DNA from: an uncultured Opitutales bacterium
Lineage (GTDB): Bacteria > Verrucomicrobiota > Verrucomicrobiia > Opitutales > CAZQIE01
DNA: 64,000 nucleotides
Direction of reading: 5' to 3'
NCBI GenBank assembly: GCA_964593675.1
Contig: CAZQIE010000007.1
Span: 671-64,670 of the forward strand
Shown: piece by piece, positions 1-64,000 of the stretch
How the letters are laid out: each line of letters opens with the position of its first letter
Numbering within the stretch: position 1 is the stretch's first letter
Translations under genes and position numbers: made by a program
The notes under the pieces: generated by a model
Told to the model about the DNA's origin: nothing
The model's database searches: none
The model's input: the letters and a program-made list of their open reading frames with translations, nothing else

Positions 1-210
1 GACCAGATTGGCAGGCGTGAGCCAGACCTGCCGGGGCGCGGGCGTACGGGAGGGGCAGGAGCCTGCCATCAGGGACCCGCGTCGGCCTGCGGCAGACTTC
101 CGCTGATTTGCGCGGGAAGGTGCGAGGCCCCGTTTGCACGGAACCGGGGGAAGGGCTTGATTGCCCGAAACCGAGCCGCAGGACAATGGGGTCCGGCGGC
201 TTCGCGAAAA

Positions 211-588
211 ATGGCCATAACCGAATCCTTGGAGATCACCTGCTTATCCGGAGCCACGGACGACAGCGAAGCACTGGCGGACATCCTGGCTGCGGCGGGT
301 GTCCCCTCCCGCGTGATCCCGCTCGATGCCGCCTTGAGCGCGAGCCGCCGGCCCGCAGAGGTTATCTTCGCCGTCATGGACGGCGTGACGGTGGAGAACC
401 TGCTGAAGTTACAGGGAGCCCGCCGGGCCGCGCCCCTGCGGTTTGTGGTCGCCGTGGCGCCGTCCCTTTCCGAGCGGCAGCGGCACGCGGCGGATATCGC
501 GGGAGCGAACGCGTTCCTCCTGATGCCCGTTCAACCGGAGACGGTCGCACGGGTGCTGGATGTGTTGCCGCTGCGTCGGGCGGCGTGA
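211..588 (+). CDS. Stand-alone receiver-like (REC-fold) protein, probably degenerate
   Basis: ORF 157..588. The in-frame ATG at 211 gives MAITESLEITCLSGATDDSE. The pattern TDD ... FAVMDG ... VVAVAPS ... ANAFLLMP resembles CheY-like receivers, but the conserved Lys position reads M. By-eye similarity only. Confidence 0.35.
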   Translation: MAITESLEITCLSGATDDSEALADILAAAGVPSRVIPLDAALSASRRPAEVIFAVMDGVTVENLLKLQGARRAAPLRFVVAVAPSLSERQRHAADIAGANAFLLMPVQPETVARVLDVLPLRRAA

Positions 589-602
589 TTGGACCAGCCC
601 GC

Positions 603-2147
603 TTAGGCCAGGCAGGCGAGGAAGCCGCGGGTCAGCGCGGCGCGGTCGAGGTCTTCGCCGATGAACACGACGGTGTTGCGGCGAGGCTCCGCTCCCCAGG
701 GGCGGTCGATATCGCCGCTGTAGAGCATGTGGACGCTCTGGAAAAGGTAGCGCTTGTCGAGGCCCTTGATGGCAAGGAAGCCCTTCATGCGGTAGAGCTT
801 GGAGCTCTGCTCAGCCAGGAGCTTCTCAAGCCACGTGTTCACCTTGTCGAGGTCCACGTCACCGTCCACTTGTAGTGAGAATGTGGAGACGCGGTCGTCG
901 TGCTTGTGCGTGTGCCGGAAGCGCGCGGTACGCGTGGGGCGCACGCGGTATTCGCCGCGGAAGAGGCCGCCGCCGTGAACGGTGGGATCGTGGTCGGCAA
1001 GGATGCCGTAGTACCCGGGCTTGTCGATTTCGAGGACAAACGCGTTCTTGTCCTCAGGCAGGCTTAGGGCGCGGAGTGACCCGGGCTTGAGGGCTTCGCC
1101 GGGGGCGGACTCCACGAGCGCGGTGGAAAACACGGCTTCGCCTTGGAGCATCGCCTGCTGCCAGGCTTTCTCGGAGTCGTTTTTCACGGGCACCACCGCA
1201 AGGCGGAACGCGTGGCCGCAGCAACCTTTACCGTGGCAGCACTCACCGTGCGCGTGGTCAGCGTCGCACCCGCCAGCAGGCCCGTGGTCAGGCCCGGAGT
1301 CCTTGCAGCAAGCCTCGTCCTTGCGTTCCCCGTGGCAGCAGCCTTGATGGTCGTGGCTGTCGCCGTGGCAGCAGCCTTCCTGGGCGTGCGCGTGGCCGCA
1401 GGCATGGTCGTGGTCGGCAGCCGCTGCCGCGATTTCCAGCCGGTAGGCGGATTTCTCAAGCTGGTAAAGGCCGGCCCACGTGAACGGGTGCTCGGGCGTA
1501 TTGAACTCGGGATCGAGCTCCAGGGCGCGCTCAAGCTGGAAGGCCTCGATCAAAAGGACGTCTTTTGCCGCGATCTCGGCGTTCTTTGTGCGGAAGATGC
1601 GGGCGTTGGCGTTGATGTCGCGCAGCCGACGTTCGATCCGGGTGGCTTCGGCAGGGGACACGAGGTCAACCTTGTTGAGCAACAGGACGTCCGCAAAACC
1701 GACCTGCTTCTGCGCCTGTTCGTTGTCGTGGAGGTGGCGCTCCAGGTTGACGGCGTCAACGAGGGTAACGATGCCGTCGAGCCGGTAATGTTGTTGCAGG
1801 GTCTCGTCGAGAAGGAAGCTTTGCGCGACGGGTGTGGGGTCCGCGAGCCCCGTCGTTTCGATGAGGATATAGTCGTAGCGCTGCCCCTTTTCCCGGAATT
1901 CCTGCAAGACGCGGATGAAGTCGCCGCGGACGGTGCAGCAGATGCAGCCGTTCAGGACTTGCTCCTCCGCCCCGACGACGAGCTGGTTGTCGATACCGAC
2001 TTCCCCAAACTCGTTCTCGATGACGGCGACGCGCTGCCCGGCCTGTTGTTTCAGCAGGTTGTTCAGGAGCGTGGTCTTTCCCGCACCGAGAAAACCGGTG
2101 AGCACGGTGACGGGTGTGCGCGAATCGGGGGTCTTCATGGGCGGCAA
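603..2147 (-). CDS. COG0523 (CobW/ZigA/YeiR-type) metallochaperone GTPase with Cys/His-rich insertion
   Basis: Walker [13 protein letters not shown], CxCC metal motif [15 protein letters not shown] and NKVD G-motifs. The C-terminal CobW_C-like segment reads [11 protein letters not shown]...VVFIGEDLD. At 514 aa it is longer than a typical family member. Confidence 0.9.
1212..1415 (-). other. Cys/His-rich low-complexity insertion (aa 245-312) inside the COG0523 gene
   Basis: The translated stretch is [68 protein letters not shown]. It contains five CC pairs, three of them in CCHG. Confidence 0.9.
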
Positions 2148-2183
2148 GTTAGCCGCGGGAAAACGGGAGCGCCAGCCCAGAGC

Positions 2184-2199
2184 GCGTCAAAAATGACGC
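2184..2199. promoter_or_regulatory. Perfect 16-bp palindrome GCGTCAAAAATGACGC, candidate operator upstream of the COG0523 gene
   Basis: Seen directly in the sequence. It lies 37-52 nt upstream of the start codon at 2147 and downstream of the fur terminator. The function is inferred. Confidence 0.35.
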
Positions 2200-2224
2200 C
2201 CGCCCACCTGATGCTTTAAGCGCA

Positions 2225-2270
2225 AAAAAAACCTGCCGCAAGGGTTGCTGTTATCCCTCAACGGCAGGGT
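2225..2270 (-). terminator. Rho-independent terminator after the Fur-family gene
   Basis: On the minus strand the stem CCTGCCG (2269-2263) pairs with CGGCAGG (2239-2233). It is followed by a run of 8 T (plus-strand A-run 2225-2232). Confidence 0.7.
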
Positions 2271-2324
2271 GAAAAAGGTTACTCAAAATCACCGGAGCCA
2301 CCAAGACGCCGCCCGCGCAGGCTT

Positions 2325-2750
2325 TCATTTACCTTTTACAATCTTACCATTCCGGCGCACCTTCGAGATGCGGGCAGCAGGGTTGATGACTTTGGGGGCA
2401 TGGGCGTCCCCGTATACGACGAGTTCCCAGCGACGGGGCACGAAGCCGTCCGGAAGCTGTGGGAGTTCGAAGCCGTCGGTCGGGATACAGAAGGCGCGAT
2501 CGCTCTTCTCGCACAGGAAGACGATGTTGTTGGTGGTCCGTGGGGGGCAGTATCTCGGCGGCTGGCCCGGAAGGGGAACTTCTTCAACCTCGCCCTGTTC
2601 CACCATCAGGCGAAGGTTCCTGTAGACGGTGGCTATGCCAAGCGAGGGTATCGATTTGCTAGCCAGTTGGAGGATCTCCTTGGGGTGAAGCGGTCGCCCA
2701 GCTGCGGCAAACGCATCGCGGATGGCCTGGCGTTGGCGGGTGTCTCGCAT
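2325..2750 (-). CDS. Fur-family transcriptional regulator, atypical (canonical metal ligands mostly absent)
   Basis: The N-terminal winged helix is Fur-like: RQRQAIRDAF...PLHPKEILQLA...LGIATVYRNLRLMVEQGEVEEV. The C-terminal half lacks the His cluster and both CxxC pairs (NNIVFLCEKSDRAFCI ... YGDAHAPKV). Confidence 0.7.
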   Translation of the reverse strand: MRDTRQRQAIRDAFAAAGRPLHPKEILQLASKSIPSLGIATVYRNLRLMVEQGEVEEVPLPGQPPRYCPPRTTNNIVFLCEKSDRAFCIPTDGFELPQLPDGFVPRRWELVVYGDAHAPKVINPAARISKVRRNGKIVKGK

Positions 2751-2864
2751 TGGGAAATGGGGGATAGGGGTGATAAGAACGGGACCTCGTTATCTTCCGC
2801 GCTTTGCTATTTCTATTTTCGTAAGATTGGGGATTGAGTCAACGTAAATCACTGTCAAAGAAAA

Positions 2865-2880
2865 TGATAGAGCTTTATCA
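2865..2880. promoter_or_regulatory. Fur-box-like inverted repeat TGATAGAGCTTTATCA
   Basis: TGATA-N6-TATCA sits in the AT-rich divergent intergenic region between the fur-like gene and the hydrolase gene. Its role is inferred. Confidence 0.3.
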
Positions 2881-2908
2881 AAAAGCCACAATTCCAGCGG
2901 AATTCTAA

Positions 2909-2931
2909 TTGATATAGCGGTATCATATCAA
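2909..2931. promoter_or_regulatory. Inverted repeat TTGATAT-N9-ATATCAA
   Basis: Seen in the sequence. A related ATATCATATC string recurs near 2977-2988. Confidence 0.3.
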
Positions 2932-3134
2932 TGAGGGCGCTCTCGTTACTTCAGGCGATTTGCAAAAACGAGCACTCAATATCATATCGCCGCTTTAACA
3001 ACCGGATTAATCCATCGTTATTCGGCGGGCGTCAAGGGGTGGAAATCAGATAGACGGGGGGGGGCTGGGCGGGCGTGGAGGGGGGACGGGACTTGACGTG
3101 CGGCGGGAATACCTGTCACTCCCGTGTGAGACGT

Positions 3135-4073
3135 ATGGAGGGGACCGGGAACACGAAAGAGGGGCGCAAAGGAGAGGCCTTGGACTGGCGCGCGCTGGAC
3201 GGGCTCAGGCTGGGGGGCCTGAGCTGGCAGCCCGCGGGACGGCCGCGGTTTGTGGTGATCTGCCTCCACGGGATGGGCGGCATGGCCGAGGATTTCGAGC
3301 CGCTGGGATGCCATTTGGCCTGCTTGGGCGGGGCCGTGTACGCGCCAAACCTGCGGGGGCAGGCCCGGGACCCGCGTCCGGGGAGGCGTGGGGATGTCGA
3401 GAGGGTGGAGCTTTTGTTTGAGGACGCCCTGGCCTTTGGCGGATGGGTGCGCGACAGGGCTGGGGATGTTCCGGTTTTCTGGGTGGGCGAGAGCATGGGG
3501 GCGCTTCTCCTGCTGAACCTAGCCGTGGAGCGTCCAGAGGGCGTGGCGGCGGCCGGGCACCTTTTCCTTTCACCCGTGGTTTGCGTGAGGCTCACGACGC
3601 CGCCGTGGCAGGAGTTTATTGCGCGAATCCTGATGCGGGCGGCCCCCTGGGTGCGCCTGCCGCGCCGTTTTTTTGTGGGAAGCCGCAAGAAAAAGGAGCC
3701 GCCGGGACATGTGTCGCGGGATGCCGCGTGGCAGGAGAAGGTGTCGAAGCCGCCGTACCGGGGCCCGGGCTACACGTTGCGGTTCTACAAAATGCTGGAG
3801 CGGCTGATTGCCGGGGCGGCCGTGGCGCCTGAGCGCCTGCGTGTGCCGTCGCTCCTGATGTACGCCGGGGATGATGTTTTCATCCGCCCGGAGCATTCGG
3901 TGGCGTGGTTCACGCGGATAACGTGCGAAAAGGCCAGCGCCTATTTCCCGCAGTCCTACCACATGCTCCTGCACGATCCCGATACCCCGCGGGCCCTGGA
4001 GGAAATCCGGGGCTTCATCGAGGCACGGCTGCGGGCCCCCGGGAACGATATCACGGGAACAAGCCGCGGCTGA
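3135..4073 (+). CDS. Alpha/beta hydrolase (lysophospholipase / monoacylglycerol-lipase-like)
   Basis: ORF 3075..4073. Oxyanion region VVICLHGMGG, nucleophile elbow GESMG, C-terminal HMLLHD. The start is uncertain (GTG 3075 or ATG 3135). Confidence 0.7.
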   Translation: MEGTGNTKEGRKGEALDWRALDGLRLGGLSWQPAGRPRFVVICLHGMGGMAEDFEPLGCHLACLGGAVYAPNLRGQARDPRPGRRGDVERVELLFEDALAFGGWVRDRAGDVPVFWVGESMGALLLLNLAVERPEGVAAAGHLFLSPVVCVRLTTPPWQEFIARILMRAAPWVRLPRRFFVGSRKKKEPPGHVSRDAAWQEKVSKPPYRGPGYTLRFYKMLERLIAGAAVAPERLRVPSLLMYAGDDVFIRPEHSVAWFTRITCEKASAYFPQSYHMLLHDPDTPRALEEIRGFIEARLRAPGNDITGTSRG

Positions 4074-5304
4074 TTTTGGCTTCGGCGACGCGGGAGATGC
4101 CGATGCGCAGGGCGGCGGAACGGTGGCTGATGCGGCGCTCCGCGGCTTCCTTGAGGACCAGGTTCAGGGAGTATTCGAGGAGGCGGTAGAGACGGTCAAA
4201 GACCTCGACTTCGCTCCAGAAGAAGTTCTGGAGATCCTGCACCCACTCGAAATAGCTCACCACCACGCCCCCGGCGTTGCAGAGGATGTCGGGTATGAGG
4301 AAAACGCCGCGGCTTTCGAGAATCGCGTCGGCCTCGGGCGTCGTGGGGCCGTTGGCGCCTTCGGCAAGGACGCGGCACTTGAGGCGTGGTGCGTTTTCCT
4401 GCGTGATCACGCGTTCCAGCGCGGCGGGGATGAGGATGTCACAGTCCTGTTCCAGGAGCGCCGCGTTTGGCATCCCCTGCCCTTCCGGAAAGCCGCTCAC
4501 CGAGCCTGTGCGCCGGAGGTGCTCCTGAAGCTTTTGCAGATCCAGCCCGTTCTCATTATAAATGCCGCCGATGACGTCGGACACGCCCACGATGCGGGCG
4601 CCGTGGCGGGCAAGCCCCAGGGCGGCGTAGCTGCCGACGTTGCCGAAGCCTTGGACAATGACGCGGGAATTGGTGGGCATTTTCAGGCGGTCCATCACGC
4701 GCGAGACAAGGAACGCGACGCCGCGTCCCGTGGCCTCACGACGGCCTGCTGAGCCCCCGAGGTGCAGGGGTTTCCCGGTGACGATGCCCGGCACGCTGTA
4801 GCCGGCGTGGTTTGAGTAGGTGTCCATCATCCAGGCCATGACCTGCTCGTTTGTGCCAAGGTCCGGCGCCATGACGTCCACCTGCTGCCCGATGAACGGG
4901 ATCATCTCACTCGTGTAGCGCCGGGTAACGCCTTCGAGTTCGCGCAGGCTCAAACGGCGCGGGTCGCAGGCGACGCCGCCTTTGGCGCCGCCGTAAGGCA
5001 GGCCCACGAGGGCGCATTTCCAGCTCATCCACATCGCCAGCGCCGCGACTTCGCCAATCGCAACGTCCGGAGAATAGCGCAGGCCGCCCTTGGTGGGCCC
5101 GAGGGTAAGGTGGTGCTGTACGCGGTGGCCCGTAAACACGCGGACGGCGCCGTCGTCCATCCGCACAGGCACCGAGACGGTGATCAGCCGCTTGGGCCAC
5201 TTCACGCGCTCGCGCACCTGAGGGTCCATTCCCATCATGTCGGCAACGGCGTCAAATTGCTGGCACGCCATCCTGAACACGGGATCCGTCAGAAGGTGTT
5301 CCAT
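4051..5304 (-). CDS. gdh: NAD(P)-dependent glutamate dehydrogenase (Glu/Leu/Phe/Val dehydrogenase family)
   Basis: KGGLRY, catalytic GGAKGG, dinucleotide fold GFGNVGS, 417 aa. The 3' end overlaps the convergent hydrolase gene by 23 nt. Confidence 0.9.
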   Translation of the reverse strand: MEHLLTDPVFRMACQQFDAVADMMGMDPQVRERVKWPKRLITVSVPVRMDDGAVRVFTGHRVQHHLTLGPTKGGLRYSPDVAIGEVAALAMWMSWKCALVGLPYGGAKGGVACDPRRLSLRELEGVTRRYTSEMIPFIGQQVDVMAPDLGTNEQVMAWMMDTYSNHAGYSVPGIVTGKPLHLGGSAGRREATGRGVAFLVSRVMDRLKMPTNSRVIVQGFGNVGSYAALGLARHGARIVGVSDVIGGIYNENGLDLQKLQEHLRRTGSVSGFPEGQGMPNAALLEQDCDILIPAALERVITQENAPRLKCRVLAEGANGPTTPEADAILESRGVFLIPDILCNAGGVVVSYFEWVQDLQNFFWSEVEVFDRLYRLLEYSLNLVLKEAAERRISHRSAALRIGISRVAEAKISRGLFP

Positions 5305-5585
5305 GGGAGACCTCGGGGAAAAAGAGGGAGGAACGAAGGCGCGCCTGCCTGGGTGGAAGGGTGCGGTGAACGCGCTCAGCCAGCATGACCCGAATCTGGC
5401 GCGGGAGCAAGCCCAAGAAACCCTCCAGTACCGAAGACAAGGATAATGTGACAGCGGTTGCAGCGCCGTTGCGGTTTTTGGTGGTCTTTTTACGCAATGT
5501 CCTCACAATGAACACGGTCTGTCTGGCACCAAAAAAGACTGTACCCCCTTGAACTTGAGAACCAGCGGTCGAAAGAATCCTGTAC

Positions 5586-6440
5586 ATGCAGCTCTGGCCT
5601 GACAATACCCCTCCCCCGGTCGTCCACACCGGCCCAATGATATCCGAGAAGGAGTACGAGTTCATCCGGCAACTCGTCTACCAGCACAGCCGGATAAACC
5701 TTGGGCCGAACAAGAAAGAGTTGGTGATGGCGCGTCTTTCGAAGCGCCTGCGCGCCTGCAATCTTCCCTCGTTCAAAGCCTATTGCGACTACCTGCAGAG
5801 CCCGTCGGGCGAAGAGGAGCTGGGCAACCTGATTGACGCGATTTCCACGAACCACACGTTCTTTTTCCGCGAGAACGTGCATTTTGAGTTCCTCGTCAAC
5901 ACGGTCCTGCCCGAGCTCGCAAAGACCTCGCAGCAGTTCCGGGTCTGGAGTGCGGCGTCCTCCTCCGGCGAGGAGCCCTACTCGATCGCCATCAGCCTTG
6001 CGGAAAGCCTGGGCCTGAACAACCGGTGGCACGTTGAGTGCTCGGACATTTCGTCGAAGGTCCTTCAGAAGGCCTCGGACGGGATATTCGCGGAGGACCG
6101 GGTGTCAAAAATGCCGCAAAACCTCCTGAAAACGTATTTTCAAAAGGGGCAAGGCCGGTGGGAAGGCTACTACCGGGTGAAACCACAGCTGCGGCAGAAC
6201 CTGACTTTCCAGCTCCTGAACCTGATGGACCCATCGTTCCCGTTCCGGGAGCCGTTCCAGGTCATCTTCTGCCGGAACGTGATGATCTACTTTGACCGCC
6301 CGACCCAAGAGGATCTCGTTAACCGGTTGGCGCGGTATATCGTGCCCGGCGGGTATCTGATGATCGGGCATGCTGAAAGTTTGACGGGCATTAAGCACCC
6401 CCTCAAGATGATCAAGCCCGCCATTTACAAGAAACCCTGA
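5586..6440 (+). CDS. cheR: Chemotaxis protein methyltransferase CheR
   Basis: N-terminal helical domain EKEYEFIRQLVYQHSRINL, SAM-binding motif VWSAASSSGEEPYSIA, and IFCRNVMIYF. The start may be ATG 5637. Confidence 0.9.
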   Translation: MQLWPDNTPPPVVHTGPMISEKEYEFIRQLVYQHSRINLGPNKKELVMARLSKRLRACNLPSFKAYCDYLQSPSGEEELGNLIDAISTNHTFFFRENVHFEFLVNTVLPELAKTSQQFRVWSAASSSGEEPYSIAISLAESLGLNNRWHVECSDISSKVLQKASDGIFAEDRVSKMPQNLLKTYFQKGQGRWEGYYRVKPQLRQNLTFQLLNLMDPSFPFREPFQVIFCRNVMIYFDRPTQEDLVNRLARYIVPGGYLMIGHAESLTGIKHPLKMIKPAIYKKP

Positions 6441-6460
6441 TTCCCGCGCACCGCGCCGCA

Positions 6461-7630
6461 ATGCTGCCGGAAAAGAAGAAGACACGCGTGCTGATCGTCG
6501 ACGACTCCGCTGTCGTCCGGCAGATGGTCACCCGCATTCTCAACGACGATCCCGACCTTGAAGTGGTCGGCTCCGCGCCTGACCCGTATTTTGCCCGGGA
6601 CAAGATCCTGGAACTCAAGCCGGACGTCCTGACGCTGGACATTGAAATGCCGCGCATGGACGGGCTGACGTTCCTGAAGATCCTGATGGAGCACCACCCG
6701 ATCCCGGTGGTGGTAATGAGTTCTCTTTCGCAGGCGGGGTCCGAAGTGGCGATGGAGGCCCTGGGGCTCGGCGCGGTCGACGTGCTGGGCAAGCCGGACG
6801 GCTCGTTCTCGGTTGGCGACCTTGGTCCCCAGCTCGTGCAGAAAGTGAAGGCGGCGGCGCTTTCCAGGAGGCTTCCGCGGAAACCGGCGAGCACGCCTGC
6901 GGCGCCGAACAAAAAGGGCGCGACGCCGACGGGCAAAGTCACCCCGGTGCCCACACGCCCTGGAACCTCGATCGTCTCCCCGTTGAGACCTGCGGCGCCC
7001 GTGACCCACGACGACGAACCTCCCCACAAGTACCACCCGCGTCAGATCGTGCTGCTTGGCGCGAGCACGGGCGGGACGGAGGCGTTGAAGGACGTCTTGA
7101 CGGCGCTGCCCGCGGATATGCCGGGCATTTGCGTCGTCCAGCACATCCCCGCGTATTTTTCGGGCGCCTTCGCACGCCGGCTTGATTCCCTTTGCGCGCT
7201 GCGCGTGAAAGAGGCCGTGGACGGGGACAAGGTGGAGCCGGGGCTTGTGCTCGTTGCGCCGGGCAACTTTCACATGGTGCTTTCGTGGACGGGTGGAGCG
7301 TACCGGGTCTCGCTCAAGCAGGGGCCTATGGTGTGGCACCAGCGTCCCGCGGTGGACGTGCTGTTCAAGTCGGCGGCGGATCTGGCAAAAGGCTTCGCCG
7401 TCGGCGCGGTGATGACAGGGATGGGCAAGGATGGCGCGGAAGGGCTCCTGATGCTTAAGCAGCGCGGCGCGCGGACTTTTGCGCAGTCTGAAGAAACGTG
7501 CGTGGTTTACGGCATGCCCAAAGCGTGCTTTGAACTGGGCGCAGCGGAACGGATGGTCCCCCTTCCGCGGATGGCTGACGCCGTCCTGCAGGCCGTCCGG
7601 CAAATCGAGACGTCCCCCCCCGCCCCATGA
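6461..7630 (+). CDS. cheB: Chemotaxis response regulator protein-glutamate methylesterase CheB
   Basis: REC domain (VLIVDDS ... LTLDIEMPRMDG), a Pro/Ala-rich linker, and the esterase triad context GASTGG / VQHIP / MTGMGKDGA. Confidence 0.9.
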   Translation: MLPEKKKTRVLIVDDSAVVRQMVTRILNDDPDLEVVGSAPDPYFARDKILELKPDVLTLDIEMPRMDGLTFLKILMEHHPIPVVVMSSLSQAGSEVAMEALGLGAVDVLGKPDGSFSVGDLGPQLVQKVKAAALSRRLPRKPASTPAAPNKKGATPTGKVTPVPTRPGTSIVSPLRPAAPVTHDDEPPHKYHPRQIVLLGASTGGTEALKDVLTALPADMPGICVVQHIPAYFSGAFARRLDSLCALRVKEAVDGDKVEPGLVLVAPGNFHMVLSWTGGAYRVSLKQGPMVWHQRPAVDVLFKSAADLAKGFAVGAVMTGMGKDGAEGLLMLKQRGARTFAQSEETCVVYGMPKACFELGAAERMVPLPRMADAVLQAVRQIETSPPAP

Positions 7631-9570
7631 AACCGGAAGTCTCGTTGATCCCCCAGTTCAAGACCTGCCAGTTCGTGCTCGACGCGGCAGGGCTGATCCT
7701 ACAGGCGGACCCGGATGCGGCGGACCGCATCGGCTACCCACACCGGGACATCTGCGGGCGCGCGTTCCGGGACGTGCTCGTGGGCATCAACGCAGGCTGG
7801 GCCGACCTTGTTCCGGCGGACTGGGCAAACAGCCCGGAACCGACCTTCCTGCCGTGGATCGAGGGCGACAAGGCGGCTCCGACGGGCCTGTGCCTCCACC
7901 ACATGACGCGTGGGGAGCTCGTGTATGCGACGCTTACGCCCTCGCTGGCTCCCTTCCGCGAGCTGCAAAAGTCGTCGCTGATGGACTTTCCGGCGCACCC
8001 GGAAGGGATGGCGCAGATGGCGCTCCGGCTAATTACGGCGGAAAGCCGGCTTGAGAACTACATGCACCACTTCCCGGGCGTGTTTTTCGGCCAGCGTCCG
8101 GACCTTTCCTTCTCCTTCATTGGTCCCGGTTTTCAGGAAAAATTTGGCCAGCCCTCGCAGAGCCTGCTGCGCAGCGGAGCGGCGTTCCTTGGCCTGCTTT
8201 TCGACAAGGACTGCGATTTCTTCCTGCAGGAACTGGAGAAGAATTCGAAAGAGAAGAAGACCTTCAACCTGACCTACCGCGTCAAGCACCCCATTGACGG
8301 CACGTTCGTGTACCTGCTCGACGTGCGCACGCCCCTCTTCAGCCCGACGGGCCTGCTGCTCGGCTACGAAGGCGTGTGGCTGGACATCACGCGCCAGTCC
8401 ATCGCCGAGGCCCGCCTCACCTCCTCCGCGTGGAAGGAGAGCCTCGCGACGATTACCTCGGGGCTGGTTCACGACTTTTCGAACATCATGGCGGGCATCT
8501 ACTCGTTGTCGGAACTGTATTACGACACGATGGACCCGAACAACTCCATGTATGCGGGCATGGGGCAGATCAAAAAGAGCTCCATGCAGGCGCAGAAGCT
8601 CGTGCGCCGCATCATAGACCTGAACCGCGACCTCGCCGGCCAGCGCAATTACCACAACATCGAGACGCTGATCAAAGACCAGATGGACCTGGTGCGGATC
8701 GTGTTCCCCAAGAGCACGAAGATCGAAACCACGTTCACGGAAGAGGACCTGCCCGTGTACCTCGACGACGTGGCGTTCCGCCAGATGTTGCTGAACCTGT
8801 GCATCAACTCGCGCGACGCCATGAACAAGACGGGCGAAATCTCCATCAGCGTCCGCCATGTGCGGCCCGGGGACGTCGTGCTGGAGAAGGCGCATGTGGG
8901 GACGCTGTGCGTGGAGCGCGAAGGCGTGGAGATCCATTTCAGCGACACGGGCTCCGGTATTGACGAGAAACACCTGACGAAGATTTTCGACCCGTTCTTC
9001 ACGACCAAGGAGGCCACCAAAGGCTCCGGGTTTGGCCTGTACAACGCCCGCCTGTTTGTTGAGAACAACAAGGGCCGCATCGGTGTGCATTCCGTGAAAG
9101 GCCAAGGCACCACGTTCTTCATCTACCTGCCCCTGGCCGATTTCACCGAAATGGCGGAAGCGGAGGAGCCGCAGACCCCCGCAAAAACGTCCGATCACCG
9201 GCGCCCGTCATTCCTGGTCTATGCGGCGCAGGACCCCGAGAATTTCGACCTCGTGCAACAGCTCCGGGAGCAGGAGTGGGAGGTTATCACGTTCGACCAG
9301 CTCACCCACGTGAAGAAGTACCTGCAAACGGCCGAAATGCTCCCACACATCGTGTTGGCGCTCGACGTTGGTCAGGATGCCTCGGTGGAGCCGCTGCTCG
9401 ACCACATTCACCGGGATTACTCGGGCATGAAAATCGTGCTGCGCGAGCTTTCCCGCCCCCTGGATCAGTTGCCTTCCCTAACCCGGAATAAGGTTGATCT
9501 TCTGCTCGACGAGAGCACGATGGACAGGGAGGTCGTAAAACAACTTGGGCAGTTGATTTCCAAGCTCTAA
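7627..9570 (+). CDS. Cytoplasmic PAS-containing sensor histidine kinase with C-terminal receiver-like domain
   Basis: The start ATG overlaps the cheB stop (ATGA at 7627-7630). H-box GLVHDFSNIMAGI, HATPase motifs DTGSGID and GSGFGLY. No obvious TM segment. The C-terminal 140 aa are REC-like (HIVLALDVG). Confidence 0.85.
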   Translation: MKPEVSLIPQFKTCQFVLDAAGLILQADPDAADRIGYPHRDICGRAFRDVLVGINAGWADLVPADWANSPEPTFLPWIEGDKAAPTGLCLHHMTRGELVYATLTPSLAPFRELQKSSLMDFPAHPEGMAQMALRLITAESRLENYMHHFPGVFFGQRPDLSFSFIGPGFQEKFGQPSQSLLRSGAAFLGLLFDKDCDFFLQELEKNSKEKKTFNLTYRVKHPIDGTFVYLLDVRTPLFSPTGLLLGYEGVWLDITRQSIAEARLTSSAWKESLATITSGLVHDFSNIMAGIYSLSELYYDTMDPNNSMYAGMGQIKKSSMQAQKLVRRIIDLNRDLAGQRNYHNIETLIKDQMDLVRIVFPKSTKIETTFTEEDLPVYLDDVAFRQMLLNLCINSRDAMNKTGEISISVRHVRPGDVVLEKAHVGTLCVEREGVEIHFSDTGSGIDEKHLTKIFDPFFTTKEATKGSGFGLYNARLFVENNKGRIGVHSVKGQGTTFFIYLPLADFTEMAEAEEPQTPAKTSDHRRPSFLVYAAQDPENFDLVQQLREQEWEVITFDQLTHVKKYLQTAEMLPHIVLALDVGQDASVEPLLDHIHRDYSGMKIVLRELSRPLDQLPSLTRNKVDLLLDESTMDREVVKQLGQLISKL

Positions 9571-9704
9571 GCGCGAGTCCTAACGAACCCGTTTTCCGAA
9601 AATAAAAGCCGGTCCAGACACGTTCTGATTCCCCTACCCTTCACCCCCACCGATTCAGGAATCCCAGCCCCGCCCGCCCGGCGCCGGGCTGTGCCCCCCA
9701 GGCA

Positions 9705-10970
9705 ATGAGCGAGAATCCCCCGAACCTTCCCGTGCTGGTCGTGGATGACGAGGAAATCATCCTCCTCGCGCTCCGCGAGACGCTTGCGCAGGAAGGCTAC
9801 CAGGTGGTCACGGTGAACAGCCCGGTGGAGGGGTTGGAAAAACTGAAGGAACAACCCTTTGCCGTCATCTTGTCAGACCAGCGTATGGCAGAGATGACGG
9901 GTCTCGAATTCCTCGCGGAGGCGAAGAAGCTCCAGCCGAGCGCAAGCCGCATCCTGATTACAGGTGTCCTCACGCTCAAGACGGTGATTGATGCCGTCAA
10001 CAAGGGCGAAATCTTCCGTTTCCTGGCGAAGCCGTGGATCCGGGAGGAACTCGTGGCGACGCTCCGGAACGCGTATCAGCGGTACGTGCTGATGGAGGCC
10101 AATGAGCGCCTTCAGGCCGACACGCTGAAGCTCAACACGCAGCTTCAAGCCGCGAACGAGGAACTGCGCCGCCGCATCCAGGAAATCTCGCAGCAGAAAA
10201 CCGAGTCGGAAGTGGCGCAGGAAGCGCTGAGACGCAATTTCGACCACTCGATCGAGCTTTGTTACCGCCTCATTTCGACGTTCTACCCGATCCTCGGTGC
10301 CCAGACGAAGGCGATCGTTGATATCTGCCAGTTGATCTGCGACAGCGGGCACCTTGATGAAACGGAGCAGCGCGTCCTGAAAGTCGCGGCTTGGCTGCAA
10401 AATATCGGGCTTATCGGCATTTCCCGTGAAGTGCTGTCGCGCTATTTCAAGAGCCCCGAGACGCTCACGGAGCGGGAGGAAGCGCTCATACAGCACCACC
10501 CGGTTTACGGGCAGACGCTCGCCGGGTTTGTGGACAACCTCCAGGAGGTCGGAGCGACCATCCGGGCGCACCACGAGCGTTGGGACGGCCAAGGCTTTCC
10601 CGACGGGCTTGCCGCGGAAATGATTCCCCGGCCGGCGCGCTTCCTTGCCGTAGCGGTTTACTACGTTGAGTCGGGTCTCGACCGCGACCCCGCCCTGGAG
10701 GCGATTGTGGAGCAGTCGGGCAAAGCCTTTGACCCGGAAGCCGTGCGCCTCTTCCTGAAGGTCACACGGCTGGCGGCCCTGCCCAAGGCGGTGCGGGAAG
10801 TCCTTTTCTCGGAACTGCGTCCGGGCATGGTGCTGGCGCGGGGGATTTACAGCCCCGGCGGCCTGTTACTTATTCCAGAAGGTGCCTTGCTCACGGAGCA
10901 GACGTTATACAAAATCAGGGAACACAATCAAGTGGACCCGCTCGATCAACGCCTTATGGTGTTTGCCTAA
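9705..10970 (+). CDS. Response regulator with degenerate HD-GYP domain
   Basis: REC domain: VLVVDDEE, ILSDQRMAEMTG, FLAKPW. HD-GYP-like domain: HHERWDGQGFPDGL, but the HD dyad region reads AAWLQNIGLIGI and GYP reads GFP. Confidence 0.85.
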   Translation: MSENPPNLPVLVVDDEEIILLALRETLAQEGYQVVTVNSPVEGLEKLKEQPFAVILSDQRMAEMTGLEFLAEAKKLQPSASRILITGVLTLKTVIDAVNKGEIFRFLAKPWIREELVATLRNAYQRYVLMEANERLQADTLKLNTQLQAANEELRRRIQEISQQKTESEVAQEALRRNFDHSIELCYRLISTFYPILGAQTKAIVDICQLICDSGHLDETEQRVLKVAAWLQNIGLIGISREVLSRYFKSPETLTEREEALIQHHPVYGQTLAGFVDNLQEVGATIRAHHERWDGQGFPDGLAAEMIPRPARFLAVAVYYVESGLDRDPALEAIVEQSGKAFDPEAVRLFLKVTRLAALPKAVREVLFSELRPGMVLARGIYSPGGLLLIPEGALLTEQTLYKIREHNQVDPLDQRLMVFA

Positions 10971-10988
10971 CCCCGCGCAACCGCCGCG

Positions 10989-13307
10989 ATGAAAAACATC
11001 AAAGCCCTCATCGTAGAGGACGACCTGAACTCCGCCTACATCCTGAAGAAGATTCTTCTGACGGCGGGGCACGAGGTCGTTGCTGTCGCTGAGACAGGCG
11101 AGGACGCTTTGAACCGGGCGCGGGAACTGAAGCCGGACATCGTGCTGATGGACATCAACATCAAGGGCACCATGGACGGCGTGGAGGCGGCGGACGTGAT
11201 CGCGCGGGAGCAGGATCTTCCGATAATCTACCTGACGGGTTATTCGGACGATTACACGATTGAGCGCGCCAAGCGCACGGCCCCGTTCGCGTACATCCTC
11301 AAGCCGCTGCGCGAAAAGGAAGTCCTGATCACCATCCAGATGGCCATCTACAAGGCCCAGATGGACAGGAAACTCAAGGAAAGCGAGCACCGGCTTGCCG
11401 TCACGCTGGGAAGCCTGCATGACGCGGTCGTGGCCACGACGAACCAGGGCCTCATCACTTACCTGAACCCTCAAGCCGAGCGCCTGTTGAGCCTCGAACG
11501 GAAGCTTGCGGAGGGCAAAGCGCTGTCACAGGTCGTCCACATCTCCTACCGGGACACGAACGAGAAGATCCCGGACATCTACAGTTTCCTGTTCCGTGAA
11601 TCCTTTGAAAAGGCGAGGTCCCGCCCGCTCCAGCTCAACCAGCCGGGCCAACCTGCCCGCATCCTGAGCCTCAAGAGCACACCGCTCCGCGATCCGGAAG
11701 GACAGAACACGGGCTACGTGGTTGTGTTCAACGAGATCACGGACCACTACGAGGCTGAGGAAAACAACCGCATCCTCGCCACGGCGCTCGCGTCGCTGGA
11801 AGACGCCGTCATCATCACGGACGCCGACCTTTCCGAAGGCAACCCACGCATCATTTACGCCAACGCCGCGTTTGAAAAGATCACCGGCTACCCGCAGGTT
11901 GAAGCGGTAGGCCGGACGCTGGACCTGATCAGCGGGCCACGCACGGACAACGCGTTCCGGGGCCTGCTCAAGCACTCGATTGGCGCCGGGGTGCCGTTCG
12001 AAAACGAGACGTGCAATTACCGGAAGGACAAGCAGGAGTTCACCGCGCAGTGGACGGTCTCCCCGGTACATGCGGAAGACGGCCAGCTGCGCCGGCTGGT
12101 CTTCGTGCTGCGCGATATCACGCGCCTGCGCAACCTTGAGGACAACATCCGGCAAAGCCAGAAGATCGAGGCCGTGGGGCGCCTGGCAGGCGGTATCGCG
12201 CACGACTTCAACAATCTGCTGTCGGTCATCAACTCGTATTCGGACCTGCTGTCGCTGAAGCTCGATCCGGACTCGCCCTTCAACAAGTACGTCAAGAACA
12301 TCCGCACCGCCGGTCAGCGCGGAGCGGACCTGGTTTCCCAGTTGATGACGTTCAGCCGCCGGGAGTCCCACAGCCCCACGGTTGTGGACCTGGGCGAGAC
12401 GATTCAGGAGACGCAGAAACTGCTGCACCCGCTGATCCGCGAAAACATCGAGCTGGAAATCCGGATCGAAGAGAACCTGAAGCCCGTAAAGGTCGATCCC
12501 GGCCAGATCGAACAGGTACTCGTGAACCTTTGCGTCAACGCGCGCGACGCCATGTCGGGCAGCGGCCACATTACGATCGAGGTGCGGAACGTCACGCACC
12601 GGCTCGAAGCGGGCGTCACGCCCCCGCCGAACCCGCGCGCCCCGGGCGAATATGTGACGATCAGCGTCACGGACTCGGGCCACGGCATCGACGAGAAGGT
12701 GCTGCCGCACATCTTCGAGCCCTTCTTCACGACCAAGGCCGCGGGCAAGGGCACGGGCCTCGGGCTCGCCGTCGTGTATGGCATCGTCAAGCAGAGCGGT
12801 GGCTATCTGGACGTGCAGAGCAAAGTGGGCGAAGGCACGACGTTCCGCGTCTACCTGCCCGCCTACCATGCGCCGGATAACAAGCCGGTGAAAGCCGAGT
12901 CGGCCACCCCCGCCCTACCGACTCCAGAGCCCCATGGGGACGAGACGGTCCTCATTGTCGAGGACGATGAAACCTTCGCCGACTGCATTTCCGGCCTGCT
13001 AAGCCTGCACGGCTATCAGGTGCTCGTCTCCGGCGAAGGCCAGGACGCCCTTGACCGGTTTGGCGGCAAAGCGGACGAGATCAAGCTCCTGATCACCGAC
13101 ATTGTCCTGCCGAAAATTTCGGGCCGCGAAGTCGCCAGCAAGTTCCTCGAGAAGAACCCGAAGATGAAGATCCTCTTCATGTCCGGGTACGACGACGAGC
13201 TGGATTCTTTCTACTCGTTCCCGAGCGACAGCGTGCTCCTGCAGAAACCTTTCTCCCTAAACACTATTTTGGGCAAAGTACGCGAACTCCTCGACCACCC
13301 CGCCTGA
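10989..13307 (+). CDS. Hybrid sensor kinase: REC-PAS-PAS-HisKA-HATPase-REC
   Basis: N-terminal REC (ALIVEDD, VLMDINIKGTMDG), H-box GIAHDFNNLLSVI, HATPase (DSGHGID, GTGLGLA), C-terminal REC (VLIVEDDE, LLITDIVLPKISG). Confidence 0.9.
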   Translation: MKNIKALIVEDDLNSAYILKKILLTAGHEVVAVAETGEDALNRARELKPDIVLMDINIKGTMDGVEAADVIAREQDLPIIYLTGYSDDYTIERAKRTAPFAYILKPLREKEVLITIQMAIYKAQMDRKLKESEHRLAVTLGSLHDAVVATTNQGLITYLNPQAERLLSLERKLAEGKALSQVVHISYRDTNEKIPDIYSFLFRESFEKARSRPLQLNQPGQPARILSLKSTPLRDPEGQNTGYVVVFNEITDHYEAEENNRILATALASLEDAVIITDADLSEGNPRIIYANAAFEKITGYPQVEAVGRTLDLISGPRTDNAFRGLLKHSIGAGVPFENETCNYRKDKQEFTAQWTVSPVHAEDGQLRRLVFVLRDITRLRNLEDNIRQSQKIEAVGRLAGGIAHDFNNLLSVINSYSDLLSLKLDPDSPFNKYVKNIRTAGQRGADLVSQLMTFSRRESHSPTVVDLGETIQETQKLLHPLIRENIELEIRIEENLKPVKVDPGQIEQVLVNLCVNARDAMSGSGHITIEVRNVTHRLEAGVTPPPNPRAPGEYVTISVTDSGHGIDEKVLPHIFEPFFTTKAAGKGTGLGLAVVYGIVKQSGGYLDVQSKVGEGTTFRVYLPAYHAPDNKPVKAESATPALPTPEPHGDETVLIVEDDETFADCISGLLSLHGYQVLVSGEGQDALDRFGGKADEIKLLITDIVLPKISGREVASKFLEKNPKMKILFMSGYDDELDSFYSFPSDSVLLQKPFSLNTILGKVRELLDHPA

Positions 13308-13350
13308 GCTCCGTGCGCCGCCCTCCATCGCAGCCACCTCCTTCCCTACC

Positions 13351-15912
13351 ATGCCCCTCAGCGAAAAACTGCTCACCGACCTTGAGTCCACGCTCAACAA
13401 GATCGCCACGGAGATGGTTCTGGCGCAGCCGGGAAAGGACGACGGCATGGTCCCGGTGTACGCGCTGTTGCGCGAGATCGAACCGATCGGCGTGGATGAC
13501 GCCATTGTGGGCGAATCCGTCAGCAACGTGCAGCAGGCGATGGATGCGCTGATGGACGCAGGCCAGCCTTTCGACCAGGCCACCCTGGATTACGTCACCC
13601 AGTTTGTTTCGTGGGCGGAGGCTGCAATCCGGGCCTACCGGCAAGGGCAGGAGGATGAGATCGGGCCGTTCCCGCCCATGCACGCGGGGCCGATAGCCGT
13701 GGCTTCCCACGGCGCGACGTCGGACAACGCCGTCGAAGACGCCGCAAGCCGCATCGCCACCGAGATTTCACTCGCCCAGGCGGGAACGGATCAGGGCCTC
13801 ATCCCCACTTACTCGCTCGCGGGTGACCTCGCCGACACCAGCGCCGGCAACCCTTCGCTCGCGCAGTCTGCGCAGAACCTGCGCGCGGCCCTGGGCGCGC
13901 TGCTTGATCAGGGCAAGCCCTGGGACCAGCCAACACTGGACTACGCCACCGCCTTCTCCGCCTGGGCCGAGAAGCACATGGCGAACCTGAAGGCCGGCAA
14001 GGAAGTCCCGGCATTTGCGCCAATGCCCGGCCTGGAAACAGCCCCGGCCGCGCCTGCAGCCCCGGAAGCCGCGCCCCTCGCGGCGGCAACGGACGCCGTT
14101 GAACAGGGATGCGCCCTCGACGGTGAGGTCGACGTCCTGCTGGACCTGAACCTTGGCGCCGATACCGAACTGCTTTCCGAGTTCCACTCCGAGGCGCTCG
14201 ACCACCTGGAGCAGATTGAGGCCGCCTTGCTCGTCCTCGAAAATTCCCCGCGCGACAAGGAAAGCCTCAATTCCATTTTCCGTTCGTTCCACACCATCAA
14301 AGGTGTGTCGGGGTTCCTCCACCTCGTGCCGATCCAGGCGTTGTCCCACGAAGTCGAGTCCCTCCTCGACCACGCGCGCAACGCGAAGCTGGTGCTGAAT
14401 TCGGCGATGATCACGGCCATTCTGCAAAGCCGCGACGCGATCCAGGCACTCGTACACCAGATTACCGATGCGCTTGAGAAGGGCGCGGTGCCCGACAAGA
14501 TTGTCCCCGTCTCGCACCTGATAAAGAAGGTGAAGCAGGCTGCCGCGGAAGGGCTTCAGCGCGGAGTAACGGCGGCAACCGAGACGGCGTCTGCCGCCCC
14601 GTCTGCCGCGGCCGCTGCAAAGGAAACCGCCCAGGAAGCCGCATTCTTTGGAGATTCCCGCGCAAATGGCGCCGCCGTGGAGGTCGCAGACGAACCTGCT
14701 GCCGCCGCGGAAGCCCCCGCTGCGGAGGGCGAACCGTCCGCCAAGGCCACCGGCGAGCGCTCCACCATCCGCGTCAACACGCTGAAGCTCGACAACCTCA
14801 TGGACACGGTGGGCGAGCTCGTGATCGTGCAAAGCCAGCTTGAGGAAAGCGCGCGGGAAGTGGCGACGGAGAACTCGAACCTGCAGCGCAACCTGGCCCA
14901 GCTTTCGCGCATCACCAAAGAGCTGCAGCACACCTCGATGGCCCTCCGCATGGTGCCCATCAAGCCGACCTTCCAGAAGACCAGCCGCATCGTGCGCGAC
15001 CTCGCGCGCCAGATGAAAAAGAAGGTCAACTACCACGTGGAAGGTGAGGACACCGAACTCGACCGCAACGTGGTGGAGCAGATTGGAGACCCGCTCGTTC
15101 ACATGGTGCGCAACGCCATTGACCACGGCATCGAGGACCCCACGGACCGCGTGGCCAGCGGCAAGGAGGAGACGGGGAACTTCTATCTGAAGGCCTACCA
15201 CATGGGCAGCAACATCGTGATCGAGGTCGGCGACGACGGCCGCGGCATCGACACGACCAAGGTGCTTGCCAAGGCGCGGAACAAGGGCCTTGTGCCCGAG
15301 AACCAGCAGTTCTCCCGCGAGGAGATTTACCAGTTCCTGTTCCTGCCGGGTTTCTCGACCGCGGAGAAGATCACGGAAGTTTCGGGCCGGGGCGTGGGCA
15401 TGGACGTCGTGAAGCGCAACATCGAGAAGCTGCGTGGCACGATCGAGATCGAATCGGAACTCGGCAAGGGCTCCGTATTCAAGATCAAGCTGCCGCTCAC
15501 CATGGCCATCATTGACGGCCTCGTGGTGCGCGTGGGCGCGGACAAGTTCATCCTCCCGACGACCTCGGTGAGCCTGGCGCTGCGTTGCACAAAGGAGCAG
15601 ATCACGAAGATCCAGGGGCGTGCGGAGGTGCTCGACCTGCGCGGCAAGACCGTCCCGATCATCCGCCTGCATCAGCGCTTCAACATCCCGACCGAGATCA
15701 CGAGCGTCACTGACGGCATCGTGGTGATTATCGAGAGTTTCGGGAAACTCTACGGCCTGCTCGTGGACGACATGGTCAGCAAGCAGGAAGTCGTCATCAA
15801 GTCCCTGGGGAACCTGTTCCACCAGCTCCCGGGTGTGGCGGGTGGCGCCATCCTGGGCGACGGCACGATCGCGCTGATCCTCGACCCGTCCTCGCTCGTC
15901 GCCGCACGGTAA
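13351..15912 (+). CDS. cheA: Chemotaxis histidine kinase CheA with extended duplicated N-terminus
   Basis: Hpt FRSFHTIKGVSGF, kinase core HMVRNAIDHGIE / GDDGRGID / GRGVGMDVV, C-terminal CheW-like domain IIDGLVVRVG...GDGTIALILD. Confidence 0.9.
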   Translation: MPLSEKLLTDLESTLNKIATEMVLAQPGKDDGMVPVYALLREIEPIGVDDAIVGESVSNVQQAMDALMDAGQPFDQATLDYVTQFVSWAEAAIRAYRQGQEDEIGPFPPMHAGPIAVASHGATSDNAVEDAASRIATEISLAQAGTDQGLIPTYSLAGDLADTSAGNPSLAQSAQNLRAALGALLDQGKPWDQPTLDYATAFSAWAEKHMANLKAGKEVPAFAPMPGLETAPAAPAAPEAAPLAAATDAVEQGCALDGEVDVLLDLNLGADTELLSEFHSEALDHLEQIEAALLVLENSPRDKESLNSIFRSFHTIKGVSGFLHLVPIQALSHEVESLLDHARNAKLVLNSAMITAILQSRDAIQALVHQITDALEKGAVPDKIVPVSHLIKKVKQAAAEGLQRGVTAATETASAAPSAAAAAKETAQEAAFFGDSRANGAAVEVADEPAAAAEAPAAEGEPSAKATGERSTIRVNTLKLDNLMDTVGELVIVQSQLEESAREVATENSNLQRNLAQLSRITKELQHTSMALRMVPIKPTFQKTSRIVRDLARQMKKKVNYHVEGEDTELDRNVVEQIGDPLVHMVRNAIDHGIEDPTDRVASGKEETGNFYLKAYHMGSNIVIEVGDDGRGIDTTKVLAKARNKGLVPENQQFSREEIYQFLFLPGFSTAEKITEVSGRGVGMDVVKRNIEKLRGTIEIESELGKGSVFKIKLPLTMAIIDGLVVRVGADKFILPTTSVSLALRCTKEQITKIQGRAEVLDLRGKTVPIIRLHQRFNIPTEITSVTDGIVVIIESFGKLYGLLVDDMVSKQEVVIKSLGNLFHQLPGVAGGAILGDGTIALILDPSSLVAAR
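13360..13680 (+). repeat. CheA N-terminal repeat 1 (aa 4-110)
   Basis: KIATEMVLAQPGKDDGMVPVYAL...GQPFDQATLDYVTQFVSWAE aligns by eye with repeat 2. Confidence 0.75.
13720..14025 (+). repeat. CheA N-terminal repeat 2 (aa 124-225)
   Basis: RIATEISLAQAGTDQGLIPTYSL...GKPWDQPTLDYATAFSAWAE. There is no His at an Hpt-like position. Confidence 0.75.
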
Positions 15913-16111
15913 CGGGTCGAGGCGCCCACTCAGTCCCCCACCCCGGGTGCCCGGCGACGGGAGCTGCGCTGGGGCGTCGCAGAAAGGCGGCGTGGCGGAA
16001 GCATGCCAGAGCGCCCTGCGATTCCCGTGGTGGAAGCCCAAAGGCGGAGCTTGGAATGCGGGGAAAAACCTGCCATATTCCGCCGCCAATCAAACCTTTC
16101 CGGACATTGTT

Positions 16112-16813
16112 ATGAAGCGCCTGCTGTACGTCGCCTTGGCCCTCGCTGCCTGTGCCCTCCCCTCCGCCGCGCAAGTGGTGGCGCCCACTCCGGCCACGCC
16201 GGATGTGAAAAAGCCCGCCACCCCTGCGGAACAGCCCGTCACCACGCCGGCGCCCACCCAGATTTTCCAGTATAAGAACGGCACCCGTTCCAAGGGCATC
16301 CTCGCCCGCACGAACTGGACCTACGATGCCGCGACGGACTCTTTCATCCAGCGCGGAACCAGCATGGTCTTTCCGGGCCGTATCGGCGAGTTCGTACGTG
16401 TCCGCGTCACCTACTTCGACGACGACGGCAACAACACCAGTTTCTCTTACGTTCACCCGCAGAGCCGCGCCCTCGTCACGCTTCACACCTACCAGGCCAA
16501 GGGCGGGACGAGTCTGGAGGACAATGTTGAGGTCCACTTCAAGGACCACCAGAAGGACGTAGGCGACCGACACGACGGCAAGTTTGTCGCCACCGGCGAG
16601 GCCACCCTCGTCCGCGAAGGCACGACGTATCCGGGCAAGGCCGGCCATTACGAGACCAGCGTGGCCCGCCAGAAGGCTGAAGGTGACCTGTTCATCTTCA
16701 AGATGAAGGACCGCTACCTGAAGGTCCGCGCCGTCCACCCGGCGTCGGATGCCAACGCGAAACAGCAAGTGCAGGATTTCCTCGCCAAGTGGGGCATCCA
16801 GCGCGCGAGCTAG
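16112..16813 (+). CDS. Secreted hypothetical protein
   Basis: The internal ATG at 16112 of ORF 15947..16813 gives the signal peptide MKRLLYVALALAACALPSAAQ, followed by a Pro/Thr-rich linker. I recognise no family. Confidence 0.55.
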   Translation: MKRLLYVALALAACALPSAAQVVAPTPATPDVKKPATPAEQPVTTPAPTQIFQYKNGTRSKGILARTNWTYDAATDSFIQRGTSMVFPGRIGEFVRVRVTYFDDDGNNTSFSYVHPQSRALVTLHTYQAKGGTSLEDNVEVHFKDHQKDVGDRHDGKFVATGEATLVREGTTYPGKAGHYETSVARQKAEGDLFIFKMKDRYLKVRAVHPASDANAKQQVQDFLAKWGIQRAS

Positions 16814-16893
16814 GCCGCCCGTTCTCCATCCCCGCCCGCTTTAGCAGCCCCCGGGTCGCCCGGAGGCACAACCTTCCGATTTCTCCCCCTGCC

Positions 16894-18315
16894 ATGGACC
16901 AGATTCCCAACGTACTCGCCAGCCGCTATGCCTCCCGTGACATGCAGGCCATTTGGAGCGCCCGCGGCCGCATCGTCCTCGAACGCGAATTCTGGATCGC
17001 CATCCTCAAGGCCCAGCGCGACCTCGGCCTGAACATTCCGGCTGAAGCCATCACCGCCTACGAGCGGGCCAAGGACAACGTCGATCTGTCCTCCATCCGC
17101 AACCGCGAACAGGTGACGCGGCACGATGTGAAGGCACGCATCGAGGAGTTCTGCGATCTGGCGGGGCACGAGCACATACACAAGGGCCTGACGAGCCGGG
17201 ACCTGACCGAGAGCGTGGAACAGCTCCAGGTATACCACGCGCTTGAGTTCACCCGCAAAAAGGCGGTGGCCGCCGCAAACGCGCTCGCCCGCCGCGCCGA
17301 CGAGACCCGCGCCATCGTCCTTACCGCGCGCACGCACAACGTCGCCGCGCAACCCACCACTTTCGGCAAGCGTCTGGCGATGTTCGGGGAAGACCTGCTT
17401 CGCGGCATCGACCGCGTGGACCAGAGCTTCAACACCTACGCCGTCCGCGGGCTCAAAGGCGCCGTCGGCACGCAGCTCGACCAGCTTACGCTTTTCGCTG
17501 GCGACGCCGCGAAGGTGGCCGCCCTCGAGCAGCGCGTGCTCGCGCACCTCGGCATTCCCCGCGTGTTTGAGAACGTGGGCCAGGTGTACCCGCGGAGCCT
17601 CGACTTTGAAATCGTCAGCGCGCTGTACCAACTCGGCAGCGGCCCGTCGTGCTTCGCGAAGACGCTGCGCCTGATGGCCGGCCACGAGCTTGCCAGCGAA
17701 GGCTTCGCGCCCGGCCAGGTCGGGTCCTCCGCGATGCCGCACAAGATGAACAGCCGCAGCTGCGAGCGCCTGAATGGCCTCCACGTGATCCTGCGCGGTT
17801 ACATGGAAATGGCAGCGGGCCTAGCGGGCGACCAGTGGAACGAGGGCGACGTGTCCTGCTCTGTCGTCCGGCGCGTGATGCTGCCCGACAGTTTCTTTGC
17901 CATCGATGGGCTTTTTGAAACCTTCCTCGTCATCCTCGCGCAGATGGAGGTGAACCCGGCCGTCGTAGACCGCGAGCTTCGCCATTACCTGCCGTTCCTC
18001 GCCACAACGACCGTGCTCATGGAAGCCGTCAAGGCGGGCGTCGGCCGTGAAACCGCGCACGAGGCAATCAAGGAACACGCGGTGGCGGCCTCGAGAGCCC
18101 TGCGCTCCGGTGCGCCTGAGAACGACCTTGTTGACCGACTCGCCGCGGACGCGCGCCTGAACCTGTCGAAGGCGCGACTCGGTGCGATCATGGAGGAGGC
18201 GCGCCGCGCGACCGGTGCGGCCTCGGCCCAGGTGGACGCCTATGTGCGCCAGGCGGCATCGTGGATGGACCGCGTGCCCGGCGCACGGGACATCAAGGCC
18301 GGCCGCATCCTGTAA
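16894..18315 (+). CDS. purB: Adenylosuccinate lyase
   Basis: ATG at 16894 (MDQIPNVLASRYAS). Fumarate-lyase signature SSAMPHKMNSRSCE. About 473 aa. Confidence 0.9.
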   Translation: MDQIPNVLASRYASRDMQAIWSARGRIVLEREFWIAILKAQRDLGLNIPAEAITAYERAKDNVDLSSIRNREQVTRHDVKARIEEFCDLAGHEHIHKGLTSRDLTESVEQLQVYHALEFTRKKAVAAANALARRADETRAIVLTARTHNVAAQPTTFGKRLAMFGEDLLRGIDRVDQSFNTYAVRGLKGAVGTQLDQLTLFAGDAAKVAALEQRVLAHLGIPRVFENVGQVYPRSLDFEIVSALYQLGSGPSCFAKTLRLMAGHELASEGFAPGQVGSSAMPHKMNSRSCERLNGLHVILRGYMEMAAGLAGDQWNEGDVSCSVVRRVMLPDSFFAIDGLFETFLVILAQMEVNPAVVDRELRHYLPFLATTTVLMEAVKAGVGRETAHEAIKEHAVAASRALRSGAPENDLVDRLAADARLNLSKARLGAIMEEARRATGAASAQVDAYVRQAASWMDRVPGARDIKAGRIL

Positions 18316-18565
18316 GACGAGCGGCGGCGTCACGGCGCCCGCACACCTGCGTCCCCGGACCAAAGAAAGTACCCGGGGCTGGCTGTGATCCGGCTGCGCC
18401 GCCCCAAAGCAGTTCCACTTCAGGTTGTCGCTCGTGCCGATGCCGCGGCGAGCGTGGACGCCCTCGCATCGGCGCTGGCGAAAAAGGCCCAGCTATTGAT
18501 GCGACAATTAAACTGTGTGTGCTCCACGGGGTTGGGCTTTCTCTTTTGGCGAAGCCCGAAAAGGG

Positions 18566-18952
18566 TCAGCTCGCCTGGCGCAACGGGCGTTCATTGCCCT
18601 CGTCACGCGAGCGCAGGAAATTCGCCCACTCGAGGTCGAGCAACTGCAAGACCCAGCCCAAACCCGGACGGCTTCCGGTCGCACGCTCCATGGCGTAGAA
18701 GGCGGCCTCTGCTGTCCAGTGCTGGGCATCGTGCGGGTCGTCAACACTCTCGGTATCCAGTGCCGCGCGAACGCGCTCAAGGCGACGCGCCAGAAAGGCG
18801 CGGTCTTCGTTGGCCAGCCCCAGCTCCGTCGCGAGGGCCTGCTCCGCAGCCCGAAGCCGCCGGGAGAGGATGGCACGGGCGTTGGAGGCCCCGCGGGAAG
18901 TCGGGGCTTCGGACAACGGTATGCATGTCTCTTCAGGTGACGCGGTGCTCAT
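18566..18952 (-). CDS. Hypothetical small protein
   Basis: ATG at 18952 (MSTASPEETCIPL...). Codon usage is compatible with neighbouring genes. No recognisable motif. Confidence 0.3.
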   Translation of the reverse strand: MSTASPEETCIPLSEAPTSRGASNARAILSRRLRAAEQALATELGLANEDRAFLARRLERVRAALDTESVDDPHDAQHWTAEAAFYAMERATGSRPGLGWVLQLLDLEWANFLRSRDEGNERPLRQAS

Positions 18953-19165
18953 GGGGGGAGTATATTCGATTGCAGCGGAAGGGCGCGCGGTCATGTGCGA
19001 CCGGGCCCACGTAGAATTGGATACAGCAATCGGCCAATTATTCCCGCGCTTGAAGGGCCAGTGACGTTTTTCCCCGGCGCCTCGGGGCAGGCGCAATAAA
19101 TCAGCACAGCGAGCGGAACGCTCAAGAGGCTTGGGAATACCGGGTCGGTCTTTCCCGCTGGCGCG

Positions 19166-21091
19166 TCACACCGGCAGGTCCGGAACCTCGGGTTCTCCGG
19201 CAAGCGGCCGGCTCAGGTCGAGCGTGACCCGCACGGTCCGCTCGTCATCGTCGCGATCGAGCTTTGCCCCGAATTTATGGAAGACATGGAGCATCGGCTG
19301 GTTGTCCTGACCGCAAAGAGCCCAGAGGCTTTTGAGCCCACGTTTCCGCGCCACTTCCACCATATGTCTCAGTAGCAGGCTGCACATGCCGTGGCGCTGC
19401 TTCGACTCTCGCACGACAAAGGCCATTTCCCCGGACGTCTCGTTGGCGTCGAGGAAGTACCGGCCCACCGCGTGGATGACCTGCCGCGGCCCTTGCACCT
19501 CAAACACCGCCAGCGCGAGATCCTTGGACTGGTCCACACTGACGAGATGGTAGGCGCGCTCGCGGGTCATGCGGCTCACCGGGTGGCCGTAACGCCGCAG
19601 GATGGTTTCTGGCGAATGGGAATAAAAGAATTCCTGCAGTCGGCGCTCGTCCGACGGGTGCAAGGGGCGAAGCTGGCAGGTCTCGCCTTTAAGCGTCACC
19701 CATTGGCTTTCAACGTCCCCAATCTCCGTAACTGGAATGGGAGAGACAGCCTGATAGGCTGGCACGAGCCGGCGGCGCCGCGCTTCCTCAAGCAGGCTGT
19801 CGCGGAATTTTGGATGGGCTACCTGTATGAGCTCCAGCACGCGCTCGCGGACGCTGCGGCCCCGGAGCGTGGCTACGCCGTATTCCGTGACGACAAAATG
19901 GACGTCCGTGCGGGTCGCAGACACCGACACCCCTTCGGCGAGAGCCGGCACGATGGTCGAGACTTCGCCGCGGCATGCCGTGGAGCGCAGGCAGACAATG
20001 GCGCGCCCGCCGGGAGCCAGGGAGGCGCCCCGGAGAAAATCGGGGTGGCCGCCAATCCCGCTGTGCAAGCGCGTGCCGATGGTGTCGGCCACGGCTTGCC
20101 CGGTAAGGTCGACCTGAAGGGCGCCGTTTATTGCGACCATCTTGTGTTGGCTCGCGATCGTGAAGGGCGCGTTAACGTACTCCGTCGGGTGAAAAGCAAT
20201 GTGCGGGTTATTGTTAACGTGGGCGTAGAGCCGGCGCGTGCCCAGGCACATCGCGGCAACGGTTTGGCCTGTATGGGATGTCTTGCAACTGTTGTCTACG
20301 GAGCCGCAGAGGATGAGGTCCAGCAGGTCTTCCGTGAGCAACTCGGTATGGACGCCGAGCCGCCGGTGGCCCGCAAGGGCCGCGCAAACTGCGGCCGCCA
20401 CCTTGCCCATCCCAAGCTGGAGCGTGCTGCCGTCCTCGATAAGCTGCGCGACGTAAGCCCCGATGCGTGCCGTCACGGAGTCCCGAGGCGTAGCGGGAAC
20501 CTCGGGAGGCGCCTCGGAGTGCTCCATGATGCGCGATATGCGGGACTGGTGGATGAAGCTGTCCCCCAGCGTGCGGGGCAGCAGGGGATTGACTTGCGCG
20601 ATCACGGTGCGGGCGACTCGGGCCGCCGCGGAAACGACGTCCACGCTCGGCCCAAGCGAGCAGTAGCCGGAGGCATCCGGCGGCGTAACCGCGATCAGCG
20701 CGACATCGACAGGCACCATGCCCTGCGCAAACAGCCCAGGGATTTCCGACAAGGGCATGGGGGTGTAATCCGCGCCCGCGTGATTTACGCTGTCGCGCAG
20801 ACCGGGCCCGACAAAATACGTGTTCACCCGGAAGCTCGCGCGGAAGCGGGCGTCCGCCCACGGTGCTGGCCCGAGTGTGAGGCCGTGGAAAAGCTCAACG
20901 TCCTTCAGCGCGTCCGCGTGTGAGAGAAGGGAGCCCATCAAGCCGCCGGGAAACGCCGCTCCGGACCCGATGAACACGCGGCTTCCGGGTCGAATCAGGT
21001 GGGGCCATTCCTTGGGATCAAGGGGCTTCATTTTCAGGTGCGAACGGGCGCGCCCGAGCATCGGGGGGACGCCGTCCGCAGGCGGTTTCAC
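19166..21091 (-). CDS. Acetyl-CoA hydrolase/transferase family protein fused to a C-terminal GNAT acetyltransferase domain
   Basis: The N-terminal ~430 aa carry SGIGGHPDFLRGA, typical of the acetyl-CoA hydrolase/CoA-transferase family. The C-terminal ~170 aa are GNAT-like (LRPLHPSDERRLQEFF...QRHGMCSLLLRHMVEVARKRGL). The start may be ATG 21031. Confidence 0.75.
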   Translation of the reverse strand: MKPPADGVPPMLGRARSHLKMKPLDPKEWPHLIRPGSRVFIGSGAAFPGGLMGSLLSHADALKDVELFHGLTLGPAPWADARFRASFRVNTYFVGPGLRDSVNHAGADYTPMPLSEIPGLFAQGMVPVDVALIAVTPPDASGYCSLGPSVDVVSAAARVARTVIAQVNPLLPRTLGDSFIHQSRISRIMEHSEAPPEVPATPRDSVTARIGAYVAQLIEDGSTLQLGMGKVAAAVCAALAGHRRLGVHTELLTEDLLDLILCGSVDNSCKTSHTGQTVAAMCLGTRRLYAHVNNNPHIAFHPTEYVNAPFTIASQHKMVAINGALQVDLTGQAVADTIGTRLHSGIGGHPDFLRGASLAPGGRAIVCLRSTACRGEVSTIVPALAEGVSVSATRTDVHFVVTEYGVATLRGRSVRERVLELIQVAHPKFRDSLLEEARRRRLVPAYQAVSPIPVTEIGDVESQWVTLKGETCQLRPLHPSDERRLQEFFYSHSPETILRRYGHPVSRMTRERAYHLVSVDQSKDLALAVFEVQGPRQVIHAVGRYFLDANETSGEMAFVVRESKQRHGMCSLLLRHMVEVARKRGLKSLWALCGQDNQPMLHVFHKFGAKLDRDDDERTVRVTLDLSRPLAGEPEVPDLPV

Positions 21092-21153
21092 AGCGGCTTC
21101 AGCCGAGTAAGGTTGCGGGCGCGGCCGGTTGAGTCAAAGGTATCACCTGCACC

Positions 21154-22266
21154 GTGAAGCCGGAAGCAAATAGTGGTGAGGCCATGGCAGCCCGCGAGGC
21201 CGCCGCACGAGCGCCGTTTTGGGGCAAGACGCCCCATCAGCGCAAGGCTCCCTCCTGCCCGGCCACACGCGAGAACCTGGCCGCAGAGGCGGCGCGGCTG
21301 GGCTTTGCGGAAGTGGCCGTGGCCCCGGTGGACGTCCCCCTGCGCCGCGCATATTATGAGCGCTGGATCGCGGAAGGCCGCCACGGGGAAATGCGCTGGC
21401 TGGAGGAAAACAACGCCCGCAGGCTCAACCCGCGCAGAATCCTGCCGGAAGCCCGCAGCATCCTTTGCCTCGGGTTCTCCTATTTCCAACCCCAACCCGG
21501 TCGGCGCGGCACCATTGCACGTTACGCTCTTGGCGGCGACTACCACGACCTCGTCTACAAGCGCATGAAGAAGCTGTGCGCGTGGCTGCGCCAGCACGGC
21601 GGGGACCAGAAGCCCTATCTCGATACGGGGCCCGTGCTTGAACGCGCCCTCGCCGCCGTTGCCGGGCTCGGGTGGCAGGGCAAAAGCACCATGCTCATCC
21701 ACCCACGCCATGGGACGTGGCTTTTTCTAGGCGTCATCCTCACGACGCTTGAATTCCAGCCTGACAGCGCGATGCCGGACCATTGTGGACGCTGCACGCG
21801 CTGCATAACGGCGTGCCCCACGGGCGCCATCACCGCGCCCTATGAACTCGATGCACGCCGGTGCATCTCGTACCTCACGATTGAGAACCCTGGCTCAATT
21901 CCCGTTGAGTTCCGGCGCGCCGTGGGAGACAGGCTGTACGGGTGCGATGCGTGCCTGGACGCCTGCCCGTGGAACCGCTGGGCCGCAACCACACGCGAGG
22001 CCAAGTTGCAGGCGAGGAGCTACCCGGATGTGCGTGATCTCCTTGGGCTCGATGAGGCCGCTTTCGAGACCCTGTTCACAGCAACGCCCCTCAAGCGTCT
22101 TGGGCGAGCCCGGCTCCTGCGGAACGCCTGTGTCGTGCTCGGAAATATCGGAGGTGCGGAAGACCTGCCTGCACTCGCCAAAGCCGCTGCCGATCCCGAC
22201 GCGCTCATCGCCGAACACGCCGCCTGGGCGGGGTCAGAGATCCGGCAACGCACAGGCCGGGCCTGA
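21154..22266 (+). CDS. queG: Epoxyqueuosine reductase
   Basis: HGEMRWLEEN, ferredoxin-type clusters CGRCTRCITACPTGAI and CDACLDACPWN, plus CISYLTIE. Confidence 0.85.
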   Translation: MKPEANSGEAMAAREAAARAPFWGKTPHQRKAPSCPATRENLAAEAARLGFAEVAVAPVDVPLRRAYYERWIAEGRHGEMRWLEENNARRLNPRRILPEARSILCLGFSYFQPQPGRRGTIARYALGGDYHDLVYKRMKKLCAWLRQHGGDQKPYLDTGPVLERALAAVAGLGWQGKSTMLIHPRHGTWLFLGVILTTLEFQPDSAMPDHCGRCTRCITACPTGAITAPYELDARRCISYLTIENPGSIPVEFRRAVGDRLYGCDACLDACPWNRWAATTREAKLQARSYPDVRDLLGLDEAAFETLFTATPLKRLGRARLLRNACVVLGNIGGAEDLPALAKAAADPDALIAEHAAWAGSEIRQRTGRA

Positions 22267-22307
22267 TTGCTCGTTGGGTTAAGCGGCCCCCACTTCATTG
22301 CCGCCCG

Positions 22308-22322
22308 CTGAACGTTTTCAGC
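22308..22322 (+). promoter_or_regulatory. Glycan-locus box CTGAACGTTTTCAGC
   Basis: AACG lies 71 nt upstream of ATG 22382. See the finding on the recurrent box. Confidence 0.45.
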
Positions 22323-22381
22323 GCCGCTGGTGTTTCCGCGCACCGACCGCGCCCAGATAATGCTCCACGCAATTTCATGCC

Positions 22382-24580
22382 ATGGAGCCTTCACCCCCAG
22401 AAACCTATAACGTCTCCTTTCACGAGTTGGGCAACGGGTCCGCAGACAGCCTGCCCCTGGGGAATGGCGACGCTGCTGCAAATGTCTGGGTCGACAAAAA
22501 GGGGGACATCGGGATCTATCTGGCGAAAAGCGACGCCTGGGACGAACATGGGCGCCTCGTAAAGGTTGGCAGGATCAGCCTCAGTTTCAGACCGAACATC
22601 TTTCTCGACGCCCGTAGGGTCCGGCTCTGCCTTACCATTTCCCGAGCGGAAGTGGGGTTATACTGCCGAAACGGGAAACACGCCGCCTACGTCCGACTGC
22701 GCGTGGATGCGCACCATCCGGTTCTCGTTGCCGAGGTCTTTTCCAAGACGCCCGTCCACGTGACGGCATGCCTGTCGCCCTGGCGGGAAAAGGAGCGCGA
22801 ACTTGAACGTAAAGAGATGCACGGTGTCGATCCGTGGACGTCGAAAATCGTATCCCGTCCCGACAAGCCCTGCACACTGGGCCAACACAGCATTGCCTGG
22901 TTCCGCTCAAACCCGGGCAAAACCATCGCCTCGGAGTCGCTCCGCCGGGAAGGCCTTGAGGGCCAGCGAAACGGCGCCGATGCACTGGCCTACCATTCCT
23001 TCGGGGCCGTCGTATCCGCGAATTCCGCGCTCAAGCGCTCAGGAACGACGAGGCTTGTTTCCTCCACGCGCCTGAAGCGGGCTCAGCTTCGGATCGCCCT
23101 GGGAACTTTCAAGGCTGCACATGTGCCTGAGGCCAAACGGGCCTTGCGGGACCTCAGGCACGTCGCGGAGTCCATCGACCCTTCGGCCACACGCAAAGAG
23201 CACCTGCGCTGGTGGAGGTGCTTCTGGCGGCGGAGCTACATTAACGCGACGAACGCGGAATGGCAGGCCCGCGGGGTGTCCGCTGCGTACGCGCGTCAGC
23301 GTTATCTCAGCGCGTGCGCCGGGCGCGGTTCGCACCCGATCAAGTTCAACGGCTCCCTCTTTACCTGTGATTGGCGCGTCTCAGGGGAAGACTTTGACGC
23401 GGACTACCGGCGCTGGGGCGGCGCCTACTGGCTGCAAAACACGCGCCTGATCTACTGGCCCATGCTTGCGGCGGGCGACTACGACCTGATGCTACCGTTC
23501 TTCCGCATGTATCAGGAGACCCTGCCCGTGGCGAAGGAGCGCGTGCAGAAGTGGTTCGGCCACGCCGGCGCCTGGTTCCCCGAGACGATGTATTTTTGGA
23601 GAGCCTTCAGGATGGTTGACTACGGGCTCGTCCGTGAGGGACGTCCGTTGGCGCACGTCGAGAACACTTACATGGCGCGCTATTGGTCGCCGATGCTTGA
23701 GGTCGCCATCATGATGGCAGACTACGTTGAGCACACCGCGGACTCCGGGTTCCTCCATCGCGTCTTCCTTCCTTTGGCACGCGAGGTGTTGCAGTTCTAC
23801 CTTGCCCATTTTCCACGGGACGCGCACGGCCGCCTGTGTATTGAAAACTCACATACAATCGAGCAGTTCCACCATTGCGACAACCCGCTCCCCGACATCG
23901 CGGGCTTGAAGGATCTCACCGCGCGGGTGCGGAAGCTTTCCAGGCGTTCCGGCGATCGCACGCTCGCCCAGGCGTTTGAGGACATCCTTCCGCAGCTCCC
24001 TCGCGAACCTTTCGAAAACACGCATGTTCTCAAGGTCGCAGACCGGGTGTATGACAAGCCGCGAAACACGGAGAACCCGGAGCTTTATGCTGTTTTCCCC
24101 TTCCGGCATTTCGGCGTGCATCGGCCCCATTTGGAACAGGGGCGCGCGACCTTCCACAAGCGCACTTATCAGGCCACCGGCGGTTGGCGTCAGGATGCCG
24201 TGCAAGCCGCGTGCCTCGGGTTCGCCGAGACCGCCGCGGCGTCCGTGATCCAGAACGCCTTCACGAAATGCGCTTCCAGTTTCCCCGCCTTCTGGGGACC
24301 GAATTTCGACTGGATTCCTGACCAGGACCACGGCTGCGTCATTCAGTTGGCGCTCCAGACCATGCTCCTGCAAAACGTGGACCAAAAGATTCTGCTCTTC
24401 CCTGCCTGGCCACGGCAGTGGGATGTCGATTTCAAGCTCCACGCGCCTCGGCAAACCACGATCGAGGCCTCACTGAGGCAGGGAAAGCTGGAGCGCATCG
24501 AGATTACGCCGCGCTCGCGCCGCAAAGACGTCTTCGTGTGCCTGCCAGATTGCGTGAACGGTTACGCGCTTGAAGGCTGA
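22382..24580 (+). CDS. Glycoside-hydrolase-like protein (DUF5703 N-terminal type)
   Basis: N-terminus SLPLGNGDAAANVWVDKKGDIGIYLAKSDAWDEHGRLVKVGRISL resembles the DUF5703/GH95-like N-domain. No signal peptide. By-eye call. Confidence 0.55.
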   Translation: MEPSPPETYNVSFHELGNGSADSLPLGNGDAAANVWVDKKGDIGIYLAKSDAWDEHGRLVKVGRISLSFRPNIFLDARRVRLCLTISRAEVGLYCRNGKHAAYVRLRVDAHHPVLVAEVFSKTPVHVTACLSPWREKERELERKEMHGVDPWTSKIVSRPDKPCTLGQHSIAWFRSNPGKTIASESLRREGLEGQRNGADALAYHSFGAVVSANSALKRSGTTRLVSSTRLKRAQLRIALGTFKAAHVPEAKRALRDLRHVAESIDPSATRKEHLRWWRCFWRRSYINATNAEWQARGVSAAYARQRYLSACAGRGSHPIKFNGSLFTCDWRVSGEDFDADYRRWGGAYWLQNTRLIYWPMLAAGDYDLMLPFFRMYQETLPVAKERVQKWFGHAGAWFPETMYFWRAFRMVDYGLVREGRPLAHVENTYMARYWSPMLEVAIMMADYVEHTADSGFLHRVFLPLAREVLQFYLAHFPRDAHGRLCIENSHTIEQFHHCDNPLPDIAGLKDLTARVRKLSRRSGDRTLAQAFEDILPQLPREPFENTHVLKVADRVYDKPRNTENPELYAVFPFRHFGVHRPHLEQGRATFHKRTYQATGGWRQDAVQAACLGFAETAAASVIQNAFTKCASSFPAFWGPNFDWIPDQDHGCVIQLALQTMLLQNVDQKILLFPAWPRQWDVDFKLHAPRQTTIEASLRQGKLERIEITPRSRRKDVFVCLPDCVNGYALEG

Positions 24581-24628
24581 CGGCACCCAGCTGCGCGCAC
24601 GCCGACCAGCCCATAGTTTCGGAGAATT

Positions 24629-24654
24629 CAGGTGTGAGCCCACACACCTGTTTG
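24629..24654 (+). terminator. Hairpin CAGGTGTG-N6-CACACCTG followed by TTT, between convergent genes
   Basis: Seen in the sequence. The T-tail is short. Confidence 0.45.
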
Positions 24655-24700
24655 CCGCGAGGCCTGGGCAGCGCGTAGCGTGGGATTTCCGGCCAGCGGG

Positions 24701-27700
24701 CTACCAGCGGAAGTACCGCGCCGGATCGTCCCCAAGCTCCTTTTCCTCAATGAAGCCGGGGACGTAGAAGGGCGACGCTCCCTTTCCGCCAAATGGCGTG
24801 TTTTCGCCCGCAAAGGCGGCCCCCATGTTGGCGAGGATCTGGGACAGCGCCCGCGTCATGCGCCATTCCGAGTATTTCAGGTACGGGTACTTTGCGACCT
24901 TGAGCATCGGGGGCGTCATCTGAAAATAGACCGCCGTGCCTGAGCCGCAGGAGGCACGCGCCAGAATGCCCTCTCCGCTTATGTCCTTCGTCACGCCGGG
25001 AACCGCGTCGCCGGTATCTACAACGAGCGGCGCGAAAACATCAACGCGCGTGCGCAGGTCCGAATACGACAGCCCGCGTAGTTCGGGCCAATCCGCCAGC
25101 TCACGCGCCCGCGTGAAGGTGTCCGCCCGGTTTACGACAAAGCCCAGGGGAAGCCTGGCCTGGCGGCGGGCCAAAAAGAAAATGCGGCCGCCTTGCTGCA
25201 GGAAACGGGTGCATGCCTCATCAGAGACCGCTGCGTCAGGCCCAGCCACAACGAGTGTGTCGGGCGCAGGCAACGTCGTGGAGGCCTCATGCACGACGCC
25301 CATCCTGGTCAGGAGTTCCTGACCTTCAGGACCGCCCAGGTACGCGACGGCGCGCGTATCCGCCTTGGGCGCGGTTTGCGCGTATGCGATAAGGCGGTGC
25401 ACGACGAGAGCCGCCACGGGCTCGTCGCGTTCGCGACCCTCGACATCCAGTCCGCAATAGAGGACGCGGCCCGCGCCGCAAGTGGCTTCCAAAAGGGGCG
25501 AATAGGCGAGGTCGAACTCGCCCTCAAGAAGAGGCGTCCACGGGCCATAGTGGGGCTTTTCCACAACGGAACTGCTGACGCTCCCCCGATTTCCCCAGTG
25601 CCAACCGTATTTCGGCGCATGTGCGATCGGGCGCTTCAGCTCGGCATCCGCGGTGGAGGCCGGGACAAGGGTTCCCGCACCGCGCCAATCCCGGAAATCT
25701 TCGGCATCTAGCCCGGTAACAACCGGGTGCGCGGTCTGCGTGGGCACAGGCCAGAAGCGGCGCGAGACGTACCGGCTGACACGAAAGCCCTTTTCGCGCA
25801 GCCAGTCCGGGTCCTGCCCAAACACGATAACAGCAGCACCTGCGTTGGCGAAGGCCATTGCCTGCGCAACCAGCTCCCCGTTCTGTTTAAACGCGCCACG
25901 GCCGACAACCAGCACCGTACCCGGCGCAGGCTTTGTCGCGGGTCCCGGTTCGTCCACCGCGATATTGAGGTTCGCAAGCATGCGGGCGGTATCCGCGAGC
26001 GGGTCCACGATCACGACCTTAAGTCCGGGCGCGGGTTGAAGCTTTGGATAGATGCGGAGCTTGAACTCGTCCTGCAGAAGCTGGCCCCCTACCCTGCATT
26101 CCAATCTAAGCAAGGCTTCCGTCGGTTCCGTGACAGCAGGCAGCACCGCTTCGAAAGGCACGAACTTCGTCTCCGCCACAGCCAGCGTCTCGGCGAAACT
26201 GCCGCCCGCGAGCCTGTTACTCGCCGTGACAAGCGACCATGTGCCCGAGGCCTGGGCCCTTTCGCGGCTATCATTCAGGAGCACGATCTGCTTTTTGAGC
26301 GTTTCGCCCGCGTAGTAATGGTGGTCTTTCGCCGTGAATGCCGCCGGATCTCCCGGCACCGCGCCACCTGCAAGGTAGGCCAATACCGGGCCGTTGTTTT
26401 TCAAAAGCGCGACGCCCGCGGGCAGGGTAACATTTTCCGGGGACTTGAAGGGCCGCAGCAGGTCTGCCGGAAGCTCGCGGAGGTAGCCGCCACGTCGGCC
26501 CGGCTCCCACTGGGGGGCCTGTACGGTCGGAAATTTCGCGCCCCAGCCCCCCTTCCACTTGCCTTCCCAGCCATGCGCGGCCCCCCACGGGACCATTCCA
26601 CCCGAAATGCCAAATGCCCGCCAACTGCGCCAGGTTGCAGGGATGAAGATGCCCAGCATTTCCTGAAATGCGGCCTCATTCTCACCGATCACGCCGGCCC
26701 AGTCGGGCTTTTGTGGCGGGTTGCTTTGGCGGTCGGCGACAGCCGTACGGTACGCCTTGCTTTCAAGATCATAGGCGCGGCTCCCAAGATAACTCGCCGT
26801 GAACTCGGTCATAAGCGGCTCGCTTATGCCGGCGCGGTGACCGCCATTGCGGCCCCGCATCATGGTCGTGGACAAGGGCACCCCGAACTCCACAGCCATG
26901 TAGGGCATCTCGCCGTGCTGGGCCCACGCGCTCAGCCACTCCTCGCGCTCCTGAAGCGGGATGAGGTTCGGGTAGGTGTTTGCGGCATAGACGTCGCCAA
27001 CCGATGCCCCCTGGTGGACGAGGACGGGGCGGGTCGGGTCAAGCGCCTTTATCGTCGCCACAGCGGCCTCCCCGATCTTTGCCCGGAACTTCCACAACGG
27101 CGCCTCCGCGCCCTTCTTCATGCCAATGCGTAATGGGTTCTGGTCATCACCGTGCCCGAACATGTTGGGACTCGTCGCCCACATGATGATGGACGGATGA
27201 TTGCGCATACGCCGCAGTTCTGCCCGCAGGGCGGCCTCCCAGCCTTCCCTTACGCCCGGTTTCTGCCACTCGTTGACCAGATGGGCCATGGACGTGGCGT
27301 TTCCGAGCAACGGCATGCCGACGCGGTCTGCCAGGGATGCCTCAAGCTGCCGACTTGCCATGCGACCCCGCTCGGTATCGGGCTCCGGCCAGCACTCCAG
27401 GACGTTGAATCCTGCGTCGAGCGACGAGCGGAAAAGGCCCTCGATCAGCTCGGGCACGCCTCCCCCGTAACGCGTGCCCGCGAGCCAGGGCCTCATCCGG
27501 AATTCCGTTCCATTGAGAAAAACTTTGCGGCCTTCCACCCAGCACTCCCTAAACCCGAAGAGCTGCGAATACTCGTCGGCGAGCCCTTTGCCAGTGACCT
27601 TCAGCCGCAGGCGGTACAGGTTTGGCTGACCGACATCCCAAAGCTTTGGCGCGATCCAATCGAGCGACAGCCCCTTGAGAACAGTCTCCTTCCCGCCAGA

Positions 27701-28369
27701 GGCCTCCGTGACGGCCTTAAGCAGGACCCGCTTCTGTTCCACTCCCTGAAGGTCGAATACCGCGATCTCCGCGTTTACAGGAAGGTCTGCAGGCACGCCC
27801 TCAAGCTCAAGGTCCACAAAGAGTTTTTTCTGCCGCACAGAGGGCCGAATGAAGATGCCGGCGAGGCGGGAGCCCTGGGGCATGCTGGACAAGATGACGT
27901 CGCCGATAATACCACGGCTGGCGAGGCGTGCGACCCTGACCGAATTATGGCCAGCCTCCGTTCCCATGAGGTCCACGACCTCCTTTTCTTCCTGCACCGC
28001 AATGACGAGAACGAGAAGCTCGTTGGACTGGCCTATGCGCACGGCCTTCGTGATGTCCACCACCCCACCCGGCCACGCTGTGCGCCCGCACTCCTGCCCA
28101 TTAACGAAGACCACGCTGTCGGTGCTGATCCGCTGAAAGTCCAGTTCTATGGCGCGGCCCGCCCAGTCTTCTGGCACATTGAACGTGCGGCGGTACCACA
28201 CGCGGGAAACCTGCTTTCCATCCTGTCCCGGATAGGCAGCCCAGGAAGCCCCGGAACCGATGCTCAGGGGCCCGCCCGGCGCAGACCAGTTCTGATCCCA
28301 AGTGCCCGGAACGCGCACCCAGCCCCAATCGCCGTCCGGAGCCTGCGCGGACGGACCGATGGCGGGCAC
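24701..28369 (-). CDS. Glycoside hydrolase family 2-like protein (body of the gene, 1222 codons from GTG)
   Basis: GH2 sugar-binding region WYRRTFNVPEDWAGRAIELDFQRISTDSVVFVNGQECG and TIM-barrel region RNHPSIIMW. This ORF carries no signal peptide. See the fragment at 28379..28555. Confidence 0.8.
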   Translation of the reverse strand: MPAIGPSAQAPDGDWGWVRVPGTWDQNWSAPGGPLSIGSGASWAAYPGQDGKQVSRVWYRRTFNVPEDWAGRAIELDFQRISTDSVVFVNGQECGRTAWPGGVVDITKAVRIGQSNELLVLVIAVQEEKEVVDLMGTEAGHNSVRVARLASRGIIGDVILSSMPQGSRLAGIFIRPSVRQKKLFVDLELEGVPADLPVNAEIAVFDLQGVEQKRVLLKAVTEASGGKETVLKGLSLDWIAPKLWDVGQPNLYRLRLKVTGKGLADEYSQLFGFRECWVEGRKVFLNGTEFRMRPWLAGTRYGGGVPELIEGLFRSSLDAGFNVLECWPEPDTERGRMASRQLEASLADRVGMPLLGNATSMAHLVNEWQKPGVREGWEAALRAELRRMRNHPSIIMWATSPNMFGHGDDQNPLRIGMKKGAEAPLWKFRAKIGEAAVATIKALDPTRPVLVHQGASVGDVYAANTYPNLIPLQEREEWLSAWAQHGEMPYMAVEFGVPLSTTMMRGRNGGHRAGISEPLMTEFTASYLGSRAYDLESKAYRTAVADRQSNPPQKPDWAGVIGENEAAFQEMLGIFIPATWRSWRAFGISGGMVPWGAAHGWEGKWKGGWGAKFPTVQAPQWEPGRRGGYLRELPADLLRPFKSPENVTLPAGVALLKNNGPVLAYLAGGAVPGDPAAFTAKDHHYYAGETLKKQIVLLNDSRERAQASGTWSLVTASNRLAGGSFAETLAVAETKFVPFEAVLPAVTEPTEALLRLECRVGGQLLQDEFKLRIYPKLQPAPGLKVVIVDPLADTARMLANLNIAVDEPGPATKPAPGTVLVVGRGAFKQNGELVAQAMAFANAGAAVIVFGQDPDWLREKGFRVSRYVSRRFWPVPTQTAHPVVTGLDAEDFRDWRGAGTLVPASTADAELKRPIAHAPKYGWHWGNRGSVSSSVVEKPHYGPWTPLLEGEFDLAYSPLLEATCGAGRVLYCGLDVEGRERDEPVAALVVHRLIAYAQTAPKADTRAVAYLGGPEGQELLTRMGVVHEASTTLPAPDTLVVAGPDAAVSDEACTRFLQQGGRIFFLARRQARLPLGFVVNRADTFTRARELADWPELRGLSYSDLRTRVDVFAPLVVDTGDAVPGVTKDISGEGILARASCGSGTAVYFQMTPPMLKVAKYPYLKYSEWRMTRALSQILANMGAAFAGENTPFGGKGASPFYVPGFIEEKELGDDPARYFRW

Positions 28370-28375
28370 GAAATT

Positions 28376-28378
28376 CTA
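28376..28378 (-). other. In-frame TAG between the GH2 N-terminal fragment and the GH2 body
   Basis: Plus-strand cta at 28376-28378. Same frame as the ATG at 28555 and the GTG at 28369 (186 nt = 62 codons apart). Confidence 0.9.
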
Positions 28379-28555
28379 GACCCCGTTCAGGCAAATCTGA
28401 GCCCGAACGGGGCTGACAACCTCCGTCGGCTCCCGCCCCCACGTGTTCGCAACTCCGGCTGGGAGCTTGCCGTCGCGAGGCAACGCAGGTTGTGCGGCGG
28501 CAGCAACGCAGGACAGGAGCAGGAGGCAGGGAAGAAGAAGCCGACGTAGGCGCAT
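28379..28555 (-). pseudogene. Signal-peptide-bearing N-terminal fragment of the GH2 gene (59 codons)
   Basis: Translates to MRLRRLLLPCLLLLSCVAAAAQPALPRDGKLPAGVANTWGREPTEVVSPVRAQICLNGV then TAG. It is below the 60-aa cutoff of the supplied ORF track. Confidence 0.6.
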
Positions 28556-28600
28556 TTCTATCAGGGGAGAAGGGGTGAACGCGTGTGAAGGTAGCCGCGG

Positions 28601-29422
28601 CTACGGAGCCACGGGCATGACCTCGTCGTAGGTCAGTCCGAGACGCACTTCATCAAACTTCGCCACCGAGGCCGCTGGCGAAAGGTGTCGCACCTGCACG
28701 GTATCAAACGCGAGTCCGGTTGCGTCCGCCGTTGTCGACACTGTTGCCATCTTGCCGTCCGGCTGATCCCCGCCGACCGTGGGGTTGAGCCAGAGGGTCA
28801 CCGTGTCGGTGCGCGTTTCGTTTTGAACGTCGCCAAACTGCACGCGGAACAGCATGAGGGCAGGCTTTTCGGGATCGAGCGTCCCCGGGCTTCCGCTGGC
28901 GCGATGGTTGTAGCTGGGAAGACGCACGCGCGTATCTTTTGCGTCGAAGTCAAAGATGATGGCGGCACCCCCGGAGGACTGCAGGGTCACCGAACAACGT
29001 CCATTCGGGGCCTGCGGCCGCTGGACGAGGAAGCTGCCCCAGAGCGTCTTGCCGGGCTTGCCGATGAGGCCCTTGGCGTCCACCAGCGAAGCGAACTTGC
29101 CCTTCAGGTCAACGAGGCGCCACGCGCGGTCGCTGGCGCCCGTGATCACGGCTGCCCCACCGCTTGTCGCCAGCTTTTTATCACCGGAGGCGTAGGAGAG
29201 GCTCTCAGCCTGGATGTTGAAGTTGGTCGGCACGCCAGAAGTGGTGGTCCAGGCCCCTCCCCAGCCCTTGCCACCCTCACCGCCGATGAAGGCTTCGCCC
29301 GCAGGATATTCGAAAGACTCCTGCGTGTATGCGTGCACCTGCGAGGCGAAAATCGGGCCCGCCGAAACGGCGCAGAGGGTCATAAGGGATCGGACTTTGG
29401 CAGCAACGGATGTCGGTTTCAT
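28601..29422 (-). CDS. Secreted protein consisting of one copy of the ~260-aa GWGGxW...FDExRxG domain
   Basis: Signal peptide MKPTSVAAKVRSLMTLCAVSAGPIFASQVHA. ESFEYPAG...GGKGWGGAW...KTLWGSF...FDEVRLGLTYDEV aligns by eye with two modules of the giant protein. Confidence 0.7.
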   Translation of the reverse strand: MKPTSVAAKVRSLMTLCAVSAGPIFASQVHAYTQESFEYPAGEAFIGGEGGKGWGGAWTTTSGVPTNFNIQAESLSYASGDKKLATSGGAAVITGASDRAWRLVDLKGKFASLVDAKGLIGKPGKTLWGSFLVQRPQAPNGRCSVTLQSSGGAAIIFDFDAKDTRVRLPSYNHRASGSPGTLDPEKPALMLFRVQFGDVQNETRTDTVTLWLNPTVGGDQPDGKMATVSTTADATGLAFDTVQVRHLSPAASVAKFDEVRLGLTYDEVMPVAP

Positions 29423-29472
29423 GCGTCCCTTATCATCCGGTTTCCGGCCCCCGCTATCAACGTGCGCCCGCG

Positions 29473-29486
29473 CGAAACCGTTGACA
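29473..29486 (-). promoter_or_regulatory. Glycan-locus box TGTCAACGGTTTCG
   Basis: 61 nt upstream of the start at 29422. CGTTGA follows 17 nt after AAC. Confidence 0.5.
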
Positions 29487-29512
29487 ATCGGGAGACCGAG
29501 CCGTCCGCTTGC

Positions 29513-31603
29513 CTACGGCTGAGACGCCGCTTCCTTTTTCGCGTCGGCTTCGGCGGCTTTTGCACCTGCTTCCGGATGGCGGTTCGCAAGCACCTGACCG
29601 TCGTCCTCCGGATCGGGAACGGCCGACTCGAGCTTGCGGATCAACCGCACGACGTCGCGGCACGCGCCGATACCAAACCAGAAGATGTTCACCACGCAGA
29701 TAATCAGGGGAACAATGATGTTCTGGATGAGGATGTAGCGCCACCACCAGACATCCGGCCAGCGTTGGAAGCCGAGGTTCCAGATCAGGGCCACGACGAA
29801 CATGACGCTCCAGAATGTGGAGTAGAAGAACACGGAGTAGGCGAAGATCTTGTCCCACTTGGTGTAGTGCTCGTCGACCTGGAGGAAGCGGGCGAGCCAG
29901 CCACGCTTATCAAGGATCGCCGCCGCCTTGCTTTCCGTGCCATCGAGATCCTCTTTCACCGCATAGGCCCCGCGATGGAGGAGCTTGTCCATATTGTGGG
30001 GTTCCCGGCAGGTGAGGATGGAAGTGATGATGTAGACGGAACTGGCGAGACCGGCCGCGATGAGGCTCATAATCTGGCCGTTCACGGGAAACCGTCCGGC
30101 ATTGGCGGCAGCCCAGTCGCGGACCCCTTCCCAGGGCGCGTGCGCCGCGCACAGCGGCTGCAGCTCCTTCCAGAAAGTTTGCAGGCCCCACCCGATAAGG
30201 GCACAACCGGCGCCCGTGATTAATGCCGCCCAGGCAGCTTTGGTGGTGCCGCGTTTCCAGTAGAGCCCCCCGAAAAACACCACACCTGCGCCACCGAGGG
30301 AGATCGAGCCGATCAGTGCCATGAGCAACTGGAGGTAGTCCGACGGCCGGTAAATCATGCTGAAGCCAACCGTAAAGGCGCCCGCGCCAAAGACCGCCAA
30401 CCGCAGCCAGCGCACCTGACGGTCCGGCTCAATGGGCTTGTTGCGGATCGGCAGAAGGACGTCCTGAATGAAAGTTGACCCGAGGAACATGCAGTAGGCA
30501 CCCATGCCCGCGATCGACCGCAGGAGGCCGATCGCGACGAAACACCCGCGGACGCCTGTCGGCAACAGGTGGCCCAACGCACTCGGCATCTGCATCTGCG
30601 TGCGAAGTTGTGCATTGTCGATGTGGGACAGCGACGCCGCGACAGAGGCCTGCTGCTGGGCAAAATCGGGATGCCGAAGGATCGTGAAAGCACCCACCGC
30701 TACCAGTGAGGTCAGGGCAACCACGCCGAAACCGCGCCACGTGCCGAGCACCGCAGCCATGCGGCTTTCGTGAGCCGTAGCCGCCGAGGCCGAACCGTTT
30801 CCGCGGAAGTAATAGAGCGCCAGCATGAACCCGATTACAATGAACCAGCCGTTGAAATCCTGTCTTGCCGCGATGTCCAACGGGTTCACGTAAGAGCTTC
30901 CCGCCGAACCCGACAGGAGCGCCTGCTCAACCTGATCCAGGCGAACCAGCGGCAGCGTGAAGACGCCGAGGATGGCCGTGATGACCACAAGGTATAAGGC
31001 GCCGGAGATGACATACTCCAGGCTGTCAGAGATGATCACGCCGACCTGGCCGCTGACCATCGTGGAGGTGATGGCCAGAGCCGTCATGGCGACCATGACC
31101 ACGAAGATTGTGGGAACCTCCATGGAGAACAGGGCGATCTCAGCCGGCAGTCCCAGGAAATACACGAAAAACCGCGCCGTTACACCTGGCACGACACCGA
31201 AGAAAAAGAGTCCGGACGTGAAGCTCAGCACGCTGGCAAAGATGCGGAGCCCCTTGCTGTACCGCTGCTCCAGGAACTGATTCAGCGTATAAACGCGCGT
31301 CTCGCGCATGCGGAACGTCACAAACCCCGAGATCGTGATGAACAGCCAGATCAGCCCGGTGAAGGCGCCCCAAAACTGCATCGAAAAGCCGGCCCGGGAG
31401 AAGACCTCCATCATCGAGACCGTCCCCATGACGCCCGCCGTGGCCTCGCCCGTGGCGGTGGCGAGCAGGAAGCGCCCCGCTCCACGCCCGGCGGCCAGGA
31501 AGCCGGCAACGCCGCGCATGTAGCGGCGCAGGTACACCGTGAACGCCGTGGTCAATACCAGCGGGAGTAGCATGATCACCAGATCCAAAGTAGTCAGTTT
31601 CAT
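29513..31603 (-). CDS. Sodium:solute symporter (SSS) family transporter
   Basis: 696 aa and highly hydrophobic with many predicted TM helices. The N-terminus LDLVIMLLPLVLTTAFTVYLRRYMRGVAGFLAAGR is typical of SSS proteins. Confidence 0.8.
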   Translation of the reverse strand: MKLTTLDLVIMLLPLVLTTAFTVYLRRYMRGVAGFLAAGRGAGRFLLATATGEATAGVMGTVSMMEVFSRAGFSMQFWGAFTGLIWLFITISGFVTFRMRETRVYTLNQFLEQRYSKGLRIFASVLSFTSGLFFFGVVPGVTARFFVYFLGLPAEIALFSMEVPTIFVVMVAMTALAITSTMVSGQVGVIISDSLEYVISGALYLVVITAILGVFTLPLVRLDQVEQALLSGSAGSSYVNPLDIAARQDFNGWFIVIGFMLALYYFRGNGSASAATAHESRMAAVLGTWRGFGVVALTSLVAVGAFTILRHPDFAQQQASVAASLSHIDNAQLRTQMQMPSALGHLLPTGVRGCFVAIGLLRSIAGMGAYCMFLGSTFIQDVLLPIRNKPIEPDRQVRWLRLAVFGAGAFTVGFSMIYRPSDYLQLLMALIGSISLGGAGVVFFGGLYWKRGTTKAAWAALITGAGCALIGWGLQTFWKELQPLCAAHAPWEGVRDWAAANAGRFPVNGQIMSLIAAGLASSVYIITSILTCREPHNMDKLLHRGAYAVKEDLDGTESKAAAILDKRGWLARFLQVDEHYTKWDKIFAYSVFFYSTFWSVMFVVALIWNLGFQRWPDVWWWRYILIQNIIVPLIICVVNIFWFGIGACRDVVRLIRKLESAVPDPEDDGQVLANRHPEAGAKAAEADAKKEAASQP

Positions 31604-31740
31604 GGATGCTGAGCCTCGATAGGGAAATAGGGTTTGACCGTCTTTGGTGCCTCAACGGGGTCCTGGCGTTTGAAGCAGTGGGATTTCAGCCGTCTAGTTC
31701 ATTCTGCACAGGGCAGGCCTCCCGGAAATGCTGCAACAGG

Positions 31741-31753
31741 CGAAACCGTTGAT
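31741..31753 (-). promoter_or_regulatory. Glycan-locus box ATCAACGGTTTCG
   Basis: 147 nt upstream of the start at 31603. On the coding strand it is preceded by a small hairpin GGGCTaaaAGCCC plus TTTT (31774-31790). Confidence 0.5.
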
Positions 31754-31949
31754 TCAAAAAGCCTCTCAGGGAAAAGGGCTTTTAGCCCGTGCGTTGGCCG
31801 CAAGTTGGGAGGCGCCTCTCATTGGGAGGGCTCCGCCTTCCACGGCGGTCGAAGGCGGCCATGGCAGGCTTGCGCCAGGGGGGTAAGGACCTTGTGCCAG
31901 CGCTTAAAAGGTGGCTGGCACGGCACGGGTATTTTCATGCGATGCTCCG

Positions 31950-33911
31950 TCATGCCTCGGCTAAAATCAGGAAGGCACAGGTTTGGGGTTTGAGAGAGCA
32001 TTCGCAGGTATACGTTGTTCCCGTGAGCGCGTCCTTCGCTGGCGAGGTCAGCGGGAACGAGACGGCCTCGGTGCCCCAGTTCGCGACAGCGAGGGCGCGG
32101 CCGCGGTCTGGGCTGTCCATGGGGATAACCGTGGTGTTGGGCAGCGCTGGCAGCCTCGGGACGCCGCTGCGCTGGGCAACGCCTGCGAAAAGCGCGACAT
32201 TGGCTTCGGGAGGTAGATGCGTCCCGATCAAGTAAAGGGTGCCCTTGCCCACCGGGACCGCTATGCCCCAGGCCTCCCCAGACTGGCGGCCGGTTTTATA
32301 GCACCCCAAGACTTCTATGCCCGGGCCTTCAGCGAAGGAAACAGTCTCGCCCGCCGGCACGTCCAGTGCACGGCCCTGGTATTCGATCGTCGTCGCACCG
32401 GCCCATTCCCAATGCCGGGTGGAAAACCCGAAACGCTCCTCTAGCTTACCGAGAAGCCCGTTCGTGTGCGCCGTATTCTCGGGCGTCCTTGTACCGCTAC
32501 ACGGGCCGAGCACCGCGGCGCCCCCGCGCTCCAGCCACGGCCCGAGGCGCGCCACGAAAGCGTCTTCCACACAGGTAAGGTACGGGACGATGAGCATGGC
32601 GTAGCGGGAGAAATCGGCCTCCGCCCAGATGACGTCCCTCCAGAGGCCCGCATCGCCCAGCGCGCGGTGCTGCCGGCTCATTGAGCCGAAGTATTCAAAT
32701 TTTGGAGACGGCGGGGTGTCTTCATGCAGGTAGCGGCTGAAGCGGTCCGACCGTACGAGCGCGACAGGAGCGGGTGCCGGCGAGAACGTCCCCAGAAGCG
32801 GCTCGAGAGCCCGGTGCAGCGCCGACAGCTGGGGAAGCTCAAGTCCGCCACGTGTGGGCGCCCCGTGGGCGTAGAGGAAGGAAGGGTGCGGGATCTCCAT
32901 GCCCGCGCGTTGTTGACGCCAGAGCCAATACAGGACGGCCTGACTCCCGGAGCACCACATGAGGAACGCCTGCACAGCCAGATAACCCGCGGGATGGTTG
33001 CCCCAGAGGTTGAAATCGGGGCTGGTCTCCATGATCCAGAATTTCCGGCCGGGCTTGATTGCCCGCAGCCAATCCAAATCCCACTGGAGCACCCAGGACT
33101 CGGCGGCGGAATGGTAAAAGTCGGACGAAGCGAAGTCCAGGGGCGCAAAGAGAGACGGGTTATCCGCCGAGCTCACCGTGTTTGTGGTGATGGGCGCTGC
33201 GCTGTGCTCCCGGACTGCGTCGGCTTGCAGGTGGATCAGTTCGTTTGCCTGGTCGGCCTGGAAACGCAGGTAGGACGCGCGCAGGGGCGGGCTCTGCCAA
33301 CCTTCAAGCACAGGGACTTCCGCGAAAGCGCCATAGGTCATGCTCCAAACGGAAGTGCCCCAGGCCTCATTGAGGGCGTCGATTGAGCCATAGTGCTGTG
33401 CGAGCCACTTCGGCCACGCCGCACGGCAGGCTTCGCAGATGCACGGCCGCAGCTTCGGCTCATTATCCACCTGCCACGCCACGAGTCCGGGGTGGCGCCC
33501 AAACTCCCGCGCCATCCAGCGCGCGATGCGCACGGCGTGTTGCCGGAAGATGGGGTTGCCGGGACACGGGTGCTGTCGGCCCCCGTGGAGGGCACGTTCT
33601 CCTTTCGCGTTAACCCAGCCTATCTCGGGGTGGCGCACGGTAAGCCAGCGGGGCGGCGTCGCCGTGGGCGTGCCCAGGACGGTCGAAAGTCCCTCCGCGT
33701 GAAGCTCATCCATCACGGCCCGCATCCAGTCCGCCTTCAGCTCGTTTTCCTTCGGCTCGAAAGTGCTCCAGGCAAACTCGCCCATACGGACAACGTTCAA
33801 GCCTGCATCGCGGATGCGGCGGATGTCTTCGCGAACGACGTCGCGGCTCCACGCTTCAGGATACAGCGCGGCGCCCAGCCAGAGCCGGTTCTTGTGAGCT
33901 TGTTCTGCCAT
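31950..33911 (-). CDS. Beta-galactosidase, glycoside hydrolase family 42
   Basis: LGAALYPEAWSRDVVREDIRRIRDAGLNVVRMGEFAWSTFEP, WQVDNEP, 653 aa, no signal peptide. Confidence 0.85.
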   Translation of the reverse strand: MAEQAHKNRLWLGAALYPEAWSRDVVREDIRRIRDAGLNVVRMGEFAWSTFEPKENELKADWMRAVMDELHAEGLSTVLGTPTATPPRWLTVRHPEIGWVNAKGERALHGGRQHPCPGNPIFRQHAVRIARWMAREFGRHPGLVAWQVDNEPKLRPCICEACRAAWPKWLAQHYGSIDALNEAWGTSVWSMTYGAFAEVPVLEGWQSPPLRASYLRFQADQANELIHLQADAVREHSAAPITTNTVSSADNPSLFAPLDFASSDFYHSAAESWVLQWDLDWLRAIKPGRKFWIMETSPDFNLWGNHPAGYLAVQAFLMWCSGSQAVLYWLWRQQRAGMEIPHPSFLYAHGAPTRGGLELPQLSALHRALEPLLGTFSPAPAPVALVRSDRFSRYLHEDTPPSPKFEYFGSMSRQHRALGDAGLWRDVIWAEADFSRYAMLIVPYLTCVEDAFVARLGPWLERGGAAVLGPCSGTRTPENTAHTNGLLGKLEERFGFSTRHWEWAGATTIEYQGRALDVPAGETVSFAEGPGIEVLGCYKTGRQSGEAWGIAVPVGKGTLYLIGTHLPPEANVALFAGVAQRSGVPRLPALPNTTVIPMDSPDRGRALAVANWGTEAVSFPLTSPAKDALTGTTYTCECSLKPQTCAFLILAEA

Positions 33912-33960
33912 GGAAGAGGTGCGGGGGTGAATTCAGGAAGCGTGGCGCGGCTAAGGAAGA

Positions 33961-36765
33961 TCAACGCGGCCGGGGTCCTTGGCGGGCATCCGCCGGCACA
34001 CGGCCCTGGAGGACTTCGGCTACGGATGCGGGGGTTGCGGTCGTTTCGAAGTAGAGCAGATCGGCAGAGGCCTCACAGGGCCCGGAAATCCTGTTTCCCC
34101 AAAGATCGCGGGCCACCCAACCTCTGGGCACCTTCGCGAGCTTCCATGCCGAAAAGGACGGAGCGGTCGTCACGACGGCAACGGTGCGGCCCTTTCCTGC
34201 GAAGACCCACGCGTAGACGCCCTCGGCCAGCGAAACCTGGCGGTCGAACTTCAGGTCCTCAAGAAGCCACTGCATTGCCGCATCGGCCACTGCAGTGGGA
34301 TGCACGGCGCCCCCGTTGCCGCGCGCTTCCCGAAAACCTGCAACCGTCTGGCTGCCGTCGAAGAGATCGAACCCATGCATCGCGTAGGCGAAATACTTCT
34401 CGCCGCCAGCTGCCAGCGTCGAGAGGCGGTAGCGCACCTCTTCGCGCGAAGCCATGCGCCAGTCGTCCTTGTTCTCGTAGGGAAGCGTGTGCTTCCAGAG
34501 GCCGTCCCGCGTCGAATCGCGGTTTGAGCCGCCCTCCGTCATCCAGACGAGCATGCCGAGGGTCCCGTCTGCCCGCGCGGCGCGCACTGGCCCGGACACC
34601 AAAGGCAGGCCATTCCTGAAAACGGCATCGTCGGGGTAGCCGCTCGGCGAGGACACATACGAGTGGTATGAGAACCCCGAAGGCGCGGGCGCCTTGAGCC
34701 CGTGTGCGTCGACAAGCGCCTTCACCCAAGCCACGCCTTCGTGGTCGCCGGTCGCATTGAAGCCGAATACCGGTTTGCCAGGAACGGTCTCGCCTGCGAC
34801 GCGCACGGCGCGCTGGGTGAGGTCCGCGTAAGCGGCGGCGACTGTGGGCAAGGGGTCGCGCACGCCACGTGGAAACTGCTTTAGCTGCGCGGGGTCCCAG
34901 CGGCGCCAGAAGTTTGGCAGCCACGGCTCGTTCCATACTTCCCAGGCCGCGACCTGCCCAGCGTAGCGCGTGGTGATCGTCCTCACGTAGTTTTCCCAGT
35001 CAGGCAGGTGCTCAGGCTTTGGCTGAAGGTAAGCGTGATCCCAGAACGCCGTGCCGGGGCTGCCATTGGCCCAACCGGGCGAAGTGGACAACATCCCGAG
35101 GACAAGAAGGTTTTGGTCTCTGTACTTTTTGAGAAGCTCGTCGCGCCAGACCCACTGGCCGGCCTTGGGCTCCACATGGTACCAGCTCGTGATCGTGTTG
35201 CCCGTGTCGTGCAGACGCACCCAATTGTGGCCTGTGGCCTTGGCCAGCACGAGGCTGCGGTTGAGGTGCCCCACGTGTACGCCGAAAGGTGACTCCGGAG
35301 CGTCCTTGCCCCAATAACGCGGGCGCGGCAGCCTCGCGACGACAGTCTCGGCAATCGGGCTTATGACCTTGCCGGCTGCATCCACGACCGAGGCCTCAAC
35401 GCGAAACAGGCCTGCTGAGCGTGAAGGATCGACGAGCCCGCCGAAGTCCAGCGCCAAGGTCTCCAGCTTCGTCCCGGCCTGAAGCCCACGCAGCGGCGCC
35501 TTGCGCGTGTTGCCGTAAAGGTCGGTCGCCGAAATCGCGAGGCGGCAACCGGCAGGCAAAGGGCCGCACACGGCGAGGTTCAGGGCTGCCGGCTCATCCA
35601 AGAACTGGATGCCCGCCGCCGACGCATCACTCCGCGGAATCGCCAGCGCGACTTCAGCCTCCGCGGACGGTGCCCAGGCAGAAGGCGCCTCGCCCACTTC
35701 AAGCTGAAGGGCGTCCAGCCAGACGGGCCCGGCCGTCTCCAGTGCGAAAAGGTGAACCGGTCCGCGCAACTGCGGCAGGAACGGCAACACCACCCGTTGC
35801 CACTGATCGCTTGCAGAGAAGCCCGCCCGCCCGAGAATGTTTGCGCGATTACGGGGGTCCCCGCCCTTCAACACCAGAAGCTCGCCCGGGGCTTTGGCCT
35901 TCACGTACAGGCTCAAGACGTGATTCGAAAACGTCCATTGGACGGGCAAGGGCGCGGAGTAGAAGGCGGCCTTTTCATTTGGCGCAAACTTCAGGGCAGG
36001 CAAACCGCTTGGCCCACTGGTCTCAGCAGGGTCAGCGGCGAACTCAGCCTCCGCGTCGTCGAGATTATACGCCAACACCCAGGCCGGAGGTGCGCCCAAT
36101 GGGAAGCGCGAGCTCGTCGCCCGGTTGCCGGGCTTGCCACCATCCGGGAACGCCGCTTTCAGGTCCGCCACAATCTCGTCGCGGCTGAAACGCTCGATTC
36201 TGATCGACTGGATCTCGACGGTGCCGGCACCCCCGCCGGGCAACTGGAACTGGAAGTACGGCTTGGCCTGCTCGCCCACGGCCGGCGCGATGAACTCATA
36301 GACAAATGTGTTCCATTCGGCGTACAGGTTAACGTCCGTGCGCCACGGTGCCTTCTGCTTGGGCACGATGATGATTGCGTGGAAATTGCGGCTGTCCGGC
36401 GTACGTGCGCGAATCGAAACGCGGTAGAGGCAAAGGTCCGGTTGCGTCAGGCCCGGGTCAAAACGGATCTGCGCGTGGCCTTTGTCGCCGCGCCGGATGC
36501 GGAGGAATTTCACCCCCGCTTCCTCTTCCACCGTGTAGGCCACTTCGACTTCCTTGTTGAAAGCAGAGTCGTCCTTCCAGCCCTTCGGAAGCACGCCCTG
36601 GATTGACTTGCCGGGCGCGGAAACCCGATTAAGCGGCTCGAGGTTTTCCGCGAAAACGGTGTCCACGATGACCTCCGCACGCGCAGGCGTTCTCCCGGCC
36701 GCAAGCAGCACGCCGAGCGCAAACAGCGGGAGCAGGACGAGATAATAAGCCTGACGAGTTTTCAT
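33961..36765 (-). CDS. Secreted glycoside hydrolase, clan GH-A TIM barrel with N-terminal beta-sandwich modules
   Basis: ATG at 36765 gives the signal peptide MKTRQAYYLVLLPLFALGVLLAAGRTPARA. The C-terminal part has HNWVRLHD and WEVWNEPW (NEP acid/base motif). The exact family is not assignable by eye. Confidence 0.6.
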   Translation of the reverse strand: MKTRQAYYLVLLPLFALGVLLAAGRTPARAEVIVDTVFAENLEPLNRVSAPGKSIQGVLPKGWKDDSAFNKEVEVAYTVEEEAGVKFLRIRRGDKGHAQIRFDPGLTQPDLCLYRVSIRARTPDSRNFHAIIIVPKQKAPWRTDVNLYAEWNTFVYEFIAPAVGEQAKPYFQFQLPGGGAGTVEIQSIRIERFSRDEIVADLKAAFPDGGKPGNRATSSRFPLGAPPAWVLAYNLDDAEAEFAADPAETSGPSGLPALKFAPNEKAAFYSAPLPVQWTFSNHVLSLYVKAKAPGELLVLKGGDPRNRANILGRAGFSASDQWQRVVLPFLPQLRGPVHLFALETAGPVWLDALQLEVGEAPSAWAPSAEAEVALAIPRSDASAAGIQFLDEPAALNLAVCGPLPAGCRLAISATDLYGNTRKAPLRGLQAGTKLETLALDFGGLVDPSRSAGLFRVEASVVDAAGKVISPIAETVVARLPRPRYWGKDAPESPFGVHVGHLNRSLVLAKATGHNWVRLHDTGNTITSWYHVEPKAGQWVWRDELLKKYRDQNLLVLGMLSTSPGWANGSPGTAFWDHAYLQPKPEHLPDWENYVRTITTRYAGQVAAWEVWNEPWLPNFWRRWDPAQLKQFPRGVRDPLPTVAAAYADLTQRAVRVAGETVPGKPVFGFNATGDHEGVAWVKALVDAHGLKAPAPSGFSYHSYVSSPSGYPDDAVFRNGLPLVSGPVRAARADGTLGMLVWMTEGGSNRDSTRDGLWKHTLPYENKDDWRMASREEVRYRLSTLAAGGEKYFAYAMHGFDLFDGSQTVAGFREARGNGGAVHPTAVADAAMQWLLEDLKFDRQVSLAEGVYAWVFAGKGRTVAVVTTAPSFSAWKLAKVPRGWVARDLWGNRISGPCEASADLLYFETTATPASVAEVLQGRVPADARQGPRPR

Positions 36766-36891
36766 GGGTAGACGGGGTTGCTCGCGATTGCGGACAAAAC
36801 CGGGCTTGCGGGGTGGGCCGGTTGTCCAGCGCGGGACTATCTCCGCTTCTGATCTTATATTCTTAGGGACAAACGGGAACGTTCGCCACGT

Positions 36892-36904
36892 TGAAACCGT
36901 TGAC
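36892..36904 (-). promoter_or_regulatory. Glycan-locus box GTCAACGGTTTCA
   Basis: 136 nt upstream of the start at 36765. Two more AACG copies follow at 9-nt spacing, and CGTTCC lies 17 nt after AAC. Confidence 0.5.
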
Positions 36905-37055
36905 CCTGGCTGAACCCTACGCACGGTCAAAAAGAAGAGAGCACATTCCGGTGGTCGCCCTCCCCACTTTTGTTTGCTGCCCTGCTCCACGATTTCAGCT
37001 ACAGCCCGGTTGTGGCAGCCAGTGCCCTTTTGAGAAATTACCCACGCGCGCGGAC

Positions 37056-37069
37056 GTGAACGCTTTTTT
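37056..37069 (+). promoter_or_regulatory. Glycan-locus box variant GTGAACGCTTTTTT
   Basis: 94 nt upstream of ATG 37153. This is the weakest match in the set. Confidence 0.35.
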
Positions 37070-37152
37070 GTGGGCGCCGCCCAACCGGCCCGGCCACCGT
37101 GCACCCAATGCTCGCCGCAGAGCGTTCCTCATCCCCGTTTCGCACAAAGATC

Positions 37153-38763
37153 ATGACCTACCGGACGCCCCAATGGCTCGAAAAAGCCGTCATTTATAAC
37201 CTCTACCCACAGTCGTTCCTCGACACCAACGGCGACGGCATTGGGGACCTCGCCGGGGTCATTGAGAAACTTGATTATATAAAATCACTGGGCTGCAACG
37301 CGGTTTGGCTGAACCCAATTTACCAGTCCCCGTTCCAGGACGCCGGCTACGACGTGACCAACCACTACGCCGTGGCCCCCCGGTATGGCTCGATCGAGGA
37401 TGCGCGACGGCTTTTCGCTGAGGCCCACAAGCGCGACATGAAGGTGCTGCTTGATTTGGTGCCGGGTCACACGTCGGTTGAACACCCGTGGTTCCGGAAG
37501 GCTGCCAGCGCAAACCCAGGCTGCATGCGGGACCGTTATATCTGGACATCGAACGTCTGGGAATCAGCCCCCGCGGGCCTGACGGCCGTCCACGGCTACG
37601 CCGAGCGCGACGGAAACTACCTGACGAACTTCTTCTGGTTCCAGCCAGCTTTGAACTACGGCTTCGCGCCGGTCGATCCCGCAAAGCCGTGGCAGCTCCC
37701 GCCGGAGCATCCGGCATGTCTTCAGACGCGCAAGGAGATGATGAAGGTGATGCGGTTCTGGCTGGAATGCGGCGCCGACGGGTTCCGCGTGGACATGGCC
37801 GCGTCACTCGTCAAGGGCCCCGCCGCCTACCCGGTCCTCCAGGCCTTGTGGGGCGAAGTCCGGGACTGGCTTGAGCGCGAGTATCCCGAGGCCGTGCTGG
37901 TATCTGAGTGGTCGAACCCGAAACAGTCCGTAGGCGCGGGCTTTCACATGGACTTCCTGATCCACTTCGTAAGCACGGCCTACACCTCCCTCTTCCGCAA
38001 GGAAGCCATGATGGGCGAAGGCGCAAACCGTTACGCGGCGTCGTATTTCAGCCGGCACGGCCGCGGCAATATCCGCGAATTTCTGGACACCTTCCTCACA
38101 GAGTACCGGGCCACGCTCGGAAAGGGATTCGTCTGCGTGCCATCTGGCAACCATGACATTTGCCCGCGGCTCGCGGACGGGCGTTCCATCCAGGACCTAA
38201 AGGTCGCCTTCGCGTTCCTGCTCACGCTGCCCGGTGTGCCCTACCTTTATTATGGAGATGAGATTGGGATGCGGTCCGTCCGCGGCCTCCCGTCCAAAGA
38301 AGGTGGCTACGTCCGGACCATGGTGCGTACACCAATGCAATGGAACGCCGGGAAAAACGCGGGGTTCTCCAGCGCGTCGGCCGAAAACCTCTATCTCCCG
38401 ATCGACCCGCAGGCCGACCGCCCATGCGTGGAACAGCAGGAGGGCGACCCCGACTCGTTGCTCAACTTCGTCCGCGCCTGCGCAGCCTTGCGCCGCGAAA
38501 GGCCTCAGTTGGCGGCCTCGTCGCCTTTTGAACTCGTGCATGGTGACGGCGATGGCCCGTTAATCTTCAGACGTGGTGGAAGCGGGAGTGGCATCGTGGT
38601 TGCAGTGAACCCGAAAGACGCCCCTGCACGTGTGGAGCTTCCCACCGTTGCCGCGGCAGACTTGCGCCCCCTTCTGGGGGAACGCGACGCGTTCCAGAAG
38701 GAAGGCAAGGGCTGGGTTGCCAAAATGAAGGGTACGTCTTACGCGATCGTTCAGGAAGGATAG
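37153..38763 (+). CDS. Alpha-amylase family (GH13) alpha-glucosidase-like enzyme
   Basis: YNLYPQSFLDTNGDGIGDLAGVIEKLDYIKSLGCNAVWLNPIY, DLVPGHTS, DGFRVDMA, SGNHD. The start is taken at ATG 37153 within ORF 37099..38763. Confidence 0.85.
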   Translation: MTYRTPQWLEKAVIYNLYPQSFLDTNGDGIGDLAGVIEKLDYIKSLGCNAVWLNPIYQSPFQDAGYDVTNHYAVAPRYGSIEDARRLFAEAHKRDMKVLLDLVPGHTSVEHPWFRKAASANPGCMRDRYIWTSNVWESAPAGLTAVHGYAERDGNYLTNFFWFQPALNYGFAPVDPAKPWQLPPEHPACLQTRKEMMKVMRFWLECGADGFRVDMAASLVKGPAAYPVLQALWGEVRDWLEREYPEAVLVSEWSNPKQSVGAGFHMDFLIHFVSTAYTSLFRKEAMMGEGANRYAASYFSRHGRGNIREFLDTFLTEYRATLGKGFVCVPSGNHDICPRLADGRSIQDLKVAFAFLLTLPGVPYLYYGDEIGMRSVRGLPSKEGGYVRTMVRTPMQWNAGKNAGFSSASAENLYLPIDPQADRPCVEQQEGDPDSLLNFVRACAALRRERPQLAASSPFELVHGDGDGPLIFRRGGSGSGIVVAVNPKDAPARVELPTVAAADLRPLLGERDAFQKEGKGWVAKMKGTSYAIVQEG

Positions 38764-38987
38764 TGGGGCGTAGCGGGAGGACGTTCTGTCCGCCGCGATA
38801 CCTGCCACCAAGTTTGCCCGGCTGCACGCCATGCCGCCGGTTCGGCCAAAATTGGCATCTGGCTTCACGTGGAGGTTCTCCGGGCGCCCGGAGAAACCCC
38901 TCAAGCCCGCGTGTAACCGAGCCTTCGCGCGGGCGCTCGTTGCGCACCTACGGTCGGGGCCGCCTCGAGGTTGTGGTGCGTACAAAA

Positions 38988-39026
38988 GGAATCCGGCAGC
39001 CCTTTCAAGCTGCCGGATTCTTCATT
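38988..39026. terminator. Bidirectional rho-independent terminator between convergent GH13 and PEP-CTERM genes
   Basis: GGAATCCGGCAGC-cctttcaa-GCTGCCGGATTC, with a T-rich tail on the plus strand and an A-run (T-run on the minus strand) on the other side. Confidence 0.75.
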
Positions 39027-39050
39027 ATCGAGCGACCTGGACCGAGGTGT

Positions 39051-39884
39051 TTAGGCCGAAAGGCGACGACGGAGCGCGGCGGCCAGTAGCGCCACAACGC
39101 CAAGCCCGGCTGCGTAGGTGGAGGGCTCAGGAACCGGGCTGCCCAGATTCTGGCCGCTCACGTCGACGTAGATGTTGTCGATCCAGAACGGGTCCTGCCC
39201 CGCGCTTGCGCCACCACTGCGCGCAGCGAAGTACCGGAGCGTGCCGACCGCTGAGTCCGTAGCGAACGCAACGTTCGTGGCAAGCGCCGTTTGGGTGGCG
39301 TAGGCGCCGGAGCCGCCCTGGATGTAGACGTCGTAAGTGCCGGCGGTGTTGTTCAGCACGAACCATACGCTGTAGAGCGTGCTCGCGACGATCGTGTTGT
39401 TGGCAATAATGGTGCCCGTATAGCCCGCCCCCGACCGGTCGGAGAGGGAGTAGTTCGGGCCACCGCCAGAGATGTAAAGCTGGGCGCCACGAACCGTGGA
39501 AGCGGAGTTGAAATTGAAGGCGTTAGACAGGTCAGAGATACCGAACGACAGCGTGGGCGACTGGCTGCCCGTATCGTCGATTTGGAACTGCATGAACAGT
39601 GTGCCTGTGGTGCTGGTCGCGACACCTTGCGCGGCACCCATGTCCAGGCGGCTGCGCATGTTCGCCGCAGTCCACTGAACGGCCTTGCCGCTTCCGAAAG
39701 TGGCAACCGTCGGGTCCGCACCGACATTTCCGGTCCACGCCGTGCCGACGGCGGAGGTCTGGCCGTTGACGGCGCCAAGCGTGTCACCATCGAAATTATC
39801 TACCAGCACGAAGGCAGCACTGGCGGCCTGGGTGGTAGCGAGCAGGGATACCAGTGCGATGAACTTGTTGATGGGCGTATTCAT
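39051..39884 (-). CDS. PEP-CTERM sorting-domain protein with lectin/LamG-like N-terminal domain (paralogue 1)
   Basis: Signal peptide MNTPINKFIALVSLLATTQAASA. C-terminus VPEPSTYAAGLGVVALLAAALRRRLSA (PEP motif, TM helix, basic tail). Confidence 0.85.
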   Translation of the reverse strand: MNTPINKFIALVSLLATTQAASAAFVLVDNFDGDTLGAVNGQTSAVGTAWTGNVGADPTVATFGSGKAVQWTAANMRSRLDMGAAQGVATSTTGTLFMQFQIDDTGSQSPTLSFGISDLSNAFNFNSASTVRGAQLYISGGGPNYSLSDRSGAGYTGTIIANNTIVASTLYSVWFVLNNTAGTYDVYIQGGSGAYATQTALATNVAFATDSAVGTLRYFAARSGGASAGQDPFWIDNIYVDVSGQNLGSPVPEPSTYAAGLGVVALLAAALRRRLSA

Positions 39885-39959
39885 TTTTTTGAAAAGGGGG
39901 ATTTGGAAATCGACGTTATTATCCGCGAAACCGCGGTCCGTAGAAATTCATGGCGTTGT

Positions 39960-39971
39960 GAAAGCGTTGAG
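39960..39971 (-). promoter_or_regulatory. Glycan-locus box CTCAACGCTTTC
   Basis: 84 nt upstream of the start at 39884. Flanking AACG copies lie at 39954-39957 and 39975-39978 (plus-strand cgtt). Confidence 0.45.
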
Positions 39972-40012
39972 CACCGTTACCATTCCGAAACCCTGGCCCT
40001 CGGTTTAGGCGT

Positions 40013-42247
40013 CTATTCCAAAGAGTACATACGCCCGACGGTTACGGCGCGTCCGCTCCCGCTGACTTCGACCGCGGCATCGTCACCGCCCGCCTTGCGT
40101 AGTGAAAAGGCGGTGACGCCCTGCGCCGTCCTTAGGCGGGCACTGAGCTCGCAGGGGCCAAGCTCCAGGACGTCGGCACCTTCCTGAGCCCAGCAGAAGT
40201 CGAGGACCGCGCCGTCCGCGAAGGAAATCGAGGCCTGGAGGCTGCCCTCCGCCGGGGGCGACGCCGTGCTCACCTTTACGCAACCGGCTGCCTCGCCGCT
40301 CGCACGCGGCTGTATCCACGTTCCCACTACTTGCACACCCTTTCCCGTCCAGCGCACGTGGACGTCCGTCTTCGGCACCCGTTCCTGATATTCCCGAACG
40401 TACCAGCCGCGGGCTGGGTCCTCTTCTGCACGGTGCAGTTCGACTACGAACGTGGAAGGGACGATGGGAACAAGGGTGAGGTTGGGTCCGGCGGAGCAGG
40501 TCTCTACCTTTCCGCCGTCAGCACATACTTCCTCTGCGGCGAAGTCCGGCGCCAACGGCCAGACCTGTGTGTAGGCGTGCTCGGCGCCGGGGCACCAGGT
40601 ATCGCGGAGCACGTCGATCACCAGCCAGCCGCGCCCCTTGACGTCGAGGACCTTCCTTTCGTGCCGCACCTGGAGGGCATTTCCGGGTCCGTAGCCATCA
40701 TCATAGAAACCTTCTGCGTATGCGAAGGCGCTCCCGTCGAGAGCCCGGTTCGGGAGAGGCCGGAAATCCTTGGCGTGGAATTCCGGGAGGTCGCAAATCT
40801 GGCGGTCCGGCACCGTCTTGCGCCAAAGGCCCGTGCGCTGCTGGCCCTCACCGTCAACAAGCACCGTCGCATGCGAAACCGAACAGGGGGAGTAGAGGCG
40901 CATCGCCCGGTCCACAGCGGTGCCGTCGCTGTAGCTGTAATTTCCGGTAAAGACAATCAGGTTGCGGCTAAAGGCGCAGACTGCCAGCGCGCAGCAATCT
41001 TCAGCCAGGTGCCCTTGGCCCCTCGGGCTGGCCTTCATCAGGAGAAAGCGTGCCTGATCGGTCCAGTCACTGCGGAAGACGTAGTAGCCGCCGTAGTTCA
41101 ACGCGCAGTTGAGGAAATTGGGAGGGGCGCCCTCGCTTCCACGCGAGGCCACCCACGCCACATGCGGCACTTTGAACAGGCGCGAGAATTTGAGGAGGTC
41201 CGGAGCCATCGAGTGCGCCGCATGCGTCTTTGCGATATCGATGAAATGCAGGTCCGGCGTGCAAACGTTCAGGAGAAACAGCAAGCGCCTGCGTGCGGCC
41301 CGGTCGAAATGCTTCCGTCGTGACTCAGGCGCGTCCTTCAGCGCACTGAGGGCCCGCTCGACCATGCGCAAAAGGTTCGTGTTGTAATTTGGCGACTGCT
41401 CGAGATCCGAGCCGTCCTTGAGCATCTGTGAGTCTATGGCGTCCTCGACGCGCGACAGGCCAAGAAGGAAGGCGCTGGACCCGTTTTTCAGCTCCGGGAA
41501 AGTCAGCCCGAGCATGAGCAGGCTGAAGGAGGTCGCGATATACTGGTTGGGCGTATTCGCCCTCGGGTTGCCAACCAGGCAGTAGTAATGGTCCCCATTG
41601 AGCGATTCCAGCATGCGGAAGAGCCGCACGGGCGTCAGCGCCTTGCTCCGCGACAGAAGGATCAGCCCGTCAATCCACGCCTCGAGACGCTGGTGGGCGG
41701 AAAGGGAGATCCAGTGCGCCGGGCTGCTGTGGTCAGATTCGCCGTTGTCGCAGGTCTTGCGGTCGTTGAGCACCATCGGCCGCGACGGGAAATAGGTCAG
41801 TTCCGGCGTGCCATACGGCATCCGGTCGATGAAGTCCTCCACATACTGGAACCACTTTTCGGCGTAACGCTCATCTCCCGTTGCGTGGTAGCGCCGCGCG
41901 AGCGCATTGAAGCGATAGAAGTACCCGAGGTGCGCCGTCCACTGGCTGTGCTCTTTTATGTGATGATGCCAATCAACAGGGCAGCCGACGTCTTCAGGGG
42001 CACCATTCAGCAGCCGCACCCGATTCTGGAGAAGGTCGTCCGCGTCTTTGGCGTCTTGCGTCGCGTCGCCGTGTAATGGCAGAGGCTGTCGCGCGCGGAG
42101 TTTCTCCAGAAGCTTCTCATACAGGAGCTCCGCGGCTTCGTCCGCACGGCCTGTAAATGCAAGTTCACGAGCCTCCTCAAAGCCCACCATGAGGAGATCG
42201 AAAAGGCGGATATACTTCCCACATTCAACAGCGTGCGTGGTCTGCAT
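40013..42247 (-). CDS. Heparinase II/III-like (polysaccharide lyase-like) protein
   Basis: DWHHHIKEHSQWTAHLGYFYRFNALARRYHATGDERYAEKWFQYVEDFIDR resembles the heparinase II/III N-terminal toroid. 744 aa, no signal peptide. By-eye call. Confidence 0.6.
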   Translation of the reverse strand: MQTTHAVECGKYIRLFDLLMVGFEEARELAFTGRADEAAELLYEKLLEKLRARQPLPLHGDATQDAKDADDLLQNRVRLLNGAPEDVGCPVDWHHHIKEHSQWTAHLGYFYRFNALARRYHATGDERYAEKWFQYVEDFIDRMPYGTPELTYFPSRPMVLNDRKTCDNGESDHSSPAHWISLSAHQRLEAWIDGLILLSRSKALTPVRLFRMLESLNGDHYYCLVGNPRANTPNQYIATSFSLLMLGLTFPELKNGSSAFLLGLSRVEDAIDSQMLKDGSDLEQSPNYNTNLLRMVERALSALKDAPESRRKHFDRAARRRLLFLLNVCTPDLHFIDIAKTHAAHSMAPDLLKFSRLFKVPHVAWVASRGSEGAPPNFLNCALNYGGYYVFRSDWTDQARFLLMKASPRGQGHLAEDCCALAVCAFSRNLIVFTGNYSYSDGTAVDRAMRLYSPCSVSHATVLVDGEGQQRTGLWRKTVPDRQICDLPEFHAKDFRPLPNRALDGSAFAYAEGFYDDGYGPGNALQVRHERKVLDVKGRGWLVIDVLRDTWCPGAEHAYTQVWPLAPDFAAEEVCADGGKVETCSAGPNLTLVPIVPSTFVVELHRAEEDPARGWYVREYQERVPKTDVHVRWTGKGVQVVGTWIQPRASGEAAGCVKVSTASPPAEGSLQASISFADGAVLDFCWAQEGADVLELGPCELSARLRTAQGVTAFSLRKAGGDDAAVEVSGSGRAVTVGRMYSLE

Positions 42248-42307
42248 AAGGAGGGATTTTCGCCCTATCTTATGCGATCCATCCCAACGGATGAATTTCG
42301 CTGCTTT

Positions 42308-42320
42308 CGAAAGCGTTGAC
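42308..42320 (-). promoter_or_regulatory. Glycan-locus box GTCAACGCTTTCG
   Basis: 70 nt upstream of the start at 42247. A second half-copy, CCACCGTTTTC, lies at 42321-42331. Confidence 0.5.
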
Positions 42321-42357
42321 GAAAACGGTGGTCACGGTCTCCGGGCACGCATCGCCT

Positions 42358-43620
42358 TCATAAGCCCGCACCGTCGCTCCGCAGGAGCTCATCAAGCCAC
42401 AGGTAGGTCGCAGCGGTCCAGCCCATCATTGGCGGCGTGGCGTACTCGGAGGATGTGTCCTTCAGCGGGTCATTGCCGTTGTACTTTTCCCACAATTGTC
42501 CCGTTTCCCGGAAACTCAGGTTCATGCCTTCGAGAAACTTCCGTGCGAGGCGCAGCGCATCGTCCCTGAAGCCGTATTTGAGCAGACCTGAGATTGCGAT
42601 GTATTGCAGCGGTGCCCAAACGTTTGGCGCGTCCCATTGGTACTCGCCAACGCGAGGCCCGGGCGCACACGTGAGAAGCCCGTAGCGTGCTTCGAAGAGG
42701 GGCAGATTGTTCGCCACCGCAGCCGCCTGCTGCGCGGTTGCGATGTCTGCCCAGAGCGGAAAGAACGTGGCAAGGCTTGGAATCTCCGGATGGGTGTTCC
42801 GCTCGAAATTCCAGTCTGCAAAAAGCTGCTGCTTCGCGGACCAGCACAACACGCACACGGCCCCGGCGATCTCCCTCGCACGTGCCCGCCATTGCTCGGC
42901 TTCTTCGCGCGCTCCCACCTGATCGCAGAGCTGGGCCATCACACCGCGGGCCTTGTACAGGATGCAGTTGAGGTCCACCGGTGCGTGCTTTACGCAGGCG
43001 CCCCCAAAGCGTGGCGTGAAGTCCCAACCGCTCTCGCCCTCCGCTCGCAGGCTTTCGACGATGCGCTGCTTTTCCGCATCCGTGTGCTCGGTTTTCCACT
43101 TCAGACGCGTACGTGCCCACGCGTAGAAGTCGCGAAAGTCCGAGCCGGGAAGCGTCGTCCCATACCGGCAAAGGCCGCTCGGGTCCACGACCCGGGTGTC
43201 CCAAAACTTCATTTCCACGCGCAGGGCCGGAAGCGCCCGCTCCGCGAACTTTACGTCAGGCGCGGCGTCGAACAGGTCCCCGACCGCCAGGGCCGTGAGC
43301 GGAGGCTGGGAACTGGAAAGTCCCCAGAAAGTGTTCGAGCCCGGTACGTACCCAAACGTCTGCGCTTCAAAAAGGAGGTTCTCGACGTTGTCTGCCGCCC
43401 AGTCCCGCCGCCCTGAAAGCAAGAGGCCGACGTTTGTGAAATACGTGTCCCAATAGTAAAACGCCTGAAGGTCGTCGCTCACGCACGGGACCAGGTAGGG
43501 CTTCGGCAAAGCGAAAACCCCGAACGCTTCACCCGCCTCTTTGTTGCGGCGGCAGCGTCCCCAGTTCTCCGAAATATATCCGATTACCTGGTCGTTCGTC
43601 GTGGCTGTGGCTGTAGTCAT
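42358..43620 (-). CDS. Trehalase-like glycoside hydrolase (GH37-like)
   Basis: FYYWDTYFTNVG and QWDAPNVWAPLQ match the two trehalase signature regions. 420 aa, no signal peptide. Confidence 0.75.
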   Translation of the reverse strand: MTTATATTNDQVIGYISENWGRCRRNKEAGEAFGVFALPKPYLVPCVSDDLQAFYYWDTYFTNVGLLLSGRRDWAADNVENLLFEAQTFGYVPGSNTFWGLSSSQPPLTALAVGDLFDAAPDVKFAERALPALRVEMKFWDTRVVDPSGLCRYGTTLPGSDFRDFYAWARTRLKWKTEHTDAEKQRIVESLRAEGESGWDFTPRFGGACVKHAPVDLNCILYKARGVMAQLCDQVGAREEAEQWRARAREIAGAVCVLCWSAKQQLFADWNFERNTHPEIPSLATFFPLWADIATAQQAAAVANNLPLFEARYGLLTCAPGPRVGEYQWDAPNVWAPLQYIAISGLLKYGFRDDALRLARKFLEGMNLSFRETGQLWEKYNGNDPLKDTSSEYATPPMMGWTAATYLWLDELLRSDGAGL

Positions 43621-43657
43621 TTCTGGGAGTCAAAAGCTGCGTGACCGTGAACCGCCG

Positions 43658-46600
43658 TCAGTTACCGGTGATCTTCAGGCGCAGGAAGCGCGGGCCGGTT
43701 CCAAGCGTCGTCGAATCCGTCACCTGGACCGTGCGCGCTCCGATCCCCGTGTCACTTACGGAACTGAGGCCACTGAGCGGCACGGTGGCGCCGCCGCCAG
43801 TGCTGCGGGCTACGTCCGTCCAAGGTCCGTTCACGTCCGTGGACGCCTGCACGGTGTACACAAGGTCAGTCCTGGCCGCGTTGCATTTGAAGGATAGGCG
43901 CAGTGCGCCGGAAGACGCCGCGATGGCCGGGTTCGTGGAGTATACGTCCGCGACAGATGGATTTCCGCCAAGCGCGTATTCCTCGAGGTTGGTAAGGCCG
44001 TCGTGGTCAGGATCGGCGAGGTCCGCGGCATTGCCACCGTTCAGGTAGGTCGCGAAATTCGAGAACCGCCACGCGTCAAGCGGGGTCGCCGCCGCCGTCG
44101 TCGCCGAGACAACGGCGCTGTATGGCGAATTTCCGTCGGCGCTCGTCGCCCTGACCCGGTAATGATACGCAGTCGCGGGCGTCAGACCCGCATCAGCAAA
44201 GGCCGTAGTGGCTGCACCGGGCGGTGTGGCCACTTCTGAGAACGGCCCGGTCGGGGAAGTGGCGCGCTCAACGCGGTAGCCCGTTACCCACGTGGCATCG
44301 CTGGCGTTCGTCCATGACACGTTGGCTCCGGTTGCGCCATTGGCGGAGACCTGGAGGTTCGAGGGCGCCGCCGGCACCGTGGGCACGACGCTGGCGTAGG
44401 TCGGCCCGGCCCGTATTTCGTCGAACAGGAAGGGCGTCCCGCTTGCAGTCCGAACCAGCACCCGGTCAAACGAGATGTCTCCGGTTGTCGTGTAACTGCG
44501 GGTCGCCGTGGCGTTGGCCGGCGCAGACCCACGAGGGTCGGGGTTCACATAGAACGTCACGGTCCCTCCGGCCACCCCGCCTCCCGCGCCAAACTCGATT
44601 TTTGCCACGAGCAACAGCGGCACCCCTTGTGTCGAGGTCGTGGATGTGAACGTGTTCTGCATCGAGACCGTGACACCTTGTGCAGACTTGTTGCAGGCCA
44701 CACCCAGATTCACATTGCTGCCGTCAATGCGCCCCATGTTGAAGGCCGTTCCTGCCACCGAGCCACCGCCGGCCGCAGAACGGTCGCACTGGAGGATGGC
44801 GTAGTCGTTCGTCACGGCATTGTTGTCTGTCATGACTACCGCAACCCAAAGCGTCTTGTTGGCAGCCCCGACGCGCCCGTTAGCATCAAGGAAGCCGCCG
44901 AGCGCGAGGGCGCCGCTTCCCGATGCGTCGAGAAGACGGTGCGCGATTGCTCCGTCCGAGGTTGCCTGGTTTCCGCTTGTGGCGACGGCCGCGCCATTTT
45001 TTGAAAATTCTGCGGACCCCTCCGTCGCGTTTACGCGAACGATCGTGTAATTGAAGCTCAGCCATCCGCCGCTCCAACCGCTCCCACCCGTCTGGCCCGG
45101 ATTCGTCGCATGGTTGGCGACAACCGCGCTGGTCGCGTAGTTGAAACCCTCATACGCGAAAGGCGCCACAACCTGGCTCGCTGCCGAAGCTTCGGCAGAA
45201 TAGGTCGAGGAGACGCCGGACATCGTGGCCTTCACGCGGTAGTAATACGTCGTCCCGGAAACGACGCTGAGATCCGTGTATGCCGTTGCGTTGGCACTCG
45301 TGGTTGTCAGCGGAGAAAACCCGCTGCCCGACTGCGTGCTGCGCTCCACGATAAAGCCCGTCTCATTGCCACTGTTGTCAACCCACGATAGATCGACGCG
45401 CGCATTGCCGACCGCCTGTGCCGTCACCCCTGTGGGCGCCGCAGGCGGCGTGATCTGAAGCGTGGCGCTGGCGCTGGTCGTCGTCCCCCCCGTGTTGGTC
45501 ACAAGACAACGGAATTGGGAGCCATGATCCGAGACGCCAACCGCGGCTGTCGTGTAGTTTGCGGTCAATCCGCCGGTTCCCGAAGACACGTTGGCCCACT
45601 CGCCGCTCCCATTGGGACGGCGCTGCCACTGATAAGTGAGGAAGCCGTTCGAAGCCGTGACGCCGAAGCTCGCCGTCGCGCCGACGTCAACGGTGGTCCC
45701 CTGAGGCTGAGCCGTGATCGACAGCGCCGGCGGCGGCCCATACGTGATGGTTGCGGTGCCGAAGACTGCGCCGCTTTGCGCCCGGACCGTGGCCGTGCCG
45801 GAACCGCTTGCCGGCGCGGTGTACAAGCCCGACGCGCCAACCGTGCCCGCCCCAGTCGGGAGGGACCACGTGAACGCGGGAGCCGGTGTCATTTCGACGC
45901 CATTCTGGTCCAGGGGAGTCGCGGTCAGTTGCTGAGCTTCGTTCCAGAAAATGCTCGCTGAGGCAGGGCTGACCGTGATGGACGTAAGCGTGCCGTTCGT
46001 CGACGGTGTAGTCACGGAAACCGTGTTCGAATACGCGGAGGTACCGTCAGCGCTGTCCGCGCGGACGCGGTACGCATACTCGGTTGCCGGGGTGAGCTGG
46101 GCGTCCGTGTACACGGCATCCGTCGGCGTGGCAATTTGGACGAAGCCGCCGCCGCTGTTGCGCTCCAGCTTGTAGCCCGTGGCCCAACCCGAGGCCGCCG
46201 TCCAGGACAGGTCCACAAGGGTCGCGCCCGTGGCAGCGGCCTGCAGAGCCGTCGGCGAGGCCGGGCGTGTCGGCAGCACCGACGCGTAACTCGTGCCTAC
46301 CCGCAGTTCGTCGAAGAGGAACGGGGTGCTCCCTGTGCGGACGTAGATGCGGTCAAAGGAGATGTCACCCGTCGTCGTGTACGTCTGCGTCGATTCGGCA
46401 TTCTGGGGGACCGACCCGCGCGGATCTGGGTTGTAGTAGACCGTGACGGTACCCCCGGCAGTCCCACCCGTGGCGCCAAATTCCACCTTGGCGACGACGA
46501 GCACCGGAATCCCTTGGCTGGTTGTCTGCGAGGTGTAGTTCTTTTGCAGCGCGACCGCTACCCCCAAAGCAGACTTGTTTACCGACAACCCTAGATTTGC

Positions 46601-49600
46601 GTTCGTGCCGTCAATGCGGCCAACAGCGAAAGCAGCGCCCGCGGCGGCACCGCCAGCCGTACCGGAGCGGTCAGCCTGAATGATCGCGTAATCGTCGGTT
46701 CCTGCATTGTTGTCTGTGATTACCGCAGACAGCCAGAGCGTCTTGTTTGCGGCGCCCACCCGCGCGTTGGCGTCGATATAGCCAGCCAGACCGAGGCCCC
46801 CGGAAGGCGATGTGTCGAGCATGCGGGTCGCGATAGAGTTGTTCAAACTCGCCTGATTGCCGGCCGCGACGACTGTCGCTCCGGCTTTTGAAAACTGCGC
46901 CGACCCGTTCCCGTCGACGGTCGAAGTGCTGTAGTTGAAACTCAACCACGAACCGCCCCAGCCGCTCCCGCCGTTCTGGCCGGCATTCGTCGCGTGGTTT
47001 GCAAGAACGGCGCCTCCGGCGTAGTCGAAGTTTTCCACCACAAGGGCCGCAGGTGCGGTCACCGTGATGGACGCCTCGTTGCTGTAGGCGGAGCTTCCGG
47101 CGTTGCTCAGCGCTTTCACGCGGTAGTAGTAGGTCGCGCCCGGAGTGAGCCCCTCGTCCGTGTAGGACAGCGCTCCTCCGGTGCCGAGCGAGAACGGGAT
47201 CTGGCTGGAAACCACCGCATACGTGCCACCGACGCCGAGCTTACGCTCCACCGCGAAACCGGTCTCGTTTGTCCCGTTGTCCGTCCAGGTAAGATCGACG
47301 CGCGAACTGCCCACCACGCTCGCGGCGAGCCCGGAAGGTGCGGTCGGAGCAACAGCCACGGCATTTATGCGCAGGCGCGCGGCGCCGTTCTGCCAGTCGG
47401 AGCCTTCCCCTATGATCTGCACCGTCGCATCTTTCTCGCAGAAGCTGGCATCCGGGCTGGTCGTCGTGTCGCCCACAAGGATGAACGTGAGCTTCTTTGC
47501 GCCGGTGCGTGTATTGATGAACGTGACAAGCGGAGATCCTGCCTCGCCCGAGACCGTGAGCCTCGTACCCTTCGCCATGGAGGGCGAGACCGTCAGCTTC
47601 CCGATCAGCGTGCACTTTGCTTCAACCACGCCATTGGCGCTGGCGTTGGCCGGCGCGTTATTCCAGGTGATGGAGGTCTCGGACCAGCCGTCGAGGCTGT
47701 GGTCCGTCATCCCGTATACGCGAACCACGCGGTCTACGCTGGCGGTGCCGACGGAGACCAGTTCCAGCGCGGCACTCTGCACAGTTCCGGTGAAGGAGGA
47801 GGCATCAAATTTGACGTAGCTCTTCAGGTTCAGCGCAGTCCCAATATCCGGCGGCACGTAGCCCACCCGGAGGATGGTTACCCCGTTCTGGTTGCTGTCC
47901 CCCAAAGTGCCGCCGTCATAGCGTTGCACAAAGGAGTCCTCTGCCGCCAACAAGCGCACCGTTCCGGTCGTCCAGGTCGTATCGCCCGCAACGTCGCAGG
48001 GGGCGGACGTGCCGCCACCGGCGTTGGCGTTTACCGCGCTCACGCGGAAGTAATAGGTCGTGTCGGACGAAAGTCCCGTGACGGTGTGCGTGATGAGGCC
48101 GCCCGTGGCTGAGCTCGTGGTGCTCGTCTTGGTTGTCAGAGTGGACCATGTCCCGCCGCTCCCCATCTTGTACTCGATCAGGAAGCCGGTCTCGTTGACC
48201 GAATTGTCGGTCCACTTCAGCGCGATTGAGGAGTCGTTCGTGGCGGTCGCAAACAGCGACGACGGCGAGGTTGGAACCGGATTGGGAAGCGTGGAGACGG
48301 ACGCTGATACACTGCTGTAGGCGGAATTCCCGAAGTCGTTCTGCGCGCGGACGCGGAACACGTAAGCCTGGTTGGGCAGCAGGCCGGTCGCTGAAAGGGA
48401 TGTGGTGCCCGCCGTGACCGTCGCCAGGTCCACCCACGAGCTTCCGGCGTTCGTGCTGCTCTGGACCTTAAACGTCATTTCGTTGGTGGAGTTATCCGCC
48501 CAAACCAAGTCGATCCTGCTGTTCGAGATCACGGTAGCCGTAGGCGCACCGGGCACCGCGGGTGCCGCAAGGGCCGCAGATGGCGTCGCGGATGCTTCCG
48601 CTGAATACGCGGAGTAGGCGTCAAGCGTGAGGACCCGCACACGGTAGTAATACGTGGTTCCCGCGACGACGGTCGTGTCGGCATACACGGTGGCAGCGGC
48701 CGCAAGGCGGGCGATTTGCGCAAAGGTCCCGCCTGCCCCTTGTTTGCGCTCAACAAAGACGTCCGTGATGTTACTGGCCGAGTTTGTCCAGGACAGGTTT
48801 ATTTGGCTGCTCGTTACGGCATTGGCCGCAGGCGACGCCGGCGCAGGAGGCGCGCTCACCGTGCCCGCCAAGTACGACACCGTTCCGCTGTAAGCGGAGT
48901 CCCCGTGCATGTTGAACGCGCAGATCCGCCAAGAGTAGTTTGTGCCCGCGGTGAGCGCGTTTGCCGCATAGGAAGTCGTGTTCTCAGGCAGGATCGCCAA
49001 CGTGGTCCACCCGGTCCCCGTGTTCTGCTCGAGGCGATATCCCAGTTCGTTCACCGCATTGTCGGTCCAGGAGACCACTGCACGGGAAGCCGACGGATTT
49101 GTATATCCCAGGGCCGTCGGGGCAGCAGGGATTGGAATATAGGGAGAGAGCACCGACGCGGGGATGACCTCGTCGGGCTGCTCCGCGTTGGGTCCCCCGC
49201 CGTTCGGCTTTGACCAGGCCAGGGTCGCGCAGTCCTTGCCGTCATGGCTCGCAACCAGCAGCTCAAAATAATACGACTGCCCCGCGGTGAGAGTGACCCA
49301 CGAAACGGGAATAGCAGGCGTCTGGCCGCTCGAGTTCTGGTCGGCGCGGGAATTCCAGACCTGGTACGTGCCATTCACGATTTTCCCGATCGCCTGGGAT
49401 CGCAAATTCGCCGGGCTGGCATCCGAGGAGAGCCAGAACTCGCCGTTGAAGTTACCAGCCACCCAGAACTTATACTGCCCCGTAACGGGCGCGGTAATGT
49501 ACCCGCGGATGCGTTCGCCGAATTTCCCAGTCGTGTTGCGGGGCGCATTGGCTCCATTTGCAACGAAGGACCTTCCATGGGGCTGGTTCGGGTAGTCCGC

Positions 49601-51994
49601 AAAGGCTTTCAGGTTGATGACGCTGAGCGCACCAGCCTGATTGAGCGGCACGTTCCACCAGTAATCTCGCATAAGCGCGTTGGCCTTGCCGTCTCCCGTG
49701 GTCGTGCTGTACGGGCGTATCGCGGACGCCGGAATCACCTCCCGGCTCTGAGCGGTCGAGGTATCGCTTCCCGGCAATTGCCAGGCCAGGGAGAAATGGT
49801 GCCCGTAGTCTGAAATGCCCCGATGGCGAATCTCAAAGTAATACTCCTGACCCGCAACGAGCGTGAAGCCCGCCGGAAAGAGGGCATCACTTGAGCGTTC
49901 GGCTGCAAGGTCCCAGGCGCGCAGCGGCACGTTCATTGAGCCGGTGACCTTTGCCGCCAATGTGCCCGGCGTTGCCGTCCCTGCGGCATTAAAATAGAAC
50001 TCCGCCGCACCCTCGGCGCTGAGCCAGAAGCGGTAGGTGCCCGATATCGGCGCGCGCAAATAGCCGCGGACAACTTCCGCGCCGCGTGTCTCGAAGACCC
50101 CTGGCGTGCTTTCGAGGATGGTCTGGTAGAAGTACGCGCGAGGCAGGTTGTCGCGGTACGCGGCATCATTGAGCACACTGAAGAAACCGTTGGACGCCGG
50201 CCCGTTGCCGCCCAGGGCGGTAAACACCTGTAGCTCGATGTTGCCGAGAGCCGTCCGGCGGGGCGTCTCCGGCTTGTACGGAACCAGTGTCGAGTTTGCA
50301 TCCAGTGTTACGCCGCCAAGCCCGCTCAGGGCTCTCCAGGCGCTCCAGAAGGTGCGGGTGCTGTTGTTGATCACAAAGCCTAGACCCGAATCGTGCTGAT
50401 ACGTATTGCCGCTCGCGGTGAGCGTGTTGATGGCGTCGGGGTCCGTTGGGAAGAGGATAAGCGGGATGTGCGGGCTCGGTGACACCACCGTGTTCCCCTG
50501 GATCACCCATTCGCGCGAGTGGATCTGGTCGGACGTGCCATAGCTGACGAGCGTGCTCAAGTTTGGATCATTGTCCGTGTAGATACGGAATTGCAGCGGG
50601 TCGGCACGATCGAAGGCCACGCGGGACCGGATCTGGTAGCCGCCGTTGTTCGCGATCGTGTTGTTGAGCAACTGCACCTTCTCGGAACTCATCGCCGTAA
50701 CGCCGATTCCGTTGTTCGTGATGGTGGAGTTCTTCACCACGTACGGGGCCTGTCCGGGAATGACGCTGCTGATCTCAAAGGCCACGCCATCCTGGTTGCC
50801 CGATACCGTGCAGCCGTCCACGGTTATGCCACCCGCGCAGGTATCGAACCAGAAACCTTTGGTCAGGTTGTCCCGGACGGTGAGGTTCCTGAAGGTGGAG
50901 TTGTAGATGTTGTTGAAGCGCAGGGTGCCGTCCGTCCACCCGTAGTAGTTGCCCCAAAGCCACCGCCAGCCATTGCGTTCAAACGTCGAGTTTTCAACCA
51001 CTGTGTTCGGCCCCACCTGAGCGATGCCGCCGCCCCCGTTGTCGGACGACACGACATTGCGCACCGTGGTGTTCATCGCCTGGAGCTGCATGCCGGACGA
51101 GTTGTTCCAACTTGAGGTGACGTTCTCAACCAGCAGGCCCTTGGGCCTAACATGGTTGCTGGAGTCGTAGGGCTTGCTTCGGACGCAGAAGGCGATGTCG
51201 TCGTTTTCGACCCAGCTCGCAAAGCGCTGAAACACGAGGTTTCGGACCACCAGGTTCGAGATCCCCAGGATGAGCAGCCCTTTCGTACGCGTCGCGATTT
51301 TTACGTCGGCTGTGGACGGGTTCAGGCCGGAGGGCGGCTGGATGTAGATGCGCTGGTTTGTATCGTCGACGTAGAACGTGCCCCACGTCATCTCGCCAAG
51401 CGAAAGCTTCTGCTCCAGCAGCTTCCCGTTCACAAAGACCATCTCGCGCCGGTAGGCCAGGTCATTTGGGGTGGAGACGCCCGCAGTCACCCCGGACAGC
51501 ACGCTAGGCAGCTTACCCCAACCCTTGTTCCACGCAGTGTAGTACCGTGGGGTTCCTCCGTCCTGCGTCCAGCTCGTGTACGCATCGGCGCCTTCCAGAA
51601 TCACACCACCCGCGCTTTCACCTTCAATGACGAGGCAGGCGCCGACGTTCCGGGCTTGCGTGGCCATGTAGGCGCCGCTGCCTGCAATGGTGTACGAGTT
51701 CGCGCTCCCGCCGATGTCCAGGGTTGCCGACTCCTTATACGTGCCGTTGCGGATGATGACCTTCGACTTCTCTGGGGTCGCTGCCGTGTACTTTGCCTTG
51801 GCCGCATTCAGGCCCTCCTGAATCGTTTTGAACGGGCTGGCCGCCGTTCCGGTGCCCGTCACGGGAACCGAGCCGTCCACATAAAAAATATTTGCGGCCG
51901 GTATGCTGGTTTCGTCTATGGCCGCCCCCTGGGGGTCTGCCGCCAGAGGTAGAGCGAGCAGGGCAAGCCAGAGGCAAAGGAGTAGTGCCTTCAT
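43658..51994 (-). CDS. Giant secreted multidomain protein: beta-helix, 2x PA14, 8x Fn3, DNRLRE-like, 2x ~260-aa GWxGxW domain, BIG2/Ig, acidic DPDHDG motif
   Basis: 2778 aa with signal peptide MKALLLCLWLALLALPLAADP. Approximate domain boundaries from my own residue counting:
- Parallel beta-helix repeats (NLVVRNLVF, NSTFERNG, VKNSTITNNG), about 50400-51900.
- PA14-like 49775-50250 and 49200-49675 (GTYRFWLSAEGAAEFYFN; GQYKFWVAGNFNGEFWLS).
- Fn3 x4, 47978-49135.
- DNRLRE-like 47351-47977.
- Fn3-domain-Fn3 super-repeats.
- BIG2 plus Ig 45446-45991.
- C-terminal DPDHDGLTNLEEYALGGNP. Confidence 0.9.
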   Translation of the reverse strand: MKALLLCLWLALLALPLAADPQGAAIDETSIPAANIFYVDGSVPVTGTGTAASPFKTIQEGLNAAKAKYTAATPEKSKVIIRNGTYKESATLDIGGSANSYTIAGSGAYMATQARNVGACLVIEGESAGGVILEGADAYTSWTQDGGTPRYYTAWNKGWGKLPSVLSGVTAGVSTPNDLAYRREMVFVNGKLLEQKLSLGEMTWGTFYVDDTNQRIYIQPPSGLNPSTADVKIATRTKGLLILGISNLVVRNLVFQRFASWVENDDIAFCVRSKPYDSSNHVRPKGLLVENVTSSWNNSSGMQLQAMNTTVRNVVSSDNGGGGIAQVGPNTVVENSTFERNGWRWLWGNYYGWTDGTLRFNNIYNSTFRNLTVRDNLTKGFWFDTCAGGITVDGCTVSGNQDGVAFEISSVIPGQAPYVVKNSTITNNGIGVTAMSSEKVQLLNNTIANNGGYQIRSRVAFDRADPLQFRIYTDNDPNLSTLVSYGTSDQIHSREWVIQGNTVVSPSPHIPLILFPTDPDAINTLTASGNTYQHDSGLGFVINNSTRTFWSAWRALSGLGGVTLDANSTLVPYKPETPRRTALGNIELQVFTALGGNGPASNGFFSVLNDAAYRDNLPRAYFYQTILESTPGVFETRGAEVVRGYLRAPISGTYRFWLSAEGAAEFYFNAAGTATPGTLAAKVTGSMNVPLRAWDLAAERSSDALFPAGFTLVAGQEYYFEIRHRGISDYGHHFSLAWQLPGSDTSTAQSREVIPASAIRPYSTTTGDGKANALMRDYWWNVPLNQAGALSVINLKAFADYPNQPHGRSFVANGANAPRNTTGKFGERIRGYITAPVTGQYKFWVAGNFNGEFWLSSDASPANLRSQAIGKIVNGTYQVWNSRADQNSSGQTPAIPVSWVTLTAGQSYYFELLVASHDGKDCATLAWSKPNGGGPNAEQPDEVIPASVLSPYIPIPAAPTALGYTNPSASRAVVSWTDNAVNELGYRLEQNTGTGWTTLAILPENTTSYAANALTAGTNYSWRICAFNMHGDSAYSGTVSYLAGTVSAPPAPASPAANAVTSSQINLSWTNSASNITDVFVERKQGAGGTFAQIARLAAAATVYADTTVVAGTTYYYRVRVLTLDAYSAYSAEASATPSAALAAPAVPGAPTATVISNSRIDLVWADNSTNEMTFKVQSSTNAGSSWVDLATVTAGTTSLSATGLLPNQAYVFRVRAQNDFGNSAYSSVSASVSTLPNPVPTSPSSLFATATNDSSIALKWTDNSVNETGFLIEYKMGSGGTWSTLTTKTSTTSSATGGLITHTVTGLSSDTTYYFRVSAVNANAGGGTSAPCDVAGDTTWTTGTVRLLAAEDSFVQRYDGGTLGDSNQNGVTILRVGYVPPDIGTALNLKSYVKFDASSFTGTVQSAALELVSVGTASVDRVVRVYGMTDHSLDGWSETSITWNNAPANASANGVVEAKCTLIGKLTVSPSMAKGTRLTVSGEAGSPLVTFINTRTGAKKLTFILVGDTTTSPDASFCEKDATVQIIGEGSDWQNGAARLRINAVAVAPTAPSGLAASVVGSSRVDLTWTDNGTNETGFAVERKLGVGGTYAVVSSQIPFSLGTGGALSYTDEGLTPGATYYYRVKALSNAGSSAYSNEASITVTAPAALVVENFDYAGGAVLANHATNAGQNGGSGWGGSWLSFNYSTSTVDGNGSAQFSKAGATVVAAGNQASLNNSIATRMLDTSPSGGLGLAGYIDANARVGAANKTLWLSAVITDNNAGTDDYAIIQADRSGTAGGAAAGAAFAVGRIDGTNANLGLSVNKSALGVAVALQKNYTSQTTSQGIPVLVVAKVEFGATGGTAGGTVTVYYNPDPRGSVPQNAESTQTYTTTGDISFDRIYVRTGSTPFLFDELRVGTSYASVLPTRPASPTALQAAATGATLVDLSWTAASGWATGYKLERNSGGGFVQIATPTDAVYTDAQLTPATEYAYRVRADSADGTSAYSNTVSVTTPSTNGTLTSITVSPASASIFWNEAQQLTATPLDQNGVEMTPAPAFTWSLPTGAGTVGASGLYTAPASGSGTATVRAQSGAVFGTATITYGPPPALSITAQPQGTTVDVGATASFGVTASNGFLTYQWQRRPNGSGEWANVSSGTGGLTANYTTAAVGVSDHGSQFRCLVTNTGGTTTSASATLQITPPAAPTGVTAQAVGNARVDLSWVDNSGNETGFIVERSTQSGSGFSPLTTTSANATAYTDLSVVSGTTYYYRVKATMSGVSSTYSAEASAASQVVAPFAYEGFNYATSAVVANHATNPGQTGGSGWSGGWLSFNYTIVRVNATEGSAEFSKNGAAVATSGNQATSDGAIAHRLLDASGSGALALGGFLDANGRVGAANKTLWVAVVMTDNNAVTNDYAILQCDRSAAGGGSVAGTAFNMGRIDGSNVNLGVACNKSAQGVTVSMQNTFTSTTSTQGVPLLLVAKIEFGAGGGVAGGTVTFYVNPDPRGSAPANATATRSYTTTGDISFDRVLVRTASGTPFLFDEIRAGPTYASVVPTVPAAPSNLQVSANGATGANVSWTNASDATWVTGYRVERATSPTGPFSEVATPPGAATTAFADAGLTPATAYHYRVRATSADGNSPYSAVVSATTAAATPLDAWRFSNFATYLNGGNAADLADPDHDGLTNLEEYALGGNPSVADVYSTNPAIAASSGALRLSFKCNAARTDLVYTVQASTDVNGPWTDVARSTGGGATVPLSGLSSVSDTGIGARTVQVTDSTTLGTGPRFLRLKITGN
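44381..45175 (-). repeat. Giant protein module B of the ~260-aa domain (aa 2274-2538)
   Basis: QVVAPFAYEGFNYATSAVVANHATNPGQTGGSGWSGGWLSFNY...KTLWVAVVMTDNN...FLFDEIRAGPTYASVVP. Collinear with module A along the whole length. Confidence 0.85.
46271..47047 (-). repeat. Giant protein module A of the ~260-aa domain (aa 1650-1908)
   Basis: ALVVENFDYAGGAVLANHATNAGQNGGSGWGGSWLSFNY...KTLWLSAVITDNN...FLFDELRVGTSYASVLP. Confidence 0.85.
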
Positions 51995-52103
51995 GTTTGG
52001 GGGTAGAAACTGGGTAGAAGGCGCCGAAGGGCAGACGAACCCACACCTCCGGTCGCTAATGGATTATTTCACCACCTGCCCGCTTTGGAACGACATCGTC
52101 TGT

Positions 52104-52116
52104 CGAAACCGTTGAC
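52104..52116 (-). promoter_or_regulatory. Glycan-locus box GTCAACGGTTTCG
   Basis: 119 nt upstream of the giant-gene start at 51994. CGTTCC lies 18 nt after AAC. Confidence 0.5.
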
Positions 52117-52195
52117 TAACCTAGCTGGATCGCACCCCCTTCGGCGAGCCCTTATCAAACCCAGCCCACCCTACCCACGCTTGTACAGGGGCTGC

Positions 52196-52969
52196 TTATT
52201 TCGCCAAACCCGGGAGCCAGCTCCTGAGAACGGCTGCGTCCTCAAGGAGTTGCGCCACCGTGTCCCCGCGCACGAATTCAAGGAGCGCGTAGCCTTCTGG
52301 CGACGCTTTGTTCGCGGCACCCAGGTATCGCGGCCATCGCGAGGCCCCCTCGCTCAAGGGCTTGCGCTCATGAAGGCTGGGCCACCAGTGGAACACATGC
52401 ACATTCGACAACAGGGGCGCCGCCACCTCCAGTCCCGCTTCGCAATAACTCAGATCCTGGTAATGATTCGGCTGCCAATAAAAGCGCAAGGCGGGGTGCG
52501 CCGCCTCCGTAGCGAAGTCCCGGGCGGAAGCGTTAGTGGAGAGCAAGGTTCCCATGTGCCACTCGCACGATACCGTAAGGCCGACCGCGTGCGCCCGGTC
52601 ACAGTCGCGAAGCATCTGCTCAACAATCACCTGGCGGGCGGCTTGGGACACCCGTTCGGCGTCCTCCGTGCCCACCCAAACGCGCACCGTCGGGGCTCCC
52701 AGCGCAAGTGCCGTCTCCAGCACCCGCGCAAAGGTGGCGGGATCCGCAGCCTCCGGAGCTCCAAGCTTGTAATACGAACCATAGGCGGCCACCGCCAGGC
52801 CAGCATCTGCGGTAACGCGGGCGACGTCGCGGGCCCGATCAAGTTGCCCAACCGGCACGTGGACGTCCCCACCCCACTCCACCCCGGACAGCTTGGCACG
52901 CGCCGCCAGTGCCGCAACCTCGGCAGGCTGCAATCCGCGGAACGCGATGGAGCAAAGGCCTGGCTTCAT
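52196..52969 (-). CDS. Sugar phosphate isomerase/epimerase (xylose-isomerase-like TIM barrel)
   Basis: MKPGLCSIAFRGLQPAEVAALAARAKLSGVEWGGDVHVP... is typical of the AP-endonuclease-2/xylose-isomerase-like fold family. By-eye call. Confidence 0.6.
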   Translation of the reverse strand: MKPGLCSIAFRGLQPAEVAALAARAKLSGVEWGGDVHVPVGQLDRARDVARVTADAGLAVAAYGSYYKLGAPEAADPATFARVLETALALGAPTVRVWVGTEDAERVSQAARQVIVEQMLRDCDRAHAVGLTVSCEWHMGTLLSTNASARDFATEAAHPALRFYWQPNHYQDLSYCEAGLEVAAPLLSNVHVFHWWPSLHERKPLSEGASRWPRYLGAANKASPEGYALLEFVRGDTVAQLLEDAAVLRSWLPGLAK

Positions 52970-52971
52970 GA

Positions 52972-53967
52972 CTACGCCTGCACCGCCAAAAGTTCCTGGC
53001 GCACGAGCCCCACGGGCTCCTGGCCGGCAAGGTAGCGCTTCAGGTCATCCACCGCCATGGCGCCCATGCGGCGGCACTCCAGCCCCATGGAGCCCGCGAT
53101 GTGCGGGGTGACGACGACGTTGGGCAGGTCAAACAGGCGGGAGTCCGGGGACGGTGGCTCCGGATATGTCACGTCGAGCACCGCGAACAGGTCGGGACGC
53201 TCGGCCAGCACGTCCAGTAGCTCCTCCTCAGCCACAACCTGACCCCGCGCCGTGTTTAGGAAAGTCGAGCCCGGCTTCATGGCCGCAAAATGCTCGCGTC
53301 GCAGCATCTTTTCCGTGGCCGGGAGCGCTGGCGTGTGGCAACTCACGAGATCACTGCGCCGGAAAATGTCCTCCAGCGAGACGCGCTCAACCTGCTCCTC
53401 GCGGGCCTGCACCTCCGTCAGGAACGGGTCGTAAACAAGTACGTTGTGGCAGAAGGGCAGCAGCTTCCGCCGCAGGCTGCGCGCTATGGCGCCGTACGAA
53501 ATCAGGCCGATGGTTGAGCCGAAATTACCGGGGCCAGCGTCCCGTGGCGCGTAGGTCCTGCGCGACCGCGTGCGGCTGGCAAGCTGCCAGGTATGTTTGA
53601 GACAGAGCAGCACCTGCCCCAGTGCGTATTCGGCGACGGACTCCGCAAGCGCCAGATTCGTCGTCGAAAGGATGATCCCGCGTTCCCAGAGCGCGTCGCT
53701 GACGATGCCGCGCACACTACCGCCCGCGTAGAAGACCGCCCGCAGCGCGGGTGTCCGCTCCAGAAAGGCCGCGTCCAGCTTCGGGCAGCCCCACCCCGTC
53801 ATGAAAACTTCAGCCCTGGCGAGACGTTCGGCCCCCGGCGTGGTCAGGTCCACCTGGCCAGACAGGTCCACACAAGCGTCCAAAGCGGCCCGTTGCGGCG
53901 GACCGTAGAGCATATCCACATGCTCGGCGCCAACCAGCATCGCGGCGAAAGGTTTTGATGTCTTCAT
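52972..53967 (-). CDS. D-isomer-specific 2-hydroxyacid dehydrogenase family protein
   Basis: NAD-binding IGLISYGAIARSL, catalytic region LDVTYPEP...VVVTPHIAGS. The start ATG 53967 overlaps the upstream stop (ATGA). Confidence 0.8.
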   Translation of the reverse strand: MKTSKPFAAMLVGAEHVDMLYGPPQRAALDACVDLSGQVDLTTPGAERLARAEVFMTGWGCPKLDAAFLERTPALRAVFYAGGSVRGIVSDALWERGIILSTTNLALAESVAEYALGQVLLCLKHTWQLASRTRSRRTYAPRDAGPGNFGSTIGLISYGAIARSLRRKLLPFCHNVLVYDPFLTEVQAREEQVERVSLEDIFRRSDLVSCHTPALPATEKMLRREHFAAMKPGSTFLNTARGQVVAEEELLDVLAERPDLFAVLDVTYPEPPSPDSRLFDLPNVVVTPHIAGSMGLECRRMGAMAVDDLKRYLAGQEPVGLVRQELLAVQA

Positions 53968-56159
53968 AGGAGCGAAATTTTGTGGCCGTTGCGCAACGTG
54001 ACGAGCCGCGGCAAGGCCGCAGCCGCAGGTCTTCCGCTGCACAAGCCTAGTGTTTCGTCGGAGCCCCCCGTGACGTCCAGCCTAACCAGCCGATCGTCCT
54101 CAAAGACGACATCGACGCGGTGCCCGCCTTCGACAACCAGCCCTTGCGCCGAACACGACCGCCAGCGCTGAGGAAGGCCGGGGAGCACATGGAGGGTGTT
54201 GCCGGCGCGGTGGACAAGCATTTCAGCAACGGCTGCCGGGACCATGAGACCGGCTTCCAGCGTGAAGGCCGCATTGGCGGCACCCGCGGAGTTTCCCGAG
54301 GCCGCCAAAATCCCCACCCGGAAGGCATCCCCGTTGACCGTAAACGTATTCCCGGACCGGAAGCCCCGAAGGTAAATCTCGAGCATCAGATCCGCCATTT
54401 CGCCCCTGCCCGCGCGGGCTGCGAGGATAGCCAGGTATGGAAAGGACCACGAAGCGAATTCACCCGTGCCGAGCCGTGTAAGGTGGTCCAGCGAGGCCTG
54501 GATCAGCGCGTCATCGTCCGGGTTTGCACGGTCCAGTTCATTGAGCGGGAAAACTGGGAAGAAGTGTCCGAAGTGCCGATGCGAAACCCAAAGGTCGCGG
54601 TCCGCAAAAAGGGACAGGCCCGCGTTCGAGACCTTGGGGACCACGAGCTTTTCCTTGAACCGCACCCAACGGGGCTGCAGCGAAGCGTCGGTTTCCCACG
54701 CCGCCAGCCGGCCCAAAACATGGTGGAGACAGGAGAGGGCGTAGGTGGAGTCATGGCCCATGAGCATACGCCCGTCCTCGAAGACCTCCGGCGAATGTGT
54801 CAGCGGGACGTGCAGGCGCCCATCGGCTCCGGGCTCGGCAACGTGTTCGTAGGTCGCTGCCACGCGTCTCAGGAATGGCAGGACCCAGTCAATCAGCCGC
54901 TTCCTGTCCTGGGTAAATTCGAAGTACCAGCAGAAATCCGCCGCAACGAGAAGCTCGCAACCTGTAAGGGCGTTCCAAAAACACCAGTCAACGGGGACGC
55001 CGTAGCCGTCCGGGCTCATGCAGAGCGGCACATGCAGGACATCCTCTACTCCATAAAACGCACGCCCACGTCGCCCGAAAGCCTCCAGCAACGCGGCGTA
55101 GCGCCCGAGGTACGTGTCAACCAGATCGAAACAGCCGAACCGGAAGGCCGCCCAATAGCAGGCCTGCACATTGAGGTTGTTGTGCAGGTCCCCGCACCAA
55201 GGGGGCATCTCGACGTCGCTGTTGAAAAGGCCTTGCAGCGTGATCGTGCTTCCACCGCGACGACAGTTGCAGAACAGTTTGTAGCGTTCCGCATCCATGG
55301 CCTCCTTCAGGCGCTCCTCTGGAACTGTGATGTCCGCGCCGCTCCAGCACTGCGCCCACAAGGCGAGATGCTCCGCCCAGGCCCGTCCGCGGAAGCGCGC
55401 ATGGGTCTTCAGGCGTTCACCGTTCGCCGCGGCGAGCGCGTCTGCCTCGCTGCTCGCGCCCACGCCCATAGTGCAGAGAAGCCTGTAATGGCTGTCCGAG
55501 CGGATTTCCTTCAGGGAGACGACGGCAACCTTGGTCCCGGAAAATGCCTGCATGAAGTGCCTCACGCCCTGCCCCGGCTGTTCGTGCGGCGGCTCATACC
55601 CCATCCGGGACAACGCCTCCAGCCCGGGCTTGTCCAGGCGCCAGCCGTCGAAGTCCGCCACAGCCGCCGCACACACGGGGCCTCGGAGCGTCAGATCCAG
55701 AACATCATTGTGCCGCCCCACCCAAAGCTCACCGGCAACCTTCACGCCGGCGGCGTCTGCACACTGGAAGCGCGCCCGGCCGGCCCCGATATCTATGCTC
55801 CCGGTAAAACTGGCGGGCTCAAACTTCAGCCCCACGGACAGAGCCAAAGCGGGCAGGCGCGTCCGTCCGAAGCCTGGAGGGATGCCCCCCGAATGGTCAC
55901 AAGCGTAGAAGCCCTCAGGATGCTTCCGCACCTGGGCGTAAGTTGCCGGCAACAGGCCCGATGTCGAATCGCGTTCTTCCCAAAGACACGGATCGTCGAG
56001 GGTCAGGCGCAGCCTGGAACCTTCGAAATAGCACAGGCTCCCAAGCCCGCCGCTCCCGACAAAAAGCGCTTCCGCGCACGTCTTCGGAACGCGTTCGAAA
56101 AGGACTGGGGACCGCAGAGGCTGAAGCCGTCTCGCAGCGACTGGAGGGCGGGACCGCAT
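53964..56159 (-). CDS. GH95-like / six-hairpin glycoside hydrolase-like protein
   Basis: N-terminus ALFVGSGGLGSLCYFEGSRLRLTLDDPCLWEE resembles the GH95-type N-domain. 731 aa, no signal peptide. By-eye call. Confidence 0.5.
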   Translation of the reverse strand: MRSRPPVAARRLQPLRSPVLFERVPKTCAEALFVGSGGLGSLCYFEGSRLRLTLDDPCLWEERDSTSGLLPATYAQVRKHPEGFYACDHSGGIPPGFGRTRLPALALSVGLKFEPASFTGSIDIGAGRARFQCADAAGVKVAGELWVGRHNDVLDLTLRGPVCAAAVADFDGWRLDKPGLEALSRMGYEPPHEQPGQGVRHFMQAFSGTKVAVVSLKEIRSDSHYRLLCTMGVGASSEADALAAANGERLKTHARFRGRAWAEHLALWAQCWSGADITVPEERLKEAMDAERYKLFCNCRRGGSTITLQGLFNSDVEMPPWCGDLHNNLNVQACYWAAFRFGCFDLVDTYLGRYAALLEAFGRRGRAFYGVEDVLHVPLCMSPDGYGVPVDWCFWNALTGCELLVAADFCWYFEFTQDRKRLIDWVLPFLRRVAATYEHVAEPGADGRLHVPLTHSPEVFEDGRMLMGHDSTYALSCLHHVLGRLAAWETDASLQPRWVRFKEKLVVPKVSNAGLSLFADRDLWVSHRHFGHFFPVFPLNELDRANPDDDALIQASLDHLTRLGTGEFASWSFPYLAILAARAGRGEMADLMLEIYLRGFRSGNTFTVNGDAFRVGILAASGNSAGAANAAFTLEAGLMVPAAVAEMLVHRAGNTLHVLPGLPQRWRSCSAQGLVVEGGHRVDVVFEDDRLVRLDVTGGSDETLGLCSGRPAAAALPRLVTLRNGHKISLL

Positions 56160-56208
56160 GACGCCAAGCCTAAGGCTGGGCCAGCGTCCCGCACAAAGCC
56201 TTGAGCAT

Positions 56209-56220
56209 CGAAAGCGTTAA
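56209..56220 (-). promoter_or_regulatory. Glycan-locus box TTAACGCTTTCG
   Basis: 59 nt upstream of the start at 56159. Confidence 0.45.
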
Positions 56221-56238
56221 GCGTCCCAACTGGGCACC

Positions 56239-57063
56239 TCAGGACCTACGGCGCCGCAGAGCCACGCCCAAAGCCGCGGCACCCGCAAGGAGGGCATACG
56301 TGGAAGGCTCAGGAACCGGCGTGCCCAGGTTCTGTCCGCTGGCATCAAAATACAAGTTGTCGATCCACTGAGCGTCCTGCGCCGTGCCCGAACCCGCGCT
56401 CCGGGCGGCAAAGTAGCGCAGCGTGCCTACCGCGGAGTCCGAGGCAAACTGCACGCTGCTGGCGATCGCTGTCTGGGCGGAGTAGGAGCCGCCTTGGATG
56501 TAGACGTCACTCGTGCCGGCGTTGTTGTTCAGCACGATCCACATGTTGTAGAGCGTCCCAGCGTCGATGGTCCCATTCGCGATGGTCGTCTGGGTGAAGG
56601 ACGAGCCCGCACGGGTGCGAAGCGTGTAGGTTGGGCCCGAGCCTGAAAGCTCGATAATCGCACCGCGCACCGAGGCCGCGGAATTGAAATTGAAGACGCC
56701 GCTCAGATCTGAAAACCCGAAAGAAAACGCCACCGCATCGGAGCCGGTGTTATCTACCTGAAACTGCATGAAGAGCGTCCCGGTAGAGCCCACCGTGACG
56801 CTCTGCGCAGCGCCAAAGTCGAGGCGACTGCGGTAATTCGCGGAGGTCCACTTCACAGCATTTCCCCCACCGAACGCAGCCACCGTCGGGTCCGCGCCCG
56901 CGTTGCCCAGCCAGGTTGTGCTGACGGCGGAGGTCTGCCCGTTCAAGGCCCCCGGCGTATCGCCGTTGAAATTATCCACGAGAACGAAAGCGGCATTCGC
57001 AGCAAGCGGCACCAGGAGCGAGACCGCGGAAAGACCAAGCTTCGACAGGCAATGGGTAGTCAT
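56239..57063 (-). CDS. PEP-CTERM sorting-domain protein with lectin/LamG-like N-terminal domain (paralogue 2)
   Basis: Collinear with 39051..39884 (AFVLVDNFNGDTPGALNGQTSAV...GTLRYFAARS...WIDNLYFDASGQNLGTPVPEPSTYALLAGAAALGVALRRRRS). Confidence 0.85.
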   Translation of the reverse strand: MTTHCLSKLGLSAVSLLVPLAANAAFVLVDNFNGDTPGALNGQTSAVSTTWLGNAGADPTVAAFGGGNAVKWTSANYRSRLDFGAAQSVTVGSTGTLFMQFQVDNTGSDAVAFSFGFSDLSGVFNFNSAASVRGAIIELSGSGPTYTLRTRAGSSFTQTTIANGTIDAGTLYNMWIVLNNNAGTSDVYIQGGSYSAQTAIASSVQFASDSAVGTLRYFAARSAGSGTAQDAQWIDNLYFDASGQNLGTPVPEPSTYALLAGAAALGVALRRRRS

Positions 57064-57118
57064 AAGGGGGGACCCCTAGGCTGCCATTTTGAAAAGACAT
57101 TCTCAAGCCCAATGCAGC

Positions 57119-57129
57119 CGAAACGTTGC
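57119..57129 (-). promoter_or_regulatory. Glycan-locus box variant GCAACGTTTCG (one nt shorter)
   Basis: 64 nt upstream of the start at 57063. Confidence 0.4.
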
Positions 57130-57157
57130 CCAAAAACGAGGCAAATCTAACGTGCGT

Positions 57158-58180
57158 TTACGTTGTAAAGCCAACCTTCCACTTCCCCCGGATGTAAATC
57201 TCCTTGGGGCTCTCCGGAATGCCCCGTTCATTGCTGCTTGCCTGCGCCACGACTGCATCCACGGCCGCTGCCGCAACAAGCTTCTCCAGCGGGTCGACGC
57301 CCGACCAGCCTTCGACGTCCGGTGAGAGCGCCGTATGGATGAGGGCGACGTCTTCAGGCACACGCACGCCGATGCTCTTCAGGGCATCAAGGACGCGATA
57401 ATCCCGACACACGACAACCTGTGGCTTGTGCTTCTTGAACCAGTCCAGAAAGCTCGCGACGTACTCAGGAGACGGCAGGTTCGGGCGGTGGATGGGTATG
57501 CGCTTGTTCTCCGGCAAGGTCGCATTCATGAGCCCGTACCGCATCGAGTAGCATTGCTCATAGGACTCATCCACAACCTTGGCCACCGTAAGGCCCACGG
57601 TCGCACGCCGAAGCTTGATCGCCCGCCGCAGGGCCTCGGACACGTTCGCGGCCTCGAAGATGTCCGCACGACTCAGGGAAGGACGGAACACCCCGCGCCC
57701 CAGACACACGGCTGAAAGCTGGTCCCACGGCAAACACAGGCGCGAGCGTGGCGCCCGCATCGGGGGGATGAGCACGCACCGGATTCCCCGCGCCACCAGG
57801 ATCTTCCCCAGGCGCGATTGCGTCATCTGCGGCTGTCCCAACCAAAAGTTCTCCAGCTTGTAGCCCAATTGCAGGGCCCGGTTCTTTGCCCCTTCCCAAA
57901 AATCCCGCACCCACGGCGTCTTTTCGAAAAAGTCCTTCTCCGGATATGGGTTTACCCAGGCAACGACCTCCGAGTCTTGCGGGCGCCTTCCCGCGCGGAT
58001 GTGGGCCATAAGGGCAGCGACCTGCGCGTTCGGGCAATAGCCCACCTCTTCCGCGACTTTCTGGATGCGTTCGCGGGTGGCGACGGGGATCCGCGGGTGG
58101 TTTCTCAGCGCGTACGAGACGGTGGAGACGGTCACCCCGGCTGCCCGGGCAACAGTGTGTAACGTAGGACGCGGTTCCAT
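57158..58180 (-). CDS. LacI-family transcriptional regulator
   Basis: ATG at 58180. HTH TLHTVARAAGVTVSTVSYALRNHPRIPVATRERI followed by a periplasmic-binding-protein-like sugar-binding fold. Confidence 0.85.
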   Translation of the reverse strand: MEPRPTLHTVARAAGVTVSTVSYALRNHPRIPVATRERIQKVAEEVGYCPNAQVAALMAHIRAGRRPQDSEVVAWVNPYPEKDFFEKTPWVRDFWEGAKNRALQLGYKLENFWLGQPQMTQSRLGKILVARGIRCVLIPPMRAPRSRLCLPWDQLSAVCLGRGVFRPSLSRADIFEAANVSEALRRAIKLRRATVGLTVAKVVDESYEQCYSMRYGLMNATLPENKRIPIHRPNLPSPEYVASFLDWFKKHKPQVVVCRDYRVLDALKSIGVRVPEDVALIHTALSPDVEGWSGVDPLEKLVAAAAVDAVVAQASSNERGIPESPKEIYIRGKWKVGFTT

Positions 58181-58284
58181 GCGCTCTTGGGTGGGCGCAT
58201 GATGCCGACAATCCCGCCGCCCCCGCAATTCTATTTCATCATCTCGGAAGCGGCTTGAGGCTTACTAAGCCACGTCACATGGCG

Positions 58285-59424
58285 TCAGCGCGTGTAGCGG
58301 CAACGGTCCTGCACGAGCTTCATGAACCAGCGCATGCGCCCGATGCCCGTCCCCGCCACGAGTGAACCCGCCGTCGCGATACGCAGCCCACCGGTGCCAC
58401 CGGCCTTCCTGAAGGATTCCTCGACGCTCGCCGCAATCTCCTCGGCCGTGCCGTTCCGCAGCAGGAAGGGCGGCACATGCCCCCAGATATACGCCTTGGG
58501 CATTTTCTCACGGATCAGCGCCACGTCGATCGTCGGCCCGTAGTTGACGGCGTTGATGCCGAGCGCGCGCTGCTGGTCCAGAAGGTGGCTCATCGCGCTA
58601 TCGGAATGCTGAAAACGCCAGGCGTCACCGGGGGCCATTTCCGCGAGCACGCGTTCAAGCACCGGGTAACAAAACTCCTTGTACAGGGACGGGTTGAACA
58701 GGGAGCAGTTGTCGTCCGTGATCCACCAGCCCCGATCCTTGTTGCCTGAAAAGCCCCGGAAGAACGTGTTCAGCTCTATCATCTTGCGCGCCAGCACATC
58801 CGCAAACCGGGAAACGAGCTCCGGCTCATCATAACACCACATGAAGAGGACTTCCGGATTGATGACGGACGTCATGACCGTGGCTGGGCCGCGGCTTCCG
58901 GTTCCCAGTTTCGGCAGCGGCTTTCCGGCCTCCTTGCGGGCCTCCCATTCTTTCAGATACGGGGCCGGAAGCGCCCATTTGGTCACGTCCGTCGCCTCGG
59001 CCTCATCGAGGATCGCGGCAAAAGCGGCGGGATCGTCAGTCACGGGGACGAACCAGGGCGTTCCGCCTTCGTGGTACGCAAACTCGCACCGGAAAAGGTT
59101 TTCGATGCGGCGCGGCTCATTCTCCCACGTATCCTCATCAAAAAACGCCTTGCCGACTCCGGCGAGTGTGATGCGGTTTGCCGTGCGGTGCAGTTCGTCC
59201 CGGTAAGCCTTCTCGCGATAGTACCGCAATGTACTGGGCACGCTCAGGAACTCGAACAACCAGTGATCGTCCGGCGAGAAGCTGAGCGCACAGCGTGGCT
59301 TGTCCAAGGTAAAGCGATCACAAACCGCGTTCTCTTGCCAGAACGCGCTGACATTAAGGTCTTCGGTGAGCGCCATGAACTCGGGCTCAACAATGCCGGT
59401 TTCGGGAAACGTTGTGTCTTTCAC
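58285..59424 (-). CDS. Uroporphyrinogen-decarboxylase (URO-D/MtaA-like) fold protein 1
   Basis: SRGPATVMTSVINPEVLFMWCYDEPELV, DDNCSLFNPSLYKEFCYPVLERV and HSDSAMSHLLD resemble the URO-D family. By-eye call. Confidence 0.45.
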   Translation of the reverse strand: MKDTTFPETGIVEPEFMALTEDLNVSAFWQENAVCDRFTLDKPRCALSFSPDDHWLFEFLSVPSTLRYYREKAYRDELHRTANRITLAGVGKAFFDEDTWENEPRRIENLFRCEFAYHEGGTPWFVPVTDDPAAFAAILDEAEATDVTKWALPAPYLKEWEARKEAGKPLPKLGTGSRGPATVMTSVINPEVLFMWCYDEPELVSRFADVLARKMIELNTFFRGFSGNKDRGWWITDDNCSLFNPSLYKEFCYPVLERVLAEMAPGDAWRFQHSDSAMSHLLDQQRALGINAVNYGPTIDVALIREKMPKAYIWGHVPPFLLRNGTAEEIAASVEESFRKAGGTGGLRIATAGSLVAGTGIGRMRWFMKLVQDRCRYTR

Positions 59425-59505
59425 GGGTGATGGGGATTTGAAGAAGTTGCGCGAGGACCAGGCACACGGTTGCTAAGCCAGCGGGACCGCCGTAGGCACG
59501 GAGCT

Positions 59506-61128
59506 TCACACCTCGACCACCGCCGGCATCGTGAAGGGCGCCGTCGCGATGGGCTGCGTCTCGCCAAGCCAGGCCCGCACGGCCGCGATCTGCGATACGG
59601 CGGGGAAGCCGTACGTCGCGTAAAAGTTCGGCAGGTGCGGCAGCTCGTACAAGGTGTACGGATTACCGAAGGAGGTGAAAACGGCGTTCGGGCAACGGAG
59701 CCAGAAGCCACGCCAGAACGGCATGATGAGGTCCCCCGTCAGGCGCACCGTGCCCATGTGGGAATGCGGGACGACGGCAAAGTTCACGAAAACTGCGTCG
59801 AACTCCGGCGCCTTCTCGATGAGCCAGCTGTGCGACGGGTTGTCGACGTGCTCGACGCTCATCCCGCGCTTGCGCAATTCCTCGTCCACAAGCGGGAGCG
59901 ACGAGGTCATGTGCAGGTGGAACCCCGGATAACGGATCGTAACCGTGAGGACGCGCGCGCCAGGCTTGAGCTTAAGCGGCGTGGCTGCATTCCGGCGCAG
60001 CAGCGTCACACTCTGATCCGCCATCTGCTGGGCTGCTTTTTCCGCGTTTGCACGCTCCTGCGGCGAGGCCATCGGAATGCTCAGGCGTTCGTGCAGACCC
60101 AGGCGCGCCTTCATTTCCAGCACGCGGCGCACGGACGTCCGCAGGCGTTCCTCAGTAAGTTCTCCTTCCCGCAGCGCACGCTTAAGACGCGCGAAATCCT
60201 GCCGTGCATCCGAAAACAGGAAGACGTCCGAGCCCGCCAGGACGTTGCGCAAAGCAAGGTCCTCGGCGGGGCACCGCGAGGTGAGTCCGATCATCGGCGC
60301 GGCATCGGAAACGAGCACGCCGTCGAACCCGAACTCCCCGCGCAGCAAGTCCATTTGAAGCCGCCGGCTGAGCGTTGCAGGCATGGCCTCGGCAACGTGG
60401 CGGCATTGTTCGTACGCCGGCAGGCTGATATGGCCAGCCATCACGCTCATCACCCCGGCATCGAAGGCGGCGCGCCACATGGGCCCAAAATAGCTGCGCC
60501 ACTCATACATGGACAGGCCGTTGACAGACGTGCAGAGGTGTTGGTCACGGTCATCTATGCCATCGCCGGGCCAGTGCTTCGCCGTCGCCGCCACCCGTCC
60601 GTGTTCCTGGATGCCGCGTATCCATGCGCTCAGGATGGGCACGGCGCGCTTGGGATCGTCACCGAGGCTCCGGATGTTTGTAACCGGGTTATTGACGTTC
60701 CGGTTGAGGTCGGCGACCGGCCCAAACGTCCAGTGTATGCCGTGGGCGCGCCCATCCTGGCCCGTGGAAAGCCCCATCTGGTAGGCCAGCTCCACCGAGT
60801 TCGCGGCGCCGCACGCCATCGCCCACGGAAAGTCCACGCCGCCATCCGCAATCATGCACCCGGCGCCGTGCTCCAGATCCGAGGCCACGAGCACCGGAAT
60901 TTCCGAAGCGCCCTGTATGGCCGCAGTCTTGGCAAGCCAGTCCGCCGAATTGTGGCGGGAAAGGAACACGCTGCCCACCGGCACGTCGCGCAACAGCGCC
61001 GCCCATTGCTCCGGGGTGTATTTGCGGTCCTCAGGGCACAGGAGATGACCGAGGCACTGGTCGTCGGACATGCCGCTCAAGGTCTTTTCGACCCACTGTT
61101 TTGCGGTGGCAGAGAGTGGCGGGATCAT
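59506..61128 (-). CDS. Glycoside hydrolase family 3 (NagZ / beta-glucosidase-like)
   Basis: IPVLVASDLEHGAG, KHWPGDGIDDRDQH, GVLVSDA. No signal peptide. Confidence 0.8.
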   Translation of the reverse strand: MIPPLSATAKQWVEKTLSGMSDDQCLGHLLCPEDRKYTPEQWAALLRDVPVGSVFLSRHNSADWLAKTAAIQGASEIPVLVASDLEHGAGCMIADGGVDFPWAMACGAANSVELAYQMGLSTGQDGRAHGIHWTFGPVADLNRNVNNPVTNIRSLGDDPKRAVPILSAWIRGIQEHGRVAATAKHWPGDGIDDRDQHLCTSVNGLSMYEWRSYFGPMWRAAFDAGVMSVMAGHISLPAYEQCRHVAEAMPATLSRRLQMDLLRGEFGFDGVLVSDAAPMIGLTSRCPAEDLALRNVLAGSDVFLFSDARQDFARLKRALREGELTEERLRTSVRRVLEMKARLGLHERLSIPMASPQERANAEKAAQQMADQSVTLLRRNAATPLKLKPGARVLTVTIRYPGFHLHMTSSLPLVDEELRKRGMSVEHVDNPSHSWLIEKAPEFDAVFVNFAVVPHSHMGTVRLTGDLIMPFWRGFWLRCPNAVFTSFGNPYTLYELPHLPNFYATYGFPAVSQIAAVRAWLGETQPIATAPFTMPAVVEV

Positions 61129-61287
61129 TAGGAAATGCGGTTGTTTCTGGGGCTTCAGGAGCCCGGCAAGCGAGCAGACAGAGGGCGAGCAGGCTGTGTC
61201 AAACGGCGAATAATGGGGGCCCCAGCGGCTTGGTTAAGATGCGGCAATTTTGCACTTTTTAATCCGGAGTTCAGAGCCCAGGCCCGT

Positions 61288-61300
61288 CGAAAGCGTTGAT
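61288..61300 (-). promoter_or_regulatory. Glycan-locus box ATCAACGCTTTCG
   Basis: 169 nt upstream of the start at 61128. Confidence 0.5.
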
Positions 61301-61359
61301 CCGAAACTCCGCCCAAAAAGCCACGGCTGTTGCGGCGACCCGCCCAGGCTCAGATCAGC

Positions 61360-62385
61360 CTAAAGGCCAAGAACGGCCTGAAGGAATGCCGGCTCGCAGT
61401 CGTATGGGACGACACCCGTGCCCAGCTCAACAGCCGCCCTCGCCGACAGGATGCGCCGCCTCTCGGCAACGATTTCCGTGTACGCAGCAAGGTCGCCCGC
61501 CGCAAGCAGGCTTGCGGGCAAGTTGGCACGGAGCGTCACCTCGGGACGCGCCTCGAAGGCTTGCAGGAAGGCCGCCTGATTGGTTTCAGCCGGACAGATC
61601 ATGTAACCCGCGGGCACGCCGCACAGATCGCGTGCGATGAGCGCCGTATCGCCTCCCAGGATCAGGGCTCCGGTTTCCCCGATAGCGCCCCTTATGCCCT
61701 CAAACAAGTGGACCAAAGCGGGCAGCTCGATTTCCCGGAACAGCTCGGGAGACATGAGCGGGGGAGCCGCCGAGGACTCGAACACCATCACCCCGAGACC
61801 TTCCCTGGCTGCGGCTTCCACGTAGCGCAATTGGCCATCAACGAGGCGGCGCAACGCCGAGCAGGCGAGGTCAGGCTCCTCCAAGGCGTCCATAAGAAGC
61901 GTTTCAAAGCCGACGAGTCCGCTGGCCAGCGCCAACGGGCCACAAAGCGGCACGCGTACATCGGCCTCCGGGCAATCCCGTTTCAGACGCGACGCAGCAC
62001 TCAGAATAAGGGGAATCCGACCGGCACTGACCTCCAGCTCCGGAAGCTTCAGGAGGTCACCGAGGCTCTCGCAAAGATGGGCCTCCAGGACCGGCGTGCC
62101 GTTCCCGTGGGGTTCGCGGACTTTCGCCCCGTAGGCCTCAGGCTCGACGTTGTATAGGTCCACCCCCACCACAACATGCCGGTGCCGGTAACGCTCCCAC
62201 GCGGCCCTGTGTGCGGCGTAAAGGAACTCGCCCGATCGGGAGCAGGCCCACGGCGACACGTTGATGAGACGAGCGGCGTGCTCGTAAATCGCGGGAACCA
62301 CCGGAATGTTCGGCGGGATAATCTGGGGGACCGGGCTTTGCCGGCCCAATTTGCTGTTCATTGCGTTACAAAAGCTTTGGCCCAC
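61360..62385 (-). CDS. Uroporphyrinogen-decarboxylase (URO-D/MtaA-like) fold protein 2
   Basis: CGPLALASGLVGFETLLMDALEEPD and FESSAAPPLMSPELFREIELPAL. The start is GTG 62385 or ATG 62361. By-eye call. Confidence 0.45.
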   Translation of the reverse strand: MGQSFCNAMNSKLGRQSPVPQIIPPNIPVVPAIYEHAARLINVSPWACSRSGEFLYAAHRAAWERYRHRHVVVGVDLYNVEPEAYGAKVREPHGNGTPVLEAHLCESLGDLLKLPELEVSAGRIPLILSAASRLKRDCPEADVRVPLCGPLALASGLVGFETLLMDALEEPDLACSALRRLVDGQLRYVEAAAREGLGVMVFESSAAPPLMSPELFREIELPALVHLFEGIRGAIGETGALILGGDTALIARDLCGVPAGYMICPAETNQAAFLQAFEARPEVTLRANLPASLLAAGDLAAYTEIVAERRRILSARAAVELGTGVVPYDCEPAFLQAVLGL

Positions 62386-62388
62386 CCT

Positions 62389-63102
62389 CTAGAGCTGAGG
62401 CAGTGGTATGCGGTGGAGCATCCAGCCGGTCTCTTCATCGCCTTCTGTTGCGACGAACAGGATACGGTGTTCAGGGTAGACGACGTTCACACTCGAGAAA
62501 AAGGGCTTCCAGTCCTCTTCCTCGTCCCCCATCGCGGCTGTCATGACCGGCATCGCGTAATCGGTGACCTTGCTGATGTCCACACGCCGGGACGCGCCGG
62601 GAGCCAGCACGGCTTCGGTTGCGATGGTCTTCAGGGCAATTGGCTTTGAACCGGTGTTGATGAAAAGCGCGGTCCCGTTGGGCACTTTCTTCGCCGTGAC
62701 GTCATAGCTCACGCACTTGAAGCGTTTCCCGTCCGGTGAGCTTGTCACCACGATGAACACATCCGAGGCCTCCGGGTCGAAGCGGATATCGCCCGCCTTT
62801 ACGGGTTGCGCGTCCACGGTCTTGAGTGGCTGGAGAGAGAGCCTCAGGGGCTGGCCTCCGGCATAGTCAAGGTCCAGGGCCACATCGCCGACGGCGAGTT
62901 CGGTTTTGGTGCCGGCGCCAAGGTCCGCGCTGAAGGGGCCTTCCGAGCGCAGGCGGGCGCATTGCTCGAAGGAAAGCGTGCCGGTCGACCAGAACAGGTG
63001 GCATCGCACGCTTGCGGCGTGCGCGAAGCTGGCGGTCACGCCTAGGCAGAGGACAACCCCCGCCGCCCACCGTGCGAAAGTGTGTCTGTTAAATTTCATC
63101 AT
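62389..63102 (-). CDS. Secreted hypothetical protein
   Basis: Signal peptide MMKFNRHTFARWAAGVVLCLGVTASFAHA. The start overlaps the upstream gene end by 14 nt. I recognise no family. Confidence 0.55.
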   Translation of the reverse strand: MMKFNRHTFARWAAGVVLCLGVTASFAHAASVRCHLFWSTGTLSFEQCARLRSEGPFSADLGAGTKTELAVGDVALDLDYAGGQPLRLSLQPLKTVDAQPVKAGDIRFDPEASDVFIVVTSSPDGKRFKCVSYDVTAKKVPNGTALFINTGSKPIALKTIATEAVLAPGASRRVDISKVTDYAMPVMTAAMGDEEEDWKPFFSSVNVVYPEHRILFVATEGDEETGWMLHRIPLPQL

Positions 63103-64000
63103 AGGAAAGCCAACGGAAGGACACTATGACGAACCGGCGCCCCAGGTTCCGGTTGGTCGCGTTGAGGCTCGGCGAAGTCGAATTGGGCGAGAGGGCGTTC
63201 CCGGCATCCCCGTCCCCATCGGAGCGCACGGCGCGGTCGGACTGGTCCACATAATCCGGCACGCGCTGCACGACGGCCTCGCACCAGGCGCGCGCCTGCA
63301 CGCCCTTTGTGTTCGGCTTGAGGCTTTCCCCGTAAGCGCGGACGACAAATGTGTCGGACCTTGTGGAGAGAAAGGGGCCGATTTTGGCGAGGATGTCCGC
63401 CTGGCTGAGGTAACCGGGCAGGTTGGCGCCGACGGGGCCCGCGAGCTCCGCGTCGCCCGCTGTGTAAGTGGTCGAGCCCAGATAGGGGGTGGCGGTGTTG
63501 CGCGTCTTGCCGCGTGCCGCGCCGGACCTCCATTCAACGGGGAAGCCTGTTGTATAATAGGACAACTGGTCGTTGAAATTGCTGTTCAGCCCGCCGGAAC
63601 GCCCACGGACCTGCGCCAGGTCAATCGCTTCCTGGAGGATACCGCGCAGGCGCGGGTTCCCCCGGGTCGTGGTGGCGTCTTTTTCGTTCACCGACCGGTT
63701 CACAAACTCGCCAAGCGTGAAGAACGGCCCGTTGTAGCTGTTGCCCCGGCCAGTTCTGCGGGACCGGATGCTGTCCACAATGCTCTTCGCGAGAGCGTCC
63801 ACTTCGGCATCCGTAAGCTTCCTGAAGCTGTTGTACGCCGCCGCGTTTTCCGTGGCTTTGTTAACGGTGTTGGCCATCGCCTTGCCAAGGGGCCTGTCAA
63901 AGCGGCTGTAAGGCGTGGTCTGGTCTGAACTCGCCCCGTCCGTGCCGCCGGTAACGAGGTCTACGGACTCGCCCGACAGGCCGGAAAGGACGGCTTTCCA
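63089..64000 (-). CDS. 3' part of a larger gene; pseudopilin/GspK-like C-terminal region (possibly a Verru_Chthon-cassette-A-type protein)
   Basis: The reading frame stays open from 63877 to the window edge at 64000 (I found no stop in that frame). The C-terminal pattern LSTRSDTFVVRAYGE...ARAWCEAVVQRVPDYVD resembles minor-pseudopilin C-termini. The family assignment is tentative. Confidence 0.45.
   Translation of the reverse strand, partial: WKAVLSGLSGESVDLVTGGTDGASSDQTTPYSRFDRPLGKAMANTVNKATENAAAYNSFRKLTDAEVDALAKSIVDSIRSRRTGRGNSYNGPFFTLGEFVNRSVNEKDATTTRGNPRLRGILQEAIDLAQVRGRSGGLNSNFNDQLSYYTTGFPVEWRSGAARGKTRNTATPYLGSTTYTAGDAELAGPVGANLPGYLSQADILAKIGPFLSTRSDTFVVRAYGESLKPNTKGVQARAWCEAVVQRVPDYVDQSDRAVRSDGDGDAGNALSPNSTSPSLNATNRNLGRRFVIVSFRWLSYDEI

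Follow-up and report, generated by a model that had tools for sequence, protein, structure and literature searches.

Organisation of the gene and its locus

We have analysed a window of 64,000 nucleotides from an uncultured Opitutales bacterium, centring on a giant gene located on the minus strand (Table 1). The open reading frame begins at the ATG at position 51994, the first possible start downstream of an upstream in-frame stop, and continues without interruption for 2778 codons to the stop at 43658-43660, in agreement with the single ORF originally predicted. By our calculation, the chance that 2778 codons remain free of a stop at 63% GC is ~7e-35. An identical 2778-aa protein is present in NCBI, its cluster being a singleton, and no orthologues were detected when aa 1-950 were searched against 185,579 species genomes. 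The protein begins with MKALLLCLWLALLALPLAADP, the signal peptide noticed earlier, which is of the typical Sec type, and no second hydrophobic segment is observed beyond it in the hydrophobicity profile. A lipoprotein reading was rejected since Cys7 lies outside any lipobox, as was an autotransporter reading, since no beta-barrel domain is matched in Pfam and the C-terminus is too short. A Pfam search of the translation placed Beta_helix, two PA14, eight fn3 and CBM96 domains above their gathering scores, and by the combined Pfam and NCBIfam matches the domain order given in the original prediction is almost entirely correct.

Table 1. Features of the giant gene and associated locus elements (positions in the window)
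Feature	Coordinates	Strand	Basis or remark
'Locus box', 106 nt upstream of the ATG	52101..52116	minus	site search of window
Whole gene, 2778 codons + stop	43658..51994	minus	ORF translation
Sec-type signal peptide, aa 1 to ~19	51938..51994	minus	sequence and hydrophobicity; without lipobox
GH120-like right-handed beta-helix with probable inserted beta-sandwich, aa 20-580	50255..51937	minus	Pfam, family profile, AF2, Foldseek
Asp384, aligned with XylC nucleophile Asp382	50843..50845	minus	profile alignment; PMC3507262
Glu407, aligned with XylC general acid/base Glu405	50774..50776	minus	profile alignment; PMC3507262
PA14 domain 1, aa ~600-762	49709..50197	minus	Pfam, internal BLAST
PA14 domain 2, aa ~788-952, 32% identical to domain 1	49139..49633	minus	Pfam, internal BLAST
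Four tandem Fn3 domains, aa 955-1335	47990..49132	minus	Pfam, internal BLAST
CBM96/DNRLRE beta-sandwich, aa 1346-1548 (match 1346-1458)	47351..47959	minus	PF24517, NF033679, PDB 7vbo
Super-repeat 1: Fn3, module X1 (aa ~1649-1910, nt 46265-47050), Fn3	45992..47350	minus	internal BLAST, Pfam
Two Ig-like domains (Big_2-like, Ig_3-like), aa 2002-2183	45446..45991	minus	Pfam below cut-offs; 9c2d
Super-repeat 2: Fn3, module X2 (aa ~2279-2539, nt 44378-45160), Fn3	44090..45445	minus	internal BLAST, Pfam
Conserved strictly C-terminal domain, aa 2636-2778	43661..44089	minus	homologous loci, alignments
Trehalase-family (GH37/GH63-like) gene, no signal peptide	42358..43620	minus	Pfam E 8e-68; 37 nt after the giant gene's stop
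Stand-alone secreted module-X paralogue, 273 aa, no PEP-CTERM tail	28601..29422	minus	locus box 47 nt upstream

The box claimed upstream of the gene, GTCAACGGTTTCGACA, is found before its ATG. Seven related boxes occur in the window versus 0.72 expected, six of them preceding genes of the locus on the minus strand, and the box is common to six promoter regions, through which the genes of the locus may be under common control. By eye, the box may be read as a promoter of the ECF type (GTCAAC-N17-CGTT) or as a regulator site, with an A/T-rich -10-like element following ~30 nt further on. A LacI-family protein is encoded at 57158..58228. Downstream, both the short intergenic gap of 37 nt and the cytoplasmic trehalase-like neighbour described in the original prediction are present. 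Because the next box beyond the giant gene is encountered only at 42305-42320, the giant and trehalase-family genes are probably co-transcribed. The second gene downstream of the giant gene is heparinase II/III-like, and the hydrolases of the locus (GH2, GH42, GH95-like, GH3, GH13, trehalase-like and heparinase II/III-like) are without signal peptides. The picture of an extracellular enzyme-like protein amid such hydrolases is accurate, but the giant protein is not the only large secreted protein of the locus: ORF 33961..36765 has a signal peptide after start correction, together with a weak GH39/PslG-like stretch. Secretion also applies to the stand-alone module-X protein and to two PEP-CTERM proteins.

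Relation of the N-terminal beta-helix to GH120

The N-terminal region is matched in Pfam by Beta_helix (54.7 bits), NosD and DUF1565 and belongs to a tiny family, only 14 homologues being detectable. The profile of this family, compared with PDB, matched XylC (3vst), the GH120 beta-xylosidase of Thermoanaerobacterium saccharolyticum, at E 1.2e-30, with the next structure at 3e-10. The AF2 model (pTM 0.76, pLDDT 73) consists of regular three-strand coils, with a confidently modelled core at aa 21-460 and poor quality beyond aa 460, and Foldseek again returned XylC first (E 6e-15), with GH141 BT_1002 trailing by five orders. Identity between the two beta-helices is ~12%, and a single-sequence search of PDB sequences with the beta-helix query alone left XylC undetected at E<=10; the link to XylC depends on the 14 intermediate homologues and on a model of pLDDT 73. 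BT_1002, an alpha-L-fucosidase of Bacteroides thetaiotaomicron (PDB 5mqp), and the AlgE mannuronan C5-epimerases are likewise beta-helix carbohydrate-active enzymes and have in common with the giant protein the N-terminal cap motif YV...G.D.N.GT...P..TI..A......G..I.....G.Y.E, and they constitute second-tier fold and profile matches with E-values 5 to 20 orders weaker than that of XylC. A GH28 or PL assignment, the comparison originally proposed for a model of this region, was rejected since such structures rank far below XylC in Foldseek, the closest structure being the GH120 enzyme. By family profile and model, the beta-helix is a divergent relative of the GH120 retaining glycosidases.

The correspondence extends to the catalytic residues. 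In XylC, Asp382 is the nucleophile and Glu405 the general acid/base (PMC3507262), and these residues align with Asp384 and Glu407 of the giant protein with the same 23-residue spacing, each conserved in at least 90% of the beta-helix family. K358 of XylC, the Lys that holds the nucleophile, is conservatively replaced by R359, while XylC R450 falls outside the alignment. The family profile aligns across XylC 3-228, covering the beta-sandwich insertion (XylC 76-200), where the model contains strands with low-confidence loops. The earlier claim of a putative catalytic beta-helix is thus strengthened, and Asp384 would serve as nucleophile, positioned by Arg359, with Glu407 as general acid/base. 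In contrast, residues of XylC subsites -1/+1 are replaced by dissimilar ones (W113->T175, H352->W353, E353->T354, H360->N361 and W383->T385), including the stacking and hydrogen-bonding residues W113, E353, H360 and W383. The -1 subsite thus appears to have been rebuilt relative to XylC, a change that would make beta-xylose probably not the sugar removed.

The 'depolymerase' role and the pectic or galactan substrates put forward in the original prediction are unproven, as the beta-helix is closest to a retaining beta-xylosidase that acts in exo fashion, from which it differs in the residues that bind substrate. XylC is cytoplasmic and, to our knowledge, the characterised GH120 enzymes are intracellular exo-xylosidases and not surface depolymerases. 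XylC is described as a 638-aa protein, tetrameric and without appended modules (PMC3507262), whereas here the GH120-like domain heads a 2778-aa secreted protein.

Replacement of the XylC substrate-binding residues would also be compatible with a non-catalytic adhesin or surface coat, in which the role of the beta-helix and of the PA14, CBM96 and ConA-like modules is confined to binding glycans, whether of host, prey, particle or the cell's own EPS, the conserved Asp/Glu pair being either vestigial or involved in binding. PA14/GLEYA domains are characteristic of adhesins, many Fn3/Ig spacers are present as in bacterial adhesins, and the beta-helix family extends outside carbohydrate loci, the genomic contexts of two of its members not being of this kind. 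We nevertheless regard an adhesin as unlikely, in that a family whose members are only 20-30% identical retains both catalytic carboxylates and the Lys/Arg partner, and the giant gene resides within a glycoside-hydrolase locus, with which it has the box in common, and is probably co-transcribed with a hydrolase gene of the trehalase family.

Accessory modules and the concanavalin A-like fold of module X

The two PA14, eight Fn3 and DNRLRE-like domains claimed from the sequence all score above curated cut-offs. PA14 (PF07691) matched the whole protein in two stretches at 49 bits versus a cut-off of 24, the halves scoring 33.8 and 28.6 bits when searched singly, and fn3 (PF00041) matched eight stretches at 192.9 bits, each copy being confirmed in pieces and by internal BLAST. 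CBM96 (PF24517, Pfam) was detected at 55.9 bits versus a cut-off of 26 and DNRLRE_dom (NCBIfam NF033679) at 51.7 bits versus 34. Residues 1346-1458 match the solved CBM96 of alginate lyase Dp0100 (PDB 7vbo) at E 3e-7, a member of an alginate-binding family described as alginate-specific (PMC9971899), but the match spans only about two thirds of the model and the rest of the giant protein's locus shows no alginate lyase. The proposed BIG2 and Ig domains fared less uniformly: Big_2 (PF02368, 18.8 bits versus 22.8) and Ig_3 (PF13927, 20.6 bits versus 30) remain below the Pfam cut-offs, whereas aa 2063-2182 match an Ig-like phage tail protein, 9c2d, at E 3e-10, and an Ig-like fold of the region is likely because of this match. 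The two PA14 domains, the CBM96/DNRLRE domain and the two copies of module X may bind glycans, while the eight Fn3 and two Ig-like domains may act as spacers holding the enzyme off the cell.

The super-repeat described originally is clearly present, aa 1550-1988 and 2184-2625 being 57% identical over 448 aa (E 7e-140), and the duplicated ~260-aa module of unknown type within it, here termed module X, does occur twice. Module X belongs to no sequence family in Pfam or NCBIfam; a word-index search recovered no relatives and its profile gave nothing useful against PDB sequences, but a full HMMER scan identified 217 relatives. These are mostly small proteins with a signal peptide, one third of which end in PEP-CTERM. 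The AF2 model of the module (pLDDT 87.8) gave 143 PDB matches at E<=1e-3 in Foldseek, of which the best 50 of 143 are ConA-like and include PL20 (2zzj), calreticulin, BoNT Hc-N, PL7 and peanut lectin. According to this model, module X is a concanavalin A-like jelly roll, the fold of lectins, LamG, PL7/PL20 and GH16, which refines the earlier description. TM-scores to the lyases are ~0.4-0.5, and therefore only a generic fold is held in common with them. The invariant residues of the family (F, G, W and DEIRxG on the last strand) are structural, and no conserved His/Tyr/Gln set of the PL7 type is observed.

These features bear on a second alternative, that the giant protein is a polysaccharide lyase or epimerase whose substrate is an acidic polymer containing uronate, with an AlgE- or PL6/PL9-like beta-helix helped by the alginate-type CBM96 and the PL20/PL7-like jelly rolls. 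Foldseek and profile matches to AlgE4/AlgE6 together with an alginate epimerase/lyase (E 1e-6 to 1e-9), and to PL6/PL9, point in this direction, as do the alginate specificity described for CBM96, the PL20 glucuronan lyase and PL7 alginate lyases among the top fold matches of module X and the nearby heparinase II/III-like gene. We give this alternative little credence, as XylC is by far the best match by both profile and fold, the matched residues are the hydrolytic pair of XylC, and module X lacks the PL7-type residues and resembles the lyases only in generic fold.

A conserved domain at the C-terminus

The original prediction that the protein carries no PEP-CTERM, LPXTG or type IX sorting signal is correct for these three signals. 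PEP-CTERM models (PF07589/TIGR02595) gave no match at E<=1 in the last 147 aa, and neither a PEP motif nor a hydrophobic segment occurs at the C-terminus; T9SS CTD models (PF18962/TIGR04183/TIGR04131) gave no match at E<=1 in the giant protein, and LPxTG is absent from it altogether. The end of the protein is, however, not anonymous. The acidic motif and the terminal beta-rich ~100 aa noticed earlier are both present but combine into one conserved, strictly C-terminal domain of ~140 aa. It comprises WR..F, the Ca-loop-like motif DPDHDGLTNLEEYALGGNP (aa 2661-2679, nt 43958-44014; DPDxDG..EYALG type), a beta-rich part and the terminal strand RFLRLKITGN, and its consensus is P...WR...F...D.ADPDxDGLxNLxEYALGxxP ... 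L.LTF.R.....D..Y.VE.S.DL..W ... RFxRLxV, followed after the RFxRLxV strand by 1-5 aa and the stop.

The domain was found in at least 267 metagenomic loci, and 67 sequences of it were aligned. Of 56 full-length matches, 55 reach to 0-9 aa from the stop. Its passengers are diverse, subtilases, Calx-beta, Kelch, FAD oxidoreductases and PATR being among them, and a signal peptide is present in many of the carriers. Of 150 module-X proteins, 52 terminate in PEP-CTERM and 13 in the C-terminal domain, and none combines the two. Many PEP-CTERM proteins (exosortase substrates) of 260-300 aa with a signal peptide have an ectodomain homologous to module X, but the giant protein lacks their tail, the ~140-aa globular domain ending the chain instead. 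Being strictly terminal and an alternative to PEP-CTERM in the module-X family, the domain is suggested by these sequence comparisons to have a sorting or anchoring role, and may take the part that PEP-CTERM has in other module-X proteins. By analogy only, it resembles the T9SS CTD of Bacteroidota (Por_Secre_tail/TIGR04183), which is likewise 80-140 aa, beta-rich, strictly C-terminal and carried by unrelated secreted enzymes and adhesins, with substrates scattered in the genome and a conserved last strand; it differs in having no sequence match, in its host phylum and in carrying an extra calcium-loop-like motif. A literature search on the motif and on PDB entry 9RX2 found nothing.

The calcium-loop-like motif also invites another reading, in which the enzyme is freely released and the C-terminal domain is just a further module for binding a ligand or calcium, akin to TSP3 or dockerin, that plays no part in sorting or anchoring. 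The motif DPDHDGLTNLEE is consistent with a calcium loop of the EF-hand/TSP3 type, clustering of neighbouring genes revealed no recurrent partner or candidate machinery beside carriers of the domain, and its beta part is faintly Fn3-like, hhalign against the giant protein's own Fn3 domains giving a probability of 23%, a hint so weak that an Fn3 identity was not adopted. This reading is decidedly improbable in our view, since an ordinary binding module is not expected at the last residues of ~99% of its carriers, nor to close with a fixed RFxRLxV strand that leaves 1-5 aa to the stop, nor to replace PEP-CTERM on homologous passengers.

Combined, these results suggest that the giant protein is most likely a surface-associated retaining glycosidase feeding cytoplasmic hydrolases. 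In its full form, we put at slightly better than even the proposal that it is a Sec-exported multimodular carbohydrate-active enzyme, probably retained at the cell surface, with a GH120-like head and a C-terminal sorting domain. The last ~140 aa would direct the protein through the outer membrane or attach it there, and the products would be imported via an SSF-type transporter and finished by the GH2, GH42, GH95-like, GH3, GH13, trehalase-like and heparinase II/III-like enzymes. More tentatively, and at clearly less than an even chance, the C-terminal ~140 aa may constitute an undescribed sorting/anchoring domain of Verrucomicrobiota-type diderms, parallel to PEP-CTERM/exosortase or the T9SS CTD, that marks hundreds of enzymes and adhesins for surface export or retention by some machinery, the giant GH120-like protein being one cargo.

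Verrucomicrobiota are major degraders of complex glycans, and how they display enzymes outside the cell is poorly known. Three leads emerge here, and if none of them is true the giant protein is a well-annotated but ordinary giant multimodular CAZyme. The GH120-like clade with its rebuilt substrate pocket may represent a new specificity or a new CAZy (sub)family, and module X is a previously unmodelled ConA-like domain common to many small PEP-CTERM proteins. The most novel lead is the widespread, strictly C-terminal domain, which behaves like a sorting signal and matches none known; if its sorting role is true, it would reveal a new protein-sorting system and provide a simple tag for predicting the surface proteomes of the phylum.

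Architecture and occurrence of the giant protein

The giant ORF extends on the minus strand, without interruption over 2778 codons, from ATG 51994, the earliest start codon downstream of the preceding in-frame stop, to a stop at 43658-43660; by our own calculation the chance of a stop-free run of this length is ~7e-35 at 63% GC. At its N-terminus the product carries a classical Sec signal (MKALLLCLWLALLALPLA/ADP), beyond which a hydrophobicity scan detected no segment of membrane-helix grade, and neither an LPXTG nor a PEP motif is present in the protein. The original prediction of a single 8.3-kb ORF encoding a product with a signal peptide and with neither PEP-CTERM nor LPXTG at its end is thus upheld. 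Its hand-made domain map was also confirmed nearly throughout by Pfam and NCBIfam, the exceptions being Big_2 and Ig_3, matches to which fall below Pfam cut-offs; the Ig-like region is matched by an Ig-like phage tail protein (E 3e-10). For module X, the ~260-aa module (copies X1 and X2) duplicated within the super-repeats, and for the final 147 aa, searches of Pfam and NCBIfam gave nothing even at E<=1.

An identical protein is present in the public protein collection, where it clusters with no other sequence at either 90% or 50% identity, and a scan of 185,579 species genomes with aa 1-950 detected no orthologue. No protein in that collection exceeds 70% identity to the conserved glutamate dehydrogenase encoded in the window. 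Of its 80 best hits, most bear titles naming Verrucomicrobiota or its sub-groups, and a minority bear unrelated ones (Bifidobacteriaceae, Klebsiella, Betaproteobacteria, Sulfotelmatobacter). The host is thus a member of the Verrucomicrobiota with no closely related sequenced organism.

Features of the giant protein (residues, aa) and of the surrounding locus (window positions)
Feature	Position	Strand	Remark
Beta_helix / NosD / DUF1565	within aa 280-451		Pfam/NCBIfam
Two PA14 domains	aa ~600-762 and ~788-952		32% identical to each other
Four Fn3	aa 955-1335		
CBM96 (= DNRLRE domain)	aa 1346-1458		above curated cut-offs
Two super-repeats, Fn3-X-Fn3	aa 1549-2001 and 2184-2635		57% identity over 448 aa, E 7e-140
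Two Ig-like domains	aa 2002-2183		
Conserved C-terminal domain	last ~140 aa		
Stand-alone secreted module-X protein, 273 aa	28601..29422	-	profile match
Two paralogous PEP-CTERM proteins, ~275 aa	39051..39884 and 56239..57063	-	66% identical
Box	52101-52116	-	upstream of giant gene
Box	42305-42320	-	
Box	36889-36904	-	within annotated 5' end of ORF 33961..37104
Box	31738-31753	-	
Box	29470-29485	-	
Box	61285-61300	-	

The beta-helix and its relation to GH120

Homologues of the beta-helix number just 14 among 5.8 billion cluster representatives, at 20-33% identity, the majority being secreted proteins of 560-1000 aa. The family profile matches XylC, a GH120 beta-xylosidase (PDB 3vst), at E 1.2e-30, followed at E 3e-10 or worse by an unannotated parallel beta-helix protein, AlgE epimerases and the GH141 enzyme BT_1002. 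The second-best match (E 3e-10) is PDB 9rx2, the structure of a 717-aa 'parallel beta-helix repeat protein'; it is unpublished, and a literature search found no paper on it. An AlphaFold model built from the family alignment (pTM 0.76; confident over aa 21-460) has XylC as its top Foldseek match (E 6e-15, versus 2e-9 for BT_1002). As XylC is the best match by profile and by fold, the GH28- or PL-type assignment raised originally is unsupported. The suggested pectic or galactan substrates have no specific support.

In XylC, Asp382 is the nucleophile and Glu405 the acid/base, W113, H352, E353, K358, H360, W383 and R450 contact the substrate, and residues 76-200 form an inserted beta-sandwich (PMC3507262). 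When XylC and the giant protein were each aligned to the beta-helix family profile, D382 and E405 corresponded to D384 and E407, each kept by 90% or more of family members, and K358 corresponded to R359, H352 to W353, E353 to T354, H360 to N361, W383 to T385 and W113 to T175. Retention of D384 and E407 with replacement of XylC contact residues indicates, as judged from the alignment, that the catalytic apparatus of a retaining glycosidase has been preserved and the xylose pocket remodelled. XylC was not found by a single-sequence search with the giant protein alone, and the defensible label is 'GH120-like clade', which may or may not belong to GH120 proper. That the giant protein is a non-catalytic adhesin we consider unlikely. 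Similarities to AlgE, PL and CBM96 would suit lyase or epimerase action on an acidic polymer, a reading we regard as improbable, as XylC outranks the AlgE and PL similarities.

The carbohydrate locus and its upstream box

As predicted, a trehalase-family gene whose product has no signal peptide begins 37 nt past the stop of the giant gene, and no terminator-like site was found between the two. The surrounding 40 kb encodes GH2, GH42, GH13, GH3, two GH95-like proteins and one heparinase II/III-like protein, all without signal peptides as called, together with an SSF-type transporter, a LacI-family regulator, and sugar-isomerase-like and dehydrogenase genes. Two URO-D-like (uroporphyrinogen-decarboxylase) genes, unusual for a carbohydrate locus, lie amid the glycosidase genes (58285-59424 and 61360-62385, both minus strand). 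Upstream of the locus is a chemotaxis-type cluster (5586-18315, plus strand) comprising CheR, CheB, hybrid histidine kinases, an HD-domain response regulator and a CheA-CheW fusion.

The box (G/A)TCAACG(G/C)TTTCG occurs at 7 sites, versus 0.72 expected, six copies being upstream of minus-strand transcription units; genes preceded by it include the giant gene, as anticipated, the X protein, the transporter, the heparinase-like gene and GH3. It is often followed by a CGTT-like element at 17 nt and an A/T-rich -10-like hexamer at ~30-36 nt, and may serve as the -35 element of an ECF-type promoter (GTCAAC-N17-CGTT) or as the site of a regulator, possibly the LacI-family protein (57158..58228). One copy falls within the 5' end, as annotated, of ORF 33961..37104 (minus strand), called from GTG 37104, the true start of which is probably ATG 36765. 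Translation from there gives a 934-aa product with an evident signal peptide (MKTRQAYYLVLLPLFALGVLLAAGRTPARA). Its aa 509-626 weakly resemble GH39 beta-xylosidase/PslG/GH10 (PDB 6uqj, E 0.0016), Pfam yields nothing above threshold, and the protein is a possible second secreted glycosidase of the locus. Thus the giant protein, originally held to be the only obvious extracellular enzyme-like component, is not the sole secreted candidate enzyme.

Module X and the C-terminal domain

A word-index search with module X detected no relatives; the X1/X2 profile, run in full with HMMER against 1.84 billion representatives, detected 217 proteins. Many are of 260-300 aa with a signal peptide, a PEP-CTERM anchor, an N-terminal FDY..G...GG.GW.G.W motif and a terminal strand FDEIRxGTTYADV, and others hold two to four X modules in tandem. 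The stand-alone X protein of the locus (E 3e-15 and 2e-67 with the two-sequence and the family profile, respectively), whose gene has the box 47 nt upstream, ends in ...FDEVRLGLTYDEVMPVAP without a PEP-CTERM tail, unlike many relatives. The two PEP-CTERM paralogues, which flank the neighbourhood of the giant gene and both begin FVLVDNF.GDT.GA.NGQTS, match the family profile weakly (E 4e-7 and 1e-4), partly via the PEP-CTERM tail. The X1 model is a concanavalin-A-like jelly roll (pLDDT 87.8), and the best 50 of its 143 Foldseek matches in the PDB (E<=1e-3) include PL20 glucuronan lyase, botulinum Hc-N/NTNHA lectin-like domains, calreticulin, PL7 lyases and legume lectins, at TM about 0.4-0.5 throughout. 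Because of this fold, and as no catalytic signature is conserved across the family, module X is read as a putative lectin-like binding module.

A word search with the C-terminal region found three relatives, all with the region at their own C-terminus, and an alignment-based scan of metagenome contigs confirmed at least 267 loci. Among the matches listed, the domain ends 0-9 residues from the stop codon in 55 of 56 full-domain matches, and the 24 partial matches mostly have ~30-50 residues left to the stop, room for the remainder of the domain. The consensus reads P...WR...F...D.ADPDxDGLxNLxEYALGxxP, then L.LTF.R.....D..Y.VE.S.DL..W ... RFxRLxV, nearly all listed carriers ending RF[LIM]RL[RK][VI] plus 1-5 residues. 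DPDHDGLTNLEE fits the pattern of a putative EF-hand/TSP3-type calcium loop, and NCBIfam gives just weak matches between the calcium-loop motif and the Amuc_1099 family. A signal peptide opens many of the complete carriers. Those listed range from ~200 to >2100 aa, have no Pfam family common to all, and bear as passengers Calx-beta, subtilase, M23 peptidase, Kelch propellers, MBG, PATR, FAD oxidoreductase with Golvesin_C and pectate-lyase-like helices. Neighbour clustering found no recurrent gene beside the loci. At one locus (L145; contig Ga0065721_10003680, ~1-9300), with three consecutive or overlapping module-X ORFs, 356 aa separate the match from the stop, the only such case among the matches listed, which may reflect a frameshift in the assembly or a rare copy in internal position.

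Among 150 module-X representatives, 52 have a PEP-CTERM-like tail, 13 the C-terminal domain (P0019, P0021, P0025, P0077, P0137 and others carrying 2-4 tandem X modules before it) and none both, so that one passenger type uses either ending. Such 'choice of anchor' logic is the way sorting signals are recognised. A sorting or anchoring role for the domain is therefore the leading hypothesis, suggested by sequence comparison; that it belongs to a genuinely new sorting system is a tentative proposal, somewhat doubtful at present. Its beta part resembles Fn3, a mere hint, and a freely released enzyme with a last domain that merely binds is rather improbable.

On balance, we lean modestly towards a multimodular retaining glycosidase that is exported by Sec and probably retained at the surface. 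Its head would be GH120-like, Fn3/Ig stalks would bear several carbohydrate-binding modules, and the C-terminal domain would serve as address or anchor. The enzyme would release or trim oligosaccharides for import and for breakdown by the cytoplasmic enzymes that the locus encodes. Secreted CAZymes that are both giant and multimodular are already known, and the majority of modules here are standard. Not standard are the very small, divergent GH120-like clade with its apparently rebuilt pocket, the module-X family, without an existing model and common to PEP-CTERM proteins, and the strictly C-terminal domain, also without an existing model, which is the lead that most deserves pursuit.
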